From the NCBI GenBank assembly GCA_035277905.1, contig DATEJO010000036.1, positions 8,638 through 72,637 on the forward strand: a stretch of 64,000 nucleotides of DNA. Direction: 5' to 3'. This DNA comes from Candidatus Sulfotelmatobacter sp. GTDB taxonomy: Bacteria; Acidobacteriota; Terriglobia; Terriglobales; Acidobacteriaceae. Shown here one piece after another: positions 1 through 64,000 of the stretch; the stretch's first letter is position 1; each line of letters starts with the position of its first letter. The translations under genes and the position numbers were made by a program. The notes beneath the pieces were generated by a model, which made no database searches, was not told the origin of the DNA, and worked only from the letters and a program-made list of their open reading frames with translations.

Positions 1-842
1 TGATCCGACGTTGTCTGCCTGAGCGACCCGCGCTTCGTCTGATTCGCTGGAAAAACATTGGCATTAGTCTCGGGATCTATCACCTGGCCCGGAGTGCGCC
101 TCAGTTCATGCGGCGCAAACTGCGCGAGGGAGCAATCAAGAATCTTCCCAAAGGATACGATGTCGACAAGCACTTCAATCCGCGTTATGCGCCATGGGAC
201 CAGCGTTTGTGTCTCGTGCCCGATGCCGATCTCTTCATGGCGATCAGCGCGGGAAAAGCGTCGATTGTCACTGACCAGATCGAGACTCTCACCGAACGCG
301 GCATAAGGCTGCACTCAGGAGAGGAACTCGAGGCCGACATCGTTGTGTCGGCCACGGGATTGCAAATGCTCGCAATTGGTGGAGTCCAGCTCATTGTTGA
401 CGGCGTATCCGTCGATACGGGACGTACGTTCATCTACAAAGGAACAATGGTGAGTAACGTTCCGAACTTTGCCTTCTGCATTGGTTACACCAACGCTTCG
501 TGGACACTGCGCGCGGATCTTGCTTCGACGTTCGTATGCCGACTTTTGAATCACATGGACCGACGCCGCTACCGTACGGTCGTGCCGGCATGCGATTTTG
601 AGTCGATGGAACCGAAACCGCTGCTGGATCTTACGTCCGGATACGTAACGCGAGCGGCAAAAAGCCTGCCGAAACAGGCCGGGCGGAAACCTTGGCTGAT
701 CAAGCAGAACTACATCCTCGATATGCTCACGATGAAGTTGAGCCGAATCGAGGATGGGATCTTGAAGTTCGGCGCGCCTCGAGCGATGTATCGAACTGAT
801 GAGCCTGAAAGCAACCCGGTCACGACATCTGCGGCGGATTAG
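1..842 (+). CDS. FAD/NADPH-dependent flavin monooxygenase (EthA/Baeyer-Villiger-like), C-terminal part; 5' end outside window
   Basis: Frame 3 is open from the left edge to the stop at 840-842; the ORF track shows only the Met-initiated part 108..842. The translation (...GYDVDKHFNPRYAPWDQRLCLVPDADLF...FAFCIGYTNASWTLRADL...) matches my recollection of the C-terminal half of class B flavin monooxygenases. Confidence 0.7.
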   Translation, partial: IRRCLPERPALRLIRWKNIGISLGIYHLARSAPQFMRRKLREGAIKNLPKGYDVDKHFNPRYAPWDQRLCLVPDADLFMAISAGKASIVTDQIETLTERGIRLHSGEELEADIVVSATGLQMLAIGGVQLIVDGVSVDTGRTFIYKGTMVSNVPNFAFCIGYTNASWTLRADLASTFVCRLLNHMDRRRYRTVVPACDFESMEPKPLLDLTSGYVTRAAKSLPKQAGRKPWLIKQNYILDMLTMKLSRIEDGILKFGAPRAMYRTDEPESNPVTTSAAD

Positions 843-893
843 CTGTTCTTCGCCGGTCCGAATCGCTGGTTCCTGAATAGTCCGCGTATAATA

Positions 894-1148
894 ATGGTCT
901 TTATGACTGCCTACGTGTACGTGTCGTTGAAGAAGAGTGTTCTCGATCCGCAAGGCAAAACCATTCAGGGCGCACTCAAGAAGATGGGATACAAGGGTCT
1001 CGAAAGCGTGAGGCAGGGGAAGTATTTCGAGCTGACTCTGGATGGCGGCCTGAGCCGCGAAGAGGCACAGTCAGAAGTCGAGCGCATTGCGCGCGAAGTA
1101 CTGACCAATCCTGTCATCGAAGAATTCCGGTTCTCCCTGGCCGAATAA
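894..1148 (+). CDS. purS: Phosphoribosylformylglycinamidine synthase subunit PurS
   Basis: 84-aa [46 protein letters not shown] is the typical PurS fold signature. The start could be the ATG at 903 instead. Confidence 0.8.
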
Positions 1149-1174
1149 GAGCGGCCGAACGTCGAGGTTTTCCC

Positions 1175-3046
1175 ATGTGCGGCATTGTCGGGTATGTCGG
1201 CAAGAAAAGTGTCGTTCCAGTCATTCTTGATGGCCTGAGGCGGCTGGAATATCGCGGTTACGATTCGGCAGGCATCGCTGTCGCAGGTAACGGCGACGGT
1301 TTGGAGATCTGCCGTGCTGAGGGCAAGCTCCGGAATCTCGAAGAAGCAATCAAGCACAAGCCCCTGCACGGAACGTACGGCATCGGCCACACGCGCTGGG
1401 CTACTCATGGAAGGCCCACAGAAGAAAACGCGCACCCTCACCGCGACTGCACAGGAAAGATCGTCGTCGTCCATAACGGCATCGTCGAGAACTATCTCAG
1501 TTTGAAGAAGAAGCTGGCGGAGGAAGGCCACAAGTTCACGACCGAGACGGACACGGAAATCATCGCGCACCTCGTCGAAAAATATTCGCAGCCGTCGAAT
1601 GGGCATCATGCGCATCTCGAACATGCAGTGCGGAAGGCTCTGAAGGAACTCAGCGGGGTGTTCGCCCTTGCCGTGATTTCGACAGATGATCCGAACAAGA
1701 TTGTGGCGGCGCGGAACGGTCCTCCCGCAGTCATTGGACTAGGGAATGATGAATATTTTGTCGCCTCGGACGTCCCGGCAATTCTTCACCATACTCGCGA
1801 CATCTTTTTTCTTGGCGATGGCGATATGGCCGTGGTTACGCCGCATGGGGTGCAACTGACCGACTTCAGCGGCAAGCCGGTTGTGCGCCAGGTACAGCAC
1901 GTCACGTGGGATCCGATCCAGGCAGAAAAAGGCGGCTTCAAGCATTTCATGCTCAAGGAGATTTACGAGCAGCCGCGTGCCGTGCAGGAAACCAGCCTTG
2001 GCCGCGTATCCCAGGATACTGGACATATCTTTCTTGAGCAGATGGAGGTTACTGAAGCGGAGTTTCGCGAGGCTCCGAAGATCAACATCATTGCCTGCGG
2101 AACGAGCTGGCACGCCGGGCAGGCAGGCAAGTTCATGATCGAGTCGCTGGCACGCGTTCCCGTAGAAGTCGATTATGCCAGCGAATGGCGTTACCGGGAT
2201 CCGATTGTCGATCCCAAGACAATCACACTGGTGATTTCACAATCTGGAGAGACGGCCGACACGATCGCCGCGCAGCGCGAGGCCAAAGCGAAGGGGTCGA
2301 AGACACTAGCAATCTGCAACGTGGTCGGATCAATGATCACGCGCGAAGCCGCGGGCACGATCTATACGCACGCGGGCCCGGAGATCGGCGTGGCATCGAC
2401 CAAGGCGTTCACCGCACAACTGACCGCGCTCTATATCTTCGCGATGTATCTGGCGCAGGTGCGCGGCGTCATGGCCCCGGAAAAATCGCGCGCCTCGATG
2501 CTTGAGTTAACACGAATTCCGGCGAAGCTCGAAACGATTCTCTCTCACGACAAGGCTTGCGATGAACTAGCCAGGCGGTATCAGAAAGTGCACGACTTTC
2601 TTTTCCTTGGCCGCGGGATTCACTATCCGATCGCTCTCGAAGGCGCCCTCAAGCTGAAAGAAATTTCGTACATTCACGCCGAAGGATACCCCGCGGGAGA
2701 AATGAAGCACGGGCCGAACGCTCTCATTGATGAGAACTTACCGGTCGTCATTATCGCCACGCGAGACCAGAACAATCCCGACTCAGTCCTGCGCTATGAA
2801 AAAACGATGTCGAATCTGAAAGAAGTGAAGGCGCGGTCCGGCGTCGTGATTGCGTTGGCGACCGACGGCGACGAGGAAATCAAAGAATCCGCCGACCACG
2901 TGCTTTACATTCCCCCCGCGCCGGAGGAGTTGTTGCCCATCCTGGAGATCGTTCCGCTGCAACTGCTCGCATATCACATCGCGGTGAGGCGGGGATGCGA
3001 TGTGGATCAGCCAAGGAATCTAGCTAAGTCGGTGACAGTGGAGTAG
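1175..3046 (+). CDS. glmS: Glutamine--fructose-6-phosphate aminotransferase (isomerizing)
   Basis: 623 aa. It has an N-terminal MCGIVGY (Ntn Cys glutaminase), tandem SIS-type sugar isomerase regions and the C-terminal ...NLAKSVTVE typical of GlmS. Confidence 0.97.
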
Positions 3047-3055
3047 TCCAGCCGA

Positions 3056-4642
3056 CTAGTGAACCTGCACAGACGAAGCGATCGTGCGCAATACCGACCT
3101 TAAGCGCCAGACCGTCCCGCCCAGCGCAGCAATTCCTGTGATCCAGACCCCAAACGCTACATCAACTACCCAGCGCGGCGCCTCCCCGACCCGCCGCAGC
3201 AGGAACGGCAGGAAATTCCAGCAGGTGATGTGTACGTAGTCCCACGGGTCTTGCGTCATCGACACGGTATTCAGGCCCCATGCGTTCATCTTGCCCAGAG
3301 CGAAGGCGACGATGTTCTTGAAGCGTAGGGCGATCACAAATGTCGGGTGACCGAAGGCTTCCATCTGATAAATCTCGAGCGGCAGCCAGAAAGCGAGCGA
3401 CGCCAGTTGGATCACCAAACTGATGCCAGTCAAAGCGACTCCAGCACGCCACATCCAGCGGCCCAGGCTGGCGCGATAGCTTATCAATAGAGGAACGGAA
3501 AGCAGTGCCACCATTTCGACCGCGGTCGACACGTAGCGGTCACCCCAGGCGAAATCGCCGGCCCAGTAGGTGTAGCGGGCATAGAAGCTGATGTAGGCGA
3601 GCAGAAGCAGCACCGACGTCACGGCGTATGCACGAACTTCAGTACCAAGGCGCTTCCACAGCCACACCATCAGGATCAAGGCAAGAATCAGAAGTGGATC
3701 GAAAAGGAAGATCGACTTTTCAGGTTTGAACAATGCTCCGAAAAATCCTTCGTGGAAAGGCGTGCTCCACGGGAAGTTCGCTGGCAACGTCGGATCTTGC
3801 GCGCGCTGTTCGCGGGCAAAGATGGGAATGTACGTCTGGGTCCACGAACCGAAACGATAGAAATTGTAAGCCCGCTCGATCAGCGTAAAGAAGACATAGA
3901 CCGGCACCGCAATCGCGCAGTAGCCGATGAATTTCCCCGCCAGCGTGCGTCCACGAATCGGCTTGAACCAGAGCACCGCGAGCAGAAATATCCCGGCCGC
4001 AATCAGATCGAGGGCAGTTGTTACGCGGATTAGCAGATCAAAACCCAGGGCACACGAGCCGATCAAGAGTGCGCGGCGGCTTTGGGTCTGGAGCCATTCA
4101 TACTGATAGGAAAACCCCGCCAGAGTAAGAAGCATGATGTAGTTGTTCTCCATCATGTTCTGGGTGTAGTGCAGGTGAGTCGTGCAGAAAAGCAAGGCGA
4201 GCACGCCAGCAACAGACTCCTTGACCTCGAAGCGAAGCTGCCGCAGAAAGCGAAATGCGATCACTGCGGTCAGCACATTCACCAGAATGTTCATCGTGTA
4301 GCTGACAAAAATGCTGCGCACGGAAGGGTCGTCCTCGTACTCCGAGAAGACGTGCCAGTGCGCAATCCATGTACCGACGACATCGGAAGGCAGCATCAGC
4401 AGCGATTGTCCGATACCGTACCAGCTGAAAATTTGCCAGCCGCGGCCGTGCAGGCCGAACTCCGGATATTCATTTGGGAAAACCTGCGGCTCCGATGTCC
4501 ATAACCAATGCGTGGTCTGAAGCCGATGCGTGGTGTCGGCGCTGCCCAGTTCGCCGGATTGAACCACGAAGGCGAGAAGTCCCGCCGCGACACAGAGAAG
4601 AAATAACGGATCCCGCCACCAGTGGGCCAAACGTGAGGTCAT
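3056..4642 (-). CDS. Polytopic inner-membrane protein, possibly a GT-C-type (ArnT/PMT-like) glycosyltransferase
   Basis: 528-aa uninterrupted ORF with more than 10 hydrophobic segments and aromatic-rich loops. No catalytic motif was confidently recognised, so the function is a guess. It converges on glmS with a 9-nt gap. Confidence 0.7.
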   Translation of the reverse strand: MTSRLAHWWRDPLFLLCVAAGLLAFVVQSGELGSADTTHRLQTTHWLWTSEPQVFPNEYPEFGLHGRGWQIFSWYGIGQSLLMLPSDVVGTWIAHWHVFSEYEDDPSVRSIFVSYTMNILVNVLTAVIAFRFLRQLRFEVKESVAGVLALLFCTTHLHYTQNMMENNYIMLLTLAGFSYQYEWLQTQSRRALLIGSCALGFDLLIRVTTALDLIAAGIFLLAVLWFKPIRGRTLAGKFIGYCAIAVPVYVFFTLIERAYNFYRFGSWTQTYIPIFAREQRAQDPTLPANFPWSTPFHEGFFGALFKPEKSIFLFDPLLILALILMVWLWKRLGTEVRAYAVTSVLLLLAYISFYARYTYWAGDFAWGDRYVSTAVEMVALLSVPLLISYRASLGRWMWRAGVALTGISLVIQLASLAFWLPLEIYQMEAFGHPTFVIALRFKNIVAFALGKMNAWGLNTVSMTQDPWDYVHITCWNFLPFLLRRVGEAPRWVVDVAFGVWITGIAALGGTVWRLRSVLRTIASSVQVH

Positions 4643-4764
4643 CTTTGAGGATGGTAATACAAAGCGGACCTCGGCCCTCGGCCCTCTCCAGTGTCATCGG
4701 CCGCCGACGACTCTCCCGCTACCGACGCGGGGACTGGTTTATCCTGTAGCGGGGAAATTCCACG

Positions 4765-7533
4765 ATGTCTTATTGCGCGTTCTGCGGGAGTGAACTCTTT
4801 CCCGACGTCCGTTACTGCTCGGCCTGCGGAAAGGTGGTCGTGAACACAGATGATGTCGCGACACTGGATTTCGCTACGGCGACTTCTCCCCTTCCGGCGC
4901 GGCCAGCGTCGGGAGCGTCGTCCAAATCATCCTCCAGGACTTCATCGCGCACTTCGACATTTCCGGAATATGCGATCAGCGAAGGGCGATTTCTCCCCGG
5001 ACGGCTGATTGCGGGACGCTATCGAATTATCGCGTTGCTCGGCAAGGGAGGCATGGGCGAGGTCTACCGTGCAGATGACCTGACGCTCGGCCAGGCGGTC
5101 GCACTGAAGTTTCTGCCCGACGCGGCTGCATCCGACGAAGCTTTGTTGGAACGCTTCCGAAACGAAGTGCGAATCGCCCGTCGCGTGTCTCATCCGAACG
5201 TTTGCCGCGTATACGACGTCGGAGAAGTGGACGGGCAAATGTTCTTCACGATGGAGTACGTCGACGGGGAAGACCTCGCCTCGTTACTCCGGCGGATTGG
5301 GCGTCTGCCGCAGGACAAAGCCGTAGAGATTGCGCGTCAGCTTTGTGCCGGTCTGGCCGCGGCGCACGCAAAAGGCGTGCTGCATCGCGACTTGAAGCCT
5401 GCCAACATCATGCTGGACGGGCGCGGACAGGTTGTGATCACCGACTTTGGGCTCGCGGGCGTGGCCGACGATATTCGTGGCGCGGAGGTTCGCAGCGGCA
5501 CTCCCGCTTACATGTCGCCGGAACAGCTTGCCGGGCGAGAAGTCAGCATGCGCAGCGACATCTATGCGCTGGGGCTGGTCCTCTACGAGATATTCACGGG
5601 CAAACGAGCATTCGCGGAGAAAAGAGCAGCGTCGCTTCATGGAGATGGGGATCGTACGCCCAGCCGGCCTACGTCCGTGGTGAAGGATCTGGATCCGGTC
5701 GTCGAGAAAGTGATCATGCGCTGCCTCGAAGAAGATCCTCCGGCGCGTCCTGCAACAGCGCTTGCAGTAGCGGCGGCATTGCCCGGAGGCGATCCGCTAG
5801 CAGCGGCGCTGGCGGCAGGAGAGACTCCATCGCCCCAGCTGGTTGCTGCGTCCGGGGAGACGGAGGGACTGCGTCCAAAGGTCGCCATCTCGATTCTCGC
5901 TGGGGTACTTCTTGCCTTTGCCGTCGTCGTTGGGTTCTCGGTTCACTACAGCGCTTACGACAAAATGGACCTGGAACTCCCTCCCGACGTGCTGACGGTC
6001 AAGGCTCATGAAATCATTGCGCGCCTCGGATACGAAGGCCGCCCGGTCGACAGCGCCTACGGGCTCGACATCGACGGAAATTTTCAGGATTCAGTCGAGA
6101 AAAATGACAAGCCGCGCCCCGACTGGAACGCCGTCCTGGCGGCACGGCCGTCAATGCTGATCTATTGGTACCGGCAGAGTCCCGACGATCTGCTTGCCAA
6201 TGAGTTTCGGGACAATCTGCTGACGCCGGGCATTGTGACTGCGACCGATCCGCCAACCGTCCTTTCCGGAATGATCAATTTGCGGCTCGATCCGCAGGGG
6301 CGGTTGACTTACTTTCAGGCGATCCCGGCGCAGAAGCTCGGTCCAGACAAGCAAAATACGAACGCTGATTCCCCCGCGACGCCGTTTGACTGGAACGTTC
6401 TATTCACTGCAGCAGTGCTGGATATTTCGAAGTTCCAGCCGACCCAACCCAGCTGGAATTCCCTCGCCGCCTCCGACAGCCGTATGGCTTGGGCTGGAGT
6501 ATGGCCTGGCACAACGAGGCCGCTGCGTGTAGAAGCGGCTTCGTTCCGAGGCAAGCCGGTCTTCTTTGACTTGATCGGCAACTGGACGAAGCCTGAGCGG
6601 ATGGTCAGCACCGAGAAAAAATCCTTTGGCGACAAGGCGAGCAGGATTATCGGAATCATCCTGCTCATTGTCGGACTCGGCGGAGCCTCTTTCCTCGCGC
6701 GTAGAAACTATCGCCGCGGGCGGGGCGATCGCCAAGGCGCGCTTCGCCTCGCTATCGTCATGTTCCTGCTCCAGATGGCGCTCTTCATTTGCCAGTGCCA
6801 TTTCGAAGATATTGGGGATACGGTTGGCCTGACGATTATTGCGATCAGTACTGCACTCTTCATGGCGGGAGCGGTCTGGCTGCTCTACATGGCGATCGAG
6901 CCGTGGGTACGCCGGGTGTGGCCGAAAACGATCATCTCCTGGACGCGGCTCTTGGCAGGCAACTACCGCGATCCGGTTGTCGGGCGAGACATCTTGCTCG
7001 GTGTCGTGCTTGGCATCGTCTGGATTCTTGTATTCCAGATTCGATACCTATTTATGGTACGTCTGGGAGCTTCTCCCGGCCTCGGTGGTACTGACGTGCT
7101 TATGGGGGGACGCGCCGCTCTCGGATCATGGCTGAAACAATGGCCAATATCGATCCAAACCACGTTAATTTTCTTTTTGTTGCTTCTCGGTCTGAAAGCA
7201 CTGCTGCGAAAGCAATGGATCGCCGCCATCGTCTTCATTGCAATTTTTGCCCTTCCGCGTGGGCTGGCAAGTGATCACGTCTGGATTGATCTTCCGGCTT
7301 TTGTCCTGGTCTACGCCATTGCGGTTCTGATTGTCATTCGCTTCGGGCTTGTTCCTCTTGTAATCGCCATCTTCACAATCAATATGCTGGCCAACGTGCC
7401 GTTCTCGGCCGATTTCTCTGCCTGGTACATGACATCCTCAATCCTGGCTCTGTTGAGCGTTGTCGCCATCGCCGGATGGGGTTTCTATGGTTCCCTTGGC
7501 GGGCAGACGCTATGGAAACTAGACATGGACTAG
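4765..7533 (+). CDS. Ser/Thr protein kinase with N-terminal zinc-ribbon and C-terminal polytopic membrane domain
   Basis: It has a CxxC...CxxC zinc ribbon (MSYCAFCGSELFPDVRYCSACG) and Hanks motifs GKGGMGEVY, VALKF, HRDLKPANIML, DFG and GTPAYMSPE. A TM segment follows the kinase, then an extracytoplasmic region and a C-terminal hydrophobic multi-TM block. Confidence 0.9.
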   Translation: MSYCAFCGSELFPDVRYCSACGKVVVNTDDVATLDFATATSPLPARPASGASSKSSSRTSSRTSTFPEYAISEGRFLPGRLIAGRYRIIALLGKGGMGEVYRADDLTLGQAVALKFLPDAAASDEALLERFRNEVRIARRVSHPNVCRVYDVGEVDGQMFFTMEYVDGEDLASLLRRIGRLPQDKAVEIARQLCAGLAAAHAKGVLHRDLKPANIMLDGRGQVVITDFGLAGVADDIRGAEVRSGTPAYMSPEQLAGREVSMRSDIYALGLVLYEIFTGKRAFAEKRAASLHGDGDRTPSRPTSVVKDLDPVVEKVIMRCLEEDPPARPATALAVAAALPGGDPLAAALAAGETPSPQLVAASGETEGLRPKVAISILAGVLLAFAVVVGFSVHYSAYDKMDLELPPDVLTVKAHEIIARLGYEGRPVDSAYGLDIDGNFQDSVEKNDKPRPDWNAVLAARPSMLIYWYRQSPDDLLANEFRDNLLTPGIVTATDPPTVLSGMINLRLDPQGRLTYFQAIPAQKLGPDKQNTNADSPATPFDWNVLFTAAVLDISKFQPTQPSWNSLAASDSRMAWAGVWPGTTRPLRVEAASFRGKPVFFDLIGNWTKPERMVSTEKKSFGDKASRIIGIILLIVGLGGASFLARRNYRRGRGDRQGALRLAIVMFLLQMALFICQCHFEDIGDTVGLTIIAISTALFMAGAVWLLYMAIEPWVRRVWPKTIISWTRLLAGNYRDPVVGRDILLGVVLGIVWILVFQIRYLFMVRLGASPGLGGTDVLMGGRAALGSWLKQWPISIQTTLIFFLLLLGLKALLRKQWIAAIVFIAIFALPRGLASDHVWIDLPAFVLVYAIAVLIVIRFGLVPLVIAIFTINMLANVPFSADFSAWYMTSSILALLSVVAIAGWGFYGSLGGQTLWKLDMD

Positions 7534-7587
7534 CGCTCCTCAAACGGCTACACTGCCCCACCGATAGTTCGTTCTCCTGGGGCAAAC

Positions 7588-8217
7588 ATGGCACATGGGC
7601 GTCGTCATCCGTTATTGGGTTGTCTGGGCTGCCTGCCGCGGTTGGTGCTGCTTCTCATCGTCGGCATTGTTCTGGTTGAACTGATCATCGCAGTGTTTGC
7701 GCCCTGGGGCTTCTTCATGGGCGGCAAGTTCCACATCCTTGCGTATTGGCAGGGATGGGGTACCCTTCATTCAAAGTCCGGGAGATATGTCGTTTTTGTG
7801 CGGTTCGAACCTCGCTCTTCCGGCAGCAGAGTCTATCCGCACCCCAGTGTCGGCGGTAACGCTTACCTCTGTTCGCCGCGCGGCGAAATCTTCCGTATGA
7901 ATCTGGGAGGCGGCATGCGCAGGGGGATTGGAACGAACACTGACGGAGAGAAGATCTCGTTTTACATGAACTACCGCCCGGTGTTCTACGGAATCTTGGG
8001 TACCGATAACCGTCCGTCGATTGAGTTGCAGGGGCAGTGGCAGAATCCAAATATCGTCATGGACGACCACGGCAGCATTCAACGCGCTTTCAATGCGGAT
8101 GGAACTGTCTATCACGGCGGAGGTCCGGAGCGGCCTTATAAGGGCGAGATCGTCCCCGTCACGTTAACGCCTGGCTCGTATTCCGATTTCGAAGCAGCCT
8201 GCAAGGCGGGACATTAG
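7588..8217 (+). CDS. Hypothetical membrane-anchored protein
   Basis: 209-aa ORF with an N-terminal TM helix (LLLIVGIVLVELIIAVFAPWGFF). It lies 55 nt downstream of the kinase gene on the same strand. No family was recognised. Confidence 0.6.
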   Translation: MAHGRRHPLLGCLGCLPRLVLLLIVGIVLVELIIAVFAPWGFFMGGKFHILAYWQGWGTLHSKSGRYVVFVRFEPRSSGSRVYPHPSVGGNAYLCSPRGEIFRMNLGGGMRRGIGTNTDGEKISFYMNYRPVFYGILGTDNRPSIELQGQWQNPNIVMDDHGSIQRAFNADGTVYHGGGPERPYKGEIVPVTLTPGSYSDFEAACKAGH

Positions 8218-8239
8218 GCCATCTCCGGTTATCAAATGA

Positions 8240-8288
8240 AGGGCGCGAGCCTACGAATCCCAATCGTATGCTTCGCGCCCTCGTTTTC
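8240..8288. terminator. Bidirectional intrinsic terminator between convergent genes
   Basis: The arm AGGGCGCGAGC (8240-8250) pairs with GCTTCGCGCCCT (8270-8281), giving 11 bp with one bulge and a 19-nt loop. It is followed by CGTTTTC on the + strand, with an A-run on the other side. Confidence 0.6.
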
Positions 8289-8310
8289 ATTTCGGCTTTC
8301 TGATCTTGAG

Positions 8311-9657
8311 CTACTCGTTATCTCCGTCTCCTGCGACTGCCTTCGAAAGTGATGGCGTAGCCCGAATACGAGTTCCGCTCGTGGTTGCGCATCCGCTCGC
8401 GTTCGCGCCGGCAGCGCATCCCCAGAAGTTCTCTGTCACGTCGATTGCCCCGGTGCAGGCCGCATTGTCGTACGCACAGACGTTTTCGACGCCTACCTTG
8501 CCATTCTCAAGGTCGTTGAGGTGTGCATCAATTTCATTCGGCACGTTAAACGCAATCGCGACAGCTTCGTTGCGGATAATGTTCTGCGAAATGATCATTC
8601 CGTAGACGGGGGATCCTCCGCCTCCACTGTTGATGTTGATTCCAGCCGTTCCGGGCGTAGCTGTGTCACCTCCATCGGCGCCGTTGCCGGCGATGTAATT
8701 GCCGACGATCTGGTTTCCCGACATGTCATCGGCGGGCAAGCCGAAATTGGGACCGACGTGCGTGTGCAGAGCGACTCCCGGAATTCCGTTGCCGGTGAGT
8801 TCATTGCGGATGATGACGTTCCCTGCGGTCCGGCCTTGTCCTTCGCCGTCCGAGAACAGGCCTGCTCCCGCGCCGCCTACCTTCACGCCATTTCTGGCGA
8901 CGACGTTTTCAGACACTGTGTTGTGAACTACGCCATAATGCGGCGCAAATGCGGGAGGCGTACCTCCCATCGGGGGATGCGAAGCAAGCACAACTCCGCA
9001 CTCCAGCGGATTATCCGTCACGATGTTGCGGAAGATCAGATTGTCGCGGCTCTGTGCGGAATCGTCGCTGATCAGGATGCCGTCGGCATTTCCCGTGATC
9101 ACGTTTCCCGAAACAACGGCTCCCACCGCCCCAAGAAGGTGAAGTCCTCCGCCGCAGTCGCCGCTTTCGTCGGTTTCATATGCCGGTTGGCCATTGCATG
9201 CCGGACCCGATCCGAACACAGGACCGATAGTGTCGTTGTTGATGATGTGATTGTCGCGGATGACTGCGTCCGTGGTGTTCAGAACCAGAACACCCTCATA
9301 CAACGCGTTCTTGACCGTAAAGCCGGCGACAGTTATGTCGTCCAGGCCTGGATTATTGTAGCCATCGAGGAGAATGCCATTCGGCATGTTTGAAGCGTCA
9401 ATGATCGACTTTCCGGCACCTGCTCCAATAAGCGACATTGGTTTGCCGACGGTTACGTCTTCCTTATAGGTGCCGGCCCAAACATTAATTACGTCGTATT
9501 TTGAAGCGGCGTTCACCGCGGATTGAATCGTTGAGTAACAGCCGTTAGAACCGGAAGTATTGACGCAAATGTTTTTGGCTGCGGCTGTCTCTACCAACAA
9601 AAAGGACAGGAATACGCAGCCGAAAACCGCAGAAGGCAGAATTCGCACTGGGCGCAT
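8311..9657 (-). CDS. Secreted right-handed parallel beta-helix repeat protein (pectate-lyase/NosD-like fold)
   Basis: Repetitive GN/NxxxxN beta-helix-type repeats (ITGNADGILISDDS..., VVARNGVKVGGAG..., IVGNYIAGNGADG...). I prefer the start at the ATG at 9655-9657 (MRPVRILPSAVFGCVFLSFLLVETAAA signal peptide), which is preceded by AGGAGG, over the ORF-track start at 9774. Confidence 0.85.
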   Translation of the reverse strand: MRPVRILPSAVFGCVFLSFLLVETAAAKNICVNTSGSNGCYSTIQSAVNAASKYDVINVWAGTYKEDVTVGKPMSLIGAGAGKSIIDASNMPNGILLDGYNNPGLDDITVAGFTVKNALYEGVLVLNTTDAVIRDNHIINNDTIGPVFGSGPACNGQPAYETDESGDCGGGLHLLGAVGAVVSGNVITGNADGILISDDSAQSRDNLIFRNIVTDNPLECGVVLASHPPMGGTPPAFAPHYGVVHNTVSENVVARNGVKVGGAGAGLFSDGEGQGRTAGNVIIRNELTGNGIPGVALHTHVGPNFGLPADDMSGNQIVGNYIAGNGADGGDTATPGTAGININSGGGGSPVYGMIISQNIIRNEAVAIAFNVPNEIDAHLNDLENGKVGVENVCAYDNAACTGAIDVTENFWGCAAGANASGCATTSGTRIRATPSLSKAVAGDGDNE

Positions 9658-9803
9658 AAAAAATACTCCTCCTAAATTGTTTGTTGATTGGTTTGTCCCA
9701 GAATTACAGAGAATGCGTCGAAGGGCCCGCAAAAAAACTTGGCACATTATGTTCGCGGGAACGGCAAGTGTCAATTGGTGGTTGGCGTTTGCATGCTAGC
9801 GTC

Positions 9804-10016
9804 ATGGGCAATGACCACCCCCCCAGTCTGACCGAGTACTGGCATTCGCCACAGCTCGGCTTGAACCTGCTCTCGATGCGCAGCAGCCCCTTCTTCGGGA
9901 AGCAAACCTTCACTATCACGGAATTGAGTGTGGGGGAGCCCGATCCCAAACTCTTCGAGATCCCGGCGGGCTACGCTGTTAAAGACCAACGTAAGAGCGC
10001 GCCGATCTCGCAATAA
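9804..10016 (+). pseudogene. Possible 5'-truncated remnant of a hypothetical secreted protein (C-terminal ~65 aa only)
   Basis: The short ORF ending ...TITELSVGEPDPKLFEIPAGYAVKD looks like the conserved C-terminus of longer hypothetical proteins I recall from soil bacteria. No room is left for an N-terminal part, because the start region of the divergent beta-helix gene occupies it. Confidence 0.3.
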
Positions 10017-10096
10017 AGGGCGGGCGTGTTCGTCCGCTCTCCGCCCGTATGTCCGGAAATGCTCGCAACTTCTTGCCTCCCAACCTCATCTAAACA

Positions 10097-10125
10097 TTGA
10101 CAACGATCCACTCAAGTCTTAGCAT
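10097..10125 (+). promoter_or_regulatory. Predicted sigma70-type dnaK promoter overlapping a HAIR-like HspR half-site
   Basis: TTGACA (10097-10102), a 17-nt spacer, then TAGCAT (10120-10125), about 65 nt upstream of dnaK. ATTGACA-N7-ACTCAAG (10096-10116) resembles CTTGAGT-N7-ACTCAAG: the right half is perfect and the left half matches 4/7. Confidence 0.45.
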
Positions 10126-10189
10126 GAACCTCAGCGCAATCATGGAGATATTGATTTTAAAGCACTTATCGAGTTAGGAGGAGAGTTTT

Positions 10190-12124
10190 ATGGCAAAGAT
10201 TATTGGAATTGACCTCGGGACCACCAACTCCTGCGTCGCCGTCATGGAGGGTGGAGAGCCCAAGGTCATCGCAAACGAAGAAGGAGGGCGAACCACGCCT
10301 TCAGTAGTCGGATTCACCAAGACGGGAGAACGTCTGGTCGGGCAGGTCGCCAAGCGGCAGGCAATTACCAATCCTGAGAACACGGTGTATTCGATCAAGC
10401 GGTTCATGGGACGGCGCTTCGACGAAGTTCAGGAAGAGATCAAGATGGTGCCGTACAAGGTGGTCCGGCAGGGCGATCACGTCGCAGTCTTGGCGCAGGG
10501 CAAGGAATACACCCCGCCCCAGATCTCCGCACTCATTCTGCAGAAGCTGAAGAAAGCGGCGGAAGACTATCTCGGCGAGAAGGTGACCGAAGCAGTCATC
10601 ACCGTGCCCGCGTATTTCAACGATGCACAACGCCAGGCGACTAAAGATGCTGGACAGATTGCCGGCCTCGAAGTAAAGCGCATCATCAACGAGCCCACGG
10701 CGGCAGCTCTCGCCTACGGCCTCGACAAGGGTAAGGACGAGACGATCGCCGTGTATGACTTCGGCGGTGGAACATTCGATATTTCGATCCTCGAAGTCGG
10801 CGAAGGCGTGATCGAGGTGAAGGCCACCAATGGTGATACCCACCTCGGCGGCGACAACATCGACCAGCGCCTGGTGGATTGGCTCATCGACGAGTTCAAG
10901 AAGGACGAAGGCCTCGACCTTCGTGGCAAGGGCAATGAGATGGCCCTGCAGCGTCTGCGTGACGCGGCTGAGCGCGCCAAGATCGAGCTCTCGACCACGA
11001 TGGAGACCGAGATCAATCTGCCATTCATCACGGCGGATGCCAGCGGTCCCAAGCACCTGGTCAAGAAGCTGACCCGAGCCAAGCTGGAAGGCATGATCGA
11101 AGACATCATCCAGAAGTCCGTCGGTCCCTGCAAGCAGTGCATGAAAGATGCCGGCATCGACGCGAGCAAGATCAACGAGGTGGTGCTTGTCGGCGGACAG
11201 ACCCGCATGCCTCGCATCCAGCAGCTGGTGAAAGAGCTTTTCGGGCGCGAAGGCCATAAAGGCGTGAATCCGGACGAAGTCGTCGCAGTCGGTGCAGCGA
11301 TTCAGGGCGGCGTGCTCAAGGGCGAAGTGAAAGACCTGCTCCTGCTTGACGTGACCCCGCTGACATTGTCGATCGAGACGCTGGGCGGCGTATCCACGCC
11401 GATGATCCCGCGCAACACGACGATTCCGACCAAGAAGACCGAGACGTTCTCGACGGCAGCCGACAGCCAGACCTCGGTTGAAGTTCACGTGCTGCAGGGC
11501 GAACGACCGATGGCGGCGCAGAACCGCACGCTCGGCAAGTTCCACCTGACCGGAATTCCACCGGCACCTCGGGGCGTGCCGCAAATCGAAGTCACATTCG
11601 ACATCGATGCGAACGGCATCCTGAACGTGACCGCGAAAGATATGGCCACGAGCAAGGACCAGAAGATTACGATCACGTCGTCTTCCGGCCTGTCGAAGGA
11701 CGAAGTCGAGCGCATGGCGAAGGAAGCCGACGCCCATGCCGCCGAAGACAAGGCGCAGCGCGACTCAATCGAAGCCAAGAATCAGCTCGACTCGATGGTC
11801 TACAACATCGAGAAGATGCTGAAGGAGCACGGGGACAAGATTTCCGGCTCCGAGCGTGGCGACGTCGAGAACGCTCTGGCCGATGCCAAGAAGGCGCTCG
11901 AGTCCAACGACAAGTCGCAAATGGACAAGGCCCGCGAACAGATGACCGCAGCTTCGCACAAGCTGGCCGAGCAGATGTACAAAGCTGCTCAACCACAAGG
12001 CGGAGCACAGGCCGGACCGGGTCCGTCGGCTGGTGAAGGACCTCAGCCGGGCGGCGATGGTCAGGCCAAGAAAGATGAGGGCGTGATCGACGCAGAGTAC
12101 GTGGACGTCGAAGACAAAAAATAA
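10190..12124 (+). CDS. dnaK: Molecular chaperone DnaK (Hsp70)
   Basis: 644 aa beginning [18 protein letters not shown], with DLGGGTFD, a C-terminal acidic tail and EYVDVEDKK. An AGGAGG RBS lies upstream. Confidence 0.99.
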
Positions 12125-12135
12125 GCGAATTCCCG

Positions 12136-12208
12136 GCCACGGATCGTCACAGATTCACAGGGATAGAACCAGATCCGTGAAATCTGTTTAGATCCGTGGC
12201 AGGTTTTT
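12136..12208 (+). terminator. Intrinsic terminator / long composite hairpin after dnaK
   Basis: GCCACGGATC (12136-12145) pairs perfectly with GATCCGTGGC (12191-12200). Inner complementary segments are present (ACAGATTCAC / GTGAAATCTGT). A TTTTT run follows at 12204-12208. Confidence 0.6.
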
Positions 12209-12220
12209 GAGGGGGATCAA

Positions 12221-12403
12221 TTGGACTTCCAGGTCAACAACGAAACATATTTCTTAGGCCTCTCCGACGACGAGAGGCAATGGTTGCTGTATGTCGAAAC
12301 TCCGAGCGGAACGCGGCGGATTCCGGTTTATGAGGATGCGCCAGCAGCCGACGATGTGAAAGTCTTGATAGAAGACAGGCGGAAACGCAAGGTCGTAAAT
12401 TAA
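12221..12403 (+). CDS. Small hypothetical protein (60 aa, TTG start)
   Basis: ORF with a GAGGGGG RBS-like motif 5-6 nt upstream of the TTG at 12221. No family was recognised. It sits between dnaK and the hicBA pair. Confidence 0.4.
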   Translation: MDFQVNNETYFLGLSDDERQWLLYVETPSGTRRIPVYEDAPAADDVKVLIEDRRKRKVVN

Positions 12404-12531
12404 GGGTGGCGCGGGTATTCATGCTCGTGTCAGGGAATTTTCAAAGTAATAACGATAGTCGAACGAAGCTGAGGAAACATTCAGTCCGCCGACAACTGTC
12501 TGATAAACTCTCCGCGCGCGAGGTTCATTCC

Positions 12532-12741
12532 ATGCCAATCGGTACATTTACTGCAGTGATGCACAAAGAAGGCTCCCTCTACGTGGCGGAATGCCCGGAG
12601 ATCGGCACCGTCAGCCAAGGCGGTTCTATTGAGGAGGCCATTGCCAATCTCAAAGAAGCGACTGAGCTCTATTTGGAGGAATTTCCACCCGAGAATGCAG
12701 GCCCACCGCTAGTAACCGTCTTTGAGGCGCGGTATGCCTAA
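12532..12741 (+). CDS. hicB: Type II toxin-antitoxin system antitoxin, HicB family (UPF0150-like)
   Basis: MPIGTFTAVMHKEGSLYVAECPEIGTVSQGGSIEEAIANLKEATELYLEE is the classic HicB N-terminal fold signature. The internal ATG at 12532 is preferred to the ORF-track start at 12406. Its stop overlaps the hicA start by 8 nt. Confidence 0.8.
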   Translation: MPIGTFTAVMHKEGSLYVAECPEIGTVSQGGSIEEAIANLKEATELYLEEFPPENAGPPLVTVFEARYA

Positions 12742-12961
12742 ACTGCCCCGAGTGTCCGGGGCTGAGACCGTTCGCGCCCTCACGCGGCTGGGATTTGTGC
12801 AGGTTCGCCAACGCGGGAGTCATGTTGTTCTCAAGCGAACGGGATCAAGCGGAGTCAGGGGATGCGTCGTTCCGATGCACTCGGAACTCGCGACCGGCAC
12901 ATTGCGTGGCGTACTGAAGCAGGCAGGGGTCTCAGTAGAAGAATTTATGCAGCAGCTTTGA
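12734..12961 (+). CDS. hicA: Type II toxin-antitoxin system toxin, HicA family (mRNA interferase)
   Basis: MPKLPRVSGAETVRALTRLGFVQVRQRGSHVVLKR...VVPMHSELATGTLRGVLKQAGVSVEEF matches the HicA/YcfA signature, including the conserved GSH. The ATG at 12734 is preferred to the TTG at 12722. Confidence 0.85.
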   Translation: MPKLPRVSGAETVRALTRLGFVQVRQRGSHVVLKRTGSSGVRGCVVPMHSELATGTLRGVLKQAGVSVEEFMQQL

Positions 12962-13006
12962 AGATGGCTGCTCTTCGGGGCAAGAATTAAGTATCGCTAT
13001 AAAGAA

Positions 13007-14263
13007 ATGCCAGCAACGACGAAAAGAGATTATTACGAGATTCTCGGCGTTAAGAAGTCCTCTTCCGCCGAGGAGATCCGCAAAGCCTTCCGCAAGCTCG
13101 CGCGCAAATATCATCCTGACGTCAATCCCGGAGACAAGTCGGCCGAAGAGAAATTCAAGGGCATCTCCGAGGCCAACGAAGTTCTGAGCGATCCAAAGAA
13201 GCGCAAGATTTACGACCAGGTCGGCTTCTACTCCGATAACATCGATCCCGCGGCCGCTGAGGCTTATGCTCGCGGCGGCGCGACCGGAGCGGGCGGATTC
13301 GGCGGCTTTCCAGGGGGGGTCCCCGGCGGTGCGCAACAGCAAGGCGGTCAGGGCGGAGTTCACTTCGATTTCGGCGGATTCGACTTCTCCGATTTCATGG
13401 GCAATGCCGGGCGCGCGCAGAAACCCTCCGGTGGCGCTAGTGGCAGCGGCAGTTTCCGCGATATCTTCTCTGGAATTTTCGGAGGCGGACGCGGCGCGGC
13501 TGGCTCTGAAGAAGGCCCCGAACCGGGCACCGATCTCGAATATCAAGTGAACGTGCCATTCTGGACGGCGATTCGCGGCGGTGTCATGCGCCTGAACATC
13601 ACCCGCCAGGACGTTTGCCCGCAATGTCACGGCCAAGGCGCGCTCGAAGCTCCCGGCAAATGCCCTGAGTGCAATGGCACCGGCCAGATCACGCAAACCG
13701 GCGGCCGCATGAAGTTCAACGTGCAGTGTCCGCGCTGCCATGGGACTGGAAAGAATTTGACGACCTGTCCGACCTGCCACGGAGATGGCACAGTCACCCA
13801 TACCGAACCGCTGGAGGTTCGCATTAAAGCGGGGACGCGCGACGGCCAGCGTATTCGCCTTCCAGGCAAGGGAAATGCTGGTGCTCATGGGGGAACACCA
13901 GGCGACCTTTACGCGATCATCCGCGCCGGCGACCATCCAATCTTCCATCGCGATGGGGACGATATTTCACTGACAGTCCCGGTGAGCGCGTCGGAAGCGG
14001 CCCTGGGATCGAAGATTGAAGTGCCAACCATCGACGGCCGAGCCTTGCTGAAGATTCCTCCGGGTACGCAGTCCGGCCAGAAACTCCGTCTACGCGAAAA
14101 GGGAGTTCCCTCCGCAACTAGAGAAGGCGTTCGCGGCGATGAGATCGTCGAAGTCACGGTGACCGTTCCTATGCCTCGCGATGAGCGCACGAAAGAACTC
14201 CTTCGCGAGCTAGCCAAGCTAAATCCCGAAGATCCCCGCGCCGATTTGTGGACCAAGGTATAG
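13007..14263 (+). CDS. dnaJ: Molecular chaperone DnaJ (Hsp40)
   Basis: J-domain with HPD ([10 protein letters not shown]), a G/F-rich linker and four CxxCxGxG zinc-finger repeats ([32 protein letters not shown]). Confidence 0.97.
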
Positions 14264-14316
14264 TTGGTCTCACTTGATTCCAGAACTCCCTCAACAGCCA
14301 TCTTGAGAATTAACAG

Positions 14317-15195
14317 ATGAAAGGTCGGGCTTTGGTCCTTGGCGGAGGTGGGGTTGCGGGAATTGCCTGGATGACGGGCCTGCTGCTCGGGCTCAGCGAA
14401 CAAAATGTCGACTTGCGCCAGGCCGACTTGACCATTGGGACTTCCGCCGGAGCTACCCTCGGTGCTCAGCTTGGTAGCGCGGCAACGCTCGAAGATTTGT
14501 TTCATCGCATGGTGAAACCCTCCGCAGAAGGGCGAGAGATCACACCCGATCCGCAGCTGCTTGAATCATTCCAGAAGGCACGTTCAATGTTCTCCTTGAT
14601 CGAGGATCGTACAGAGCGAATCCGCCAAATCGGAAAGTGGGCTCTCGAAACGAGAACGGTCCCCGAATCAGAGCGACGCAAAGTCGTGGAAGCCCGCCTG
14701 CCGGTCAACACTTGGCCCGGTCATGCTCTGAGGATTGTGGCAATCGATGCGGAGTCCGGCGAAACTCACGTCTTAGACCGAAACTCCGGAGTGGATCTGG
14801 TCGACGCAGTAGCCGCCAGTTGCGCAGTGCCGGGCATTTGGCCCCCAGTGACTATCAACCGTCGCCGCTACATCGACGGAGGTGTTCGCTCTGCGGAGAA
14901 TACCGACCTGGCGAAGGGTTACGCCCGCATTGCGATTCTCTCACCGATGGGCACGACGCTTCCGCGAATCGGCGGATTCGGCCTGAACGAGCAGATCGAA
15001 ATACTTCAGCAGGCCGGCGGGCAAACCTACCTGATCACCCCCGACGCGAAATCGCGAAGGGCTATTGGACTGAATCCGCTGTCTCCGGAAACTCGCCGCC
15101 CGGCGGCCAAAGCTGGACGCGGACAAGGCCGGCGCATTGCCGGGGAGTTCGCAGAGTTCTGGACCGGCGGGCCCGCGAACGACCCGTCGGCTTGA
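14317..15195 (+). CDS. Patatin-like phospholipase family protein
   Basis: N-terminal oxyanion motif LVLGGGGVAGIAW, nucleophile elbow GTSAGA and a downstream DGG motif (YIDGGV). Confidence 0.85.
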   Translation: MKGRALVLGGGGVAGIAWMTGLLLGLSEQNVDLRQADLTIGTSAGATLGAQLGSAATLEDLFHRMVKPSAEGREITPDPQLLESFQKARSMFSLIEDRTERIRQIGKWALETRTVPESERRKVVEARLPVNTWPGHALRIVAIDAESGETHVLDRNSGVDLVDAVAASCAVPGIWPPVTINRRRYIDGGVRSAENTDLAKGYARIAILSPMGTTLPRIGGFGLNEQIEILQQAGGQTYLITPDAKSRRAIGLNPLSPETRRPAAKAGRGQGRRIAGEFAEFWTGGPANDPSA

Positions 15196-15313
15196 TTGAC
15201 TCAGTCAGCTCAGTCTACGCAACGTGGCATTACTCCCGTACCACGTCTCCCGCTTAAAAAAATTTTCCCGATTAGGGCAAAAAACTATTGCATCTGTGGA
15301 AAATTCTCGTAAT

Positions 15314-15406
15314 CTCACTACTGCGAACTAACTCCGCCGAAATGCCCGGGAAATCGCTGGATCCCGGGAGCCGCGAGACGAAAGTCAAGGGAGACGCGGT
15401 GGTGAG
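15314..15406 (+). promoter_or_regulatory. Structured 5' leader (candidate cis-regulatory RNA) upstream of APC permease
   Basis: CUCACUACUGCG (15314-15325) pairs with CGCGGUGGUGAG (15395-15406): 12 bp including 2 G-U. This closes a ~69-nt insert containing the hairpin CCCGGGA(15345-51)/UCCCGGG(15362-68). CCGCG (15371-75) can pair alternatively with CGCGG (15395-99). The RBS GGAGG (15421-25) lies just downstream. Confidence 0.35.
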
Positions 15407-15437
15407 AGTGAGTCGCTCAGGGAGGCAGCCATAGAAA

Positions 15438-16844
15438 TTGGCAACAGCTAGCGCGCAACGTCCAGAAACTTCCCAGTCCCTCACCGTCGTCCCCAACCGG
15501 AAGAAATTCGTCCGCCTCACGCTTTGGCCCCTGGTCGCCGCCACCTTCTTTATGGTGTCGGGCGGAACCTATGGCACTGAAGACATCGTGCACGGCGCCG
15601 GTTACGGACGCGCCATCCTGATCTTGCTAATCACGCCGTTGCTCTGGAGCTTACCCACGGCTTTCATGATTGGTGAACTTTCGAGCGCGCTGCCCTTCGA
15701 AGGCGGATACTACGCCTGGGTACGGCGCGCCATGGGCAATTTCTGGGGATTTCAGGAAGCGTGGCTCTCGCTCATCGCGTCCATTTTCGACATGGCGATC
15801 TACCCCACACTGTTTGTCGCCTATCTCACTCGAATGTTCCCGTGGTTTCAGGAAGGTAATCGCGGTTGGTGGGTCGCGCTGGCCGTGGTCGTGGCTTGCG
15901 CTCTGCTCAATATTGCCGGAGTCAAAGTCGTCTCCTTGACCTCTCTCTGGCTGTTTCTGGCGCTTTCCGCACCGTTCATAGCGGTTGTTTTGTTGGCTCC
16001 GTTCAAACTCGGGGCACTGGCGAACGCGGTAACGAAACCGACAACTTCGACCGTCGACATTCTCGGCGGACTGCTCATCTGCATGTGGAACTACATGGGG
16101 TGGGACAATGCTTCGACGATCGCCACCGAAGTCGAGCGCCCGCAGCGGACGTATCCGCGGGCGATGCTGGCCGCAGTCTGCATTGTGGCGGTCAGCTATG
16201 TAGTGCCCTTCGCCGCGATGTGGGCGACCGGACTGAAATCGACGGCTTGGGAAACCGGATCCTGGGCAGATATTGCCGCATTGATGGGTGGTCCGCTGCT
16301 CCGGATTGGCGTTGTGCTTGGCGGTATGATCAGCGGATTCGGCATGTTCAATGCGCTCGTCATGAGCTACTCACGCCTGCCTCTTGCGATGGCGCAAGAT
16401 GGCATGCTGCCGAAGGTCTTCGGCAAACTGCATCCCAAATCGAAGGCCCCGTGGGTAGCGATTGTTGCCCTGGCATTTGGCTGGGCGTTGTGTCTGGGCC
16501 TCGGCTTCGCCCGGCTTGTAACGCTGGATATTCTTCTCTACGGCGGCAGCCTGGCGCTCGAGTTCATCGCGCTGATCGTGCTTCGTTTCCGGGAGCCGAA
16601 CCTTACTCGTCCATTCAAAGTACCGGGAGGCTTGCCAGGTGCTATCGCCATTGGCATCCCGCCTGTGCTGCTGTTGACCTTCTCGGTCATCCGCAGCGAA
16701 CATGAATCCATCTTGGGCATGAGCTCATTTGCCTTCGGAATGATCCTGATCGCCGCAGGCGTTGTCGCCTATTTCGTCAACCGGGCACTGAAGCCGGAAG
16801 GATGGTCGGTACCGGCATCCGAGAAACCTCAACCCGCCTCGTAA
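15438..16844 (+). CDS. APC-superfamily amino acid/polyamine permease
   Basis: 468 aa with ~12 TM segments. The N-terminal region ...FFMVSGGTYGTEDIV... is typical of APC transporters. The TTG start at 15438 is the first start after an in-frame stop at 15432-15434. Confidence 0.88.
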   Translation: MATASAQRPETSQSLTVVPNRKKFVRLTLWPLVAATFFMVSGGTYGTEDIVHGAGYGRAILILLITPLLWSLPTAFMIGELSSALPFEGGYYAWVRRAMGNFWGFQEAWLSLIASIFDMAIYPTLFVAYLTRMFPWFQEGNRGWWVALAVVVACALLNIAGVKVVSLTSLWLFLALSAPFIAVVLLAPFKLGALANAVTKPTTSTVDILGGLLICMWNYMGWDNASTIATEVERPQRTYPRAMLAAVCIVAVSYVVPFAAMWATGLKSTAWETGSWADIAALMGGPLLRIGVVLGGMISGFGMFNALVMSYSRLPLAMAQDGMLPKVFGKLHPKSKAPWVAIVALAFGWALCLGLGFARLVTLDILLYGGSLALEFIALIVLRFREPNLTRPFKVPGGLPGAIAIGIPPVLLLTFSVIRSEHESILGMSSFAFGMILIAAGVVAYFVNRALKPEGWSVPASEKPQPAS

Positions 16845-16862
16845 ACTAAAGCCACAAATTTG

Positions 16863-16908
16863 CACGGATTTATCCGAATCTTCGGAATCGGTAAGAAATC
16901 CGTGTTTA
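16863..16908 (+). terminator. Intrinsic terminator after permease gene
   Basis: CACGGATTT (16863-16871) pairs perfectly with AAATCCGTG (16896-16904), followed by TTTAT. Confidence 0.6.
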
Positions 16909-16944
16909 TCCTTGACCATTTTGTTTCTGCTATAAATATCTCGA

Positions 16945-17340
16945 ATGACGAAGCGTAAATCCAAGGGCGCCTACATGATCTCGACTGTGGCCGAGATGTA
17001 CGGCATTCATCCTCAAACCCTGCGGCTTTATGAGCGTGAAGGGTTGCTCAAACCTTCGCGGACCGAAGGCAATACGCGGCTCTATACCGACGAAGATCTC
17101 CAGCGGCTGGAATTCATCTTGTCGCTGGCACGTGACCTGGGCGTGAACATCGCGGGAATGGCGATCATCTTGCAAATGCGCGAGCGAATGGAAGAAATGC
17201 AGCGCCAGATACAGGAATTCGTGCAATACATCCAGCAGGAAGTATTGACACGTGCGACGGCCGCGGCAGATCCGTCAAAAGGCGCGATCGTTCCCGTCAG
17301 GCGGCCGGTAGTCGCGCCTGAGCAGCCGAAAAGACGATAA
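16945..17340 (+). CDS. hspR: MerR-family transcriptional regulator, HspR-like heat-shock repressor
   Basis: The MerR HTH (ISTVAEMYGIHPQTLRLYEREGLLKPSRTEGNTRLYTDEDLQRLEFI) is very similar to what I recall of HspR proteins. It is followed by a coiled-coil-like region. Confidence 0.75.
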   Translation: MTKRKSKGAYMISTVAEMYGIHPQTLRLYEREGLLKPSRTEGNTRLYTDEDLQRLEFILSLARDLGVNIAGMAIILQMRERMEEMQRQIQEFVQYIQQEVLTRATAAADPSKGAIVPVRRPVVAPEQPKRR

Positions 17341-17474
17341 CGCGTACGATCTCGTTGCGAGAACACCTTCAGAACCGCGGCAGCCGGCGCTCGATCATCC
17401 AATCCGGGTATCATAATCAGTCGCGGTTTCCATCGATTGAATGCTGACTGCACAGTTCTGGCTGCTCGTACCCA

Positions 17475-18467
17475 ATGCTCCCTTTCAAGCTCATTTACAG
17501 TGACGCGTATTACCTGCCCATCGGCAGTCATGTCTTTCCCGCAGAGAAGTACCGCCTTATTCACGATCGGCTGATTGAAACCGGCATTGCCGAGCCCGGC
17601 GATTTTCTCGAGCCCGAACCGGCAAACGATCGCGACATTCTTCTCGTTCACCGTCCCGATTACGTGCAGAAGTTGAAATCCGGCACGCTTAGCCAGCGCG
17701 AAGAAATGGAAATGGAGATTCCCTATTCGCGCGATCTGGTTGAGGCGTTCTGGCTCGCTGCCGGTGGATCGATTCTGGCCACCCGCCGCGCTCTCGAAGA
17801 CAAGGTCGCGATCAATATTGGCGGAGGATTCCATCATGCTTTTCCCGATCACGGGGAAGGATTCTGCATGATCCACGACGTGGCAGTCGCAATTCGGCGA
17901 TTGCAGCGCGACGACAAGATTCGCACGGCCATGACCGTGGATTGCGATGTCCACCAGGGCAATGGAACCGCAGCGATTTTCGCGGGAACACGAACGGAGA
18001 GTGTGCCGCTGCCCTCGGTCGCGGGATCGACTTTAAACCCGGGTCGTCCGCCGCGCATGCACGGTGCCCACGCCGGAGATGTGTTCACGATTTCGCTGCA
18101 TCAGCACAATAACTATCCCTTGTACAAACCGCCGTCCTCGATTGATGTCGACCTGCCTGATGGCATCGGAGACGACGACTACCTCGCGTGGCTCGATAAT
18201 GCCCTCAGTTCCGGCCTTCGCCAGTTTGAGCCCGACTTGATCTGCTACATCGCCGGAGCAGACCCTTATCGCGAAGATCAACTCGGAGGACTTGACCTGA
18301 CGATCGAGGGACTCAAGAAGCGCGACGCATTAGTCTTCAAGGTTGCGCGGGCCAGAGATGTTCCAGTAATGGTGACTTATGCAGGCGGATACGCGCAAAA
18401 AGTCGAAGACACTGTCACGATTCATAGCAACACCATCGTCGCCGCCAAGGAAGTCTTCAGTTCCTAG
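17475..18467 (+). CDS. Histone deacetylase-family (arginase-fold) deacetylase
   Basis: Motifs GGGFHHAFPDHGEGFC and VDCDVHQGNGTA (metal and charge-relay residues), and YAGGY near the C-terminus. It contains an apparent ~30-aa insertion (17988-18077). Confidence 0.9.
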   Translation: MLPFKLIYSDAYYLPIGSHVFPAEKYRLIHDRLIETGIAEPGDFLEPEPANDRDILLVHRPDYVQKLKSGTLSQREEMEMEIPYSRDLVEAFWLAAGGSILATRRALEDKVAINIGGGFHHAFPDHGEGFCMIHDVAVAIRRLQRDDKIRTAMTVDCDVHQGNGTAAIFAGTRTESVPLPSVAGSTLNPGRPPRMHGAHAGDVFTISLHQHNNYPLYKPPSSIDVDLPDGIGDDDYLAWLDNALSSGLRQFEPDLICYIAGADPYREDQLGGLDLTIEGLKKRDALVFKVARARDVPVMVTYAGGYAQKVEDTVTIHSNTIVAAKEVFSS

Positions 18468-18540
18468 CGAATTCTCCAACAGCCTCGAGGAGTTCGTTTA
18501 AAGTCGGTCTCCATTCCGTCTTTTTTTGCATCTGATCTTA

Positions 18541-18690
18541 GTGCCGCCAAAAGAAATTCCGAATTCCAGCTATTTTTTTCGTATTCCATCCGACCCGGCC
18601 CCGCCACCAGTGCGCGAGCCCGAGAACCCACCGGAGAATCCTGATGCTCCGGTGCGCGAACCAGAACCCGCTGTACCCAGTCAAATTTGA
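18541..18690 (+). CDS. Possible proline-rich mini-protein (49 aa, GTG start)
   Basis: Not in the ORF track (under 60 aa). It contains two copies of P-V-R-E-P-E whose DNA copies differ only at synonymous third positions (cca gtg cgc gag ccc gag versus ccg gtg cgc gaa cca gaa). No clear RBS. Confidence 0.2.
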   Translation: MPPKEIPNSSYFFRIPSDPAPPPVREPENPPENPDAPVREPEPAVPSQI

Positions 18691-18837
18691 ACCGTTCTCC
18701 GTCCTTTTACGCACGCCTTCGATACAGTGAACTGCCGATTGCTACCCGGGCAGCACGGAACCATACTCATCACGCGTAAGTGAGTAATCAAATTGGCCTG
18801 TCCGAGGCCTGAGCACAAGGCATTCTAAGGAGAGCGC

Positions 18838-19587
18838 ATGACACACTACGGTACTTTGAAGGACAGTCCCGTCGCCAAATGGGGCGAAGATATTCGCGGC
18901 TCACATCTTTATGGGGTCAACGACGAAAAATTAGGAAAAATAGAAGATGTCATCTTCGATCACTCTACCGGAGATATCCGTTACGTTGTGGTGGATACAG
19001 GCGGATGGCTGAGCAGCAAGAAGTTTATGGTCCCTGCCGATGCGCTGCGACCTTCCGCAAAGCACAAGGATGATTTCGAAGCGAGCCTGACCAAGAAGCA
19101 GATCGAGAATCTCCCAGCTTATAACGAATCTCATCTGGAATCCGAGAGCAAGTGGTCGAACTATGAACGAAGCTACCGGTCAAAGTGGGTTGCAGATCCA
19201 GTCATGCACCGGGAGGCCACAGATCGCAATATAACTCCAACAGCTCTCCAGGAATCGGGCAATATCGAATCGGAGCGAGCTGCCGCTCAGGCGCATGGAA
19301 GGCCCGTGCCGAAGATGTCTCCGGCGTCAACGCGGGTTAATACGAACTCGGAAGCTGAGGCGGATATCGAGGCCGCGGAATCTCCGACGGAACGCATCAT
19401 TCCCGCTGGTACCGATGCTGTGGTGATTAGCACCAGTGCATCTGGAATTGGCGACCGGTGGGACACATTCCAGAGCCTGCTGAGGGAGCGACGCAAAGAA
19501 GCGGTCGCGACTTGTCATACCTGCACTGGCGAGTCGGCGGAGCGGCGCGGAACAGAAAGCACCGACACGCTCAGGAAGGCTGTCTAG
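18838..19587 (+). CDS. PRC-barrel domain protein
   Basis: N-terminal ...LYGVNDEKLGKIEDVIFDHSTGDIRYVVVDTGGWLSSKKFMVPADAL is a PRC-barrel signature. An AAGGAG RBS lies upstream. The C-terminal half is low-complexity. Confidence 0.8.
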   Translation: MTHYGTLKDSPVAKWGEDIRGSHLYGVNDEKLGKIEDVIFDHSTGDIRYVVVDTGGWLSSKKFMVPADALRPSAKHKDDFEASLTKKQIENLPAYNESHLESESKWSNYERSYRSKWVADPVMHREATDRNITPTALQESGNIESERAAAQAHGRPVPKMSPASTRVNTNSEAEADIEAAESPTERIIPAGTDAVVISTSASGIGDRWDTFQSLLRERRKEAVATCHTCTGESAERRGTESTDTLRKAV

Positions 19588-19629
19588 ATACTGTCCAAGC
19601 CCCGGGGAATAGACAACAAAGCCGGGGCC

Positions 19630-19845
19630 TTGGACGATCTGGTTTACAAACGCTGGAACACTTGGACGCTGACCTTGATCGCAGGAAACCCACGTGCGGG
19701 CCGAAGGATCCTCACCATAGCATTCGCCGTGGTGGTAGTAGTGCTTTTCGCAGCTGCACTACTGGCCCTTCGTAAAAAGACATCCCCACAGAATGTTCCC
19801 CCCTTGCACCCGTCCATCCTGGTGGTGAACGCGCCCGTTCTCTGA
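19630..19845 (+). CDS. Possible small single-pass membrane protein (TTG start)
   Basis: 71-aa ORF with one strongly hydrophobic helix (ILTIAFAVVVVVLFAAALLAL). No RBS or family was recognised. Confidence 0.25.
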   Translation: MDDLVYKRWNTWTLTLIAGNPRAGRRILTIAFAVVVVVLFAAALLALRKKTSPQNVPPLHPSILVVNAPVL

Positions 19846-19870
19846 AACAACGGCAATCCGTGGCTGGCTA

Positions 19871-20113
19871 TTATCTGGAGGGAGACACTTTCCAAAGCTG
19901 CGCTAACGCTTTCGCTGCGTCCGAGAGAGCTCGCTTCTCAGCGCTAAGATACGACTCTGAAGACCCCGTGCCCGCCCGCTGAACAATTGGCGTTCGATAG
20001 CGAGACGCCTTGCCGGTCAGACCCGCTCCATAGATGTCGTGTACTGCGCTTTCAAATGCGCGCTTCAGCTGTTTATCGACAGGGATCGTTCTTTCGGGAG
20101 TTTTGTTTGTCAT
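19871..20113 (-). CDS. Hypothetical small protein
   Basis: 80-aa ORF with an ATG start and no recognised family. It lies in a comparatively AT-rich stretch. Confidence 0.35.
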   Translation of the reverse strand: MTNKTPERTIPVDKQLKRAFESAVHDIYGAGLTGKASRYRTPIVQRAGTGSSESYLSAEKRALSDAAKALAQLWKVSPSR

Positions 20114-20259
20114 ATGAGGAGAACTCTACTTTTTTCTCGACCACTAGTCGCAATGTAAGATGTCTTCTTTTGCTCAACAATACAGGGATGCACGCAACCT
20201 CGAAATCTCGGTTGCCTAGGAATTCCTTAGCGGACGCGGAAATCCGTACGGGGAAAAAT

Positions 20260-20520
20260 CTATGCAGCCTTCGGTTCGGAAATAACGCAGTTGCGCAAGG
20301 CACGCAGCGCATAAAGCGCGTCGTCTAAGCCCTGATCTTCTTCAATGTGATCGGTGATGTCGAAGAAGAGTTCCTTCACCCGAGCAAGGATCGCGCGTTC
20401 CGCTTCGGCTATTCGCAGTGGCACCTTTTCGCGGTCGGTTTCAAACAGAGCGGCTTCGTAGAGAATTCGCCAGCTCCTGGAGCCAGACTTCGAAGTCGGT
20501 GCAGAACTACCATCATTCAT
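20260..20520 (-). CDS. Hypothetical small helical protein
   Basis: 86-aa ORF. The pattern ...ILYEAALFETDREKVPLRIAEAERAILARVKEL...DDALYALRALR resembles small conserved hypothetical proteins I recall from Acidobacteria. Confidence 0.5.
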   Translation of the reverse strand: MNDGSSAPTSKSGSRSWRILYEAALFETDREKVPLRIAEAERAILARVKELFFDITDHIEEDQGLDDALYALRALRNCVISEPKAA

Positions 20521-20694
20521 ACGGGAAATCCTTCAGAGCGAATACAGCTTGGAGCGGAGAAGACTTGCGAACATTCAACGTGAGGAAGCTACCGTTCTGA
20601 GCATCCTCTTCCCATACCGTGATTTTGGTATTTTCCGCAAGAAAGCTTGGGATTACGAAAAAAAATGTGGAAGGGCTGGCACCCTTCCACGTCT

Positions 20695-21270
20695 CTACGC
20701 GGCTCGCTTGGGCGAATGCCTGCCAGATGTCCGTGAGTGCCGTGTTCCCTCTTCGCCTTCCTCTGCACCGATCTCACTGTCTTCTTCTGCCTGCGAATTT
20801 ATGTTCTCCGAGAGTTGGGTCAGCTTCTGGTCCGCGGATTTTTCCTCGTCGAGAGTCTGTTCAATCAGGGAAATGTGCTCCTGTTCGCCCAGCAGTTCCG
20901 CAAACGCCTTTACGGTTCCGTAGCCGGCGATCTCATAGTGCTCCACGCGTTGGGCCGCACCAATGACGGCTGCGTCCATAACGGCGTCTTCGTATTCCTC
21001 ACGCATAGTCTCCGCTGCTTCTTTGACCAGTCCTTCCATTCCCAGACATTTCTTGCCCGTGGGTTTCTCGTCCAGACTTTCAAAGATTTGTTCCAGCCTC
21101 GAAACCTGTTCCGATGTCTGGCGCAGATGCTCTTCAAATGCCTGACGCAGCTCGGCGTTAGATGAGGCCTTCGCCATCTTCGGGAGCGCTTTCACCAGTT
21201 GAGTTTCGGCGTTGTATAAATCTCGCAGTTCGTCGATATAGAGCCGCCGCAACGAATCGTTCTGCATCAC
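20695..21270 (-). CDS. Ferritin-like DUF892 (YciE/YciF) stress protein with acidic C-terminal tail
   Basis: LYIDELRDLYNAETQLVKALPKMAKASSNAELRQAFEEHLRQTSEQVSRLEQIF and RVEHYEIAGYGT are hallmark DUF892 motifs. Confidence 0.85.
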   Translation of the reverse strand: MMQNDSLRRLYIDELRDLYNAETQLVKALPKMAKASSNAELRQAFEEHLRQTSEQVSRLEQIFESLDEKPTGKKCLGMEGLVKEAAETMREEYEDAVMDAAVIGAAQRVEHYEIAGYGTVKAFAELLGEQEHISLIEQTLDEEKSADQKLTQLSENINSQAEEDSEIGAEEGEEGTRHSRTSGRHSPKRAA

Positions 21271-21383
21271 ATGCCTCCTTTGTTTTCCAGCGACCGAGCG
21301 GAGGATGATTCAATGGCCACACTCTGAACGGTATTTTTTTCAAGCCGCCGCCCACAATACCCCAGATTCTGTACGGCAATAGG

Positions 21384-23012
21384 CTATTTGTCTTCAGCTT
21401 CCATCGTCCCCTCAGCATTTCTCTCGGAGTCGTTATCTTTCGAATGAAAATCGAGGCCAAAATGGGGCTCGGATTGGGTGCCCGTAATCTTGAATGGCAC
21501 CTCCGTACCGTACCCATTCTTGCTAAGGAATGGATCTACGGCTTTTAGAAGGAGGGATTTCCAGCCGGTGGTCATCTGAGAGACCTTGGCGTTGAGCTGA
21601 AGTTTTCCGTGAAAATCGAAGGTCTTCCCGTCGAGGCTGTAATTGCCGCTGACCTTCGCGCGCGTGCCTGGCACTTCGAACCGAAGGGAGGAAAAGGAAA
21701 GCAGGCCTTGTTGAAGTTGGAAATCGCCGCTCAAGTCTGAGCCAACTTTGATCGTCGCGGCTTGCGGCACAAGCTTCGGTTCGCCAAGGGTTCGCAGGCT
21801 TAAGGCGTCGATTCGGGTCTGGAGCTTTTCATTCGTGAAATGAGCAGAGGGGAGATGAAAGTTGCCGGAAAGCCTGAGCCTATCCGACACATCGGCTTCT
21901 CCGGGCGGTAGGCTCAAGCGGGCATTCATTTCAACCCGGCCAGTCATGATGGGCGGCTCAGTGCGCACTCCTAGTTGCAGTAAATCCTGAATCCTGGCAT
22001 TGCCCAGAGTCACCTTGAGTTCAATGTCGTGGCCGTGCGGACTGCTTGTGCGCACAACTCTTCCGACGGCTGTGAAAGATGAATCGAGGACTCGCGCGTT
22101 TACCGGATCGAGATACGTATCGCCGTCCGTGCCATCCACAATCGCGTGAAACTGCGTGTGCAGCGGCACGTCATGGCCCGTAACGGCGAGGTGGAAATCC
22201 GGCGTGTCAGTCTCGCCCGTGACTTCGATACGCCCGAGCGTCCCGCCGTACCGGCCTGTTGACGAGAGGATACCTCCAATTCCCTTCAGAGTAGAAAGAT
22301 CTGCATGATTGAACGAATACTCACCCTCGACGGCCGAGTTGCGGGGATCCGTTTCGTTCAGAGGGCCGAAATAGCCCGTGGAATGGATGTTTCCCACCGG
22401 TTTCGGATTGATCAAGTTTGCATCAAATTGCAGCGGCCGAGCGGGCCCGATGTCTCTCATCTGCAACCGGCTGATGTCGAACTCGAGTGGCGCTTTGCCA
22501 GCCTTATCGGTATTGACGATCAGTTTCGTATCCATGCAGAGAAAATGGCTTACAAAGATGCTCATCTTCCCGCCACGCCGCCGCAATTTGGTCATCTCCG
22601 CACGGTCGTTCTTAGGCGGTATATTCATCGTGAGGCCGCTGATGAAAACTGTGTTGACGTACATCGGCTCACGGAACAGATTGCGCAATGCGGTTTGAAA
22701 ACGAAATGAGCGGACTGCAATCAGCGGTTGGATTCCGCTTTCCGATGGGTTGGGATCGGTCGCGCCAAAGATCTTAAGACCCTTGCCCTCTACATTGATG
22801 CCGTTTTCGATCCAGACGTGAAGTTCGGCCAGATCGACCCGGCTGTGAAAGCGGGTGGAGAGCGTTTCAATAACCCGGGTCCGAAGAATCGGCTCAGCCC
22901 GAACTATCACGATCCGAACAGAAATGCCGACAAGCGCAAAAATGCCAATGCTGATTCCGAGGAACCACTTCCATCTGCTGGATAAAGTGCGCAACGGCAT
23001 CAGTCCGTCCAA
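21384..23012 (-). CDS. AsmA-like / DUF748-like membrane-anchored beta-rich protein
   Basis: 542 aa with an N-terminal TM anchor (WFLGISIGIFALVGISV) followed by a long beta-rich region. The family assignment is from recollection only. The start is either the TTG at 23012 or the ATG at 23000. Confidence 0.6.
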   Translation of the reverse strand: MDGLMPLRTLSSRWKWFLGISIGIFALVGISVRIVIVRAEPILRTRVIETLSTRFHSRVDLAELHVWIENGINVEGKGLKIFGATDPNPSESGIQPLIAVRSFRFQTALRNLFREPMYVNTVFISGLTMNIPPKNDRAEMTKLRRRGGKMSIFVSHFLCMDTKLIVNTDKAGKAPLEFDISRLQMRDIGPARPLQFDANLINPKPVGNIHSTGYFGPLNETDPRNSAVEGEYSFNHADLSTLKGIGGILSSTGRYGGTLGRIEVTGETDTPDFHLAVTGHDVPLHTQFHAIVDGTDGDTYLDPVNARVLDSSFTAVGRVVRTSSPHGHDIELKVTLGNARIQDLLQLGVRTEPPIMTGRVEMNARLSLPPGEADVSDRLRLSGNFHLPSAHFTNEKLQTRIDALSLRTLGEPKLVPQAATIKVGSDLSGDFQLQQGLLSFSSLRFEVPGTRAKVSGNYSLDGKTFDFHGKLQLNAKVSQMTTGWKSLLLKAVDPFLSKNGYGTEVPFKITGTQSEPHFGLDFHSKDNDSERNAEGTMEAEDK

Positions 23013-23111
23013 GCGTGAGATTGCTGTGCGGAGTTGAAGAACAATCTCAATATCTAGGACAGAACCTTAGCCCGGAATCGGGTCTTTCCTGCATGCCTCG
23101 GCGAATGATGG

Positions 23112-26100
23112 TCAGAAGCCGTATCTCGCAACGATTTTCTTCGCTTCTTTCCCAATCACCGCGAGCGCCGCGTGTTGCGAGGGCAGAGTGAAAGATATTG
23201 GGACCCCGGTCTCGCGATCGCGAACTTTAATCGCCGCGTCATCTGCCGAGTCCGAGACGAAGACATAAAGCATGGCATCTGCCAATTCGGTGGGAAATAC
23301 CAAAATACCCGGAGGCACCGGGGTTTGCGTCGTAAACATAGGGCTCAGGTCCACGCGCGCTGCAACGTACGCGTAGAGGTCTGCTGTGGACTGGAGGTCC
23401 TCACTGAGTTCCACAGGGTAAGCAGCCCAGAAGATTCGACCTTTGCCGCGGGAGATTTCCCGGAAGGTCGAGCCATCGTCGAATCGCAAAGACTCAAGCC
23501 AGTTTTGTTGTTGCTGACCGAAAACGAGAGGGATCGATCGATCGCCGACTAGGATCGCCGCATTGTGATAAACGAGCGGTTCGAGATGAACTTGGAGTCC
23601 TGCGTTCGCCGATCGATGGACGATTTGCCAGTGGTCGTCATGATCTACCGGACCGGTGATGAGTAGATTTCCACCCGCCTCGACGTACCTCATGAGCTCC
23701 TGCCATCCATCGTCGCTCAATGCCTGGGGAGAGGGGAGAATCGCCAGCTTTGGCGAGCCCAGCTTCTCGATCTGGTTCTCGGCAAGTATGTAAGGCGTAA
23801 CATGAACGGAATACGCCAGGGCGCGCACGGCACGCCGCTGGGCTTCCAATTGAAAGTCACCCATCACGGAATACTGCGTGGCCTGTGAAGTAACGATCGC
23901 AACTGGAGCTTGCTTTGGGTCTCGAAGGTGATCCTGCAAGACCGGAGCAAATCGGCCAAATGCGCGCAGCAACAGCGCCTCAGGCTTCTCGGTGTAATCG
24001 GTCCGCACGGCTCCGATCGGAGTTTCGTTGCTCTCGGTCATGTAGGAATTCGTGTTCCACAACCACTCGATCGCTCCCGAGCCCTGAATGAATGATGACG
24101 CAATTTTCCGTTCGAGAAGAGCAGCCTCATTATCGGGACTGCGCCGTGCAGTTTCGTCGAGATTCAATCCGCGTTGCAGCCCGGTTTCCTGGATCAGCAT
24201 CGCTTCGCCCGGCTGCTTGGCCGCCAACGAATCCCATAAGAGGTAGTCGTCTTGCCACCAGGAATGATTAGTCGTGAAATCCACCTCCGGTCCCCAGAAC
24301 GCCGGCGATAACCGATCCTGAATTCCACCTTCATCCTGACCTACCGTAACCAGTTGTTGAGATCCGGCTGCGCGAATCGTCTCACGCATAGTACGAACCC
24401 ACTTCGCGAACATTTCCTGCGCGAAAAGATAGTAGTCGTGAACCCGTAACGAGTTCGTACCGGTGTACATTCCTCGTGCTGCGAACTCATCGTCTGACGG
24501 AAGAGGAACGGTCCCGCTGACGGAACCGTAAGGAACGTTCCACAGTGCTACCAGCTTTGCTTTGTCCGGATAGCGTTGGTTCAGCCAAGCATTCCACTCG
24601 GCCAATTCGATGGGATCGCCGTTGGGACGCATCGTCCACAAATGTTGCGAGAAGCTCGGCTCGTTGATCAGATCCCAGGCAAGATATGGCACATCGTGAA
24701 AACGCGCGACGACGGCGGAAATCAGAGTTTGCTGCCTGCGAACCGCCTCCGGATCGAGGAAGGCATTCTGGCCTCCCAGCACGTCGGGAAGAAACGCAAA
24801 GAAGTTGAATTGCACCGGCAGGTCGTACTTGCGTGCGGTCATCAGATACGCTTCGAGCGTCCGCAGCGTACGTTCATAAGGCTGGCCGTTTTCGTCGCAG
24901 AATTTATCCCAACCCGTCCACCAGCCGGTGCGGATCATATTCAGCCCGGCATCGTGAATCTGGGCCAGATCCTGGTTCCATACGTAAACGTTTGGATGTT
25001 CGAAGAACAAGCGCTGCACTTCGCTTGACATGTATGTCGTGCCGATAACTGCGAGTGGATGCCCATCGAGTTCAAAGTAATCGTGGTTGACGCTCAACCG
25101 GGGGCCGGAGCGGAGATAGTCTTCGTCGCGAATCCAGAACCCGGAGTGATAGATCGCACGCTCACGACCTCCATCCATCAGTTTCGCCTCTGCGACAAAA
25201 AGCCCCCTGCCGCTTGGCGGTGGAATAACAACAGGCGCATTCGCGGGGATAGCCGCAGTCACGGTCGAAGCCCTGCCCGGCTGAGATTCCGGATAGATTT
25301 TGATTGTTACCGTGCCCGGATTTGCAAGCGCCGTGGCGGCATGCCAAGCGACCTGAAACTCGACTGGCTCTCCCGGCAAATACAATGGCAGGACAGGTCG
25401 CACCGTGAATTCTTCTTCTCCCTGCATCGCTCGTTGAGCGAGAGACTTGACCAGAGTGGAGTTCTCGAAGAAGTCCGAGGAAAGGTCCCCGTTCACGAAG
25501 ACCCAGCGCCCTCCGTCGAAGCCATTTCGATAATGATCGACTTGAATCGCCGGAGCGGAGAGCTTGATTCCATCCTTAACGCCCCACGCTAGCGAATCGA
25601 GCCTGGCATCAATCGAGCCTGCCGAACCTCCGCGATGGTAGAGATCGACAGCGCTGAGACGGATCACCGGGCTGAAAGCGCGCTTCCAGCGGAATGGGCT
25701 GATCTGAAAAGTTAACTCGGGATTCGCTCCAAACTTCAGGCCGTCGGAGCCCGGAGTCTCCTGATACTGGTCGATCATCAGGGGCCGTATGAATCGCACG
25801 CTATATTCGCGGAGGTGCCAACCGGAACCGTCGCGATAGGCGGCCCGCGTGAATGGCCTTCCGCCCAGCACCAGCAGGTTGCCGCCACGATTCAAAAACT
25901 GCTTGATGGCGGGCCAGCACGCTTCGGGAAAAGCTGAGCCGTAGGGCAAAACCAAAAGGCGGGCGGCGTTTCCCGCCAAGGCTCCGCTCAGATGATCGGC
26001 GTCTGCAAAGCTTGCCCCTGAGAATATTGACTCCAATTGCTGGTATGAGGGCGTAACCGAGTCGGCGGCTGGGAATCCGGCCTCGCCGAAAACAACTACA

Positions 26101-26183
26101 GTGCTGTTTTTTTCTTGCGCGAACAGTGCAGGAATGACAAACAGGAAGAGGCACGCAACCACACAGACCAAGACCTTGGACAT
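23112..26183 (-). CDS. Large secreted glycoside hydrolase (TIM-barrel clan GH-A core, GH5/GH42-like) with extra domains
   Basis: The core is ...LNMIRTGWWTGWDKF...LPVQFNFFAF...YLAWDLINEPSF (NEP acid/base motif). The start at the ATG at 26181-26183 (MSKVLVCVVACLFLFVIPALFAQE signal peptide) is preferred to the ORF-track start at 26294. Confidence 0.75.
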   Translation of the reverse strand: MSKVLVCVVACLFLFVIPALFAQEKNSTVVVFGEAGFPAADSVTPSYQQLESIFSGASFADADHLSGALAGNAARLLVLPYGSAFPEACWPAIKQFLNRGGNLLVLGGRPFTRAAYRDGSGWHLREYSVRFIRPLMIDQYQETPGSDGLKFGANPELTFQISPFRWKRAFSPVIRLSAVDLYHRGGSAGSIDARLDSLAWGVKDGIKLSAPAIQVDHYRNGFDGGRWVFVNGDLSSDFFENSTLVKSLAQRAMQGEEEFTVRPVLPLYLPGEPVEFQVAWHAATALANPGTVTIKIYPESQPGRASTVTAAIPANAPVVIPPPSGRGLFVAEAKLMDGGRERAIYHSGFWIRDEDYLRSGPRLSVNHDYFELDGHPLAVIGTTYMSSEVQRLFFEHPNVYVWNQDLAQIHDAGLNMIRTGWWTGWDKFCDENGQPYERTLRTLEAYLMTARKYDLPVQFNFFAFLPDVLGGQNAFLDPEAVRRQQTLISAVVARFHDVPYLAWDLINEPSFSQHLWTMRPNGDPIELAEWNAWLNQRYPDKAKLVALWNVPYGSVSGTVPLPSDDEFAARGMYTGTNSLRVHDYYLFAQEMFAKWVRTMRETIRAAGSQQLVTVGQDEGGIQDRLSPAFWGPEVDFTTNHSWWQDDYLLWDSLAAKQPGEAMLIQETGLQRGLNLDETARRSPDNEAALLERKIASSFIQGSGAIEWLWNTNSYMTESNETPIGAVRTDYTEKPEALLLRAFGRFAPVLQDHLRDPKQAPVAIVTSQATQYSVMGDFQLEAQRRAVRALAYSVHVTPYILAENQIEKLGSPKLAILPSPQALSDDGWQELMRYVEAGGNLLITGPVDHDDHWQIVHRSANAGLQVHLEPLVYHNAAILVGDRSIPLVFGQQQQNWLESLRFDDGSTFREISRGKGRIFWAAYPVELSEDLQSTADLYAYVAARVDLSPMFTTQTPVPPGILVFPTELADAMLYVFVSDSADDAAIKVRDRETGVPISFTLPSQHAALAVIGKEAKKIVARYGF

Positions 26184-26382
26184 GGGTAGACCTGCGAAAA
26201 TGATGGCGATTGGAATCGAGTGAAGTGTCCGGCAAGCCAGAAGTAATGTCAAGCTAGAGAATCGATTTTGTAGAGGCCGTATCCGCGTTCGCACCGAAGA
26301 AAAACAAGCAGAATCAAGGGTCGCCGATGTATGATGACGGCGTTAATGTCATTTATAGCGCTCCAAGGATGAACTAATAACC

Positions 26383-27912
26383 ATGGCCATAACAGCCCCC
26401 AATACGACAACAACCAGCAGCGCGCCGTCTCCCCCGGGCCAGAGTTACACCGCTCCGTTGGCGACAGTGACGACGCTGTTCTTCATGTGGGGATTCCTCA
26501 CCTGCCTGAACGACATTCTGGTGCCGCACCTGAAATCGATTTTTGACCTGAACTACGCTCAAATAATGCTGATCAACTCCGCGTTCTTTGGAGCGTATTT
26601 TGTCTTCTCCATCCCGTCGGCCAAGGTCATCGACTGGATCGGCTACAAGCGGTCGATGGTTGTTGGTTTGCTTACTATGGGTGCGGGCGCATTTCTGTTC
26701 GTTCCGGCGGCCAGCATTCCTTCGTATCCGTTATTCCTGGGAGCGCTGATTGTTCTGGCTGCGGGCATTACTTGCTTGCAGGTAGCCGCGAATCCCTACG
26801 TCACGGTATTGGGGAAGCCTGAGACCGCTTCAAGTCGCCTCAATCTCACTCAGGCGTTCAACTCTTTGGGAACCTTCCTCGCGCCCTTCTTTGGGAGCTT
26901 GTTCATTCTTAGCGCCGCGCCAAAAACGATTGCCGAGATCCGTGCGCTCGCACCGGACGCGCTCCAAGCATACCGACTGCATGAGGCTGCTACGGTAAAG
27001 ACTCCCTATGTTGGATTGGGAGTTGCTCTCGTGGTTCTGGCGATCGCGATTGGCAGTTTCAAATTACCGAAGATTAAGCATGCACAACACCAACTGGGAG
27101 AGAAGGTGAGCGATTCCGTCTGGCGACATCCGAATCTGATTTTCGGTGCGATCGCGATCTTCGTTTACGTGGGAGCTGAAGTTTCCATCGGCAGCTTTCT
27201 TGTGAACTATTTCAGCCAATCCGAAATCGCTGGGCTTGCTGAAAAATTGGGCGCAAGTTTCGTAGCGTTCTACTGGGGCGGCGCAATGCTGGGCAGATTC
27301 ATCGGCTCGAGTTTTCTCGCTGGTGCCAAAGCGAAGTACATGGGTCTGGTCACAGCTATCAGCATTGCGTTGATCCTGTTGTCCTATCCGATTGAGAGCC
27401 ATATGCCTCCCGCATACCAACCGGGATTGCCGAATCTAACGTGGCTCGCGTGGCTGGTAGTAGCGGGACGTCCCTTGTTCATGTTGGTTGCTGTAGCGAC
27501 GGCAGCCATCGCGGTGGTGGCGCTGCTCCGTGGAGGCAGTGCGAAAGCAAATACCGGGATATTACTTGGTGTTTGCGCGATCTCAACGAGCATCCTCGTG
27601 GCGATATCAATGTTGAGCACCGGGCACCTCGCAATGTGGAGCATCATCCTGGTGGGATTCTTCAATTCGATCATGTTCCCGAGTATCTTCACGCTTGGAG
27701 TGGCGGAACTCGGTCCCCTGACTGGCGATGGATCCGGAATCATGATTATGGCGATCGTCGGAGGAGCGATCATTCCGGTTGCACAAGGCTGGATCGCGGA
27801 CCATATTGGCATCCATCACGCATTCTTTCTTCCAGTGATCTGTTATCTGTACATTCTGTTCTTCGCGTTGAGTGGTTCGAAGCCCAACAGCGAGCGTTAC
27901 GCCAAAGCATGA
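26383..27912 (+). CDS. MFS sugar:H+ symporter of the glucose/galactose-fucose (GluP/FucP) type
   Basis: TTLFFMWGFLTCLNDILVPHLKSIFDLNYAQIMLINSAFFGAYF is the characteristic FucP/GluP N-terminal motif. It has 12 or more TM segments. Confidence 0.85.
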   Translation: MAITAPNTTTTSSAPSPPGQSYTAPLATVTTLFFMWGFLTCLNDILVPHLKSIFDLNYAQIMLINSAFFGAYFVFSIPSAKVIDWIGYKRSMVVGLLTMGAGAFLFVPAASIPSYPLFLGALIVLAAGITCLQVAANPYVTVLGKPETASSRLNLTQAFNSLGTFLAPFFGSLFILSAAPKTIAEIRALAPDALQAYRLHEAATVKTPYVGLGVALVVLAIAIGSFKLPKIKHAQHQLGEKVSDSVWRHPNLIFGAIAIFVYVGAEVSIGSFLVNYFSQSEIAGLAEKLGASFVAFYWGGAMLGRFIGSSFLAGAKAKYMGLVTAISIALILLSYPIESHMPPAYQPGLPNLTWLAWLVVAGRPLFMLVAVATAAIAVVALLRGGSAKANTGILLGVCAISTSILVAISMLSTGHLAMWSIILVGFFNSIMFPSIFTLGVAELGPLTGDGSGIMIMAIVGGAIIPVAQGWIADHIGIHHAFFLPVICYLYILFFALSGSKPNSERYAKA

Positions 27913-28039
27913 GGGGTGAACGCCCTAAGCCGGCGCGAGTTGTCAAGACAATAGCGTGTGCCAAATCACTGACAAATAGTGCGGCTCTGATAAAATCTCC
28001 TTGCTTCAAGTTGAGGGAATTAAAACGATTTACGACCCT

Positions 28040-29086
28040 ATGGTTCAGGTAAAAAAGCCGGACCAAAAACCAGAAGTAGTCACGCTCAAGGCAGTCGCCC
28101 AGTATTTGGGCCTCACCCCCGGAACAGTCTCCGCGGTGCTCAACGACTCGCCGTCCGCCCGTTCGATTCCTCAGCAAACCAAGAATCGAATTCGCGCCGC
28201 CGCCAAGGAGCTGAATTACCGGCCGAATTTTTTTGCGCGCACCCTCCGCAACAAGCGCACCTATACGATTGGCGTAATCGCGGAAGAGATTGGCGACTCC
28301 TATAGTTCTCCGATCATCAGCGGAATCGAGCAATATCTCCGCAGCCGCAATTACTTCTTCCTGACCGTTGTGCACCGGCACGACCCGGTACTTCTGAATC
28401 GTTACGCACAGCTTCTCTCCGAGCGCGGCGTGGAAGGCATCATCACCGTCGACACAACCGTGGAAGAAGCGCCCATGCTGCCGACGGTTGCTATAGCGGG
28501 TCACAAGCGACTCAAGGGCGTCACGAACATTGTCCTTGACCACGAAAAAGCCGCCAACCTGGCTTTGAAGCATCTCAAAGATCTTTGTCATAAGCACATT
28601 GCTTTTATGAAAGGCAATCCGCTAAGCTCCGACGCGAAGGACCGATGGGAAGCGATTTGCCGTGTTGCGGCACAACTCGGCCTGCAGATTGATCCGGAAC
28701 TTACGGTCCAGATCGATTCAGACGATCCCACGCCCAAGCTGGGCTATCCATTTGCCAAACAACTTCTCTCGCGGGGGAAGCCCTTTACCGCCTTATTTGC
28801 TTACAACGACATTTCTGCGATCGGAGCCATCCGGGCATTCCAGGAACAAGGAGTGCGTGTGCCTCAGGATATTTCCGTCATTGGCTTTGACGATATTCCC
28901 GGGGCTTCTTTCCATACTCCCGGCCTGACGACGGTCCGGCAGCCTCTGAACCGCATGGGAGAAGTCGCGGCACAAAGTCTGCTCGAACGTATCGAGAACA
29001 TGAAGGAATGCACAGCAGAAATCGCGATTGAGCCCGAGTTGATCGTACGGGAATCCACGGGAAAAGCTCCGGGCGGGGCTTGCTAG
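28040..29086 (+). CDS. LacI-family transcriptional regulator
   Basis: The HTH VTLKAVAQYLGLTPGTVSAVLND...TKNRIRAAAKELNYRPN is followed by a periplasmic-binding-protein-like sugar-binding core. The ATG at 28040 is preferred to the TTG at 28001. Confidence 0.9.
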   Translation: MVQVKKPDQKPEVVTLKAVAQYLGLTPGTVSAVLNDSPSARSIPQQTKNRIRAAAKELNYRPNFFARTLRNKRTYTIGVIAEEIGDSYSSPIISGIEQYLRSRNYFFLTVVHRHDPVLLNRYAQLLSERGVEGIITVDTTVEEAPMLPTVAIAGHKRLKGVTNIVLDHEKAANLALKHLKDLCHKHIAFMKGNPLSSDAKDRWEAICRVAAQLGLQIDPELTVQIDSDDPTPKLGYPFAKQLLSRGKPFTALFAYNDISAIGAIRAFQEQGVRVPQDISVIGFDDIPGASFHTPGLTTVRQPLNRMGEVAAQSLLERIENMKECTAEIAIEPELIVRESTGKAPGGAC

Positions 29087-29111
29087 GCTCGGGCTCCTCT
29101 CAAATTGCGGC

Positions 29112-30353
29112 ATGCCATCCTCGCAGGCAGCAGCGTCTTCCGCAAGAACTCAGGAAGCTTCAAGCTCTGCCAACCTTCTCACTTGGGCTGCGTACGCTTC
29201 CTTTCTCCCGATCGGAATCGCGAATGTGCTTCTCGGACCCATGCTCCCGGTGCTTTCCACCCGGTGGTCCCTGGACTACTCGCAAGCCGGAGCCCTTTTC
29301 ACGGACCAATACATCGCTGCAACCATCGCAGTAGCACTGTCCGGTTTGGTCGTCGCCTTCCGCGGATTCCGTTTCTCAATCAAGTTCGGACTTGTACTTA
29401 CCGGCGCATCCCTGGCTTTCCTATTTACCGGCCCCAAAGCCCTTGGCATTGCATGTATCGCTGGACTCGGCGCAGGGCTTGGAATCGCCGTTCCCGCTGC
29501 AAATCTGCTGGTCGCTGAATCGAATCCGAAACAGCGGGGCGCAAGACTGACTTGGCTGAATTTCTGCTGGAGCGCGGGAGCGGTGACCTCACCATTTCTC
29601 GTAGCGGCCGCGCTCAAGGCTCACCGCATTCCGTTTTTCCTTGCGTTGCTCTCTGCCTGCTGTCTGCTAGTTGCGGTTGGATTCGCGCTGATGCCCAGAT
29701 CCGTCGTGGAACCGCCGGTCGCAACTCATCCGCGAATCGAAGTATTTCCCATCGTTCACTCCAGGCTGTTGCCTTTCTTGTCTCTGGCGGCCGTGTTCTT
29801 CATTTATGTGGGTACGGAAAACGGATTCGGGGGATGGGTCGCGTCCTACTCAAAGACACTCGGCACGGTCAGTCCGTCGACATCGCTGATCACGCCTTCG
29901 TTTTTTTATGCGTCGTTGATGGCCGGTAGACTATTAGCTCCGGTCCTGCTTCGACGCACGAAAGAGGTCATCCTCGTGCGCGTAGGACTCATCTTCGCAT
30001 GCGCCGGAACGGGTGGCCTGATGCTTTCGCACGAACTTTCCGGCGTGCTCCTCAGCGCCTGCGCCGCAGGATTCGGCCTTTCCTGCGTCTATCCGATTTC
30101 GATCGGGATGTTGTCCAGAGAATTCGGGCCGGCCTCATCACAGATCGCCGCCTTGATGTTCGTATTGTCGAACATCGGAGGAGCATTGCTTCCCTGGATC
30201 GTTGGCTTGGCCGGGACTCGATTCGGAACACTCCAGGCAGGCCTGTTTGTGCCTCTGCTCGGCTGCGCAGCCATGTTTGTTCTCTACCTTCCGAAGTGGG
30301 ACAGCAATGTGGTTGTCGGCGGCCTGCACAGTGCCGGTCGACAAATTTACTGA
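29112..30353 (+). CDS. MFS transporter
   Basis: 413 aa with ~12 TM segments and an MFS-like loop motif (ESNPKQRGARLTWLN). Its 3' end overlaps the 3' end of the convergent nucleotidyltransferase gene by 7 nt. Confidence 0.8.
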   Translation: MPSSQAAASSARTQEASSSANLLTWAAYASFLPIGIANVLLGPMLPVLSTRWSLDYSQAGALFTDQYIAATIAVALSGLVVAFRGFRFSIKFGLVLTGASLAFLFTGPKALGIACIAGLGAGLGIAVPAANLLVAESNPKQRGARLTWLNFCWSAGAVTSPFLVAAALKAHRIPFFLALLSACCLLVAVGFALMPRSVVEPPVATHPRIEVFPIVHSRLLPFLSLAAVFFIYVGTENGFGGWVASYSKTLGTVSPSTSLITPSFFYASLMAGRLLAPVLLRRTKEVILVRVGLIFACAGTGGLMLSHELSGVLLSACAAGFGLSCVYPISIGMLSREFGPASSQIAALMFVLSNIGGALLPWIVGLAGTRFGTLQAGLFVPLLGCAAMFVLYLPKWDSNVVVGGLHSAGRQIY

Positions 30354-31546
30354 GGGACCACCTTCGCTGCCAACCGACACAGGCGCACCACGCGGTATAA
30401 AGGGAACAACGCGCCGGGAAGGCGAACAATTGCCCAATCTCCTGGGCCGGGCGTCCAAACCAGACGAGACAGGAAGCGCAACCGGTCGAGCGTTCTTTCG
30501 CGTAACCGCCACACAAGCCGAAAATAGGCGGGAGACTCGACGTCATATTCTGTCTCGCTCTCGATGTATCCACTGATCTCATCCACTAGCGCCGGCACCT
30601 CGTTGTCCCGCGGCAGATTCGCGATCGCATCGGGAATCGGGGCGGCGAGAAGCCGATTCACAAGAAAGGCCGCTACACACAGGATGCGCGCGATCCCGAG
30701 TTCTTCAGCCTGGGATGTGATCTGGTGCCAGTCAAGTTGAGGAAGAGTCATCATGCGCGCTAAATCGCAAAGCCAGATGAGCCGTCCCCAGACATGCTTA
30801 GCAGCGTGCAAGGTGAGAATGATGAAGAGGTCTTCGAGTGCGGGACTCTTGATTTCACGTCCGGCAACGGTGGTCGTCACGGCGCGCCGAAAAACTGCGT
30901 TCAGGTCGAAATCGACGGAGTAAAAACCCGCCAGGATCGCCCACTGCACTTCCAGCAGGTTTTTTCCCGCCGGCGCATCGAACGCAGATTCATATCCGGA
31001 CTTCAAATAAGCTCTTTCCTGAGCAGCCGAGAAATTCTCGTGGGACACGAAACCGAGCGGAGATAGGTTCTGACGTATTCGTGCAAGATCCCATGGATGG
31101 ATCAGCAGATCGATATCGCCAGACTGGCGTAGAGCGATATCCCCATAGAGTGTCTCTGCCAGCGGGAGCCCTTTGTACGGAATTACTTCGATTCCAGCCG
31201 CGTCAAGGCAGTCGAGGATGCTTATCAACTCGCGAGATAGAAATAGGGCCTTATGCAGATTGGCTTGATATTGCTGCATGAGGAAGCGCATGGGCTCCGC
31301 CGGGACGGCGTCCGCGACGCTCGAGAGGGCCTGAAATAACAGTGGGTGAACTCCGTGCCGATCAGCGAGATTGAATACTTCATTCCACCGAAGAGGCTGC
31401 GCGAGGATAGATCGAAGCCGCGCACTTTTTACCTCGGGTGAGTCTATGGAGGATACTGCGAGAAGAAGCAGCCACTCGTTGCCGCGCGTCGAGTCTTTCA
31501 CGGCGATCTCGGCCGATATCTCCGTAGTCGACAGTGCTGAAGTCAA
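30347..31546 (-). CDS. Uncharacterised nucleotidyltransferase family protein (PF14907/NTP_transf_5-like)
   Basis: ...IPYKGLPLAETLYGDIALRQSGDIDLLIHPWDLARIRQNL...LTLHAAKHVW... is the pattern I associate with PF14907. The TTG start lies 2 nt after the stop of the upstream rSAM gene. Confidence 0.75.
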   Translation of the reverse strand: MTSALSTTEISAEIAVKDSTRGNEWLLLLAVSSIDSPEVKSARLRSILAQPLRWNEVFNLADRHGVHPLLFQALSSVADAVPAEPMRFLMQQYQANLHKALFLSRELISILDCLDAAGIEVIPYKGLPLAETLYGDIALRQSGDIDLLIHPWDLARIRQNLSPLGFVSHENFSAAQERAYLKSGYESAFDAPAGKNLLEVQWAILAGFYSVDFDLNAVFRRAVTTTVAGREIKSPALEDLFIILTLHAAKHVWGRLIWLCDLARMMTLPQLDWHQITSQAEELGIARILCVAAFLVNRLLAAPIPDAIANLPRDNEVPALVDEISGYIESETEYDVESPAYFRLVWRLRERTLDRLRFLSRLVWTPGPGDWAIVRLPGALFPLYRVVRLCRLAAKVVPQ

Positions 31547-31548
31547 TC

Positions 31549-32658
31549 TTACGCAATCGCACCCGCGGGCAGCGCGGCGGGACGAATCTGCACGAGACTA
31601 GCTCCCGTGCGTTTCTTGGCCAGCATATTAGCCGACGGAATTCCAGTTCTGGCGAACGACTTCTCGCAATCCTGCGAGGACGGCCCACGCATATTGCCCT
31701 CCATATATGCAAGACCGGGGCATCGCGTGCAAGTCGCGGCGTGCGTACAGGAAGAACAGGTTGTGAGATCTTTAATGCGAATTGATCGAACATCATTCAT
31801 CAGGTCGGAATGCCGCCAGATGTCGATGAACCGTTGCTTCCTTACGTTTCCAGTCGGGAGCGGGAATTGGACACAGGGAAAAACATCGCCATAGGGCGAA
31901 ACGTAGCACGCAGAATGTCCCGCGCTACACGGCGTGGCGTCAAGCTCGCTCTCGCCAGCCTTTGCCGGAATCGCACAGAATTCGTCGACATCGCCGACCA
32001 GCGCCGAATCCCGAAACACGTCGCGCAATGCGTTTGTGTCGACTCCAAGGCTCAGAACCGAACGATTGCCGTCCATCATCGGCGTTACTGTCGGATCAAG
32101 CGTACATTCAACGCCCAATTCCGCCGCCAAGGCTCGCACGCCCGGATAGTCCAGCATGTTCTGGGTCATGAGTACGTTCGCAATGATGACTTTCAATCCC
32201 TGCGACTTGAGGAATCGAATCGCGTTGATCGATCGCTTCAGCGAACCCGGAATCAGCGTGATGGCGTCGTGCACTTCCGGACGATGAGAGTAGATGCTGA
32301 TCTGGATCGATTCAACATCCAGATCTCGAATTCGCGCTGCCTCGCGCTCACGGATCAATACGGCATTCGTCTTCAACTTGACGCAGAACATCAGGCGTCG
32401 TGCGTGCTCCAGAATCTCGAAAAAATCCTTACGCAGAAAAATTTCTCCGCCGCTCATGGTCAGCACAAAAACGCCGGCCTCTGCCATTTCGTCGAGGAGA
32501 TGCTTGATTTCCGCCGTGGTCATCTCGCCGTGATCGTTGTGATCGAGATAGCAATGGACACACTTCTCGTTGCAACGATACGTAAGGTCGAGTTGAACAT
32601 TCAGCGGAATGTTCAACGCCAACGCTTTATTGGTCATCTCCTCGAGCAGTCCACTCAT
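31549..32658 (-). CDS. Radical SAM / SPASM-domain peptide-modifying enzyme
   Basis: CNEKCVHC (CxxxCxxC) near the N-terminus, and a C-terminal Cys-rich auxiliary-cluster region (CSAGHSACYVSPYGDVFPC...CSSCTHAATCTRCPG). The start overlaps the PqqD stop as ATGA (32655-32658). Confidence 0.9.
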   Translation of the reverse strand: MSGLLEEMTNKALALNIPLNVQLDLTYRCNEKCVHCYLDHNDHGEMTTAEIKHLLDEMAEAGVFVLTMSGGEIFLRKDFFEILEHARRLMFCVKLKTNAVLIREREAARIRDLDVESIQISIYSHRPEVHDAITLIPGSLKRSINAIRFLKSQGLKVIIANVLMTQNMLDYPGVRALAAELGVECTLDPTVTPMMDGNRSVLSLGVDTNALRDVFRDSALVGDVDEFCAIPAKAGESELDATPCSAGHSACYVSPYGDVFPCVQFPLPTGNVRKQRFIDIWRHSDLMNDVRSIRIKDLTTCSSCTHAATCTRCPGLAYMEGNMRGPSSQDCEKSFARTGIPSANMLAKKRTGASLVQIRPAALPAGAIA

Positions 32659-32972
32659 TTGGAATTGTCCGTTCCGGAATAGCTCTGGTGAATCGGCGCT
32701 TCCGATACCTGCAAAATTTCGTGGCTGGCCAGTTCGCGGGCAAGACTCTCGGCGTCATGAATCGCTTCTTTCGGATCCACGTCGAACTCGCTGCAGATCT
32801 TTTGCGTGACAATTTCTTCTAGCGGAGTTTCACCATCCGCGGATTGCCACAGAATTGTCGCGGTCTTATTCAAGGTGAAAAGCGTGGAATCGCGTCCGGA
32901 CATGATCATCATCTCGCCGCCCAGACCGCGCGCCGCCACTCGGGGATTTCGTGCCACATATATGCTGCTCAT
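32655..32972 (-). CDS. PqqD-family peptide chaperone (RiPP recognition element)
   Basis: ~105 aa with ...GGEMMIMSGRDSTLFTLNKTATILWQSADGETPLEEIVTQKICSEFDVDPKEAIHDAESLAREL, the typical PqqD pattern. The ATG at 32970-32972 overlaps the kinase stop as ATGA. The ORF-track start at 32987 is an alternative. Confidence 0.85.
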   Translation of the reverse strand: MSSIYVARNPRVAARGLGGEMMIMSGRDSTLFTLNKTATILWQSADGETPLEEIVTQKICSEFDVDPKEAIHDAESLARELASHEILQVSEAPIHQSYSGTDNSK

Positions 32973-33784
32973 CCAATCAACTCCCATACCCGGCTATCCG
33001 GAAAAAACGTCAGCCGGCGAACCGGCACCCGGCTCACGAATTCAAATGCAGAATGAAAAGTTGCCTGAACCAGTTCCTCATCCTCCGCGAAAAAAAGGAG
33101 ATTGGCAAGCAAAGAACGCGCTGCCTCGGCTTGGGCTACAGGCTCGATGCGATTTTCCGCTCCCTTCGACAGAAGATAGAGCACAGAAACCGGCGCCGAA
33201 ACGTTTTCTCCCAGTTTGGCAAGCTCCCCCGTAAAAGGAGTTCCGTAGGCGATATACCCCTCATTCTGTTTGCGCACGTAGGAGATTTCGTCGGTCAACA
33301 GCGTCACATCAGGAGGAGCCAGCCTCGAAATCGTGGTTTTACCCGCTTCTGAGACGCCGGCGAACAGGAATGCCTTTCCGTTACGGATCGCGCTCGCAGA
33401 GTGCAGAAGAAATCCGCCTTGTCTAGCGAGAACAAGTGTGTGAACGATGCGGAACACCGCGTCAATCGAATATGGATTTGCAGTTTGCCTAATCCAGCCG
33501 CGGCGCTTTGCCGGTTCCCATTCGGCCCGAAAATCGCCACGCTGCAACCTCCAGCGGCCATGCTGCTGAGTGACACGAACATCATCGTCCGGATTCGGAA
33601 AGTGACTGGACGAGATATCAACATCGAATTCAATTTCTGGGCGGTCGGATCGGCTGATAAATCCGGAATAGCGATCCTGCAGTATGGCGATGAAGCCAGC
33701 GTCGGTCGTATTCACGCGCACTGGCATCCCCCCGATCTCAATGACGAGGCTAAGAGGCACGACTTCGGTCATTAATTCTGGCAA
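32969..33784 (-). CDS. HPr-kinase-related (HprK-like) P-loop kinase
   Basis: LLHSASAIRNGKAFLFAGVSEAGKTTISRL has a Walker A motif in the context typical of HprK C-terminal-domain homologues found in RiPP clusters. The start is the TTG at 33784 or the ATG at 33772. Confidence 0.8.
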   Translation of the reverse strand: MPELMTEVVPLSLVIEIGGMPVRVNTTDAGFIAILQDRYSGFISRSDRPEIEFDVDISSSHFPNPDDDVRVTQQHGRWRLQRGDFRAEWEPAKRRGWIRQTANPYSIDAVFRIVHTLVLARQGGFLLHSASAIRNGKAFLFAGVSEAGKTTISRLAPPDVTLLTDEISYVRKQNEGYIAYGTPFTGELAKLGENVSAPVSVLYLLSKGAENRIEPVAQAEAARSLLANLLFFAEDEELVQATFHSAFEFVSRVPVRRLTFFPDSRVWELIG

Positions 33785-33807
33785 GTGGAATTGTCAGCTT
33801 TCAATTC

Positions 33808-34167
33808 TCAAGGTCGTAAAAATCTGTGGACGCCTACCACCGCACAAGCGGCGAAATCGGACCGACGAACGTGGCACATCGGCCGCAAGCTGCGATTCGA
33901 TCCTATGTGTTCCGTCGAATAGAGACACGTGGGATGCCAACTCTGCCCAGGCTGGGTGACAGGATTTCGAAATTCTATCATTTTCGCGAAGCGCCAGTGC
34001 GGCAATCTTTGAAAGGCCTCGCTCTCTGCCCCGCGGGGGAAGGGCTTGAAACCGGAACGTCCGCAAATGCTGACAGCAACGATTTCTTTTTTCGATGCGG
34101 CCATGGTTCGCAATTTCGCGGATAGCCCGTACAATAGTTGGAATCCTTCTTTGTTGATCATCGCCAT
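33808..34167 (-). CDS. Unsupported ORF immediately upstream of the kinase gene (candidate substrate/precursor or non-coding)
   Basis: 119-aa ORF ending 24 nt before the HprK-like start. Possible internal starts are a TTG (codon 12) preceded by AAGGA, and the ATG at 34102-34104. It is Cys/Trp/His-containing, has no recognised family and mixed codon usage. Confidence 0.2.
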   Translation of the reverse strand: MAMINKEGFQLLYGLSAKLRTMAASKKEIVAVSICGRSGFKPFPRGAESEAFQRLPHWRFAKMIEFRNPVTQPGQSWHPTCLYSTEHIGSNRSLRPMCHVRRSDFAACAVVGVHRFLRP

Positions 34168-34209
34168 AATTCAACGAACGAGAGACGTGTGGAGGCGTAG
34201 CAAACCAGA

Positions 34210-36891
34210 TTGGACGGATACGAGACAGTAGAACAAACGGATCAGAACTCCTCACCTGCGGCAGTCAGCAATGTGCTCACCGCCGAGGAAGTTGCGAATC
34301 TGGCTGCTGAAGGCGGCCAGTCGGCAGAGACGTTAATGAACCTCGTGGCCTTGATCGCTAAGAGGTTCCGCACCGATGTGTGTTCGGCATACTTGCTTGA
34401 ACCAGATCGCGCCAACCTCGTGTTGGCCGCCACTGTCGGGCTTCGTCGCGAGTGCATCGGCAACTTGCGGATGGCCGTCCACGAGGGCTTGACAGGCCTT
34501 GTCGCGGAACAGGTTCATCCGGTAGCAGTAAGCCAGGTAAAGAATCATCCTCGGTTCAAATACTTCCGCGACGCCGGAGAGGATGCCTACCAGTCTTTCT
34601 TAGGCGTGCCGTTGATCGATCGCGGCATCCTGCAGGGCGTTCTAGTGGTGCAGACGATTGAAGCGCGCGTCTTTAGCGACGACGAAATCAGGATGTTGTC
34701 GGAGGTCGCGAGACAAGTCGCTCCGGTTGTGAGCGAAGCTCGGACGCTCGATCGTTTCATCGCGCCCCTTCAGGAACGTCTCTGGGCGCTGGGGCGAAAT
34801 CTGTGGTGGAGTTGGGATCATAATTCCGCAAGCCTCTTCCTTGACCTTGATCCGGCGCGGTGGAGTGAGCTGAACCACAATCCGATCGCTCTGTTGAGCG
34901 AACTTCCGCTCTCGAAGCTTGAAACGCGAGCTGCCGAGCTCATGCTCCATAGTCGCGTGAACTACGCCTACCGCCGGATGCTCGAATATCTCGAGGCGGA
35001 TCGTACCTGGGGCACGCGGCACGCTGGCGTTCTCCGTCCGCATCCTGTCGCATATTTTTCCGCCGAGTTCGGATTGCACGAGTCACTACCGGTGTATTCC
35101 GGCGGTCTGGGAGTTCTTGCGGGCGATCACATCAAAAGCGCATCCGATCTCGATATTCCACTCGTAGGCATCGGACTGTTTTACGGCCAGGGATATTTCC
35201 GCCAGCGTCTCGATCTCAACGGCTGGCAACGCGAAGAGTACCTGGAGACGGACGTCAATCAACTACCGATGGAAGTCGCGATCGGAAGAGATGGGCGCCC
35301 CGTGGTAGTTGAGATCGAAACTCGCAGCGGCCGCATTCAGGCAAAGGTCTGGCGAGTCAAAGTTGGACGCCGCGATCTCTTGCTGCTCGATTCGGATGTG
35401 GAAGGCAACGCCCCTGAGGATCGCGAGCTGACGTCACGGCTGTATGGCGGCGATCTGCGCATCCGGATCCGACAGGAAGTGTTGTTGGGAGTCGGCGGCC
35501 TGCGCGCCCTGAAAGCTCTGGGCATCTCTCCTGGCGTTCTTCACCTCAACGAAGGCCATAGCGGATTCGCGGTTTTGGAAGCGATCCGCATGCGTATGGA
35601 GGATGAAGGCATCGGATTCGATGCAGCCGTCCCACGAGTCTCCCGAGAAGTCGTCTTCACGACGCATACTCCGGTTCCTGCTGGCCACGACCGCTTCGAT
35701 GCCAAACTGGTGGAAGAACATATCGGACCGCTCCGCGAACAATTAGGCCTGTCCCAGGAAAGTCTGCTGGGTCTCGGCCGCGAGAACACCAGCAATCAGG
35801 ACGAACTCTTCTGCATGACCGTTCTCGCGCTTCGCCTCTCGCGTCGCGCGAACGCTGTCTCGGCGCTGCACGGTGAAGTTTCTCGTGCCATGTGGACCGG
35901 ACTCTATCGAGGCAAGCCGGAGGACGAAGTTCCCATCGGACACATCACCAACGGCGTGCACGTCCCATCGTGGCTCGCTCCCCAGATGTTCCGACTCTAC
36001 GACCGCCATCTCGGAACCGACTGGTTACAGCGAGGCAGCGAAGCGAAGACCTGGCTGGGAATCGAGAATGTCGATGACGGCGAGCTTTGGGAGACGCACC
36101 TGAACCTCAAGTCGCAGCTGATTGAGTTCGTTCGTAAGCGGGCGGTAGATCAGGCCGAGCGGAGAGGCGAGTCCCACGAAGTGTTGCAGCGCCTTGAGCG
36201 CGTTCTGAGCCCTGATGCTCTCACGATCGGCTTTGCTCGCCGCTTCGCGACGTATAAGCGAGCGAATCTGATCCTGACGGACATCGAACGCCTCGCATCG
36301 ATGGTGAACGATCCGAATCGTCCTGTGCAGTTTGTCTTTGCCGGCAAAGCGCACCCGCTGGACGAACCGGGCAAGCGCGTTCTGCAGCAGATTGCCGAAC
36401 TGATGCGCGACCCGATGTTCCGCGACAAGTTCGTTTTCGTCGAGGACTACGACATCAACGTCGGCCGCCGCTTCGTGCAAGGCGTAGACGTGTGGCTGAA
36501 TAATCCACGGCGTCCGCTGGAAGCTTCAGGAACCAGCGGCCAGAAGGTCGTTCTCAACGGGGGTCTCAATCTCTCCATTCTGGACGGATGGTGGGCCGAA
36601 GCGTTTGATGGCATCAACGGATTTGCCATTGGAAGCGGCAAAACTCATTCCAACATGAGCGTCCACGATTCCCGCGATGGGGAGGATCTGTTACGCGCAC
36701 TTCGGGAAGAAGTGATACCGCTCTATTACCAGCGCGATCGCGATGGCCTTCCTCGGGGCTGGATCAAGCGCATGAAACGGACGATCCGAACGCTGGGGTG
36801 GCGTTTCAACGCAGACCGCATGGTGATGGATTACACGCTGAAGTGCTACGTCCCGGCAGCGGGAGGCACGTCGAGCGACATGCGCGGTTAA
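34210..36891 (+). CDS. glgP: Alpha-glucan (glycogen/maltodextrin) phosphorylase with N-terminal GAF domain
   Basis: N-terminal ~170 aa are GAF-like (...SAYLLEPDRANLVLAATVGL...GLTGLVAEQ...FLGVPLIDRGILQGVLVVQT...). The remainder is GT35 alpha-glucan phosphorylase (YFSAEFGLHESLPVYSGGLGVLAGDH, EASGTSGQK with the PLP Lys). TTG start. Confidence 0.9.
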   Translation: MDGYETVEQTDQNSSPAAVSNVLTAEEVANLAAEGGQSAETLMNLVALIAKRFRTDVCSAYLLEPDRANLVLAATVGLRRECIGNLRMAVHEGLTGLVAEQVHPVAVSQVKNHPRFKYFRDAGEDAYQSFLGVPLIDRGILQGVLVVQTIEARVFSDDEIRMLSEVARQVAPVVSEARTLDRFIAPLQERLWALGRNLWWSWDHNSASLFLDLDPARWSELNHNPIALLSELPLSKLETRAAELMLHSRVNYAYRRMLEYLEADRTWGTRHAGVLRPHPVAYFSAEFGLHESLPVYSGGLGVLAGDHIKSASDLDIPLVGIGLFYGQGYFRQRLDLNGWQREEYLETDVNQLPMEVAIGRDGRPVVVEIETRSGRIQAKVWRVKVGRRDLLLLDSDVEGNAPEDRELTSRLYGGDLRIRIRQEVLLGVGGLRALKALGISPGVLHLNEGHSGFAVLEAIRMRMEDEGIGFDAAVPRVSREVVFTTHTPVPAGHDRFDAKLVEEHIGPLREQLGLSQESLLGLGRENTSNQDELFCMTVLALRLSRRANAVSALHGEVSRAMWTGLYRGKPEDEVPIGHITNGVHVPSWLAPQMFRLYDRHLGTDWLQRGSEAKTWLGIENVDDGELWETHLNLKSQLIEFVRKRAVDQAERRGESHEVLQRLERVLSPDALTIGFARRFATYKRANLILTDIERLASMVNDPNRPVQFVFAGKAHPLDEPGKRVLQQIAELMRDPMFRDKFVFVEDYDINVGRRFVQGVDVWLNNPRRPLEASGTSGQKVVLNGGLNLSILDGWWAEAFDGINGFAIGSGKTHSNMSVHDSRDGEDLLRALREEVIPLYYQRDRDGLPRGWIKRMKRTIRTLGWRFNADRMVMDYTLKCYVPAAGGTSSDMRG

Positions 36892-36921
36892 GACAAGCAA
36901 CCTGCTATCTTCTTCAGAACT

Positions 36922-37638
36922 ATGGAAACTCAAAGAGGACGAGGCACAGTTCTAGGCCTCGTCCCGGCCCGCGGTGGATCGAAAGGCATTTCGCGAAAAA
37001 ACGCTCGTTTGCTGGCAGGCAAGCCCTTGCTGGCCTACACGGCAGATGCCGCGCGGGGCGCAACGGGCTTGTCTCGAATCCTGCTCAGCACCGACGATCC
37101 CGAAATTGCTTCGATCGGCAAAGCAGCCGGTCTAGAAGTTCCGTTCCTCAGGCCTGCCGAACTTGCTGTCGACTCGACTCCAATGATCGACGTAGTACTG
37201 CACGCCATCCAGTGGGTTCGGGATCAGGGGCTGAGTTACGATGCAGTCTGTCTTCTGCAGCCCACCAGCCCGCTGCGCAGCTCAGCGAGTATTGACTACT
37301 GCATTTCTCTCTTATGGGAACACGATGTAGACAGCGTCATGTCGGTGCGCCCCGTTCCGACGGAATACAATCCATACTGGGTTTATTTCGAGGATTCTGG
37401 CGGATTACTACGACCGAGCATGGGTGACAAAACCGAAGTCCCCTGTCGGCAGCAACTCCCCCGCGCCTACCACGCTGATGGGAGTGTATTCCTGGCCCGG
37501 ACGGAAAAGATCCTCAAGGAGCATTCCCTGAAATGCAAGCGGATGCTGGGAGCAATATCTCCCGAGCACGAAGCAGTTGATCTGGATACAGAAGAACAGT
37601 GGCGGGCGCTGGAAAGAAAGCTGCGGCACGAATCTTAA
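36922..37638 (+). CDS. Acylneuraminate (nonulosonate) cytidylyltransferase, NeuA/LegF family
   Basis: LGLVPARGGSKGISRKNARLLAGKPLLAYT...LLSTDD...VPFLRPAELAVDSTPMIDVVLHA is the CMP-NulO synthetase signature. Confidence 0.85.
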   Translation: METQRGRGTVLGLVPARGGSKGISRKNARLLAGKPLLAYTADAARGATGLSRILLSTDDPEIASIGKAAGLEVPFLRPAELAVDSTPMIDVVLHAIQWVRDQGLSYDAVCLLQPTSPLRSSASIDYCISLLWEHDVDSVMSVRPVPTEYNPYWVYFEDSGGLLRPSMGDKTEVPCRQQLPRAYHADGSVFLARTEKILKEHSLKCKRMLGAISPEHEAVDLDTEEQWRALERKLRHES

Positions 37639-37686
37639 CGGCAATTCTGATGTGGGATAAAGAACCTGACCTCGGCTTTATTACTG

Positions 37687-38883
37687 TTACGCGCTCTTTC
37701 CTCGTCGGATCTCGGCCAGCTGAGCAATCGATGCAATAACATACCCCTGATCAGATTCGCTTAAACCAACGGAACATGGCAGGCTCACTGCCTGCGAGTA
37801 AAGGCGGTCCGCCGTCTCGCACGAAGAGGCCTCGCATCGGGAGTGGACCGGGCTGCGATGCATAGGTTGCCAGAGGGGACGTGTTTGAATCGATCTGGCC
37901 TCAAGTTCTTTGATGAGGCATCTGGAATCCATCCCAAAATGTTCTTCGTTCACGAGGATGGTGTAGAGCCAAAAGATACTTTCAGCCCACGGTGCTGCGG
38001 GCATTGTGACAACCCCGGGAATGTCCTTCAAACCGTTGCGGTAGCGTTCGGCAATTGTCCGCTTCGTATCGATATAATCGTCAAGCCTCTCGATTTGAGC
38101 GCAGCCAAGCGCGGCCTGAATGTTGGTCAGACGGTAGTTATAGCCGATCTCGTTGTGCACATATTCAATGGGATCGTCTTTCGCCTGGGTAGTCAGATAT
38201 TTTGCCCGGCTTGCCCATTTCGGATTTGAGGTGACGATCGCCCCGCCTCCGCCGGTCGTGATGATTTTGTTGCCATTGAAGCTGAAGCAGGCGATATCCC
38301 CGATCGTCCCCGTGTGCTTCCCCTTGTACTTCGCGCCAAGACATTCTGTCGCATCCTCAATCACCACGAGGCCAAATTCCCGCGCAACAGACAGGATCGG
38401 ATCCATGTCCGCCGGATGACCAAGGATATGCACAGGCAGAATCGCCTTGACGCGTCTTCCCGTTCTGCGATTACGTAGTTCCCCGCGAGAGAATTCGCAA
38501 TTCATTCGCAAGAAGTTTGTCAGCTTCTGCGTGTCGATCTGCCAGCAGTCCGGTTCTGCATCAATCAGAACGGGCCACGCTCCCGCATACCGGATAGCGT
38601 TCACAGGAGCAATAAAGGTGAGAGTGGAGACGAGGACCTCATCATCCGGCTCAACCCCACTGACGAGAAGCGCCACGTGCAAAGCCGAAGTGCCACTGCT
38701 GGTCGCGACAGCGAAAGGCGCTTGGACCGCGCTGGCGATCAGGCGCTCGAATCGTCCGACATACTCCCCGACCGAAGAAACCCACCCCGTATCGAGGCAA
38801 TCCTTCACATACTTCCACTCATTCCCCTGAATTTCGGGGACCGAGAGCGGAATGGAAATCGACTCTGTTTTCAACTCGCCCAT
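37687..38883 (-). CDS. DegT/DnrJ/EryC1/StrS-family PLP aminotransferase (LegC-like)
   Basis: GNEWKYVKDCLDTGWVSSVGEYVGRFE at the N-terminus, and the PLP-lysine context FSFNGNKIITTGGGGAIV. Confidence 0.9.
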   Translation of the reverse strand: MGELKTESISIPLSVPEIQGNEWKYVKDCLDTGWVSSVGEYVGRFERLIASAVQAPFAVATSSGTSALHVALLVSGVEPDDEVLVSTLTFIAPVNAIRYAGAWPVLIDAEPDCWQIDTQKLTNFLRMNCEFSRGELRNRRTGRRVKAILPVHILGHPADMDPILSVAREFGLVVIEDATECLGAKYKGKHTGTIGDIACFSFNGNKIITTGGGGAIVTSNPKWASRAKYLTTQAKDDPIEYVHNEIGYNYRLTNIQAALGCAQIERLDDYIDTKRTIAERYRNGLKDIPGVVTMPAAPWAESIFWLYTILVNEEHFGMDSRCLIKELEARSIQTRPLWQPMHRSPVHSRCEASSCETADRLYSQAVSLPCSVGLSESDQGYVIASIAQLAEIRRGKSA

Positions 38884-38897
38884 GCTATAGAACGCGA

Positions 38898-39881
38898 CTA
38901 AACTACATAGACTTTTGATTGGTAGTACTCGATATTGGAACGCATCCAGGCGATGGTTTTCGCCAATCCGTCTTGCAAACTCACTTCAGGACGCCAACCG
39001 GCAAGCTGTTCGGCTTTGTCGCTCATCGCACAAAGCCGCTCGACCTCACTTCCAAGAGGCCGAATGCGATCGTTTTCCTGGACAATATGGCATTCCGCTC
39101 CGATCATCCCGCAAATCGTCCTTGCAAGTTCGCCAATCGATATCTCTTTGCCCGAGCCCAAATTCATGACCTGCCCTACAGCTTTTTCGCTTTCTGCATT
39201 CATGAGAAAACCGCGCACCGTGTCCGCGACATAATTGAAATCCCGGGTGGGAGACACATTGCCGATGCGAATCGGCTCATTTGCGAGAGCTTGTCCAATG
39301 ATTGTCGGAATAATCGCGCGAGCCGATTGGCGAGGACCGTAGGTATTGAAGGGCCGCACGATGCTAACCGGCAGTTCAAAAGAACGGTGAAAGGATTCTG
39401 CCAGCTTATCCGCGCTAATTTTGGTCGCTGAGTACGGCGACTGAGCCTGCAACGGGTGCTCCTCTGAGATCGGAATCTCTCTTGCAGTTCCATACACCTC
39501 GCTGGTTGAAGTATGCACGATTCGCTCTACCCCACTCCGCAGCGATTCCTGAAGGATGTTCAGCGTCCCAACAATATTCGTGCTTACGTACGAGGAGGGC
39601 GAGATATAGGAGTAAGGAATGGCAATAAGCGCGGCCAGATGAAATACTACGTCAACGCCCTTGAGAGCGACCCGGACGCTGTCAATCTCACGAACGTCGC
39701 CCGCGACGATCTCCATCTCTTCCTTGTACTCGCTCTGATCAAGCCAACCTTTCCGGCCTTGCCCGTTGTAATGCACCAATGCTCGAGTCTTTGCCCCCGC
39801 GTGGATAAGCGCTTCGGCAAGGTGGCTGCCGATGAAACCTCCCGCACCCGTTACCAGGACGTTCTTGTTTCGCCAGTTCAC
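38898..39881 (-). CDS. NAD-dependent NDP-sugar 4,6-dehydratase/epimerase (SDR; LegB-like)
   Basis: Rossmann motif VLVTGAGGFIGSHL and catalytic YSATK. The GTG start at 39879-39881 overlaps the upstream stop as GTGA. The ORF-track start at 39962 would overlap the upstream gene by 85 nt. Confidence 0.9.
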   Translation of the reverse strand: MNWRNKNVLVTGAGGFIGSHLAEALIHAGAKTRALVHYNGQGRKGWLDQSEYKEEMEIVAGDVREIDSVRVALKGVDVVFHLAALIAIPYSYISPSSYVSTNIVGTLNILQESLRSGVERIVHTSTSEVYGTAREIPISEEHPLQAQSPYSATKISADKLAESFHRSFELPVSIVRPFNTYGPRQSARAIIPTIIGQALANEPIRIGNVSPTRDFNYVADTVRGFLMNAESEKAVGQVMNLGSGKEISIGELARTICGMIGAECHIVQENDRIRPLGSEVERLCAMSDKAEQLAGWRPEVSLQDGLAKTIAWMRSNIEYYQSKVYVV

Positions 39882-40948
39882 TGCCTCGCCCCGATCTGGT
39901 GCACATCCTCTTGCGCACGCTGATAATCCTCGTGACGCCCAATATCCAGCCAGTACTCCCAAACCGGAAAGCTGATGACCTTGCCACCTTTTTTGACCAC
40001 CTTGTCGATCAGTTCCGGCATATCGAATTTTTGGCCAGGAGGAACGAGTTGCCGTGCCGATGTCGAGACAAGATATATACCCGCATTAACAAAAAACTTA
40101 AGCGTCGGCTTCTCCGTGACACCGGTGACGTTCACTCCGTCAGTCTCAACTACTCCGTATGGAACATCAAAACCGTACTCACGAACTGCAACGGTCATAT
40201 CTGCGGAGTGCTCAAAATGAAAATTCAGAAGGGCACGGAAATCCAGCCCCGTCAGAATATCCCCGTTAATAACGAGCAGAGGCTCTTCACCCGAAATCAG
40301 AGAAAGCCCCCCAGCCGTACCCATTGGCTGATCTTCCGCGACGTAATCTACGGGAATTCCGAATGCCTCTCCATCACCGAGATGGGTAGAAATCTGCTCT
40401 GCTTTGTAATGGGTGCTGATGTTCACCTTCGAAACACCCGCTTGTTTGAGCTGCTCCATCAAGCGATCAATCAGGGGGCGATCACCAACCCGGAGTAATG
40501 GCTTTGGAATCTCGGCAGTCAGCGGCATCAGACGCTTGCCGTAACCGCCGGCCATTACGACAGCGTGAACCAAGCCGGGCGGTGCGTCGACCAGTTCGTC
40601 GAGCATCGCCAGATCCACTACTCGTCCGTCGTTATCGACAAGCGGAACCTGCCGGATGGAACGCAGCTTCATTTCTCTCACGATCAATTCGTTTGTGCTG
40701 CTAACCGGAAGACTGACGGGGCTGGGCTTGCCTTGCGAGCGGTATCGATGAATTAGATCTGCCACCGGAAGGTCGAGACTCAGTCCAGCCAAGACGGCCC
40801 GGCGCAAATCGCCGTCGGTGAGAGTTGCAATCAGATGCCTATCCTCGTTAACCACAAGCGCAATGCCTTTAGCGCCGCGGTCGATGCAGAGCATCGCCGA
40901 TCGAAGAGTGGACTCTTCTGTGATCAGGACTTTCTCGACTTGAAACAT
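39878..40948 (-). CDS. CBS-pair + sugar-1-phosphate nucleotidyltransferase (PtmE-like)
   Basis: N-terminal CBS pair (...IALVVNEDRHLIATLTDGDLRRAV...QVPLVDNDGRVVDLAMLDEL) followed by VVMAGGYGKRLMPLT (GxGxRL nucleotidyltransferase signature). The ATG at 40946-40948 is preferred to 41086. Confidence 0.85.
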   Translation of the reverse strand: MFQVEKVLITEESTLRSAMLCIDRGAKGIALVVNEDRHLIATLTDGDLRRAVLAGLSLDLPVADLIHRYRSQGKPSPVSLPVSSTNELIVREMKLRSIRQVPLVDNDGRVVDLAMLDELVDAPPGLVHAVVMAGGYGKRLMPLTAEIPKPLLRVGDRPLIDRLMEQLKQAGVSKVNISTHYKAEQISTHLGDGEAFGIPVDYVAEDQPMGTAGGLSLISGEEPLLVINGDILTGLDFRALLNFHFEHSADMTVAVREYGFDVPYGVVETDGVNVTGVTEKPTLKFFVNAGIYLVSTSARQLVPPGQKFDMPELIDKVVKKGGKVISFPVWEYWLDIGRHEDYQRAQEDVHQIGARQ

Positions 40949-41137
40949 GAATGCAGGCACTGCCAGGAAATGCGGAGAATCGTTGCTGAATCTTTTGGTT
41001 CGCGCTTCAACCGCAAAGTTCAATAATATTATCATCGAGCCTGGGGCTATTGCAGAACTCTTGGTTGCTTCGTTTCTAAAAAGCATGCGAGTTCAATTCG
41101 ATGAATCTGCGGAAGTGATCGGAATCAACCTCTTAGC

Positions 41138-42187
41138 ATGAGATCTTTCGAAGTAGGTAACAAGCCGATTGGTGAGGGCTGCCCGTGTTTCGTGATTGCC
41201 GAAGCTGGCGTGAATCACAATGGCAGTCTGGACCTTGCGAAGAAACTCATCGATGCCGCCGCTGCAGCCGGTGCTGACGCGATCAAGTTCCAGACATTTA
41301 AGGCCGAAAAACTGATCTCCGCCACCGCCCCCAAAGCGGAATATCAGAAAGAAACCACCGGAACGGCCGAACGGCAACTCGAAATGATTCGCCGGCTGGA
41401 AATGCCGCCGGAGATGACGCGGGCCGTGGCCGCCCACGCCGCTTCTCGTGGGATTCTTTTCCTCTCCACAGGTTTTGATGAAGAAAGCATAGACCTGTTG
41501 GATGAGATTGGCGTACCAGCATTCAAGATCGGCTCAGGCGATCTCACGGCTCTACCGCTATTGGAGTTCATAGCACACAAGAAGAAACCAGTAATTCTGT
41601 CGACCGGAATGTCATACCTCGAAGAAGTCCAGGCCGCTGTCCAGGTGCTGCGAGAGGCCGGCTGCAAGGAACTCGCGCTTCTGCAATGCGTCTCGAGCTA
41701 TCCGGCAAACCCAGAGGACGCGAATTTGAACGTGCTCAAGACACTGCGGGATGCATTCAAAGTTCCGGTTGGCTTTAGCGATCATTCTCTTCGCAATGAG
41801 ATCGCAATCGCGGCTGTCGCGCTTGGAGCCAGTATTATTGAAAAGCACCTTACGCTCGATACAAACCTTCCAGGCCCGGATCATCGTGTTTCCTTGACTC
41901 CCGACGACTTCAGAAATCTAGTTCAAGCAATCCGCGTAGTAGAGGCTGCTCGCGGAGACGGGATCAAGAGACCACAGGTGGGCGAGAGAAACGTGCGCGA
42001 GGTTGCCCGGCGAAGCCTCGTCGCTGCTTGCACTATTCCTTCCGGCACCGCGGTCACCCGTGAAATGTTGGCCTTCAAACGCCCCGGAACCGGCATCTCG
42101 CCGACACAGTGGAAAGAAGTAATCGGCAAACGAACAATTCGTGAGATTCCATCTGACGCGTTGATCAGTTTGAAGGACCTCGCATGA
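41138..42187 (+). CDS. N-acetylneuraminate/legionaminate synthase family (NeuB/LegI)
   Basis: FVIAEAGVNHNGSLDLAKKLIDAAAAAGADAIKFQTFKAEKL plus a C-terminal SAF/antifreeze-like domain (...GTAVTREMLAFKRPGTGISP). Confidence 0.9.
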   Translation: MRSFEVGNKPIGEGCPCFVIAEAGVNHNGSLDLAKKLIDAAAAAGADAIKFQTFKAEKLISATAPKAEYQKETTGTAERQLEMIRRLEMPPEMTRAVAAHAASRGILFLSTGFDEESIDLLDEIGVPAFKIGSGDLTALPLLEFIAHKKKPVILSTGMSYLEEVQAAVQVLREAGCKELALLQCVSSYPANPEDANLNVLKTLRDAFKVPVGFSDHSLRNEIAIAAVALGASIIEKHLTLDTNLPGPDHRVSLTPDDFRNLVQAIRVVEAARGDGIKRPQVGERNVREVARRSLVAACTIPSGTAVTREMLAFKRPGTGISPTQWKEVIGKRTIREIPSDALISLKDLA

Positions 42188-43344
42188 GCCTCCGTGTTGG
42201 GGTTGTAACCGTTGGCAGATCAGATTACGGAATCTACGTCCCGGTTCTGCGCTGTCTTCAGGCCGACCCGCAGACCGAACTGTCTCTGATCGTGGCGGCC
42301 GGCCACTTGGATCCGAAATATGGAAACACCGTTCAGGAGATTGAAGCGGACGGATTTCCGATTGCCGCGCGGGTACCCATGAGAATGGCAGGCGACTCTC
42401 GCGTAGATGTGGCCAATGCGATTGGAATTGGCGTTCAGGAGTTCACGTCGGCTTTTAAGAGAGTCGGGCCGGATATCGTGCTCTTGCTCGGCGATCGCTT
42501 TGAGATGCTATCCGCTGCGACCGCGGCACTGCCATGCAGAATCCCCATCGCCCACATCCACGGAGGCGAACTTACCCTCGGCGCAATCGACGACGCAATC
42601 CGGCACGCCATTACAAAACTCAGCCATCTGCATTTCGCTGCCACAGCCGAATATGCGCGCCGCATTCGGCAAATGGGCGAGGAACCGTGGCGTGTGCATG
42701 TGACCAGCTCCCCTGCCATTGACTCGATCCGCATGTTTGAGCCCCTTCCCAAATCTCAACTCGAAGACCTTATCGGACTCGATCTGACCAAAACTCTTCT
42801 CATTACGTACCACCCGGTTACCCTTGAAAACAGTGATGAGGACAGCCTTGGCAACTTGTTGGCCGTCGTCTCTGATTCCGGCTATTCTCTCCTGTTTACT
42901 TATCCAAACGCGGACTCGAACAACAATCACATAATTCAACGCGTAAGAGAATTCGCGTGTACCAGGAAAGACGCCCGTTTTGTCACGAACCTCGGCCATC
43001 GCAAGTACCACAGCGTTCAGCGCCACGTCGCTGCGATGGTAGGGAATTCGAGCAGCGGCATTATCGAAGCGGCAAGTTTTCGCTTGCCGGTTGTCAACAT
43101 CGGAACCCGCCAGGAAGGCCGGACGCGCGGGCCCAATATCATCGATGTTGGAACGTCAAAGGAAGCGATCGCCAAAGGAATTTCCAAAGCCTTGAGTCCT
43201 GAGTTCCGCCGTTCCATAGCAAGCATCGAGAATTTTTACGGAGACGGCCACGCTGCCGAGCGCATCGTGTCGCTCCTGAAATCAACACCAGTCGGACCTT
43301 CGCTGATATTGAAGAAGTTTGTTGACTATCCCGTAGTTCAGTGA
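42184..43344 (+). CDS. UDP/GDP-N-acetylglucosamine-type 2-epimerase (hydrolysing), NeuC/LegG family
   Basis: VVTVGRSDYGIY...LLLGDRFEMLSAATAA...IAHIHGGELTLGAIDDAIRHAITKLSHLHF is characteristic. ATGA overlap with the upstream synthase gene. Confidence 0.9.
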   Translation: MSLRVGVVTVGRSDYGIYVPVLRCLQADPQTELSLIVAAGHLDPKYGNTVQEIEADGFPIAARVPMRMAGDSRVDVANAIGIGVQEFTSAFKRVGPDIVLLLGDRFEMLSAATAALPCRIPIAHIHGGELTLGAIDDAIRHAITKLSHLHFAATAEYARRIRQMGEEPWRVHVTSSPAIDSIRMFEPLPKSQLEDLIGLDLTKTLLITYHPVTLENSDEDSLGNLLAVVSDSGYSLLFTYPNADSNNNHIIQRVREFACTRKDARFVTNLGHRKYHSVQRHVAAMVGNSSSGIIEAASFRLPVVNIGTRQEGRTRGPNIIDVGTSKEAIAKGISKALSPEFRRSIASIENFYGDGHAAERIVSLLKSTPVGPSLILKKFVDYPVVQ

Positions 43345-44000
43345 CCGCCGAAATGAGCAAATTGAAAGACATCGTGATTTTGGGGGCAGGGGGTCTTGGG
43401 CGTGAGATCCTCGCGCTGATTGAAGCTTGCAATGCGGAACACGAAGAATGGAACGTCCTCGGTTTTCTCGATTCAGATCCAAATCTCGCCGGGTCTGCGG
43501 TCAGCGCTTATCGTGTGCTGGGCAATGACGAGTGGCGGGGACACTCGCACGATTCGGTGTGGTTCGTATGTGCGATCGGCGATCCGCGTGTGAGATGCGA
43601 GGTTGCGAAAAGGTTTTCTGCTATGGGATGCAGGTTTGCCTCCCTAATCCATCCCGATGTTGAGATTCCCAAGTCCGTCCAAATCGGTGCCGGAGCCGTA
43701 GTCATGGCGGGCACTCGGTTCACAATAGACGCGAAAATAGGATCGCATGTCGTTATATACATAAATTGTTCAATCACCCACGATGTCGAAATTGCAGACT
43801 TCTGCATGATCGCCCCCGGCTGCAATCTTTCTGGCGGCGCCGTATTGGAAGAAGGCGTTCAGCTTGGTACAGGTGTCAGCATTCTTCCCCGTCGTCGCGT
43901 CGGGGCTTGGGCCCTTGTTGGCGCTGGCAGCGTCGTCACACGCGACATCCCGGCGAACTCCACTGCAGTCGGTGTACCCTGTCGACCCATCGTGCGTTAG
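43341..44000 (+). CDS. Hexapeptide-repeat sugar N-acetyltransferase (NeuD/PglD/LegH family)
   Basis: N-terminal Rossmann-like IVILGAGGLGREI followed by a left-handed beta-helix hexapeptide region. GTGA overlap with the upstream gene; the ATG at 43353 is an alternative start. Confidence 0.85.
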   Translation: MTAEMSKLKDIVILGAGGLGREILALIEACNAEHEEWNVLGFLDSDPNLAGSAVSAYRVLGNDEWRGHSHDSVWFVCAIGDPRVRCEVAKRFSAMGCRFASLIHPDVEIPKSVQIGAGAVVMAGTRFTIDAKIGSHVVIYINCSITHDVEIADFCMIAPGCNLSGGAVLEEGVQLGTGVSILPRRRVGAWALVGAGSVVTRDIPANSTAVGVPCRPIVR

Positions 44001-44074
44001 CACGCGACATTTCCTAACAAATTAGAACTCCCTGCCATTACCCACCTGCTTCTTCCTGTTAAAATCAGACTGCG

Positions 44075-47000
44075 ATGCTGCTTCCCTTCGTCCGCGAACT
44101 CTTCGCGGACGTTGAAATTCTTCCCGGCTTCTTGCGTGCAGCCTCCCACCTGAAAGAGGGCACGGGGCGGATACGTGTTTCCGGCCTATCTTCCACCGCG
44201 AAAGCCTTGCTGCTCGTGCTTTTGCGCCGTGCGGCGGACCGTCCGCTGATTGTCGTCGTCAACGATAACCGGGCCACAGAGGATTTCGTTCCGGTTCTCC
44301 GCGGATTCTGCGAGCTGACTTCCGCTTGCGATCCTGAATCGGTCGTTTCCCTCCCCGCCCGCGACGTGCTGCCATTCCAGAATCTTTCGCCGCACCCCGA
44401 GCTACAGGAGGAACGCGCGACTGCGCTCTGGAAGATTGCTACCGGGAAAGCATCGATTGTGGTATCGCCAATTGCAGCCACCGCGATTTTCCAGAGATCA
44501 CCCGAGTACTACACCGACCTCGCCCGAACGCTTCGCCGCGGAGAATCGTTTGACGTCGAGAACCTGCTCGCGCACCTGAACACAGTTGGCTATGCTTCCG
44601 CCGATGTGGTCGAAATGCCCGGGCAATATGCCCTTCGCGGCGGCATTCTAGATGTCTACTCGCCCGAGGCAGAACGTCCGGTCCGCATTGAGTTCTTTGG
44701 CGATGAAGTGGATTCCATCCGCCGCTTCGATCCGACCTCGCAGCGGTCTTCCAATCCGATCGACGAAGCGCTGCTTCTGCCGCTCACGGAGACTCCGGTC
44801 AGCGATCAGTTGCTCGGCGCGATTCACACCCGTCTTTCCGGTAAGCGTATCTCAGGAACCACGGAGGAAATCGTCGAAGCCGCCGTCCGATCGGGAGGAG
44901 TCACCGTATTTCCTGGATGGGAATTTTATGCGCCGGTGGCCGGAGCCGACCGGACCGTCTTCGATCTCCTGCCGCGTGCGGTCGTGTTGCTCGACGAGCC
45001 AGACTCACTTCGCACAGAGTTCGATCGCTTCTGGACTCGAGTAGAAGAAGCGCACGAGCGCAGCGGAGTGGGAAATCTGGTGCGTCCGACGGATTTGTAC
45101 CTTGCACCGGAAGACTGGTGGCAAAAGGTGTGCGCGCTCACGGGTGCCGATCTCGAGCATCTTGGAATCACTCACGGCGAAGAGGATGCAACCGTCTCTT
45201 TCCTGACGCAGCCCACGCCGCGCTTCCATGGCGCTGTTCCATCGATGCTCGAAGAAGTCCAAAAACTGACCGCGGCGGGAAATCAGGTTCTCTTTTCGGT
45301 TCCAAATACCGGAGAAGTCGAACGCCTCGCCGATATCTTCACCGAATACAACGTCGGTTTCCGCCTCGGAAGCCGCACGCGCGGCGGAGAGAGCTATGCC
45401 GATGAGACCAGTTACTTCGCCGGTGAGGTAAACACAACCACGCTGGCGAAAGCGTACGTGCCCGATGGCGTCGTCTTTCCCGATGCGCACCTCGCGATCT
45501 TCGGCTCACGCGATCTGTTCGACGAATCCGACACGGTGGCATCGCGTCCGCAGCGGCAGAAATCGAAGGTTTCGGCGTTCCTCTCGGACTTCCGCGATCT
45601 GCAGGTCGGGGACTACGTCGTCCACGTCGAACACGGAATCGGACAGTACCAAGGCCTGAAAGAGATCAACCAGGGCGATGGCAACGCCGAATTCATGTTG
45701 CTGGAGTACGCGGAGGGCGCCCGCCTCTACGTCCCGCTAACCCGGCTGGACCTCATTCAGAAATACCGCTCCTCGGAAGGCGCCAAGCCAGCGCTGAGTC
45801 ATCTCGGCACGCAGGCGTGGGCTAAGACGAAAGCTCGCGTTCGCAAGGCGATGAAGGACATGACTGAGGAATTGCTGAAGCTCTACGCCGAACGAAAGAC
45901 GGCTCTGGGCCACGCGTTCCCAGCGGGAAGTGAATTTGTCCGCGAATTCGAGGACACATTCGAATACAACGAGACTGAAGACCAGGCGCAGGCGATCACC
46001 GACGTCATGCACGACATGGAATCGACTCAACCCATGGACCGCCTGCTCTGCGGCGATGTCGGTTACGGTAAGACCGAAGTCGCCATGCGCGCGGCATTCA
46101 AGGCGGTCAGCGACAACAAGCAGGTCGCAGTTCTGGCACCGACAACCGTGCTGGCGTTCCAGCACTATGAAACGTTCAAGCAGCGCTTCGGACCATTCCC
46201 GGTCACCATCGAAATGATCAGCCGGTTCCGGAATCCGAAGCAGCAAAAAGAGATTCTGCAAAAAGCGGAAACCGGAAAGATCGACATTCTAATCGGCACG
46301 CACCGGATTCTCTCGAAAGATCTCAAGTTCTCCGACCTCGGCTTGCTCATCGTTGACGAGGAGCAGCGCTTTGGAGTGCGCCACAAGGAACGTATCAAGC
46401 AGATGCGCAAGCAGGTGGACGTGCTCACCATGTCGGCCACGCCAATTCCGCGAACCCTACACATGTCGCTAGTCGGATTGCGCGATATGAGCGTGATCGA
46501 AACTCCGCCCAAAGACCGCATGGCAATTCAAACGGTCGTTGCCAGCTGGGATGACAAGCTGATCCAATCCGCGGTCGAACAGGAACTTGATCGCGGCGGT
46601 CAGGTCTATTTCGTCCACAACCGCGTCGAGAGCATCTGGGAGATCGCTGCGAAGCTGCAAGAGTTGGTCCCCAAGGCGCGAATCATCGTCGGCCACGGAC
46701 AAATGTCGGAAGGCGAGCTAGAAAAAGTGATGCTGAAATTCATGCATCATGAGGCCGACATATTGGTCGCAACTACGATTATTGAGAACGGTCTCGACAT
46801 TCCGCTCTGCAACACGATTCTGATCAACCGTGCCGACCGCCTCGGCCTTTCCGAGCTCTACCAGTTGCGCGGTCGTGTCGGTCGCTCGAATCGTCGAGCC
46901 TACGCTTATCTGCTCGTTCCGCGGGAAGTTGAGCTCACTCCGATCGCGCGCCGGCGTCTGGCGGCGTTGAAGGAATTCTCAGACCTTGGCGCCGGATTCA

Positions 47001-47608
47001 AGATCGCGGCACTCGACCTCGAACTGCGCGGGGCCGGAAACCTGCTCGGGGGCGAGCAGAGCGGCCACATTGAAGCCGTCGGTTTCGAACTCTACACTCA
47101 GATGCTCGATCGTGCCGTCCGCGAGATGAAGGGCGAAGCGGCTCCAGACGAAGCCGAAACGCAACTGAATCTCGGACTCAACATCCGCATTCCTGCGGAA
47201 TACATTCCGGAGGAGAATCAGCGCTTGCGAATGTACAAACGGGTCGCCGGCGTGGAAACCGAGTCTCAGCTTTCCGATGTGGCTGCCGAATTGGAAGATC
47301 GCTATGGGCCTCCGCCTCCCGCCGTCCGCAATCTGCTTGACTACGCCTCGCTGAAATTGCTGTGCATGCGAGTCGGCGTGAATGCGATCGACCGAAAGCG
47401 CGAGTCGGTCACGTTCAAGTTCCGCCAAAATGCAGCGGTCGATCCCGAGCAGCTGGCGCGATTCGTTTCTGGACAGAAGGGCGCCCAATTCACCCCTGAT
47501 GGAATGCTGAAGTTCACGCTTAAAGTCTCGGCGGCAGAAGAAGTTTTGCGCGCGATGAAGACAGTGCTCGAACAACTCGCAGCCGAAGAAGCCTCACAGG
47601 CTCGCTGA
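44075..47608 (+). CDS. mfd: Transcription-repair coupling factor Mfd
   Basis: 1177 aa with UvrB-homology N-terminal modules, a CarD-like RNAP-interaction domain (DLQVGDYVVHVEHGIGQY), superfamily-2 helicase motifs (GDVGYGKTEVA, DEEQRFG) and a TRG motif region. Confidence 0.97.
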   Translation: MLLPFVRELFADVEILPGFLRAASHLKEGTGRIRVSGLSSTAKALLLVLLRRAADRPLIVVVNDNRATEDFVPVLRGFCELTSACDPESVVSLPARDVLPFQNLSPHPELQEERATALWKIATGKASIVVSPIAATAIFQRSPEYYTDLARTLRRGESFDVENLLAHLNTVGYASADVVEMPGQYALRGGILDVYSPEAERPVRIEFFGDEVDSIRRFDPTSQRSSNPIDEALLLPLTETPVSDQLLGAIHTRLSGKRISGTTEEIVEAAVRSGGVTVFPGWEFYAPVAGADRTVFDLLPRAVVLLDEPDSLRTEFDRFWTRVEEAHERSGVGNLVRPTDLYLAPEDWWQKVCALTGADLEHLGITHGEEDATVSFLTQPTPRFHGAVPSMLEEVQKLTAAGNQVLFSVPNTGEVERLADIFTEYNVGFRLGSRTRGGESYADETSYFAGEVNTTTLAKAYVPDGVVFPDAHLAIFGSRDLFDESDTVASRPQRQKSKVSAFLSDFRDLQVGDYVVHVEHGIGQYQGLKEINQGDGNAEFMLLEYAEGARLYVPLTRLDLIQKYRSSEGAKPALSHLGTQAWAKTKARVRKAMKDMTEELLKLYAERKTALGHAFPAGSEFVREFEDTFEYNETEDQAQAITDVMHDMESTQPMDRLLCGDVGYGKTEVAMRAAFKAVSDNKQVAVLAPTTVLAFQHYETFKQRFGPFPVTIEMISRFRNPKQQKEILQKAETGKIDILIGTHRILSKDLKFSDLGLLIVDEEQRFGVRHKERIKQMRKQVDVLTMSATPIPRTLHMSLVGLRDMSVIETPPKDRMAIQTVVASWDDKLIQSAVEQELDRGGQVYFVHNRVESIWEIAAKLQELVPKARIIVGHGQMSEGELEKVMLKFMHHEADILVATTIIENGLDIPLCNTILINRADRLGLSELYQLRGRVGRSNRRAYAYLLVPREVELTPIARRRLAALKEFSDLGAGFKIAALDLELRGAGNLLGGEQSGHIEAVGFELYTQMLDRAVREMKGEAAPDEAETQLNLGLNIRIPAEYIPEENQRLRMYKRVAGVETESQLSDVAAELEDRYGPPPPAVRNLLDYASLKLLCMRVGVNAIDRKRESVTFKFRQNAAVDPEQLARFVSGQKGAQFTPDGMLKFTLKVSAAEEVLRAMKTVLEQLAAEEASQAR

Positions 47609-47860
47609 AACCGGTTACCCGGTGTAATCCTGATCGAGCCGAACGAAAAAATTCCCTTCCCAAAGGCTTGAATTCCGGCTAGGATATCGCAACTCAACTC
47701 ACCGTACGACCGTTCGGTTGGACATCGGATTGCAGCGGAGTCATCGATGCCCCACCAGACATCTAATTAAGTATCCATACAAACTACGGGGAGACTGTTC
47801 AGGTTTCTGGACATTTTGGCAATTTTGAATACACGCATCGAAAGACTGAGAGAGCAGAGC

Positions 47861-48625
47861 ATGACCGACGAGAGATTCTTTCGCGCACGCGTCGCGAAGC
47901 GCATCGATTTCGCGCCCGATCTCTGGATGTTTCGTATTCAAACCGGAGGCGAGTTCAAGTTCGTCCCCGGCCAGTTCGCAACATTGGGTGTCGAGTCTGA
48001 CGGGCGGCGCATCGAGCGGCCCTATTCCATCGTCTCTTCGCCTGCCGAAGATGAGGTCGAATTCTTCTTCGAGCTCGTGCCTGAGGGGGCACTCACTCCG
48101 CTTCTCTACAAGCTGCAACCGGGCGACGAGTTGCTGATGCGGAAAGTTCCCAAGGGGAAGTTCTCGCTCGACACGCACAACGGTCGCAGGAATCATCTGT
48201 TGATTTCGACTGTCACCGGTGTGGCTCCGTTCGTCAGTTACGTGCGCTGGCTCGCGAAGGAATGGCGTGAAGGGCGGTTCGACGGAGCCCATCAGCTCTA
48301 TCTTCTCAATGGGGCCAGCCGGCCGTTCGAATTTGGATATCTCGAAGAATTGAACCAGTTCGACAAAGAACTACCATGGTTCAAGTACGTACCAACGGTG
48401 AGCCGTCCGTGGGATCATGCGGATTGGGGAGGCGAGATTGGACGTGCAGATGACATCCTGCGCAAATATGCCGATCATTGGGAACTCGATGCCAGCAACA
48501 CGGTCGCCTACCTCTGCGGCCATCCCGAGATGATCGAGCACAGCAAGGCCATCCTCAAGCGCCGTGGATTTGTTGAGAAGGGCGCTGTCAAAGAAGAGGT
48601 CTACTGGATCCCGCCGCACAAGTAG
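47861..48625 (+). CDS. fpr: Ferredoxin--NADP(+) reductase (bacterial Fpr type)
   Basis: FAD-binding RPYSIVS and NADP-binding LISTVTGVAPF motifs, with C-terminal ...EEVYW. The ATG at 47861 is preferred to the TTG at 47816. Confidence 0.85.
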   Translation: MTDERFFRARVAKRIDFAPDLWMFRIQTGGEFKFVPGQFATLGVESDGRRIERPYSIVSSPAEDEVEFFFELVPEGALTPLLYKLQPGDELLMRKVPKGKFSLDTHNGRRNHLLISTVTGVAPFVSYVRWLAKEWREGRFDGAHQLYLLNGASRPFEFGYLEELNQFDKELPWFKYVPTVSRPWDHADWGGEIGRADDILRKYADHWELDASNTVAYLCGHPEMIEHSKAILKRRGFVEKGAVKEEVYWIPPHK

Positions 48626-48630
48626 CCATC

Positions 48631-49167
48631 TTACAATCTGACCTCTGAACTGCGCCGCTCAAGCAGCAGAACATCGCGCCAGGTATCGCCCAATTTTCCG
48701 ATCTTTCGGCGGGTTCCGACTTCTCGGAATCCACACGATTTGTGAAGCGCGAGACTCGCTTTGTTCTCGGGAAAAATTCCAGCCTGCAAGGTCCAGATGC
48801 CATTCGCCTCTGATTCTCGAATTAGGGCATCGAGCAACGCTTTGCCGATGCCTTTTCCCCGCGCCTCCGCAGCGACATAGACCGAAACCTCGGCCACGCC
48901 GCGGTAAACATGGCGTGCGGAGACGGGGCTCAGAGCAGCCCATCCGAGAACCTTGGCTTTCGGGAGAAATACAAGGTGCTCGTCTTCGAACTCATCACCC
49001 ATTTCTAGGGCCAGTAAGCGGCAGTCCTTTCGATGGGTGCCATCCCACTTCTCCCAGTCCGGCAATTCCGTTTCGAAAGTCGCATTCCCGGTGTTGATTC
49101 CTTCGCTGTAGATCTCCTGCACGGAAGGCCAGACATTCGGAGGCATGGGGATGATGCGGTAGTTCAA
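48631..49167 (-). CDS. GNAT N-acetyltransferase (phosphinothricin/methionine-sulfoximine acetyltransferase-like)
   Basis: ...INTGNATFETELPDWEKW...EVSVYVAAEARGKGIGKALLDALI...GIFPENKASLALHKSCGFREVG is the PAT-subfamily GNAT pattern. Confidence 0.85.
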   Translation of the reverse strand: MNYRIIPMPPNVWPSVQEIYSEGINTGNATFETELPDWEKWDGTHRKDCRLLALEMGDEFEDEHLVFLPKAKVLGWAALSPVSARHVYRGVAEVSVYVAAEARGKGIGKALLDALIRESEANGIWTLQAGIFPENKASLALHKSCGFREVGTRRKIGKLGDTWRDVLLLERRSSEVRL

Positions 49168-49173
49168 GTGGAT

Positions 49174-49488
49174 CTAGCTCTCCGGAGGAGCGAAGAAGAC
49201 CAGAACGGCCAGTTCCTCAGCAATGTCGTAGAACTTATGCTCGACCTCGGCGGCCACAAACAGGACACTTCCGGCTGACACTTCCGTGTCCTGATTTCCA
49301 GCGCGAAATCGCGCCCGGCCTCGAACCACGTAATACATCTCGTCCTCTTGGTGTGGACGCTGCGTGTCAGTTGCCCCGGCGGCAAGAACGTAAACTCCCG
49401 CGCTCATCGAAGAAACTCGCAGAAATTCGTGATACAACTTGCTGGCATGCGAGCGTTGCCGATCGATCTCCGCCAGCTTCGCGAACAT
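49174..49488 (-). CDS. Cupin-domain protein
   Basis: Cupin motifs ...HQEDEMYYVVRGRARF... and ...GSVLFVAAEVEHKF. The ATG at 49486-49488, 5 nt after the TetR stop, is preferred to 49578, which would overlap tetR. Confidence 0.7.
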   Translation of the reverse strand: MFAKLAEIDRQRSHASKLYHEFLRVSSMSAGVYVLAAGATDTQRPHQEDEMYYVVRGRARFRAGNQDTEVSAGSVLFVAAEVEHKFYDIAEELAVLVFFAPPES

Positions 49489-49493
49489 CGTCT

Positions 49494-50081
49494 TCACGCG
49501 AGGATTCCCCCGAACATAAGGTCTGTGAACTGCGGCACGAGATTGTGCGTTTGCAACTCTCCTTCGGGTTTGTACCACTGATAGATCCAGTTGATCATGC
49601 CGAGCAGCGCGAAAGCCGCGGCGCGAGGGCTCACAGAACCTTTGCCGCGACGGGTGCGCTGCACTTCGGCGATCAGCCCTTCAACGAAATGCACATACTC
49701 TTTCTTCCGAGCGTTAATGCGCTTACGCAGACCCGGCGGCAGAGGATGGTTTTCGTGCAGCATCACCGTGATCTCGCGGTCGCGCGGGCTGAGCACCACC
49801 TCAATGTGCAGGCGAATCAACGACCGCAGCCGCTCCTCGGGATCGGCTATTCCGCGCACAGGTCCGAGCACGCGCTCCTGCGTAATCTCCATCGCATGAT
49901 TCATGATCTCGAACAGGATTTCGTCTTTGCTCTGGAAGTGGTGATAGAGGCCGCCTTTGCTCAATTTCAGCGCGGCCGCCACGTCGTTCATCGAGGTAGC
50001 GTCGTAGCCGCGCTGCTGAAACAGGCGTGCCGCCGTGCGCAGAATTTCCTGCCGGGAATCAACCAGCGTCTCGCGTGCCAT
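49494..50081 (-). CDS. TetR/AcrR-family transcriptional regulator
   Basis: N-terminal [51 protein letters not shown]. Confidence 0.88.
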
Positions 50082-50155
50082 CGCTCGACATACTAAACAG
50101 TTATCGCCGGAAAGCCAACGGAGTGCGTAAGATAGGCTTGCACCACAGTTCTAGC

Positions 50156-50184
50156 TTGACATCAACCACGCGCCTAGGTAGCAT
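50156..50184 (+). promoter_or_regulatory. Predicted sigma70-type promoter of the ilvC operon
   Basis: TTGACA (50156-50161), a 17-nt spacer, then TAGCAT (50179-50184). These are the same hexamers and spacing as the predicted dnaK promoter. Confidence 0.45.
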
Positions 50185-50196
50185 TTCCAGATACCG

Positions 50197-50210
50197 ACCG
50201 ACCGGTCGGT
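50197..50210. promoter_or_regulatory. Perfect 14-bp palindrome (candidate TetR operator)
   Basis: ACCGACC|GGTCGGT at 50197-50210, about 13 nt downstream of the predicted -10 of ilvC and 116 nt upstream of the divergent TetR start. Confidence 0.4.
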
Positions 50211-50305
50211 TTTCCGGCTGGGAAGCTCCTACGGGATCATTCAGGAAATTCCATACCCGTCAGCGACCTCCTTCAGTCCGTGACAGGTGCAACGAGAGGA
50301 GCACG

Positions 50306-51355
50306 ATGGCAGTCACCATTTTTTACGAACGCGACGCCAAGGCCGACGCCTTAAAGGGCAAGACGATCGCGATCCTTGGCTATGGCAGCCAGGGACACGC
50401 CCAGGCCCAGAATCTTCGCGACAGTGGACAGAAAGTAATCATCGGTCTCGACCCCAACCGTCCGAGCGCCGCTCAGGCCCGCGCCGACGGCATGGTCGTC
50501 GTAGCGCCAGATGAGGCCGCCAAGAGCGCCGACTGGATCCACATCCTGACTCCCGACGAGACGCAGGGCGAGTTGTACGAGAAATCGATCAAGCCCTACC
50601 TGCATCCCGGAAAAGTTCTCGGCGTTTCGCACGGATTCAGCATTCATTTTAAAACCATCGTTCCGCCGGCCGATGTTGACGTGGTCATGATTGCCCCCAA
50701 GAGTCCCGGCCATCTCGTCCGCCGCGTCTACACCGAAGGCCGAGGAGTTCCCGCCCTGCTCGCGATTCACCAAGACGCCAGCGGACGCGCCCACGAACTC
50801 GGTCTCGCCTACGCGCACGGCATCGGTTCAACCCGCGCCGGAGTGCTGCAGACCACTTTCAAAGAAGAAACCGAGAGCGATCTCTTCGGCGAACAGGCCG
50901 TCCTCTGCGGCGGACTGACCTCGCTGATCAAGAAGGGATTCGAAACTCTCGTCGAAGCAGGCTACGCGCCTGAGATCGCCTATTTCGAATGCCTCCACGA
51001 GGTGAAGCTCATCGTCGACCTGATTTATGAAGGTGGATTGGGACGCATGCGCTACTCGATATCGAATACGGCAGAGTATGGTGATCTGACCCGTGGCGAG
51101 CAGGTTGTCGGTGATGCGACGCGCCAAGCGATGAAGAAAACTCTGGCAGATATCCAGTCCGGCAAGTTCGCCCAGGAATGGATTGCCGAGAACAAGGCGG
51201 GCTGCCCGAACTTCAACAAGCTGCGCGAGAAGGAAAAACAGCACCCCATCGAAATCGTGGGCGCCCAACTCCGTAGCATGATGAGTTGGCTCCCGAAAGA
51301 AGGAAAAAAGCAGGCTGCTCCCCAGGAATCCACAAAACAGGTGGTGAATGCTTAA
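50306..51355 (+). CDS. ilvC: Ketol-acid reductoisomerase (class I)
   Basis: [11 protein letters not shown]...[35 protein letters not shown] lies upstream of the ATG at 50306. The ORF-track N-terminal extension from 50027 overlaps tetR and is rejected. Confidence 0.97.
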
Positions 51356-53042
51356 GGGAGCCGACATCGTCCTGCAGTGCCTGCGTGCCGAAGGCGTGGA
51401 CCTCGTCTTCGGCTATCCCGGAGGCGCGATCATGCCGTTGTACGACGCGCTCGAGGGCAGCGGCGTGAGGCACATCCTCACCCGGCATGAGCAGGGCGCC
51501 GTATTCGCGGCCGAAGGATACGCGCGAGTCACTGGGAAAGTCGGAGTCGCCATGGCGACCAGCGGTCCCGGCGCGACGAATCTCGTCACCGGCATAGCCG
51601 ACGCCAAGATGGATTCCGTTCCTCTGGTCTGCATTACAGGGCAAGTGCGCAGCGCATTGATCGGCACCGATGCTTTTCAGGAAACGGACGTCTTCGGAGT
51701 CACTCTTTCTCTCACCAAGTGGAGCCGACTGGTTCGTACGATCGATGAAATCGCCGATGTGATCGCTGAGGGTTTCTATTGGGCACGCAGCGGGCGTCCG
51801 GGGCCAGTAGTGATCGACATTCCCACTGATCTGCTGAAGGCAAAGAAAGAATTCTCAGGCCCGGCAAAGTTCACTCCGCATGCGCGGCCCGCAGATGCAA
51901 AGGCCGAGTGCGGTTTCACCGACACGATAGTCGCTCTGCTGCAACAATCTTCGAAGCCGGTTGCTTTGGTCGGTGCGGGAGCGAAGCTCTCGGGAGCTAT
52001 TCCTGAGTTACGCCGCCTCCTCAACAAGCTCAATGTTCCGACATTTGCGACAGTTCACGGCCTCGGCGCAGTTGAACCGCAAGCTCCGTATTACCTGGGC
52101 ATGGTGGGCATGCACGGCACTCGTGCTGCGAATATGGCGTTGCACGAGACCGATCTTCTTCTGGTCTTCGGAGCGCGGCTGGACGATCGCGTTACTGGCG
52201 ACCCGTCACGCTTCGCGCCTTACGCGAAAATCGTTCATTTCGAGATCGATCCCGCACAGCTCGATCGCGTGCGCCCGTGCGATCTGTCTGTGATCGGAGA
52301 TCTGGCAGACACAATCCCCGCATTCGATGCAGAGTTGCGCCGGCACGCGATCCCGGACTTCAAGGACTGGCGTTCGGTCGCGTGCGGGCCTGAGCGCGCT
52401 GAACTCGATCCGCGTGGCCTCGCGCAGCCGACAATCCGTTTTCTTGATGAACTCTTCAGCCGCTTGCCCGAGGACAGCGTTATTCTCGCCGATGTTGGCC
52501 AGCACCAGATGTGGGCCGCGCAGCGCTACCGGTCATCTTCTCCTCGCGGATTCATCACTTCCGGCGGATTGGGCTCAATGGGCTTCGCTTTGCCTGCCGC
52601 CGTCGGCGTGCAGCTCGCAAAGCCCGACACGTGCGTTCTCTGCGTCTCCGGCGACGGCGGATTCCAGATGAACATTCAGGAACTCGCCTCCGTCCATCGA
52701 CTGGGCCTGCCGATAAAGATGGTCATCATCGACAACAAGTACCTCGGCATGGTGCGGCAATGGCAGCAGCTCTTCTATGAGCGCAATTACGCCGAGACCG
52801 ACTTGAGCGACAATCCGGATTTCGTCGAGATCGCGAAAGCCTACAAGATTCACAGCTTCCGCATGAAGGAAGACGCCATGCGAGAGTTCCCGGTATCGCA
52901 GGAGACCGGAGATCAGATCGACCGTTTTCTCAGTTCGCCTGATCCGGAATTGCTGGTGTTCGATTGCGCGCCGGAGGCCAACGTTTTCCCGATGGTTCCA
53001 TCCGGCGCGGCGCTGTCAGAGATGCTACTGGAAGAAAAGTAA
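51348..53042 (+). CDS. ilvB: Acetolactate synthase (acetohydroxyacid synthase) large subunit
   Basis: ThDP-enzyme motifs: ...[16 protein letters not shown]..., [14 protein letters not shown], and the ThDP-binding [12 protein letters not shown]...GDGGFQMN. It overlaps ilvC by 8 nt. Confidence 0.95.
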
Positions 53043-53083
53043 CGCGAAGTTTTGCAGCATGAACAGCCGGCAGAGGCCGGCAA

Positions 53084-53395
53084 ATGGGGGCTCACGACAT
53101 GCAATTTCACATTCGCTATCGCAACACGCAAGGCACGCTGATGCGCATCCTGAACGCGGCTTCGCGGCGCGGACTCGATCTGCCGTCAGTCACCGCGCAG
53201 CCTATAGACCGTGAGCATCAGGTCACTCTGATCCTGGATGTGAATCAGAAGCAGATCGGCCAGCTCTATCGCGAATGGTATTCGATCGCGGATGTGACTC
53301 ACGTTGGCTCGGGCGCATCGCAAGCAGAATGGGCCGCGCATCATCCGCCTGCGGGAGTGTCGATTGAAGAAGCGCGCGCAGCAGCCCGCGCATAG
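53084..53395 (+). CDS. ACT-domain acetolactate synthase small (regulatory) subunit, IlvM/IlvN-like
   Basis: ~100-aa protein directly downstream of the large subunit. ...NTQGTLMRILNAASRRGLDL...QVTLILDV...ADVTHV resembles short IlvM-type subunits. The ATG at 53099 is an alternative start. Confidence 0.65.
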   Translation: MGAHDMQFHIRYRNTQGTLMRILNAASRRGLDLPSVTAQPIDREHQVTLILDVNQKQIGQLYREWYSIADVTHVGSGASQAEWAAHHPPAGVSIEEARAAARA

Positions 53396-53451
53396 GCAAG
53401 TTTGGAATAGCTGGGCAAGCATGACGATCTCTGGGCAGCGTCATGCAATTT

Positions 53452-53483
53452 GGGGAACCTGCACAAGCGGGTTCCCCGTTTTT
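53452..53483 (+). terminator. Intrinsic terminator between ALS small subunit and ilvD
   Basis: GGGGAACC (53452-59) pairs perfectly with GGTTCCCC (53470-77) around a 10-nt loop, followed by GTTTTT. A second 7-bp hairpin, CATGACG...CGTCATG, lies at about 53420-53446. Confidence 0.75.
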
Positions 53484-53602
53484 GTAAGTGCTCTGGTATA
53501 AAACCCCGCTGGCCAAAGAAGGAATTCCGCTCAGCCCCTTCGTGGTACTTCGTGCCCTTAGTGGTTTATGCTTTCTAGTTTCTACTAGGAGACGCAATCA
53601 TC

Positions 53603-55276
53603 ATGGATCCCAAACATATCAGCCGCGGAATCACCGAAGGACGCGATCGTGCCGGCGCTCGGTCAATGTTCAAAGCAATTGGATTCACCGATGCTGATCT
53701 GAGCCGCCCAATTATCGGGGTAGCGAATACCTGGATCGAAACCATGCCGTGCAACTTTCATCTCCGTCGACTGTCGGCCAAGGTGAAGGAAGGCATCCGA
53801 GCCGCGGGCGGAACGCCCATGGAATTCAACACCATCGCGATCTCCGACGGCGAGACGATGGGCACCGAGGGTATGCGTGCTTCCCTAGTGAGCCGTGAGC
53901 TGATCGCTGACTCGATCGAGCTCGTTTGCCGCGGCCAGATGTTCGACGCGGTGGTCTGCGTCGTCGGCTGCGACAAAACAATTCCCGCAGCGGCCATGGC
54001 TCTCGCCCGCCTGAATCTCCCGGGCCTTGTGCTGTATGGAGGAACGATCGCTCCCGGCAGCTATCGCGGCAAAGATGTCACGATTCAGGACGTTTTCGAA
54101 GCAATCGGCTCAAACGTCGCCGGAAAAATGAGCGATGCTGAATTGAAAGAACTTGAGGACGTCGCTTGTCCCGGTGCCGGAGCCTGCGGCGGGCAATATA
54201 CGGCGAACACGATGTCGACGGTCATGGAGATGATCGGGCTCTCGCCCATGGGATTCAATAGCGTTCCTGCATTGGATCCCAAGAAAGATGAAATCTCTTT
54301 CGAGTGCGGCAGCATCGTCATGACCGTTCTCAAGAGCGGGCTGAAGCCGCGCGACATTCTGACGCGCGATGCGTTCGAAAACGCGATCGCGTCGGTTGCA
54401 GCGACCGGTGGATCGACCAACGCGGTCCTGCATTTGCTCGCGATATCCCGTGAAGCAGGAGTTTCGCTCGAGATCGACGACTTCCAGACAATCAGCGAAC
54501 GCACGCCTCTGCTGACCGACCTCAAACCTTCTGGCCGCTTCGTCGCGGCCGATATGCACCGGGCTGGCGGGATTCGTCTGCTGGCCAAGCGGCTAATGAG
54601 CGGGAAATATCTCCACGGATCGGCAAAAACTGTCACGGGTATGACGATCGCGGCAGAAGCCCACAAAGCTGTCGAAACTCCCGGACAGGAAGTAATCGCT
54701 CCCCTCGACAAGCCGCTGAAGGCCACAGGAGGGCTCGTGATCCTCAAGGGAAATCTTGCACCCGAAGGTTGCGTGGCCAAGATCAGCGGTCATGAGCGCC
54801 TCGAGCAGCGCGGCCCGGCGCGCGTTTTCGATTCGGAAGAAGACGCAATGGCCGCGGTGGAAGCGAGAAAAATCAAGGCTGGAGACGTAGTCGTCATCCG
54901 CAATGAGGGTCCGAAGGGTGGACCGGGCATGCGCGAGATGCTCGGGGTCACCGCAGCGATTGTCGGAGAAGGTCTCGGCGATTCGGTCGCGCTGTTGACC
55001 GACGGCCGTTTCAGCGGAGCGACTCGCGGTCTGATGGCCGGCCACGTCTCTCCCGAGGCTGCCTTGGGCGGTCCGATCAACGCGGTTCGCGATGGCGACA
55101 TGATCCGCTTTGATGTGCGAAAGCGCCTGCTCGAAGTCGAGATCAGCAACGACGTGCTGCAGCAACGTATGAAGGAGTGGAAAGCACGGGATCCCCGCTA
55201 TCCAACCGGTGTTTTTGCCAAATATGCCGCCTTGGTCTCCTCGGCGTCGCAAGGAGCGATTACCAAGCCACGCTGA
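53603..55276 (+). CDS. ilvD: Dihydroxy-acid dehydratase
   Basis: 557 aa with ...[25 protein letters not shown]..., CDKTIPA and CPGAGACGG (Fe-S cluster ligand contexts). An AGGAG RBS is present. Confidence 0.97.
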
Positions 55277-55441
55277 CAGAAGATCTCCTCGACCGCAATG
55301 CGTTGAAAACAAAGCTTAAAAGGAAGGTCGACGGTCCGTTATTTTGCAACTACAATACTTTGAGCATCATCCAAATTTGTAGACGCCACGATGCGTACAC
55401 AGGCTCTATCCGCCAGAGGCGGAGGGGCACTGGAGGACATC

Positions 55442-56332
55442 ATGAGTTTGACCCCGATTGGCGAACTTCGCCATAAGGTCTCGACCGCCACTCTGCGGGA
55501 CCTGAAGCTCCGCCACGATCCCATCACCTGCATCACCGCTTATGACTATGCCGCTGCCCGCCTCGTGGACGAGGCAGGCGTGGACATGGTTCTCGTCGGC
55601 GATTCGCTCGCGCAGACGATGCTCGGCTATGAGAACACGCTTTCCGTCACCGTCGACGAGATGCTCCATCACGTCAAAGCGGTTCGCCGCGGCGTGAAGA
55701 ATGCTCTGCTGGTGGCAGATATGCCGTACGGCTCGTACCACGTCGACGCCAAGGAAGCTGTCGTTAATGCCACGCGCTTCGTAAAAGAAGGCGGCGCTGA
55801 AGTAGTGAAGATCGAGGGCGGCGAAAAACGCGGCGACCTGATCCGGCACATCATCGACGCCGAAATTCCCGTCGCCGGCCATATTGGGCTCACTCCTCAA
55901 TCGGTCAACATGATGGGCGGCTACAAGGTCCAAGGCAAAAACTTGAGCGGCATTGAACAGCTCATGCGCGATGCCGTGGCTCTGGATCGCGCCGGCGTGT
56001 CCTGCCTCTATCTGGAAGGTATTCCGCGGGAAGTCGCGTCCATGATCACCGCCGAGGTGAGCACGCCGACTATCGGCATCGGCGCCGGGCCGGATTGCGA
56101 CGGCCAGGTCCTCGTCTTCCACGACATTCTGAACCTGACATTCGCGCCCGCGGCAAAGTTCGTGCGCCGCTATGGAGATGCCGCGGCTCTGATTACAAAT
56201 GCGGTTCAGGCGTTCCGGGCTGACGTTCGCTCGCATCAGTATCCCTCGGACGAGGAGTCGTATCACTTACCGAAGGAGACCAAAGCCGCGCTGGAAACCG
56301 TACTCGAGCGCAAACGCGCCATGCGGCGGTAA
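55442..56332 (+). CDS. panB: 3-methyl-2-oxobutanoate hydroxymethyltransferase
   Basis: ...ITCITAYDYAAARLVDEAGVDMVLVGDSLAQTMLGY...VVKIEGG...GHIGLTPQS. GGAGG lies 5 nt upstream of the ATG at 55442, which is preferred to 55391. Confidence 0.95.
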   Translation: MSLTPIGELRHKVSTATLRDLKLRHDPITCITAYDYAAARLVDEAGVDMVLVGDSLAQTMLGYENTLSVTVDEMLHHVKAVRRGVKNALLVADMPYGSYHVDAKEAVVNATRFVKEGGAEVVKIEGGEKRGDLIRHIIDAEIPVAGHIGLTPQSVNMMGGYKVQGKNLSGIEQLMRDAVALDRAGVSCLYLEGIPREVASMITAEVSTPTIGIGAGPDCDGQVLVFHDILNLTFAPAAKFVRRYGDAAALITNAVQAFRADVRSHQYPSDEESYHLPKETKAALETVLERKRAMRR

Positions 56333-56465
56333 GTACCGATTGAACGCAAGTTCCTACGGAACCCGGGGGTTATGTTTTGCGTATATCTGGGTGTGGGATT
56401 GGTGGGTGAAGAATCCCTGACTCAGCCCGCACCGGCTGGTGCTAGGCTATAAAAGGGAGGCAGTC

Positions 56466-56681
56466 ATGGTTCTCTCAATATTCTTCTTCCCGTTTCTGGG
56501 CTTTGGCTTCGGTATTCCGTTTCTACTGTACTTTCTGCCGTCGCTTATCGCTTTGATTCGCGGCAAGAGGGACACTCTGGCGATTTTTCTGTTGAACCTT
56601 TTCCTCGGCTGGAGCGTCATAGGATGGATTGTCGCGCTGGTCTGGGCGGCGAAAAACGATGTTCCCGTGGTGGCGAGGTAA
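56466..56681 (+). CDS. Superinfection-immunity (Imm)-like small membrane protein
   Basis: LPSLIALIRGKRDTLAIFLLNLFLGWSVIGWIVALVWAAKN matches the pattern I recall for PF14373-type proteins, with 2 TM segments. A GGGAGG RBS lies upstream of the ATG at 56466. Confidence 0.65.
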   Translation: MVLSIFFFPFLGFGFGIPFLLYFLPSLIALIRGKRDTLAIFLLNLFLGWSVIGWIVALVWAAKNDVPVVAR

Positions 56682-56690
56682 TATCGGCCC

Positions 56691-57128
56691 GTGATCTTTC
56701 GGCATGCGCGCTTCGTAATTCTGGTTTGTGCCAGTCTGACACTCGTGGCCTGCTCGAGTCAGACTTCAGCGAATACCCGCGACCCACTCGCGTCGTTGCA
56801 GGCGATTCCTTCAGCGGACTCCGCGAAATACGACCATGTCCGCGATATGAAGACTTGGCAGAATCCTTACTTGATTGTTCGCCCGGATGGAATTGCGCTC
56901 CTCGACGTCGCCGACAGTGCGGAAATCATTCTAAAGCCAAACGAGTTGCTCCCGGCCTTGGCGAAACTGCCGCCCTCGAACTGGCCTTACGGACGCGTCG
57001 TCGCTGCTGCAGAGAACGAGGCGAAAAGCTCTGCACAGGATCAGATTGCCGTTCGCCGGAACAAAGGCATCGTAGGCGGACTTCTGACAGGGGCGCACAT
57101 CGCAGTCCGATGGGTGCCCTCGGCATAG
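56691..57128 (+). CDS. Hypothetical lipoprotein
   Basis: GTG start. Signal peptide with lipobox (VILVCASLTLVAC|SSQ). No family was recognised. Confidence 0.55.
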   Translation: MIFRHARFVILVCASLTLVACSSQTSANTRDPLASLQAIPSADSAKYDHVRDMKTWQNPYLIVRPDGIALLDVADSAEIILKPNELLPALAKLPPSNWPYGRVVAAAENEAKSSAQDQIAVRRNKGIVGGLLTGAHIAVRWVPSA

Positions 57129-57197
57129 AGCGGCAGAATCTGGAAACGGCTGTCCCAGCCGCACCATCCGAGTCGACTTCGTGAGCGCTTCTAGCAC

Positions 57198-58046
57198 TTG
57201 AAAATCTTCAAGACTATCGACGAAATGCGGAGCGCTTCGCGCGAGGCACGGCGCGCAGGAAAGCGCCTCGGGATTGTTCCGACCATGGGCGCACTCCATG
57301 AAGGGCATCTCTCGCTGGTGCGAGCCGCGCGCGCTGCTAGCGATATCGTTGCGGTCTCGATCTTCGTCAATCCCACTCAGTTCGGCCCGACTGAAGATCT
57401 CGCCAAATATCCCCGATCATTCGAACGCGATTGCGAACTGCTCGACCGTGAAGGAGTAAATTTCATCTTTGCGCCATCAGTAGAGGAAATGTATCCGGCC
57501 GGCGTCGTAACGTGGGTGACTGTCGAAGAACTCAGCGGAAAGCTCGATGGTCGGTCCCGCCCCGGACACTTCCGAGGTGTCACCACAGTCGTTTCCAAGC
57601 TATTTCATATCGCTGAGCCGGACGCGGCATTTTTTGGCCAGAAAGACGCCGCCCAAGTCGCCGTCATCCGTCGAATGGTGCGCGATCAGAATTTCGGAGT
57701 GGAAATTACTGTATGTCCGATCGTGCGCGAGCCGGACGGCTTGGCCATGAGTTCCCGCAATGCTTATCTTAACGCGGAGCAGAGGAAGCAGGCGCTGATT
57801 CTGCACCGTTCGCTGATGCGAATTGAAGAACTGGCGCGGAAAGGTGAGAGCAGTGCAGGGCGTCTAATCGCTGCCGCTCGCGAAGAATTTGCAACGGAAC
57901 CTGATGTGCGATTGGATTATTTTGAGATCGTCAATCCCGAGACACTCGATCCCCTGAAGAACTTATCCAACGGTGCGCTGGTCGCCGTTGCAGCATACGT
58001 CGGAACAACCCGCTTGATTGACAATCTTTTGCTCACACCGGTTTGA
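57198..58046 (+). CDS. panC: Pantoate--beta-alanine ligase
   Basis: LGIVPTMGALHEGHLSLV (HIGH-like motif) and ...FGQKDAAQVAVIRRMVRDQNF... TTG start at 57198. Confidence 0.95.
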   Translation: MKIFKTIDEMRSASREARRAGKRLGIVPTMGALHEGHLSLVRAARAASDIVAVSIFVNPTQFGPTEDLAKYPRSFERDCELLDREGVNFIFAPSVEEMYPAGVVTWVTVEELSGKLDGRSRPGHFRGVTTVVSKLFHIAEPDAAFFGQKDAAQVAVIRRMVRDQNFGVEITVCPIVREPDGLAMSSRNAYLNAEQRKQALILHRSLMRIEELARKGESSAGRLIAAAREEFATEPDVRLDYFEIVNPETLDPLKNLSNGALVAVAAYVGTTRLIDNLLLTPV

Positions 58047-58086
58047 GAGAGCAACGACTAACAACAGCGCTTTAATGATCTTCCGG

Positions 58087-58938
58087 CTATGGGTTCGGGT
58101 AAATGTACGCCGGCGAATAGTCCCATAGCCAGGGGTTGTACCAATACGGTGGCCAAGCCCAGAACGGCCCCCATCCTCCCCAGCCCCAGCCCCAGCCCCA
58201 ACCAAGACCCCAGCCGCAGCAACCCCAACCACCGCCCCATCCCCAACCGCCGCCCCAGCCCCAACCATGGCCGTGCCATCCGCCTCGCCATTCTCCATTC
58301 GCGCCGTGGAAGCCGCCACGATTAAAGCCTGTTCCCGATCGGAAATTGTTCGACGCTAGAGTTCCTCCCGACCGTCCCACACCTGTCCGGCCGAAACCGT
58401 GCCAGTTGCCATCGGCAATCGCCGCACGAGATGCACCGAAGCCACCCCGGTTCATTCCGCCCGATCCAGCCCTGCCTGCCGTTCCGACACCGCCGGATCT
58501 CGCGGACATGCTTCCTACGTTGCCGCCTCTCTGAAATGCATGCCATCCAGGCGAGCTATTGCGGAAGCTGCCGCCCCGGTCAAATGCCCATGATCTTGAA
58601 GACCCGGCGCCGCGCATTCCACCGAATGAGCCGCGTCCTCCGCCAAATCCCCGCCCACCATAGCCCGATCCACCCCGATAACCACCGTACGACCCGCGGT
58701 ACCCGCCTCCGTGGTATCCACCGAAAGACCCGCCGTGGTACCCGCCATAGCCGCCACCGTGATATCCCCCAAAGCCGCCTCCGCCGCCATGAAAACCTCC
58801 TCCACCACCGTGGAACCCTCCACCGCCTCCACCATGGCCGCCTCCGCCACGCTGGGCAACGGCTGTTAGGGGCAGACAAATAAGGGAAAGAGAAGCAATT
58901 CCGGCGAGAAGAGTACTCGACCAGGTGGATCTTGGCAT
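58087..58938 (-). CDS. Secreted glycine-rich low-complexity protein (Gly/His/Tyr/Phe N-terminal repeats, Gly/Trp C-terminal repeats)
   Basis: GGAGGA RBS 6 nt upstream of the ATG. Signal peptide ...SLICLPLTAVAQ|RGGGG. Repeats GGGGGFHGGGGGFHGGGGGFGGYHGGGYGGYHGG and GWGWGGGWGWGGGWGCCGWGLGWGWGWGWGGWG, with an aromatic C-terminus PFWAWPPYWYNPWLWDYSPAYIYPNP. Confidence 0.8.
   Translation of the reverse strand: MPRSTWSSTLLAGIASLSLICLPLTAVAQRGGGGHGGGGGGFHGGGGGFHGGGGGFGGYHGGGYGGYHGGSFGGYHGGGYRGSYGGYRGGSGYGGRGFGGGRGSFGGMRGAGSSRSWAFDRGGSFRNSSPGWHAFQRGGNVGSMSARSGGVGTAGRAGSGGMNRGGFGASRAAIADGNWHGFGRTGVGRSGGTLASNNFRSGTGFNRGGFHGANGEWRGGWHGHGWGWGGGWGWGGGWGCCGWGLGWGWGWGWGGWGPFWAWPPYWYNPWLWDYSPAYIYPNP
58177..58268. 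repeat. Degenerate tandem CCCCA(G/A)CC-type repeat tract (encodes the GW repeats on the minus strand)
   Basis: Plus-strand tract cccagccccagccccagccccaaccaagaccccagccgcagcaaccccaaccaccgccccatccccaaccgccgccccagccccaacc, read directly from the sequence. Confidence 0.8.
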
Positions 58939-59065
58939 GACAGGTCCTCCACCTAACTTGGCGGATATGAGCCCTGGGAGGGCAAACCGCCTGTAAGAAT
59001 CTTACTCCCGCGTAAACCCAAGTTCACGCTGGAAGTTGCTGCAAGCACCTACGACGGAAAAGTCT

Positions 59066-59917
59066 TCAACGCTGTTCCGCAATCGAATCCTTCACTCTTG
59101 ACATCTCCTCTGAAGCCTTCTGACGATGAGTTGCGGGCATGGCATTCCCGAAATTCCTGGAAATCGGAACAGCAGCAACGGTTCCCGGCTCCGCCTCGCC
59201 ATACTGCCGTACGAGATTTTCGACCTGCGACCATATGCGGGGGTCGCAATCGCTTTGCACGTGATCGCGAGTAAAGGTTCGGTCGAACCACGACTTCCCC
59301 TCGCATTTCACAGGAGTCTCATGGTAGTCGAAACGATAGTTGCCAAGAATCTCAGTCTTCGACGCGTCAGCCGCCTCGATCATGGAACGCCCATGAATGA
59401 ACCCGTGGGGTTGATAAAAATTTACGGCGGCCTCCACGTTGTCAGGAATTACGCCATCATGCTGCCAAGGCTTGGCGACGCTATCTACTTGAACCGTCAA
59501 CAGAACCGGGATATCCAACCGGTCCAGTTCGCGGGCTAGAAGCACGACGGAAGACGCTCCCCAGCTGTGGCCGAAGAGAATGATGCGCGCCTGCGCCTTT
59601 TCCTCTCTGCTCAGCGTTCCATCGTGATCGCGGTCGAGCAGGCGAAGGATGGCCTTATAAGCGGCCTTACGGTGCCGGTTCTCGAAAACGTGAACGTAGG
59701 AGCCTCCAGGAAGATCTCGGCGGGCTTTCGCAGCGAGCTTGACCGGGCCCTGGTTCGGATTAGTGCGGCGGACAAAGCCACCAACGAAACCGACAACGAT
59801 GTACCGTGGAGTAGAAGTTGCCGCTACGCCAGCATCAGCCGCAGCCGAGAAAAGTGACGTGACGAGGAATGCAGCGAGCACCGCTACGAATAGTCGAAAT
59901 CGCGTGAACGCAGACAC
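59066..59917 (-). CDS. Secreted alpha/beta-hydrolase (lipase/esterase-like) with EF-hand-like loop
   Basis: Signal peptide (LFVAVLAAFLVTSLFSAAADA), nucleophile elbow GHSWGAS, and a canonical 12-residue EF-hand-type loop DRDHDGTLSREE immediately upstream of it. Confidence 0.8.
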   Translation of the reverse strand: MSAFTRFRLFVAVLAAFLVTSLFSAAADAGVAATSTPRYIVVGFVGGFVRRTNPNQGPVKLAAKARRDLPGGSYVHVFENRHRKAAYKAILRLLDRDHDGTLSREEKAQARIILFGHSWGASSVVLLARELDRLDIPVLLTVQVDSVAKPWQHDGVIPDNVEAAVNFYQPHGFIHGRSMIEAADASKTEILGNYRFDYHETPVKCEGKSWFDRTFTRDHVQSDCDPRIWSQVENLVRQYGEAEPGTVAAVPISRNFGNAMPATHRQKASEEMSRVKDSIAEQR

Positions 59918-60079
59918 GCGGCGCTCCTTGCTTTTGTGAGATGTTTGAGCCGGAACCCAGGTTGCGGAAAAATTCGCGAATCCAGCCAGCCATGAATTTG
60001 CGAGATCAAAGAGAACCCAAAGCCGCTCCCACTGCGGCTTTTGCCCTGTCCAGCCCGGACGACAGTCTACACCCGCTTG

Positions 60080-60733
60080 TCAAATCGGAGGGATATTTTT
60101 GGGTCCCGAGACAAATCGATTCCCCCGCAATAGGTACCGCAGCGGATGCGATGCCGCCTTCGTGATACCGATTCGGGCGGTTACGGCAATATTCCGGGCA
60201 GGATAGCCGTCATCCCCGATCCAAAGGCTTTCTTTAGGCGACGTCAGGTCGCGGCCATTATCGCGCGCCCGGGTGATGCAGAATGCTTCGGACAGCCGCC
60301 CCGGCCCGCTCGTCAGCTTGATGAGATCTTTCTCACTGGCGATTGTGGCCCTACGGGCCTTGGCCATTTCTTCAACACCCGACAACGGCTCCAGCGCCCG
60401 GAAAAGCACACCTCCCGCGCGACCCTCGGGCTCGCAAGAGACATTCAAACAGTAGTGATTGCCGTAGATGAAATAGATGTACGCGTATCCTGGCGGACCG
60501 AAAAGCACTTCATTTCGCGGCGTCTTCCCCGCAGCCGAGTGTGCCGCTGGATCATCTTCCCCAAGATAGGCTTCGACCTCTACGATCCGCCCTGTCAGAA
60601 GGTGCTTGCCTGTGTCACGAACCAGGACTTTTCCAAGGAGGTCTCGCGCGACGCGCTGGGGATTGCGCGCGTAGAATGCGCGATCAAGCGGACGAATTTG
60701 GGTCGCCGCAGGAAAGTTCCGCCGGACAGGCAT
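60080..60733 (-). CDS. mpg: DNA-3-methyladenine glycosylase (Mpg/AAG family)
   Basis: ...VARDLLGKVLV...GRIVEVEAYLGEDDPAAHSAAGKTPRNEVLFGPPGYAYIYFIYGNHYCLNV... is the hallmark AAG-family sequence. Confidence 0.9.
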   Translation of the reverse strand: MPVRRNFPAATQIRPLDRAFYARNPQRVARDLLGKVLVRDTGKHLLTGRIVEVEAYLGEDDPAAHSAAGKTPRNEVLFGPPGYAYIYFIYGNHYCLNVSCEPEGRAGGVLFRALEPLSGVEEMAKARRATIASEKDLIKLTSGPGRLSEAFCITRARDNGRDLTSPKESLWIGDDGYPARNIAVTARIGITKAASHPLRYLLRGNRFVSGPKNIPPI

Positions 60734-60780
60734 GCAGCAGAATCTTACATGCTACGGAGCGAAGCAGCGTCGAAGGCAAG

Positions 60781-61350
60781 TTAAATCGGCTTCGCTTGCG
60801 TGTTCCGGGCGGCTGTCACGTTCGATGGATCGTCGCTGAACGACTTGCCTGGCTCGAACGCGAGCTTTTCGTGCTTACTTCCGACCTTTCGGATCACGTC
60901 GTGCCAGCCATCGTCCCAGGCGATTCGCGCCTCACCATCCACCAATGTCCAGGTGCCATGCTCCGCGCCGATGCTCTTCCTGGCGCTGCCGTTTGCCTCG
61001 AGAACGATGTAGAAGTTACTGCCGTTGCCCTGGCCAACCTCCCACTTTCCAAAGAAATGAGAACGGCTTGGCGCTATGTCGCTCATGCCAGAATCGCTGA
61101 ACTCGATACTTTCGATTGCAGCCGTGATTTTTTCGCGGTGGCCGTCCTTGTACATAATCGTCGCCGGCGCCTTCAGATCAATGCGGGCAATCTGATCTGT
61201 GGCCAGACTCTGATGATGCCCGTCCTTGTACGTAATCACGACAGAGTCACGGTCATCAGCGGAAGCAACTTGAGTTGCGATGACAGCCCCGAACGCGAGC
61301 AGAAAGATAGCGAAAAAACCTACAGACCGAACAGGAATAAGACCACGCAT
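60781..61350 (-). CDS. Hypothetical secreted protein with internal YKDGH duplication
   Basis: GGAGG 5 nt upstream of the ATG at 61348-61350. Signal-like MRGLIPVRSVGFFAIFLLAFGAVIATQVASA. Two similar segments: VITYKDGHHQSLATDQIARIDL and TIMYKDGHREKITAAIESIEF. Confidence 0.6.
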   Translation of the reverse strand: MRGLIPVRSVGFFAIFLLAFGAVIATQVASADDRDSVVITYKDGHHQSLATDQIARIDLKAPATIMYKDGHREKITAAIESIEFSDSGMSDIAPSRSHFFGKWEVGQGNGSNFYIVLEANGSARKSIGAEHGTWTLVDGEARIAWDDGWHDVIRKVGSKHEKLAFEPGKSFSDDPSNVTAARNTQAKPI

Positions 61351-61492
61351 AACGTCCTCCCGGACTGCGGAAGATACACCTTCCCAAGGAATGATACGCC
61401 TAACACCTGGGGTTAGTTCCGTCTGCAATTCGCGGGAGTCGCGCGCGTAATAAGTCCCGGCCCCCTCCTATTGGAGCTGCCCACCGAGAGAT

Positions 61493-61966
61493 TTACGCCG
61501 CCCCTTTGCCTGCCTCTTTCAGATACTTAAGCACTTCCTCGGCATGTCCCTCCGGCTTCACCTTCTCGAACACGTGCTCGATTTTGCCATCCGGCCCAAT
61601 CACGAACGTCGTTCGTGCCACCCCCATCACCTTCTTGCCGTACATGTTCTTTTCCTTCATGACTCCGAACGCGTTGGCCACTTTCTTGTCGGCATCGGCC
61701 AGCAGGCTGAACGGCAGATCGTACTTTTCCTGGAATTTCTTCTGAGCTTTCGGGGTATCCGGGGAGATCCCAAGCAGCACCGCGCCCGTCTTCTGCATCT
61801 TTTTGTATGTGTCGCGGAACCCGCGAGCTTCAATCGTTCAACCGGGAGTGTCGGCGCGCGGAAAAAAGTAGAGCACCACGGCCTTGCCGCGCAAGTCCTT
61901 CAGCGCGACTTCTTTTCCGTTCTCATCCTGCAAAGTAAAGTCAGGAGCTTTATCATTGACGTTCAT
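61493..61966 (-). CDS. bcp: Peroxiredoxin (Bcp/PrxQ type) with in-frame TGA at the peroxidatic Cys position: candidate selenoprotein (alternative: pseudogene)
   Basis: ORF-track ORFs 61838..62083 and 61493..61798 are in the same frame, separated only by the TGA at 61838-61840. The joined product reads ...VVLYFFPRADTPG[TGA]TIEARGFRDTYKKMQKTGAVLLGISPD..., so the stop sits where Prx has PGCT. GGAGA RBS lies upstream of the ATG at 61964-61966 (MNVNDKAPDFTL...). Confidence 0.6.
61812..61826 (-). promoter_or_regulatory. Candidate bacterial SECIS hairpin downstream of the in-frame UGA
   Basis: mRNA: UGA-ACGAUUGAAGC-UCGCGG-GUU-CCGCGA. This is a 6-bp G/C-rich stem starting 11 nt after the UGA, with an apical loop beginning GU about 17 nt after the UGA. 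Confidence 0.4.
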
Positions 61967-61970
61967 GGGA

Positions 61971-63572
61971 ATGTCTCCGGGAAAATCGAAGGCGGGCATC
62001 AAGTATTCTGCTGTCCCCAGGCACCGCTCCGTTCCAAGGATTTTACACCGGCGGATTTCCTTCACTCGCCTCGCGTTTTCCACCCTCTTAGCGTGCTTCC
62101 TATGCTCCAGTTTTTACACGGTCGCGCAGGAGGAGCGCCCAGAAATCACTCCGCTCGAACGCAAACTCCAAAAGAAAAAAGACAAAGGTCCCCGCGCCGT
62201 CGCATTGCTCCAGATGTCCGATAAGGGCAAGTCATCCTTGATTCCGATCGCCATTCTGATCAACGGCAGATTCTGGGATGCCTCCTCGTACAAGGCCGAC
62301 CCAGTCCCGATGGCGCTCGATTCCGGCACAATCTATGAAGCAGAGCAATCCGGAAATTCTCTCGGACTGTTCACGGTTGGTAATGCGCTGCATAGCAACG
62401 CCGCCAACGCCCCGACTCCATGGCTGGGCACCGGCACCTTCCTCGCGAACGGCGCCGAAGCACCGACCAGAGGGGTTAAGGCCGAATCGACTCCGATCGG
62501 ACTGGAGGATACCGACGCGCCTCCCCGTCTCAGCCGTGACAACGGCAAGAATAGCCCCTCCACTGCTCCGAGCTCGACCAACGCTCCAGCTTCGACGCAG
62601 CCGGCCTCCAAGCCCGCCAGTTCGGGCGATAGCGATGCGCCACCGCGCCTGACCAAGAGTGCTCCGCCGCCATCGACGGACCCAAACTCAACTCAGCAAA
62701 CAAACAATTCGCCTCAGACTACGTCCGGCAGCTCAAAGCCAGCCGACTCCAAACCAGGCGATACAAAATCGGCTGCCAAGCCCGACACCCAGCCCAAGAT
62801 CCCGGCCTCGGATAGCGGCACACCCGAATCCGGTCGTCCAATTCTGCGGCGAGGCAAGCCGGCCGAGTCATTCGCAGATGAGGACGTTCCCGGCTACAGC
62901 AAACCCGGCAGAAGTCCCTCGGCCGCCGCCGCCGAGAGAGTAGTCGACCCTGCCGATCCCATGACCAATATCAAGCTCATTCCGGCGATTTCAGATGCCG
63001 GCGGTCCCACGCCGCACTCCTACAATTTCGAATGGCTCAAGGGAGAAGAAGGCGACCGCCAGAAGCAGATGATGCAGATGGCGAAAGATCAGCTTCACGC
63101 GTACCTCGCCGCCCTGAAAAAAGAGACGATCGCTCCAAAGTCCGCCCACTCTGCCGCAAGCCACCGCGCGTCCAAGCCCGCGGAACCTATCTTCGAGAAT
63201 GTGAAGATGGTCGCCTACGATCTCTGGAATGCGAACATCCCGATCGTAGTTTTCAGCGCCACGGCCCATATGCCGCCGCCAGCTGCTGGCACCGCGCATT
63301 CAGAGATCGAGTCGAATCAACAGTACTCAATCGTGCTAGTCGCCTTCCCTGATATCTACCAGAACCTGCACAAGCTTTACTCCGGAGTGACGGACCGCTT
63401 TCACCTCGACGTAACGCCGTGGCTCGATCTCATCGACGCGGTGGACGCCGACGGCGACGGTCAGGGCGAACTGCTTTTCCGGGAGACCTCCGATTCGGGC
63501 ACCGGATGGGTCATCTACCGTGCAACCGCCGACAAGCTATGGAAAATGTACGACAGCCTGAGCCTGCAATAG
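61971..63572 (+). CDS. Hypothetical secreted protein with Pro/Ser/Thr-rich linker (start uncertain)
   Basis: Signal-peptide-like ILHRRISFTRLAFSTLLACFLCSSFYTVAQ|EE. Central low-complexity region with two DAPPRL motifs. C-terminal DADGDGQGELLF motif. The only in-frame ATG/GTG/TTG codons upstream of the signal peptide are ATGs at 61884, 61965 and 61971, all abutting or overlapping the divergent bcp gene. Confidence 0.65.
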   Translation: MSPGKSKAGIKYSAVPRHRSVPRILHRRISFTRLAFSTLLACFLCSSFYTVAQEERPEITPLERKLQKKKDKGPRAVALLQMSDKGKSSLIPIAILINGRFWDASSYKADPVPMALDSGTIYEAEQSGNSLGLFTVGNALHSNAANAPTPWLGTGTFLANGAEAPTRGVKAESTPIGLEDTDAPPRLSRDNGKNSPSTAPSSTNAPASTQPASKPASSGDSDAPPRLTKSAPPPSTDPNSTQQTNNSPQTTSGSSKPADSKPGDTKSAAKPDTQPKIPASDSGTPESGRPILRRGKPAESFADEDVPGYSKPGRSPSAAAAERVVDPADPMTNIKLIPAISDAGGPTPHSYNFEWLKGEEGDRQKQMMQMAKDQLHAYLAALKKETIAPKSAHSAASHRASKPAEPIFENVKMVAYDLWNANIPIVVFSATAHMPPPAAGTAHSEIESNQQYSIVLVAFPDIYQNLHKLYSGVTDRFHLDVTPWLDLIDAVDADGDGQGELLFRETSDSGTGWVIYRATADKLWKMYDSLSLQ

Positions 63573-63795
63573 TTCCCGCATCTCGATACGTTTTTCCTTC
63601 CCTTTTCTCATCCCGCTGTGATAATCCCAATAGCGAGCGGCCTGTGCGTGCAGTCCTTGCAGGCTGCACCGAACGTCGTGCTATAATCGCCCGCCGTTCC
63701 AGCAAAGAAGTCTCGGTGGTCTTTTAAATTTCTCTCGTGCCCGCAGCCAGGGCGCGCTGTCCAGCCCCCGGCCGCCACTGAAATCAGGAGGAGCA

Positions 63796-64000
63796 ATGAC
63801 GTTCTACGACCCCACGCTCTACGGACGTGACGAAGACGAAGAATTCGGCGACAGCGGCGCTTACAGCGACTCGCTCGAAGAAGATTTCGAAGAGGAAGAA
63901 GAAGAGGAGGAAGAGCCCGGAATGGGCGCTCCGGAAGCAATGGAACCCGAGCCCGTCTCGGCGCCCGCGCCTCCGGCCCCCAAACCCGCGCCTCCGGCCC
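63796..64000 (+). CDS. Hypothetical highly acidic protein, N-terminal part (3' end outside window)
   Basis: GGAGGAG RBS 5 nt upstream of the ATG at 63796. Open to the window edge: MTFYDPTLYGRDEDEEFGDSGAYSDSLEEDFEEEEEEEEEPG...APAPPAPKPAPPA. An extended -10-like TGCTATAAT lies at about 63677-63685 upstream. Confidence 0.5.
   Translation, partial: MTFYDPTLYGRDEDEEFGDSGAYSDSLEEDFEEEEEEEEEPGMGAPEAMEPEPVSAPAPPAPKPAPPA

Follow-up and report, generated by a model that had tools for sequence, protein, structure and literature searches.

A four-gene operon of Candidatus Sulfotelmatobacter is the enzyme half of a conserved Terriglobia gene cluster with a putative role in peptide modification

Introduction

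Among the closest described systems are the pathways that phosphorylate or phospho-glycosylate lasso peptides, of which we consider paeninodin (PadeK), the Bradymonas system (BsfK/BsfB1/BsfN) and pseudomycoidin (PsmK/PsmN). In lasso precursors, HPr-kinase homologues place a phosphate on the C-terminal Ser (PMC8498205). Ser kinase activity on peptides is proven for BsfK, which its PqqD-type RiPP recognition element (RRE) strongly stimulates and whose critical residues are H148, G163, K169, S170 and D186/187 (PMC10368454). BsfK targets Ser3, not a C-terminal Ser (PMC10368454), so the fold does not fix the site of phosphorylation. PsmN is required for the addition of a hexose to phospho-Ser, for which D134/D136 are needed (PMC6993621).

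Another related system is the SynChlorMet (SCM) cassette, which is defined bioinformatically by the NCBIfam/TIGRFAMs models ScmC (TIGR04249), ScmD (TIGR04248), ScmE (TIGR04250) and ScmF (TIGR04251). We know of no identified precursor for this cassette, and the literature that we searched makes no mention of it or of its accession numbers.

The window studied here, a 64,000-nucleotide stretch of DNA taken as a whole, contains an operon that an earlier note had described as a RiPP-style system without a lasso cyclase, protease or annotated precursor.

Results

Organization of the locus

The features considered are as follows.

29112-30353, plus strand: convergent MFS gene (Pfam MFS_1, 74.6 bits; cutoff 33.4)
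30347-31546, minus strand: PF14907 (NTP_transf_5) nucleotidyltransferase-fold enzyme, 399 aa from TTG 31546 or 384 aa from GTG 31501
31549-32658, minus strand: radical SAM/SPASM enzyme, 369 aa
32655-32987, minus strand: PqqD-type RRE, 110 aa, or 105 aa from ATG 32972
32969-33784, minus strand: ScmC-family P-loop kinase-like protein, 271 aa from TTG 33784 or 267 aa from ATG 33772
33785-34209, no strand: deletion scar, 426 bp from the glgP start to the ScmC start
33811-33922, minus strand: remnant of an S24/S26-type peptidase gene (N-terminal ~24 codons, 33851-33922; C-terminal ~20 codons, 33811-33870)

The ORF list and direct reading of the junctions confirm four minus-strand genes joined by two ATGA overlaps: the ScmC stop codon overlaps the PqqD ATG at 32969-32972, and the PqqD stop codon overlaps the radical SAM ATG at 32655-32658. 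The next junction (31544-31551) reads TAAGATTG, and its earlier description as TAA-2nt-TTG holds with the TTG start. Public gene callers start the PF14907 gene at GTG 31501, 15 codons later, so that the true gap may be about 45 nt rather than 2 nt; P0391, named 'nucleotidyltransferase family protein [Candidatus Sulfotelmatobacter sp.]', is 100% identical to the window protein over those 384 aa. For the ScmC-family gene, public callers choose ATG 33772. The MFS gene overlaps the PF14907 gene, the last of the operon, by 7 nt, as noted earlier. All four ORFs are intact with catalytic motifs present, and each motif quoted in the earlier note (GVSEAGKTT, CNEKCVHC and a Cys-rich SPASM-type region) was located in the translations. 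No promoter-like signal above chance was found upstream of the operon.

The four enzymes

The first protein belongs to the ScmC family (PF27840) and has a PEP-carboxykinase/HprK fold with RiPP-kinase catalytic residues. Its homologues (77-99% identity) are assigned the precomputed Pfam family PF27840 'ScmC', and its best NCBIfam match is ScmC, at 38 bits (cutoff 125). With its AF2 model (pLDDT 95), Foldseek retrieved ATP-PEPCK (E=5e-9, TM 0.55) and HprK/P (E=3e-5), and the best match over the whole length is PEP carboxykinase, not a protein kinase. Seven residues are invariant (H128, G143, S145, G148, K149, D165 and E166) and align with the catalytic residues of BsfK, to which the protein is 45% identical over the catalytic core (profile score 42 bits). 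GVSEAGKTT occupies residues 143-151, and proven RiPP kinases show the H...G-x-S-x-x-G-K-T...D-E constellation with the same spacing. The description 'HprK-like' is thus sound for fold and catalytic motif but not for family membership, as a Pfam search found no match to Hpr_kinase_C at E<=0.01. The more specific label 'HprK-related kinase A/B' does not apply, with HprK_rel_A at 19 bits and HprK_rel_B at 18 bits against cutoffs of 200.

The other three assignments all exceed the Pfam gathering thresholds against which scores were judged. The RRE reaches 44.8 bits for PqqD (cutoff 23.4), and its best NCBIfam matches are lasso-type PqqD chaperones, all below cutoffs. The radical SAM enzyme scores 77.3 bits for Radical_SAM (29.5) and 41.6 bits for SPASM (21.5), with CNEKCVHC (CX3CX2C) at residues 29-36 and eight C-terminal SPASM-type Cys at 244, 251, 262, 301, 304, 310, 313 and 331. 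It reaches no NCBIfam equivalog cutoff; the top-scoring curated models are MftC (141 bits vs 265) and, tied with it, the heme b synthase AhbD. Among solved structures, SkfB, a thioether-forming sactisynthase, is closest in sequence (E=6.5e-17). The PF14907 enzyme scores 186.8 bits (cutoff 31.2) and has a D-x-D at residues 144-146, within GDIDLL. The nearest PDB folds to its AF2 model (pLDDT 87) are 5uvd, ANT(2'')-Ia (5cfs, 4xje), LnuA and FKRP, and 5cfs and 4xje are also the structures reported for PsmN (PMC6993621). PsmN, which acts on phospho-Ser, is the only characterised relative of PF14907.

A conserved cluster in relatives

Gene order was mapped in 168 loci (88 from genomes or assemblies, 80 from metagenomes), of which 113 were evaluable for occupancy. 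The usual order is a ~750-aa secreted protein, a 52-61-aa precursor, an S24/S26 Ser/His peptidase, ScmC, PqqD, radical SAM/SPASM and often PF14907. PqqD lies directly downstream of ScmC in 113/113 evaluable loci and the radical SAM gene comes next in 111/113; the same gene string in every related locus is therefore far more than chance. The peptidase is present in 101/113, the precursor in 89/113, PF14907 in 76/113 (about two-thirds, in four different arrangements) and the large protein in 74/113. The window's four genes thus make up the enzyme half of a cluster conserved in Terriglobia (Acidobacteriota). Relatives encode the precursor and peptidase immediately upstream of ScmC. The RiPP-style logic proposed for the operon is upheld. 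The association of ScmC with the precursor is strong but not universal: 24/113 loci, including a deep clade of 10 that has retained its enzymes, lack a precursor within roughly 10 kb. In L115, L128 and L153 the substrate and enzyme halves are separate, convergent units, and L089 has a ScmC-PqqD pair without any radical SAM gene. No exporter was found among the conserved neighbour genes. The cluster is very common in soil Acidobacteria yet unstudied, and our literature search found no paper that deals with it.

The precursor family comprises 6,178 database clusters. All are annotated only as 'hypothetical protein', every one lacks a Pfam domain, and neither Pfam nor NCBIfam has a model for the family. 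Its design combines a lasso-like PYxKPxF leader, an A-x-[S/A/T] site and a core of the form C-G-K-x7-C-x4-[K/R]-x-S. The leader (K-K-P-Y-x-K-P-x-F...) is of the lasso Y-x-x-P-x-L type and is under purifying selection (pN/pS = 0.19). Across 116 unique sequences, Ala occupies position -3 in all 116 and S/A/T/G position -1 in 107, two Cys occur in 113, the core is 18 aa long in 86, and the C-terminal residue is Ser in 114. This design persists where ScmC is only 32-39% identical (L101, L132, L142, L148, L157). The C-terminal Ser is also retained in loci without PF14907, such as L033-L055, and therefore tracks ScmC, not PF14907.

Intact peptidase genes encode 155-166 aa and lie directly upstream of ScmC. 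The counted sequences carry G-x-S-M-x-P, and 76/80 have H-R where bacterial enzymes have K-R; among curated models, archaeal/ER-type signal peptidase I matches best.

A deletion beside glgP

A deletion of ~2.9 kb beside glgP, shared by the window and near-identical contigs, has cost the locus its large-protein and precursor genes and the core of its peptidase gene. The glgP-ScmC spacing is 3,272 bp in L009 (about 3.3 kb in intact relatives) versus 426 bp in the window, and the missing stretch carries these three genes in intact relatives. L006 and L007, whose proteins are 99% identical, have the same short gap. Searches by tblastn with the L001, L002 and L004 peptidases recovered only two fragments, with weak E values (0.1-1.4), but collinear and in the expected place; they lie in different frames, and the catalytic core is deleted. 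A precursor HMM found nothing in the whole 64-kb window (best match E=0.48). With precursor and peptidase deleted and peptidase fragments left behind, what the window contains is half a cluster, and its operon is very probably a 5'-truncated copy of the conserved one. The claim that the system itself is without precursor and protease does not hold.

The nearest relatives form a graded series of 5' losses. L002-L005 are without the large protein; no precursor was seen in L004/L005 and only a decayed trace in L002. L011 has also lost most of the peptidase, and in L068 the deletion extends into ScmC. Relative to L006/L007, the window shows 10-11 synonymous and 5-7 non-synonymous differences (omega about 0.16-0.2), a signal of constraint persisting after the deletion that comprises 15-18 substitutions and has 8-9 of its 10-11 synonymous changes in one gene; PF14907 has 0 synonymous and 2-3 non-synonymous. 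Precursor-lacking relatives with 16-21% divergence in ScmC protein also retain intact enzymes.

Discussion

Proposed mechanism of the intact system

Every enzymatic role proposed here is assigned by analogy. The conserved precursor leader would first be bound by PqqD. ScmC, coupled translationally to PqqD, would then phosphorylate the precursor, for which the near-invariant Ser at the C terminus is the likeliest site. Where PF14907 is present, it may place a sugar or nucleotide-derived group on this phosphate, as PsmN does in pseudomycoidin; the analogy to lasso tailoring by a kinase and a nucleotidyltransferase, already drawn in the earlier note, is backed by the literature (PMC8498205, PMC6993621, PMC10368454). 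The radical SAM/SPASM enzyme is predicted to form one or two cross-links involving the two invariant Cys of the 18-aa core. Finally, the S24/S26 peptidase would cleave between A-x-[S/A/T] and C at the signal-peptidase-like site, removing the leader. Taken as a whole, this five-step scheme is tentative. A truncated conserved peptide-modification cluster, together with this mechanism, is on balance the best explanation of the locus, and we consider it reasonably probable.

For the window's enzymes there are two readings: a precursor gene in another part of the genome may supply their substrate, or they may be a recent relic. That the operon became functionless with the loss of its substrate and peptidase, and is heading to decay, is a serious possibility toward which we do not lean. 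The absence of a precursor from 64 kb, a peptidase cut down to scraps, the progressive 5' erosion in neighbouring lineages (L002-L005, L011, L068), the substitutions in PF14907 and the lack of an above-chance promoter-like signal all point that way. Decay is harder to reconcile with four intact ORFs that keep their catalytic motifs, with the low overall omega since the split from contigs with the same gap, and with the intact enzymes of diverged precursor-lacking relatives and of the deep clade. Moreover, the halves are separate convergent units in some lineages, and action in trans is therefore plausible. It is also conceivable, but unlikely, that ScmC is no peptide Ser kinase and is instead another ATP-dependent partner or a small-molecule kinase. 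MftC acts on a C-terminal residue, and the invariant Ser could therefore serve the radical SAM enzyme instead, as an MftC-like target or recognition element. The whole-length match to PEP carboxykinase, scores below every curated kinase-family threshold and the rank of MftC (tied with AhbD) are consistent with such a role, but the catalytic constellation and spacing are those of proven RiPP kinases, L089 pairs ScmC with PqqD without a radical SAM gene, PF14907 (whose sole characterised relative acts on phospho-Ser) co-occurs in four arrangements, and the MftC score is far under its cutoff.

The earlier note's own version is a self-contained new pathway truly without precursor or protease, perhaps protein-modifying and perhaps yielding a phospho-glycosylated product linked to nonulosonic acid. 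Nothing else RiPP-like lies within the window, and a complete nonulosonic-acid gene set is indeed present at 36922-44000, about 3 kb from the operon; that sugar cluster adjoins 0/167 other loci, however, and a link between it and the operon is not supported. With precursor and peptidase directly upstream in relatives and peptidase fragments still in the window, we regard this version as very improbable. Least credible of all is that the operon supplies tailoring steps to an ordinary lasso, PQQ or mycofactocin cluster, the rest of which lies elsewhere. The lasso-type matches of PqqD, the Y-x-x-P-x-L-like leader and the pairing of a kinase with a nucleotidyltransferase, both known lasso tailoring genes, recall such clusters, but the PqqE, MftC and lasso-PqqD models all fall below cutoffs and the core has two invariant Cys without a lasso-like ring-forming design. 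The absence of a lasso cyclase and B-protease was also borne out: no Asn-synthetase-type cyclase occurs among the 10 largest otherwise unannotated window ORFs (3 without a Pfam match) or in conserved neighbour gene clusters, and no BsfB2-like protease was found in the window by tblastn or in any of the 168 loci. This reading is already largely contradicted.

Comparison with known systems

The lasso pathways share with this cluster a kinase of the HprK superfold whose catalytic residues form the H/G/K/[S,T]/D-[D,E] constellation, a PqqD-type RRE (which stimulates the kinase in the Bsf system), a Y-x-x-P-x-[L/F] type leader and an 'uncharacterised nucleotidyltransferase' of ANT(2'')-like fold that carries a D-x-D motif; in paeninodin and pseudomycoidin the precursor also ends in Ser. 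They differ in that BsfK passes Hpr_kinase_C whereas the kinase here is ScmC-family, in that a radical SAM/SPASM enzyme and an S24/S26 peptidase stand here in place of a cyclase and B2 protease, and in the two invariant core Cys, with no ring-forming Asp/Glu design.

The sactipeptide and ranthipeptide maturases (SkfB, AlbA, PapB) have the same full SPASM Cys set, an RRE and a Cys-containing core, and of the solved structures SkfB is closest in sequence. Here the RRE is a separate protein, and the radical SAM enzyme, for which cross-linking is predicted, is far below the curated cutoffs (AlbA 91/850, SkfB-type 71/300).

The relatives' peptidase resembles the ER/archaeal-type signal peptidase I (Ser/His; TIGR02228) in G-x-S-M-x-P and in H-R for bacterial K-R, as does the A-x-[S/A/T] site of the precursor, but it is below the cutoffs of TIGR02228 (44.1/51.85) and of the NiSOD maturation protease TIGR02754 (24/63.25), by eye it has no obvious N-terminal membrane anchor, and in the window its gene is only a remnant. 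The cytoplasmic, S26-family NiSOD protease provides a precedent for S26-like removal of an N-terminal propeptide. A review of RiPP leader proteases makes no mention of S24/S26 enzymes.

The SCM cassette likewise combines a ScmC-family protein, a PqqD homologue and radical SAM/SPASM in one operon, and ScmC is both the best NCBIfam match of our first protein and the name of its homologues' Pfam family. All four equivalogs nevertheless score far below their cutoffs (38/125, 17.5/100, 95/400 and 56/400), and the cluster described here has one radical SAM enzyme instead of two, together with an S24/S26 peptidase, PF14907, a large secreted protein and a defined precursor.

Gene layout and family assignments

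All four minus-strand open reading frames (ORFs) described in the earlier note are present in the window. The locus is laid out as follows.

30347-31546, minus strand, PF14907 protein
31549-32658, minus strand, radical SAM (rSAM)/SPASM protein
32655-32987, minus strand, PqqD protein
32969-33784, minus strand, ScmC-family protein, the first of the operon
33785-34209, deletion scar between glgP and the ScmC gene
34210-36891, plus strand, alpha-glucan phosphorylase (glgP), with an N-terminal GAF domain and DUF3417
36922-44000, nonulosonic-acid gene set

The ATGA stop/start overlaps at 32969-32972 and 32655-32658, the former joining ScmC to PqqD, are present as claimed, and the 7-nt overlap of the convergent MFS gene with the last gene is likewise borne out. 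At the third junction the sequence TAAGATTG is indeed found at 31544-31551, but the 2-nt spacing may in fact be a gap of about 45 nt, because public gene calls start the PF14907 gene at GTG 31501, which yields a 384-aa protein 100% identical to the database protein P0391. Elsewhere in the window, three ORFs of 528-562 aa lack a Pfam match at E<=1e-5 (3056-4642, minus; 21384-23012, minus; 61884-63572, plus), and a 487-aa protein with NosD/right-handed beta-helix domains (8311-9774, minus) has no relation to the cluster.

The Pfam assignments put forward for these genes hold for PqqD, Radical_SAM, SPASM and NTP_transf_5, all over their gathering thresholds, and fail for Hpr_kinase_C. The PqqD protein is a member of PF05402 (44.8 bits, E=1.6e-11; gathering threshold 23.4 bits). 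The rSAM protein is a Radical SAM/SPASM member, scoring 77.3 bits for Radical_SAM and 41.6 bits for SPASM (both over threshold), with a CX3CX2C motif at C29/C33/C36 and a complete SPASM set of C-terminal cysteines at C244, C251, C262, C301, C304, C310, C313 and C331. The PF14907 protein matches NTP_transf_5 across the full model (186.8 bits; gathering threshold 31.2 bits) and carries a D-x-D at residues 144-146, within GDIDLL.

The first protein had been called HprK-like, a family label that does not survive: Hpr_kinase_C (PF07475; gathering threshold 33.3 bits) gives no match at E<=0.01, and the NCBIfam HprK-related kinase A and B models (TIGR04352, TIGR04355) score 19.4 and 17.8 bits, below their cutoff of 200. 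Nor was the HPr-rel-A PqqD model matched, TIGR04353 being absent from the NCBIfam matches of the window PqqD protein. The best curated match of the first protein is the SynChlorMet protein ScmC (38.1 bits; cutoff 125), and every listed homologue, including the database protein P0001 at 99% identity, carries the precomputed Pfam family PF27840 (ScmC). By this indirect route, through its homologues, the first protein is assigned as a putative ScmC member. Its homologues number more than 6,800, many of them 77-84% identical and from Terriglobia and 'Ca. Sulfotelmatobacter' assemblies; in a library holding one representative per 50%-identity cluster, 203 clusters are found at E<=1e-30 and 2,568 at E<=1e-10.

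ScmC as a candidate peptide serine kinase

An alignment of 32 diverse ScmC members shows R112, H128, G143, S145, G148, K149, L163, P183, F184 and W267 to be invariant, and D165 and E166 to be kept in at least 90%. A search of PDB sequences with the ScmC profile returned marginal P-loop matches only, and folds were therefore compared. Across its full length the AlphaFold model (pLDDT 95) resembles ATP-dependent PEP carboxykinase (E=5e-9, TM 0.55), and part of it matches HprK/P (E=3e-5).

The most informative comparison is with BsfK, whose activity as a peptide Ser kinase has been proven by experiment and rises strongly in the presence of the PqqD-type RRE BsfB1, and whose critical residues are H148, G163, K169, S170 and D186/D187 (PMC10368454, also the source of the BsfK gene sequence used here). 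ScmC and BsfK are 45% identical across a 42-residue catalytic core, the ScmC profile gives BsfK 42 bits, and ScmC residues H128, G143, K149, T150 and D165/E166, all fully or almost fully conserved in the family, align with the critical BsfK residues in that order. Because BsfK passes the Pfam Hpr_kinase_C model (37.5 bits), ScmC fails it and the catalytic residues nevertheless align, ScmC is a separate family within the kinase superfold of BsfK, with a likeness confined to fold and catalytic motif. Its catalytic residues, their spacing and the adjoining PqqD are those expected of an RRE-dependent RiPP Ser kinase like BsfK or PadeK, for which ScmC is accordingly a sequence-based candidate.

Anatomy of the cluster in relatives

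Related loci were fetched from GTDB species genomes (80) and metagenomes (80), and all their parts were mapped. Upstream of ScmC, relatives carry a fifth gene, encoding a 155-166-aa Peptidase_S24-like protein, which in one locus (L001) is preceded by genes for a 749-aa protein without a Pfam domain and a 55-aa ORF.

Occupancy of cluster parts in the 113 evaluable loci, those with enough flanking DNA
PqqD directly after ScmC: 113/113
rSAM next after PqqD: 111/113
S24/S26-type peptidase: 101/113
Small ORF (precursor): 89/113
PF14907: 76/113
Large (~750-aa) protein: 74/113

The PF14907 gene is placed in four ways: downstream, upstream on the same strand, divergent or convergent. In loci such as L115, L128 and L153, [ScmC-PqqD-rSAM] and [PF14907-peptidase-precursor-large protein] form separate units that converge on each other, so that the enzyme half can be parted from the substrate half. 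The distant, high-GC lineage of L089 (7983-12757) has ScmC and PqqD genes that overlap by 17 nt and are followed by one for an apparently secreted protein of ~1,200 aa; the rSAM gene is absent from this locus, which makes the ScmC-PqqD pair the basic unit. A compact form of the cluster (L101, 5637-10356, and L157), found in a sulfate-methane transition zone, has the order GalU, DUF362 protein, ScmC, PqqD, rSAM, precursor; the precursor is 59 aa long, and its core is longer, contains several cysteines and ends in R-S-S. No exporter conserved with the cluster was found.

Where present, the large-protein gene directly precedes the precursor gene, and its secreted product may be a partner or target of the peptide. 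The L001 representative (5044-7293) carries a hydrophobic anchor at its N-terminus and matches a beta-propeller only faintly. The large-protein gene is in some cases duplicated along with the precursor gene: in L078 the [large protein -> precursor] cassette occurs twice, and the cores are identical.

A Ser-terminated precursor family and its predicted leader peptidase

The small ORFs form a coherent family, analyzed here as 116 unique sequences. A variable N-terminus is followed by K-K-P-Y-x-K-P-x-F-R-x-E-x-V-F-[V/E]-T-x-A-L-x and then by an 18-residue core, C-G-K-x7-C-x4-[K/R]-x-S. Ala at -3 is found in 116/116 sequences, and the -1 residue is S, A, T or G in 107/116. Two cysteines are present in 113/116, separated by nine residues in 89/116, with seven residues beyond Cys2 in 97/116. 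The C-terminal residue is Ser in 114/116, both exceptions being read-through ORFs. Purifying selection acts on the leader block (pN/pS 0.19). A profile search recovered 6,178 database clusters, none of which bears a name beyond 'hypothetical protein' or Pfam domains, and Pfam and NCBIfam models gave no match to the precursor family. The same design, again Ser-terminated, recurs beside ScmC proteins only 32-39% identical (L101, L132, L142, L148, L157), although the precursor in these distant systems sometimes lies downstream of rSAM.

In the relatives' peptidase, the counted sequences show the serine motif G-x-S-M-x-P, and 76/80 show H-R. Its best curated match is the archaeal/ER-type signal peptidase I (TIGR02228; 44.1 bits against a cutoff of 51.85), and a signal-peptidase-I-like enzyme would fit the A-x-[S/A/T] site of the precursor. 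In one locus (L040, about 9369-10010) the precursor ORF continues without a stop through that of the peptidase; the resulting 214-aa fusion of the two is either real or a sequencing error.

A local deletion removed the precursor and peptidase from the window

The earlier note had read the operon as a system without protease or annotated precursor. The occupancy of both in relatives overturns this reading, and in the window they have been deleted. Of the peptidase gene only two short fragments survive, in different frames (33851-33922 and 33811-33870), and the glgP-ScmC spacing is 426 bp as compared with about 3.3 kb in intact relatives. The same short gap is shared by contigs with 99% identical proteins. 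A precursor HMM found nothing across the whole 64-kb window, and a precursor hidden at 33785-34209 was rejected, the 119-aa and 153-aa ORFs there being out-of-frame debris of the peptidase gene. The missing genes thus reflect a local deletion and not a property of the system, and the window holds a 5'-truncated, damaged copy; the DNA alignment of the region is too diverged for exact breakpoints. This deletion accounts for the failure to find a precursor or protease in the window.

In a tree of ScmC and rSAM, the closest company of the window is other loci that have undergone partial erosion. Four of these related loci (L002-L005) keep the peptidase and lack the large protein; no precursor is seen in L004 or L005, and L002 retains a decayed trace of one. 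In L011 the peptidase is reduced to its C-terminus. Because the intact locus L009 is nested among the eroded ones, at least two independent losses must have occurred. Another locus (L068), in which the deletion extends into ScmC, is too truncated for placement in the tree. A deep clade of 10 loci retains peptidase-ScmC-PqqD-rSAM and PF14907, with no recognisable precursor within 10 kb.

Loci of one clade lacking a recognisable precursor within 10 kb (L067, L070-L073, L075, L080, L082, L086) have a region of ~380 bp between divergent PF14907 and peptidase genes, at about -950 to -570 relative to ScmC, with recurring peptide-like strings in shifting frames. A divergent precursor here was rejected for want of a conserved ORF, and the region may be a regulatory element.

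What the surviving window enzymes now do can be read in two ways: the operon may be a relic, or its enzymes may act on a precursor encoded elsewhere. In the comparison with L006 and L007, the only usable one given saturated synonymous sites in deeper ones, 10-11 synonymous and 5-7 non-synonymous changes were counted across the four genes (omega about 0.16-0.2), which hints at continued constraint since that split but rests on few sites. A scan for promoters and terminators around the window operon gave nothing above chance. The locus is a natural experiment on the fate of RiPP enzymes after loss of the substrate gene.

The nonulosonic-acid neighbor, to which a link had been raised speculatively, is a real and complete gene set of the legionaminic/pseudaminic type, with the following genes.

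Nonulosonic-acid genes at 36922-44000
Cytidylyltransferase
DegT aminotransferase
4,6-dehydratase/epimerase
CBS-NTP_transferase
NeuB+SAF
UDP-GlcNAc 2-epimerase
PglD-like acetyltransferase

The suggested tie to the ScmC module finds no support, the set being adjacent in 0/167 other loci. The alpha-glucan phosphorylase gene is a conserved divergent neighbor of the cluster in the Sulfotelmatobacter subgroup only, and the flanks beyond glgP vary among close relatives.

Proposed pathway

We tentatively propose, with slightly less than even confidence, that the damaged locus in the window belongs to a RiPP class that has not been described and is abundant among the Acidobacteriota of soil and peat. 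In this class the rSAM enzyme would cross-link an 18-residue core, a PqqD-guided ScmC would phosphorylate the C-terminal Ser, PF14907 would often add a further decoration, and an S24/S26 Ser/His leader protease would release the product, which may work with the large secreted protein.

In this scheme PqqD would bind the leader and present the peptide. ScmC would phosphorylate the precursor, most likely at the C-terminal Ser; this residue is conserved with or without PF14907 and is the site that lasso kinases use (PMC8498205). The PF14907 enzyme could then extend the phosphate. Its model (pLDDT 87) is nearest in fold to the nucleotidyltransferase-like 5uvd, ANT(2'')-Ia (5cfs/4xje), LnuA and the CDP-ribitol phosphotransferase FKRP. 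Zyubko et al. (PMC6993621) reported these ANT(2'') structures for PsmN as well, an enzyme on which hexose addition to the pseudomycoidin phospho-Ser depends and which needs D134/D136. The rSAM enzyme is expected to make cross-links through the two cysteines, and the S24/S26 peptidase would take off the leader.

The family to which the window locus belongs is large, coherent, unannotated and directly testable; the database contains at least 6,000 clusters of precursors and a similar number of ScmC proteins. In soil and peat, Terriglobia rank with the most abundant bacteria, and surveys have binned many of their clusters only as 'RRE-containing' or 'ranthipeptide' (PMC13642348). For one very large group of clusters, our analysis supplies a concrete anatomy comprising a precursor family, predicted cleavage and phosphorylation sites and accessory genes, together with a hypothesis on the substrates of ScmC (PF27840) and PF14907, both widespread families whose function is unknown. 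If correct, the proposal would be the first to model a substrate for ScmC proteins and SynChlorMet-type cassettes. It also points to an unusual leader protease of signal-peptidase type; S24/S26 enzymes are not mentioned in a review of RiPP leader proteases.

Comparison with known systems

A 2025 list of phosphorylated RiPPs includes no rSAM-linked type (PMC12639078). Our searches found no literature on this system, SynChlorMet, PF27840 or the TIGR numbers; many subscription papers lay outside the search, so a prior description may exist.

Bona fide SynChlorMet, HPr-rel-A, GeoRSP, PQQ and mycofactocin identities were rejected, all equivalogs scoring below cutoff. The SynChlorMet models TIGR04248-04251 score (score/cutoff) 38.1/125 for ScmC, 17.5/100 for ScmD, 95.5/400 for ScmE and 56.4/400 for ScmF, and a SynChlorMet cassette calls for two rSAM/SPASM proteins (ScmE and ScmF), whereas the window has one rSAM gene. 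The compact locus L101, considered as a true SynChlorMet cassette, is below cutoffs too. Among curated rSAM equivalogs, MftC (141/265), GeoRSP (109.1/400), ScmE (95.5/400) and PqqE (94.9/381) all fall short. The solved structure nearest to the rSAM protein by sequence is the thioether-forming SkfB. Sactipeptides and ranthipeptides are defined by an rSAM-made Cys-to-carbon thioether, and the two invariant core cysteines, with SkfB as nearest solved relative, suggest that the present class may be akin to them.

A lasso cluster is defined by an Asn-synthetase-like cyclase (C) and a transglutaminase-like leader protease (B/B2). The earlier note stated that the window has neither. A BsfB2-like protease was found neither in the window nor in any of 168 related loci, the scanned window ORFs and the conserved neighbor gene clusters contained no cyclase, and a lasso-peptide cluster was rejected on these grounds. 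The leaders are alike in one element. The lasso motif Y-x-x-P-x-L spans -17 to -12 (PMC10368454), and the precursor family has a similar Y-x-x-P-x-F, with Tyr at -18 if the cut falls just before Cys1 and at -17 if it falls one residue earlier. The earlier note was right about the RiPP-style logic and in likening the system to tailoring by a kinase and a nucleotidyltransferase: by analogy, the tailoring appears to be the kinase/RRE/nucleotidyltransferase set of phosphorylated lasso peptides, here joined to an rSAM/SPASM maturase.

Follow-up and report, generated by a model that had tools for sequence, protein, structure and literature searches.

The window, that is, the whole stretch of 64,000 nucleotides (64 kb) analysed here, derives from Candidatus Sulfotelmatobacter sp. 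and carries on its minus strand two open reading frames, 61838..62083 and 61493..61798. The initial annotation had described them as the parts of one Bcp/PrxQ peroxiredoxin gene of 157 codons, interrupted by a TGA exactly where the peroxidatic cysteine is expected, and this description holds in each respect: both parts are in the same frame, the TGA at 61840-61838 is their sole separation, and the joined product is a full-length Bcp. Its start codon is the ATG at 61966-61964 (minus), giving the N-terminus MNVNDKAPDF as in homologues such as P0001, and the product of 157 residues reads MNVNDKAPDF...FFPRADTPG[TGA]TIEARGFRD...KGAA. The features of the gene are as follows.

61975..61978, minus strand: Shine-Dalgarno-like GGAG with an 8-nt spacer to the ATG, read from the sequence, with a presumed function
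61493..61966, minus strand: predicted complete CDS for a Bcp/PrxQ peroxiredoxin with Sec (157 residues, U43 counted), with the stop codon TAA at 61495-61493
61838..61840, minus strand: in-frame UGA, codon 43, putative Sec codon in the PxxxTxxC motif (P36, T40, U43), at its peroxidatic (CP) position
61823..61825, minus strand: codon 48, CGC (Arg), at CP+5, the resolving-Cys site of E. coli-type Bcp, involved in three stem pairs
61812..61826, minus strand: candidate bacterial SECIS hairpin UCGCGG-GUU-CCGCGA, inside codons A47-D52
61613..61615, minus strand: codon 118, CGA (Arg), the peroxiredoxin catalytic arginine of the G-x-x-R-[ST]-T-F motif

Regarding the family, profile searches run with Cys substituted for the TGA match PF00578 (AhpC-TSA) over residues 3-131, with E=5.6e-43 and 146.3 bits against a cut-off of 26, and NCBIfam NF006960 (thioredoxin-dependent thiol peroxidase) over residues 2-151, with 168.2 bits against a cut-off of 140. 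In the alignment with Cys-type Bcp, the TGA falls on the Cys of TPGCT in 16 of 16 close homologues, as first proposed, and the same column is also Cys in the solved Bcp structures 5enu and 5iph. Pro36, Thr40 and Arg118 are invariant in the homologue alignment A1 and aligned to both structures, Arg118 matching their arginine, and the cysteine site is the UGA codon. Compared to Cys-type Bcp (NF006960, the E. coli Bcp equivalog; 5enu from Burkholderia, 5iph/3gkk from Xanthomonas campestris), Pro, Thr and Arg of the catalytic site are thus conserved and the same thioredoxin-fold peroxidase chemistry would be expected, whereas the peroxidatic codon is UGY in those genes and UGA in this one.

The resolving Cys of E. 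coli-type Bcp (CP+5) is missing, as residue 48 is an arginine and the whole protein is devoid of cysteine. Some members of Bcp are known to lack the resolving Cys, which is not obligatory for the family; consequently, its absence points to a 1-Cys/1-Sec subtype and leaves the membership in Bcp unaffected. It also means that neither an intramolecular disulfide nor a selenenylsulfide is possible, since a resolving Cys is absent from +5 and from the rest of the protein.

A divergent gene, coding for a Pro/Ser-rich protein of 533 aa with unassigned function, has its called ATG at 61971 (plus), 4 nt from the ATG of bcp at 61966 (minus) (61964-61973). With this spacing, the ribosome-binding and promoter region of each gene would lie inside the coding sequence of the other; as the gap is 25-139 nt in orthologous loci, the start codon called for the 533-aa gene may be wrong. 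Elsewhere in the window, positions 37687-44000 hold a biosynthetic cluster for a nonulosonic acid of the legionaminic or neuraminic acid type, with genes for a LegC-family aminotransferase, a LegB 4,6-dehydratase, a nucleotidyltransferase, a NeuB synthase, a NeuC 2-epimerase and a NeuD acetyltransferase.

Recurrence of the TGA and selection on the downstream frame

One genome per bacterial species, 596 Gb in total, was scanned on both strands for the pattern DTPG-TGA-T[IV]EA. At least 120 loci match, and at least 116 species-representative genomes have the TGA in a Bcp gene, with about 105-115 conserved codons continuing after it, while the chance expectation is about 2 matches, as estimated from the size of the collection and from the pattern, which has 18 fixed and three two-fold positions. 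Among the matches listed, most hosts belong to Acidobacteriota, Gemmatimonadota and Myxococcota, the Acidobacteriota comprising Terriglobales, Ca. Sulfotelmatobacter, Korobacteraceae and Thermoanaerobaculia; the nearest of the matches listed is a syntenic locus with the same TGA in a Ca. Sulfotelmatobacter sp. MAG (L020), at ~80-83% DNA identity. Moreover, dN/dS over 114 post-TGA codons is 0.04-0.12 when compared with ten relatives, indicating that these codons are translated.

The split gene with the same TGA is also found in an ENA contig (ERZ27257062), 99.9% identical to the window, and in a Logan contig (SRR33230214), 96.8% identical over 5.5 kb and thus from a separate strain. As had been foreseen in the initial annotation, gene callers divided it in both assemblies into products of 42 aa and 101 aa (L001:5173-5646 for ENA and L002:1716-2189 for Logan), both of which still match AhpC-TSA/Redoxin, and the same split results from standard ORF calling with table 11. 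These contigs bear on the suspicion of a sequencing or assembly error, with TGC or TGT as the true codon. The window is probably part of a metagenome-assembled genome, and single-base errors occur in such assemblies; however, two independent assemblies are split alike, one of them from a strain diverged by 3%, and the same codon is present in more than 100 other genomes, so that the chance of an error is negligible.

The gene could also be regarded as a pseudogene, in which a nonsense mutation from TGC or TGT to TGA at the sole Cys codon leaves only a 42-residue fragment to be made. A single third-position change would suffice for this, close orthologues in the same syntenic position have TGC or TGT, and selenocysteine machinery is not seen within the 64-kb window. 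Nevertheless, the TGA recurs with an intact ORF in all the genomes counted above, the post-TGA dN/dS is not near 1, the TGA has been kept across 3% and ~18% nucleotide divergence with no second lesion, and the downstream hairpin bears marks of RNA-level selection, as can be seen below. A pseudogene is therefore highly unlikely.

In addition, TGA is the stop of 14 of the 42 ORFs of the window, and translation by table 11 yields full-length housekeeping proteins; TGA is consequently no general sense codon here, which rules out a genetic code with TGA as sense. The recurrence, the selection after the TGA and its ordinary use as a stop together leave practically no room for a sequencing error, a pseudogene of recent origin or a reassigned code. 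Among other window ORFs interrupted by TGA, the only candidates mostly outside called genes were judged by eye, seven of them being translated, and were set aside, as they are low-complexity and Arg-rich or start after the TGA. As a separate observation, two different bcp genes with TGA occur on separate contigs (L042 and L064) of JBBSHD01, Terriglobales bacterium LS2_sbin.58, suggesting that one genome or bin can harbour more than one Sec-Bcp paralogue.

The downstream hairpin as a candidate SECIS element

A SECIS-like hairpin shortly after the TGA had been noted at the outset and was confirmed: it starts 11 nt past the UGA and has a stem of 6 bp, a GUU loop and a folding energy of -8.7 kcal/mol. 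The distance from the UGA to the apical loop is 17 nt and the loop has a G and a U, so that the geometry fits the published rule for bacterial SECIS elements (PMC10778597), which asks for G/U in the apical loop and for 16-37 nt between it and the UGA; the loop of 3 nt is at the small end of the SECIS range. Taken alone, the hairpin is weak evidence: equally stable folds are present in ~5% of random 27-nt windows and in 5.3% of the segments behind any TGA triplet, and the region of 66 nt is not more stable than its shuffles (z=+1.57). Its significance derives from comparative data. As for Rfam, there was no match in the whole window at the gathering threshold or in 61400-62100 at E<=10, and the database seems to be without a bacterial SECIS model that covers the hairpin at 61826-61812.

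For the comparison, 117 Sec forms were set against 117 distinct Cys forms (metagenomes) with the same flanking peptide. In these samples, which come from different collections and are phylogenetically non-independent, the mean minimum free energy of the segment 10-36 nt past the codon is -10.4 kcal/mol for the Sec forms versus -5.2 kcal/mol for the Cys forms (p=2e-26), and the GUU loop is present in 97/117 and 40/117, respectively. The preference extends to synonymous codons: in the ACGFRD context, at equal flanking GC, the Sec forms use GCG for Ala and GGG for Gly (26/30 each), whereas the Cys forms use GCC for Ala (20/28) and GGC for Gly (17/28). In the ARGFRD clade, to which the window belongs, four of the five codons of GCT CGC GGG TTC CGC do not vary among the 23 distinct sequences, and the Ala codon is GCT in 22 of them. 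Synonymous-site entropy, computed on 16 full-length genes of this clade, is 0.116 at codons 47-52 versus 0.854 elsewhere, the minimum of 131 sliding windows.

The pairing itself shows the same pattern. Nucleotides 20 and 24 covary in the Sec forms (Fisher p=7e-10), alternating between A-U (Glu/Phe-UUU) and G-C (Gly/Phe-UUC), with no covariation in the Cys forms (p=0.28). RNAalifold gave no single consensus structure for 109 aligned Sec-form segments, owing to register shifts of the lower stem between sequences with Cys, Arg or Ser at residue 48, and was replaced by per-sequence folding and explicit pair counts. In the pair counts on the 109 sequences, 75% of the cells are paired, compared to 22-54% in slid controls, and the 38 double-change cells were reached by none of 500 shuffles. 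Thus, the comparative data indicate RNA-level selection on the hairpin, and this selection is specific to genes with TGA at the codon.

The paradigm of bacterial Sec insertion elements is the SECIS of E. coli fdhF, and both elements follow the UGA directly on its 3' side within the ORF and have a G and a U in the apical loop. A minimal fdhF element is said to be functional 11 nt after the UGA, reportedly in the work of Liu et al. from 1998, and the window hairpin has the same spacing. Meanwhile, its stem is far shorter (6 bp), its loop has only 3 nt, and its binding by SelB is putative. The bulged U of the fdhF element is not evident here, and a bulge of one base is present in the 3' arm in other clades of the family. 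As a further observation, several Sec-bcp genes of Gemmatimonadota (L014, L053, L062, L111, L118 and others) have a second hairpin, CCCUCGG-UUC-GAGGG, about 35-55 nt past the TGA, which is very stable (local MFE of about -28 to -36 kcal/mol) and encodes the conserved peptide PRFEG; it may be either an extension of the SECIS or a mere reflection of this peptide.

The hairpin overlaps the resolving-Cys position, where Arg or Ser is present at CP+5 in 52/117 Sec forms versus 1/117 Cys forms. The codons UGC, CGC and UCC at position 48 each suit a different register of the same stem (loci L003-L122), and the one-base changes from UGC to CGC (Arg) or, in other clades, to UCC (Ser) would keep or improve the pairing of the candidate SECIS stem. 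This pattern suggests that the maintenance of the SECIS and the loss of the resolving Cys are coupled.

Among the Cys-encoding orthologues, P0001 (L243:10001-10474; 92% identity) and P0014 (L244:3001-3474) retain the SECIS-like hairpin, which in P0014 carries a compensatory GAG/TTT pair; consequently, the hairpin is not exclusive to TGA alleles. The locus of both is syntenic, having a gene of unknown function for 533-550 aa, bcp, an unknown ORF of ~120-190 aa and a methylpurine glycosylase gene, with two intervening ORFs between bcp and the glycosylase in the P0001 contig. In a third Cys form, P0118 (L246:3001-3474), the hairpin is lost; the flanking genes are shared, but the interval between bcp and the glycosylase has no ORF. 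The hairpin-bearing Cys orthologues suggest recent reversions from Sec to Cys, while for Prx, the events recorded in the 2006 survey were all from Cys to Sec (PMC1794560). The joint picture, with a cysteine-free 1-Sec clade in Terriglobales, a co-evolution of recoding signal and catalysis, and recent Sec-to-Cys reversions, is offered tentatively, as its chance of being right in full falls somewhat below even.

Probable selenocysteine decoding and related selenoproteins

Within the window, none of the 30 large ORFs annotated with NCBIfam is selA, selB or selD, and ARAGORN predicted no tRNA in the 64 kb, nor a tRNA-Sec in 120 Sec-bcp loci or in the SelB loci. A link to the machinery comes from the contig L003 of Acidobacteria bacterium gp1 AA129, which has a TGA-containing bcp at L003:5773-6435 (-), an 80%-similar orthologue of the ARGFRD clade. 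About 800 nt downstream on the same strand, with one ORF of 185 aa between them, lies a selB gene (L003:3028-4971 (-), 647 aa) that scores 377.6 bits on TIGR00475 against a cut-off of 242. Homologues with 72-99% identity to this SelB are abundant, and the group includes a protein named as SelB of Ca. Sulfotelmatobacter sp. by NCBI, with the full SelB domain set. When SelA, SelD and SelB of Geobacter were used in tblastn against all loci, only the selB of L003 was found, the weak matches in L153 (SelA-like, 25% identity), L086 and L082 (both SelB-like) not being counted as sel genes. Regarding the phylum, SelA, SelB and a Sec-containing FdhA were reported for the acidobacterium Solibacter usitatus in the 2006 survey (PMC1794560), and no Prx entry for Solibacter was found in the text of its supplement. 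As a side observation, a gene similar to AhpD/CMD, with CxxC and not Sec, adjoins the selB of L003, and the same adjacency of selB and CMD is seen in Ca. Sulfotelmatobacter contigs (L248-L257).

The initial annotation considered Sec read-through more parsimonious than a nonsense mutation. This judgement is now favoured by the recurrence in at least 116 TGA genomes, the post-TGA dN/dS of 0.04-0.12 and the hairpin selection specific to TGA, as well as by the ordinary TGA stops (14 of 42 ORFs) and the selB beside the TGA-bcp in L003. The gene at 61966..61493 is thus very probably a functional, Sec-decoded Bcp/PrxQ peroxiredoxin, where the insertion of selenium itself is deduced from the sequence comparisons. 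In the proposed mechanism, the UGA at 61840-61838 would be recoded co-translationally, with the in-frame hairpin at 61826-61812 acting as a bacterial SECIS and recruiting SelB-GTP-Sec-tRNA(Sec) to the ribosome. Then, the selenolate of U43, activated by Thr40 and Arg118 in the PxxxTxxU pocket, would reduce peroxides and be converted to the selenenic acid. Because the protein has no Cys and the +5 residue is Arg, the reduction of the selenenic acid would need an external thiol partner, possibly thioredoxin or glutaredoxin, acting directly on it in a '1-Sec' mechanism; both the binding of SelB to the hairpin and the identity of the reductant are putative.

The UGA might instead be recoded to a residue other than Sec, either to Cys through a SECIS-dependent tRNA-Cys(UCA) of the SelC* type or through low-level near-cognate read-through with Trp or Cys. 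In favour of this, tRNA-Sec-like tRNA-Cys opal suppressors as well as irregular allo-tRNAs of Acidobacteria have been described (Mukai et al., PMC5389517). However, selC* tRNAs were reported for anaerobic Firmicutes, Thermodesulfobacteria, Nitrospirae and Proteobacteria, and not for Acidobacteria (PMC5389517), whereas a canonical selB is present in relatives and adjoins the orthologue in L003. Published Sec members exist in the same family, and the combination of a SECIS with a redox site that alternates between Cys and TGA is the standard signature of Sec (PMC9312934). A non-Sec recoding is, in consequence, considered quite unlikely, and selenocysteine is the preferred reading of the codon.

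It had also been stated that Sec-containing peroxiredoxins were already reported in bacteria, which is true and can be made more specific, as the published catalogues contain the exact Bcp-type family (TxxU, COG1225). Peroxiredoxin (Prx), COG1225 (Bcp), with TxxU, is a listed prokaryotic selenoprotein family (Table 1, PMC9312934), and Zhang et al. described in 2006 twelve such Prx proteins with five inferred Cys-to-Sec events (PMC1794560). Among them are Sec-Prx of Anaeromyxobacter dehalogenans_1, ...YPKANTSGUTQEASDFRD...KEKNMYGKKVMG..., and of Geobacter metallireducens, ...YPKDSTPGUTKEANGFRD... (PMC1794560, additional file 4). With Sec aligned to the TGA, the former shares 56% and the latter 45% identity with the window protein. 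All three belong to the Bcp/PrxQ fold family with a T-x-x-U site (here T40-P-G-U43) and have in common the motifs ...GUT.EA..FRD... and KEKNMYGKKVMG...RTT. Besides these similarities, there are differences, as the host is an acidobacterium (Terriglobales, close to Ca. Sulfotelmatobacter) here and an anaerobic deltaproteobacterium in the published cases, and the CP+5 residue is Arg in the window protein compared to Ser or Asn in the others, whose published entries are computational predictions, too. As the Bcp-type Sec-Prx family was catalogued in 2006, the gene is not novel in kind; as judged by its predicted product, it is a correctly identified additional member of a known, computationally defined family.

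An experimentally characterised Sec-peroxiredoxin is PrxU of Eubacterium acidaminophilum (Sohling et al. 2001, cited in PMC9312934), which, like the window protein as predicted here, has Sec at the peroxidatic position. PrxU (NF040737) represents another Prx subfamily, on whose profile the window protein reaches 52.6 bits against a cut-off of 270, and it is thus not a PrxU orthologue.

The main practical consequence concerns annotation, as the gene is split by gene callers, which was shown for its own two assemblies. Considering this splitting together with the presence of the TGA gene in at least 116 species-level genomes, it is likely that a peroxide-detoxifying enzyme and its selenium dependence are under-counted in the dominant soil phyla Acidobacteriota and Gemmatimonadota. 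Additionally, the Sec and Cys forms that share the local peptide, each numbering more than 100, constitute a large and clean data set for comparative work, which could serve to define a SECIS class and to study Sec/Cys interconversion. Should the joint picture proposed above be true and Sec-Bcp also prove to be common, it would rank with the selenoproteins that are most widely distributed, and systematically mis-annotated, in soil phyla of a largely aerobic kind.
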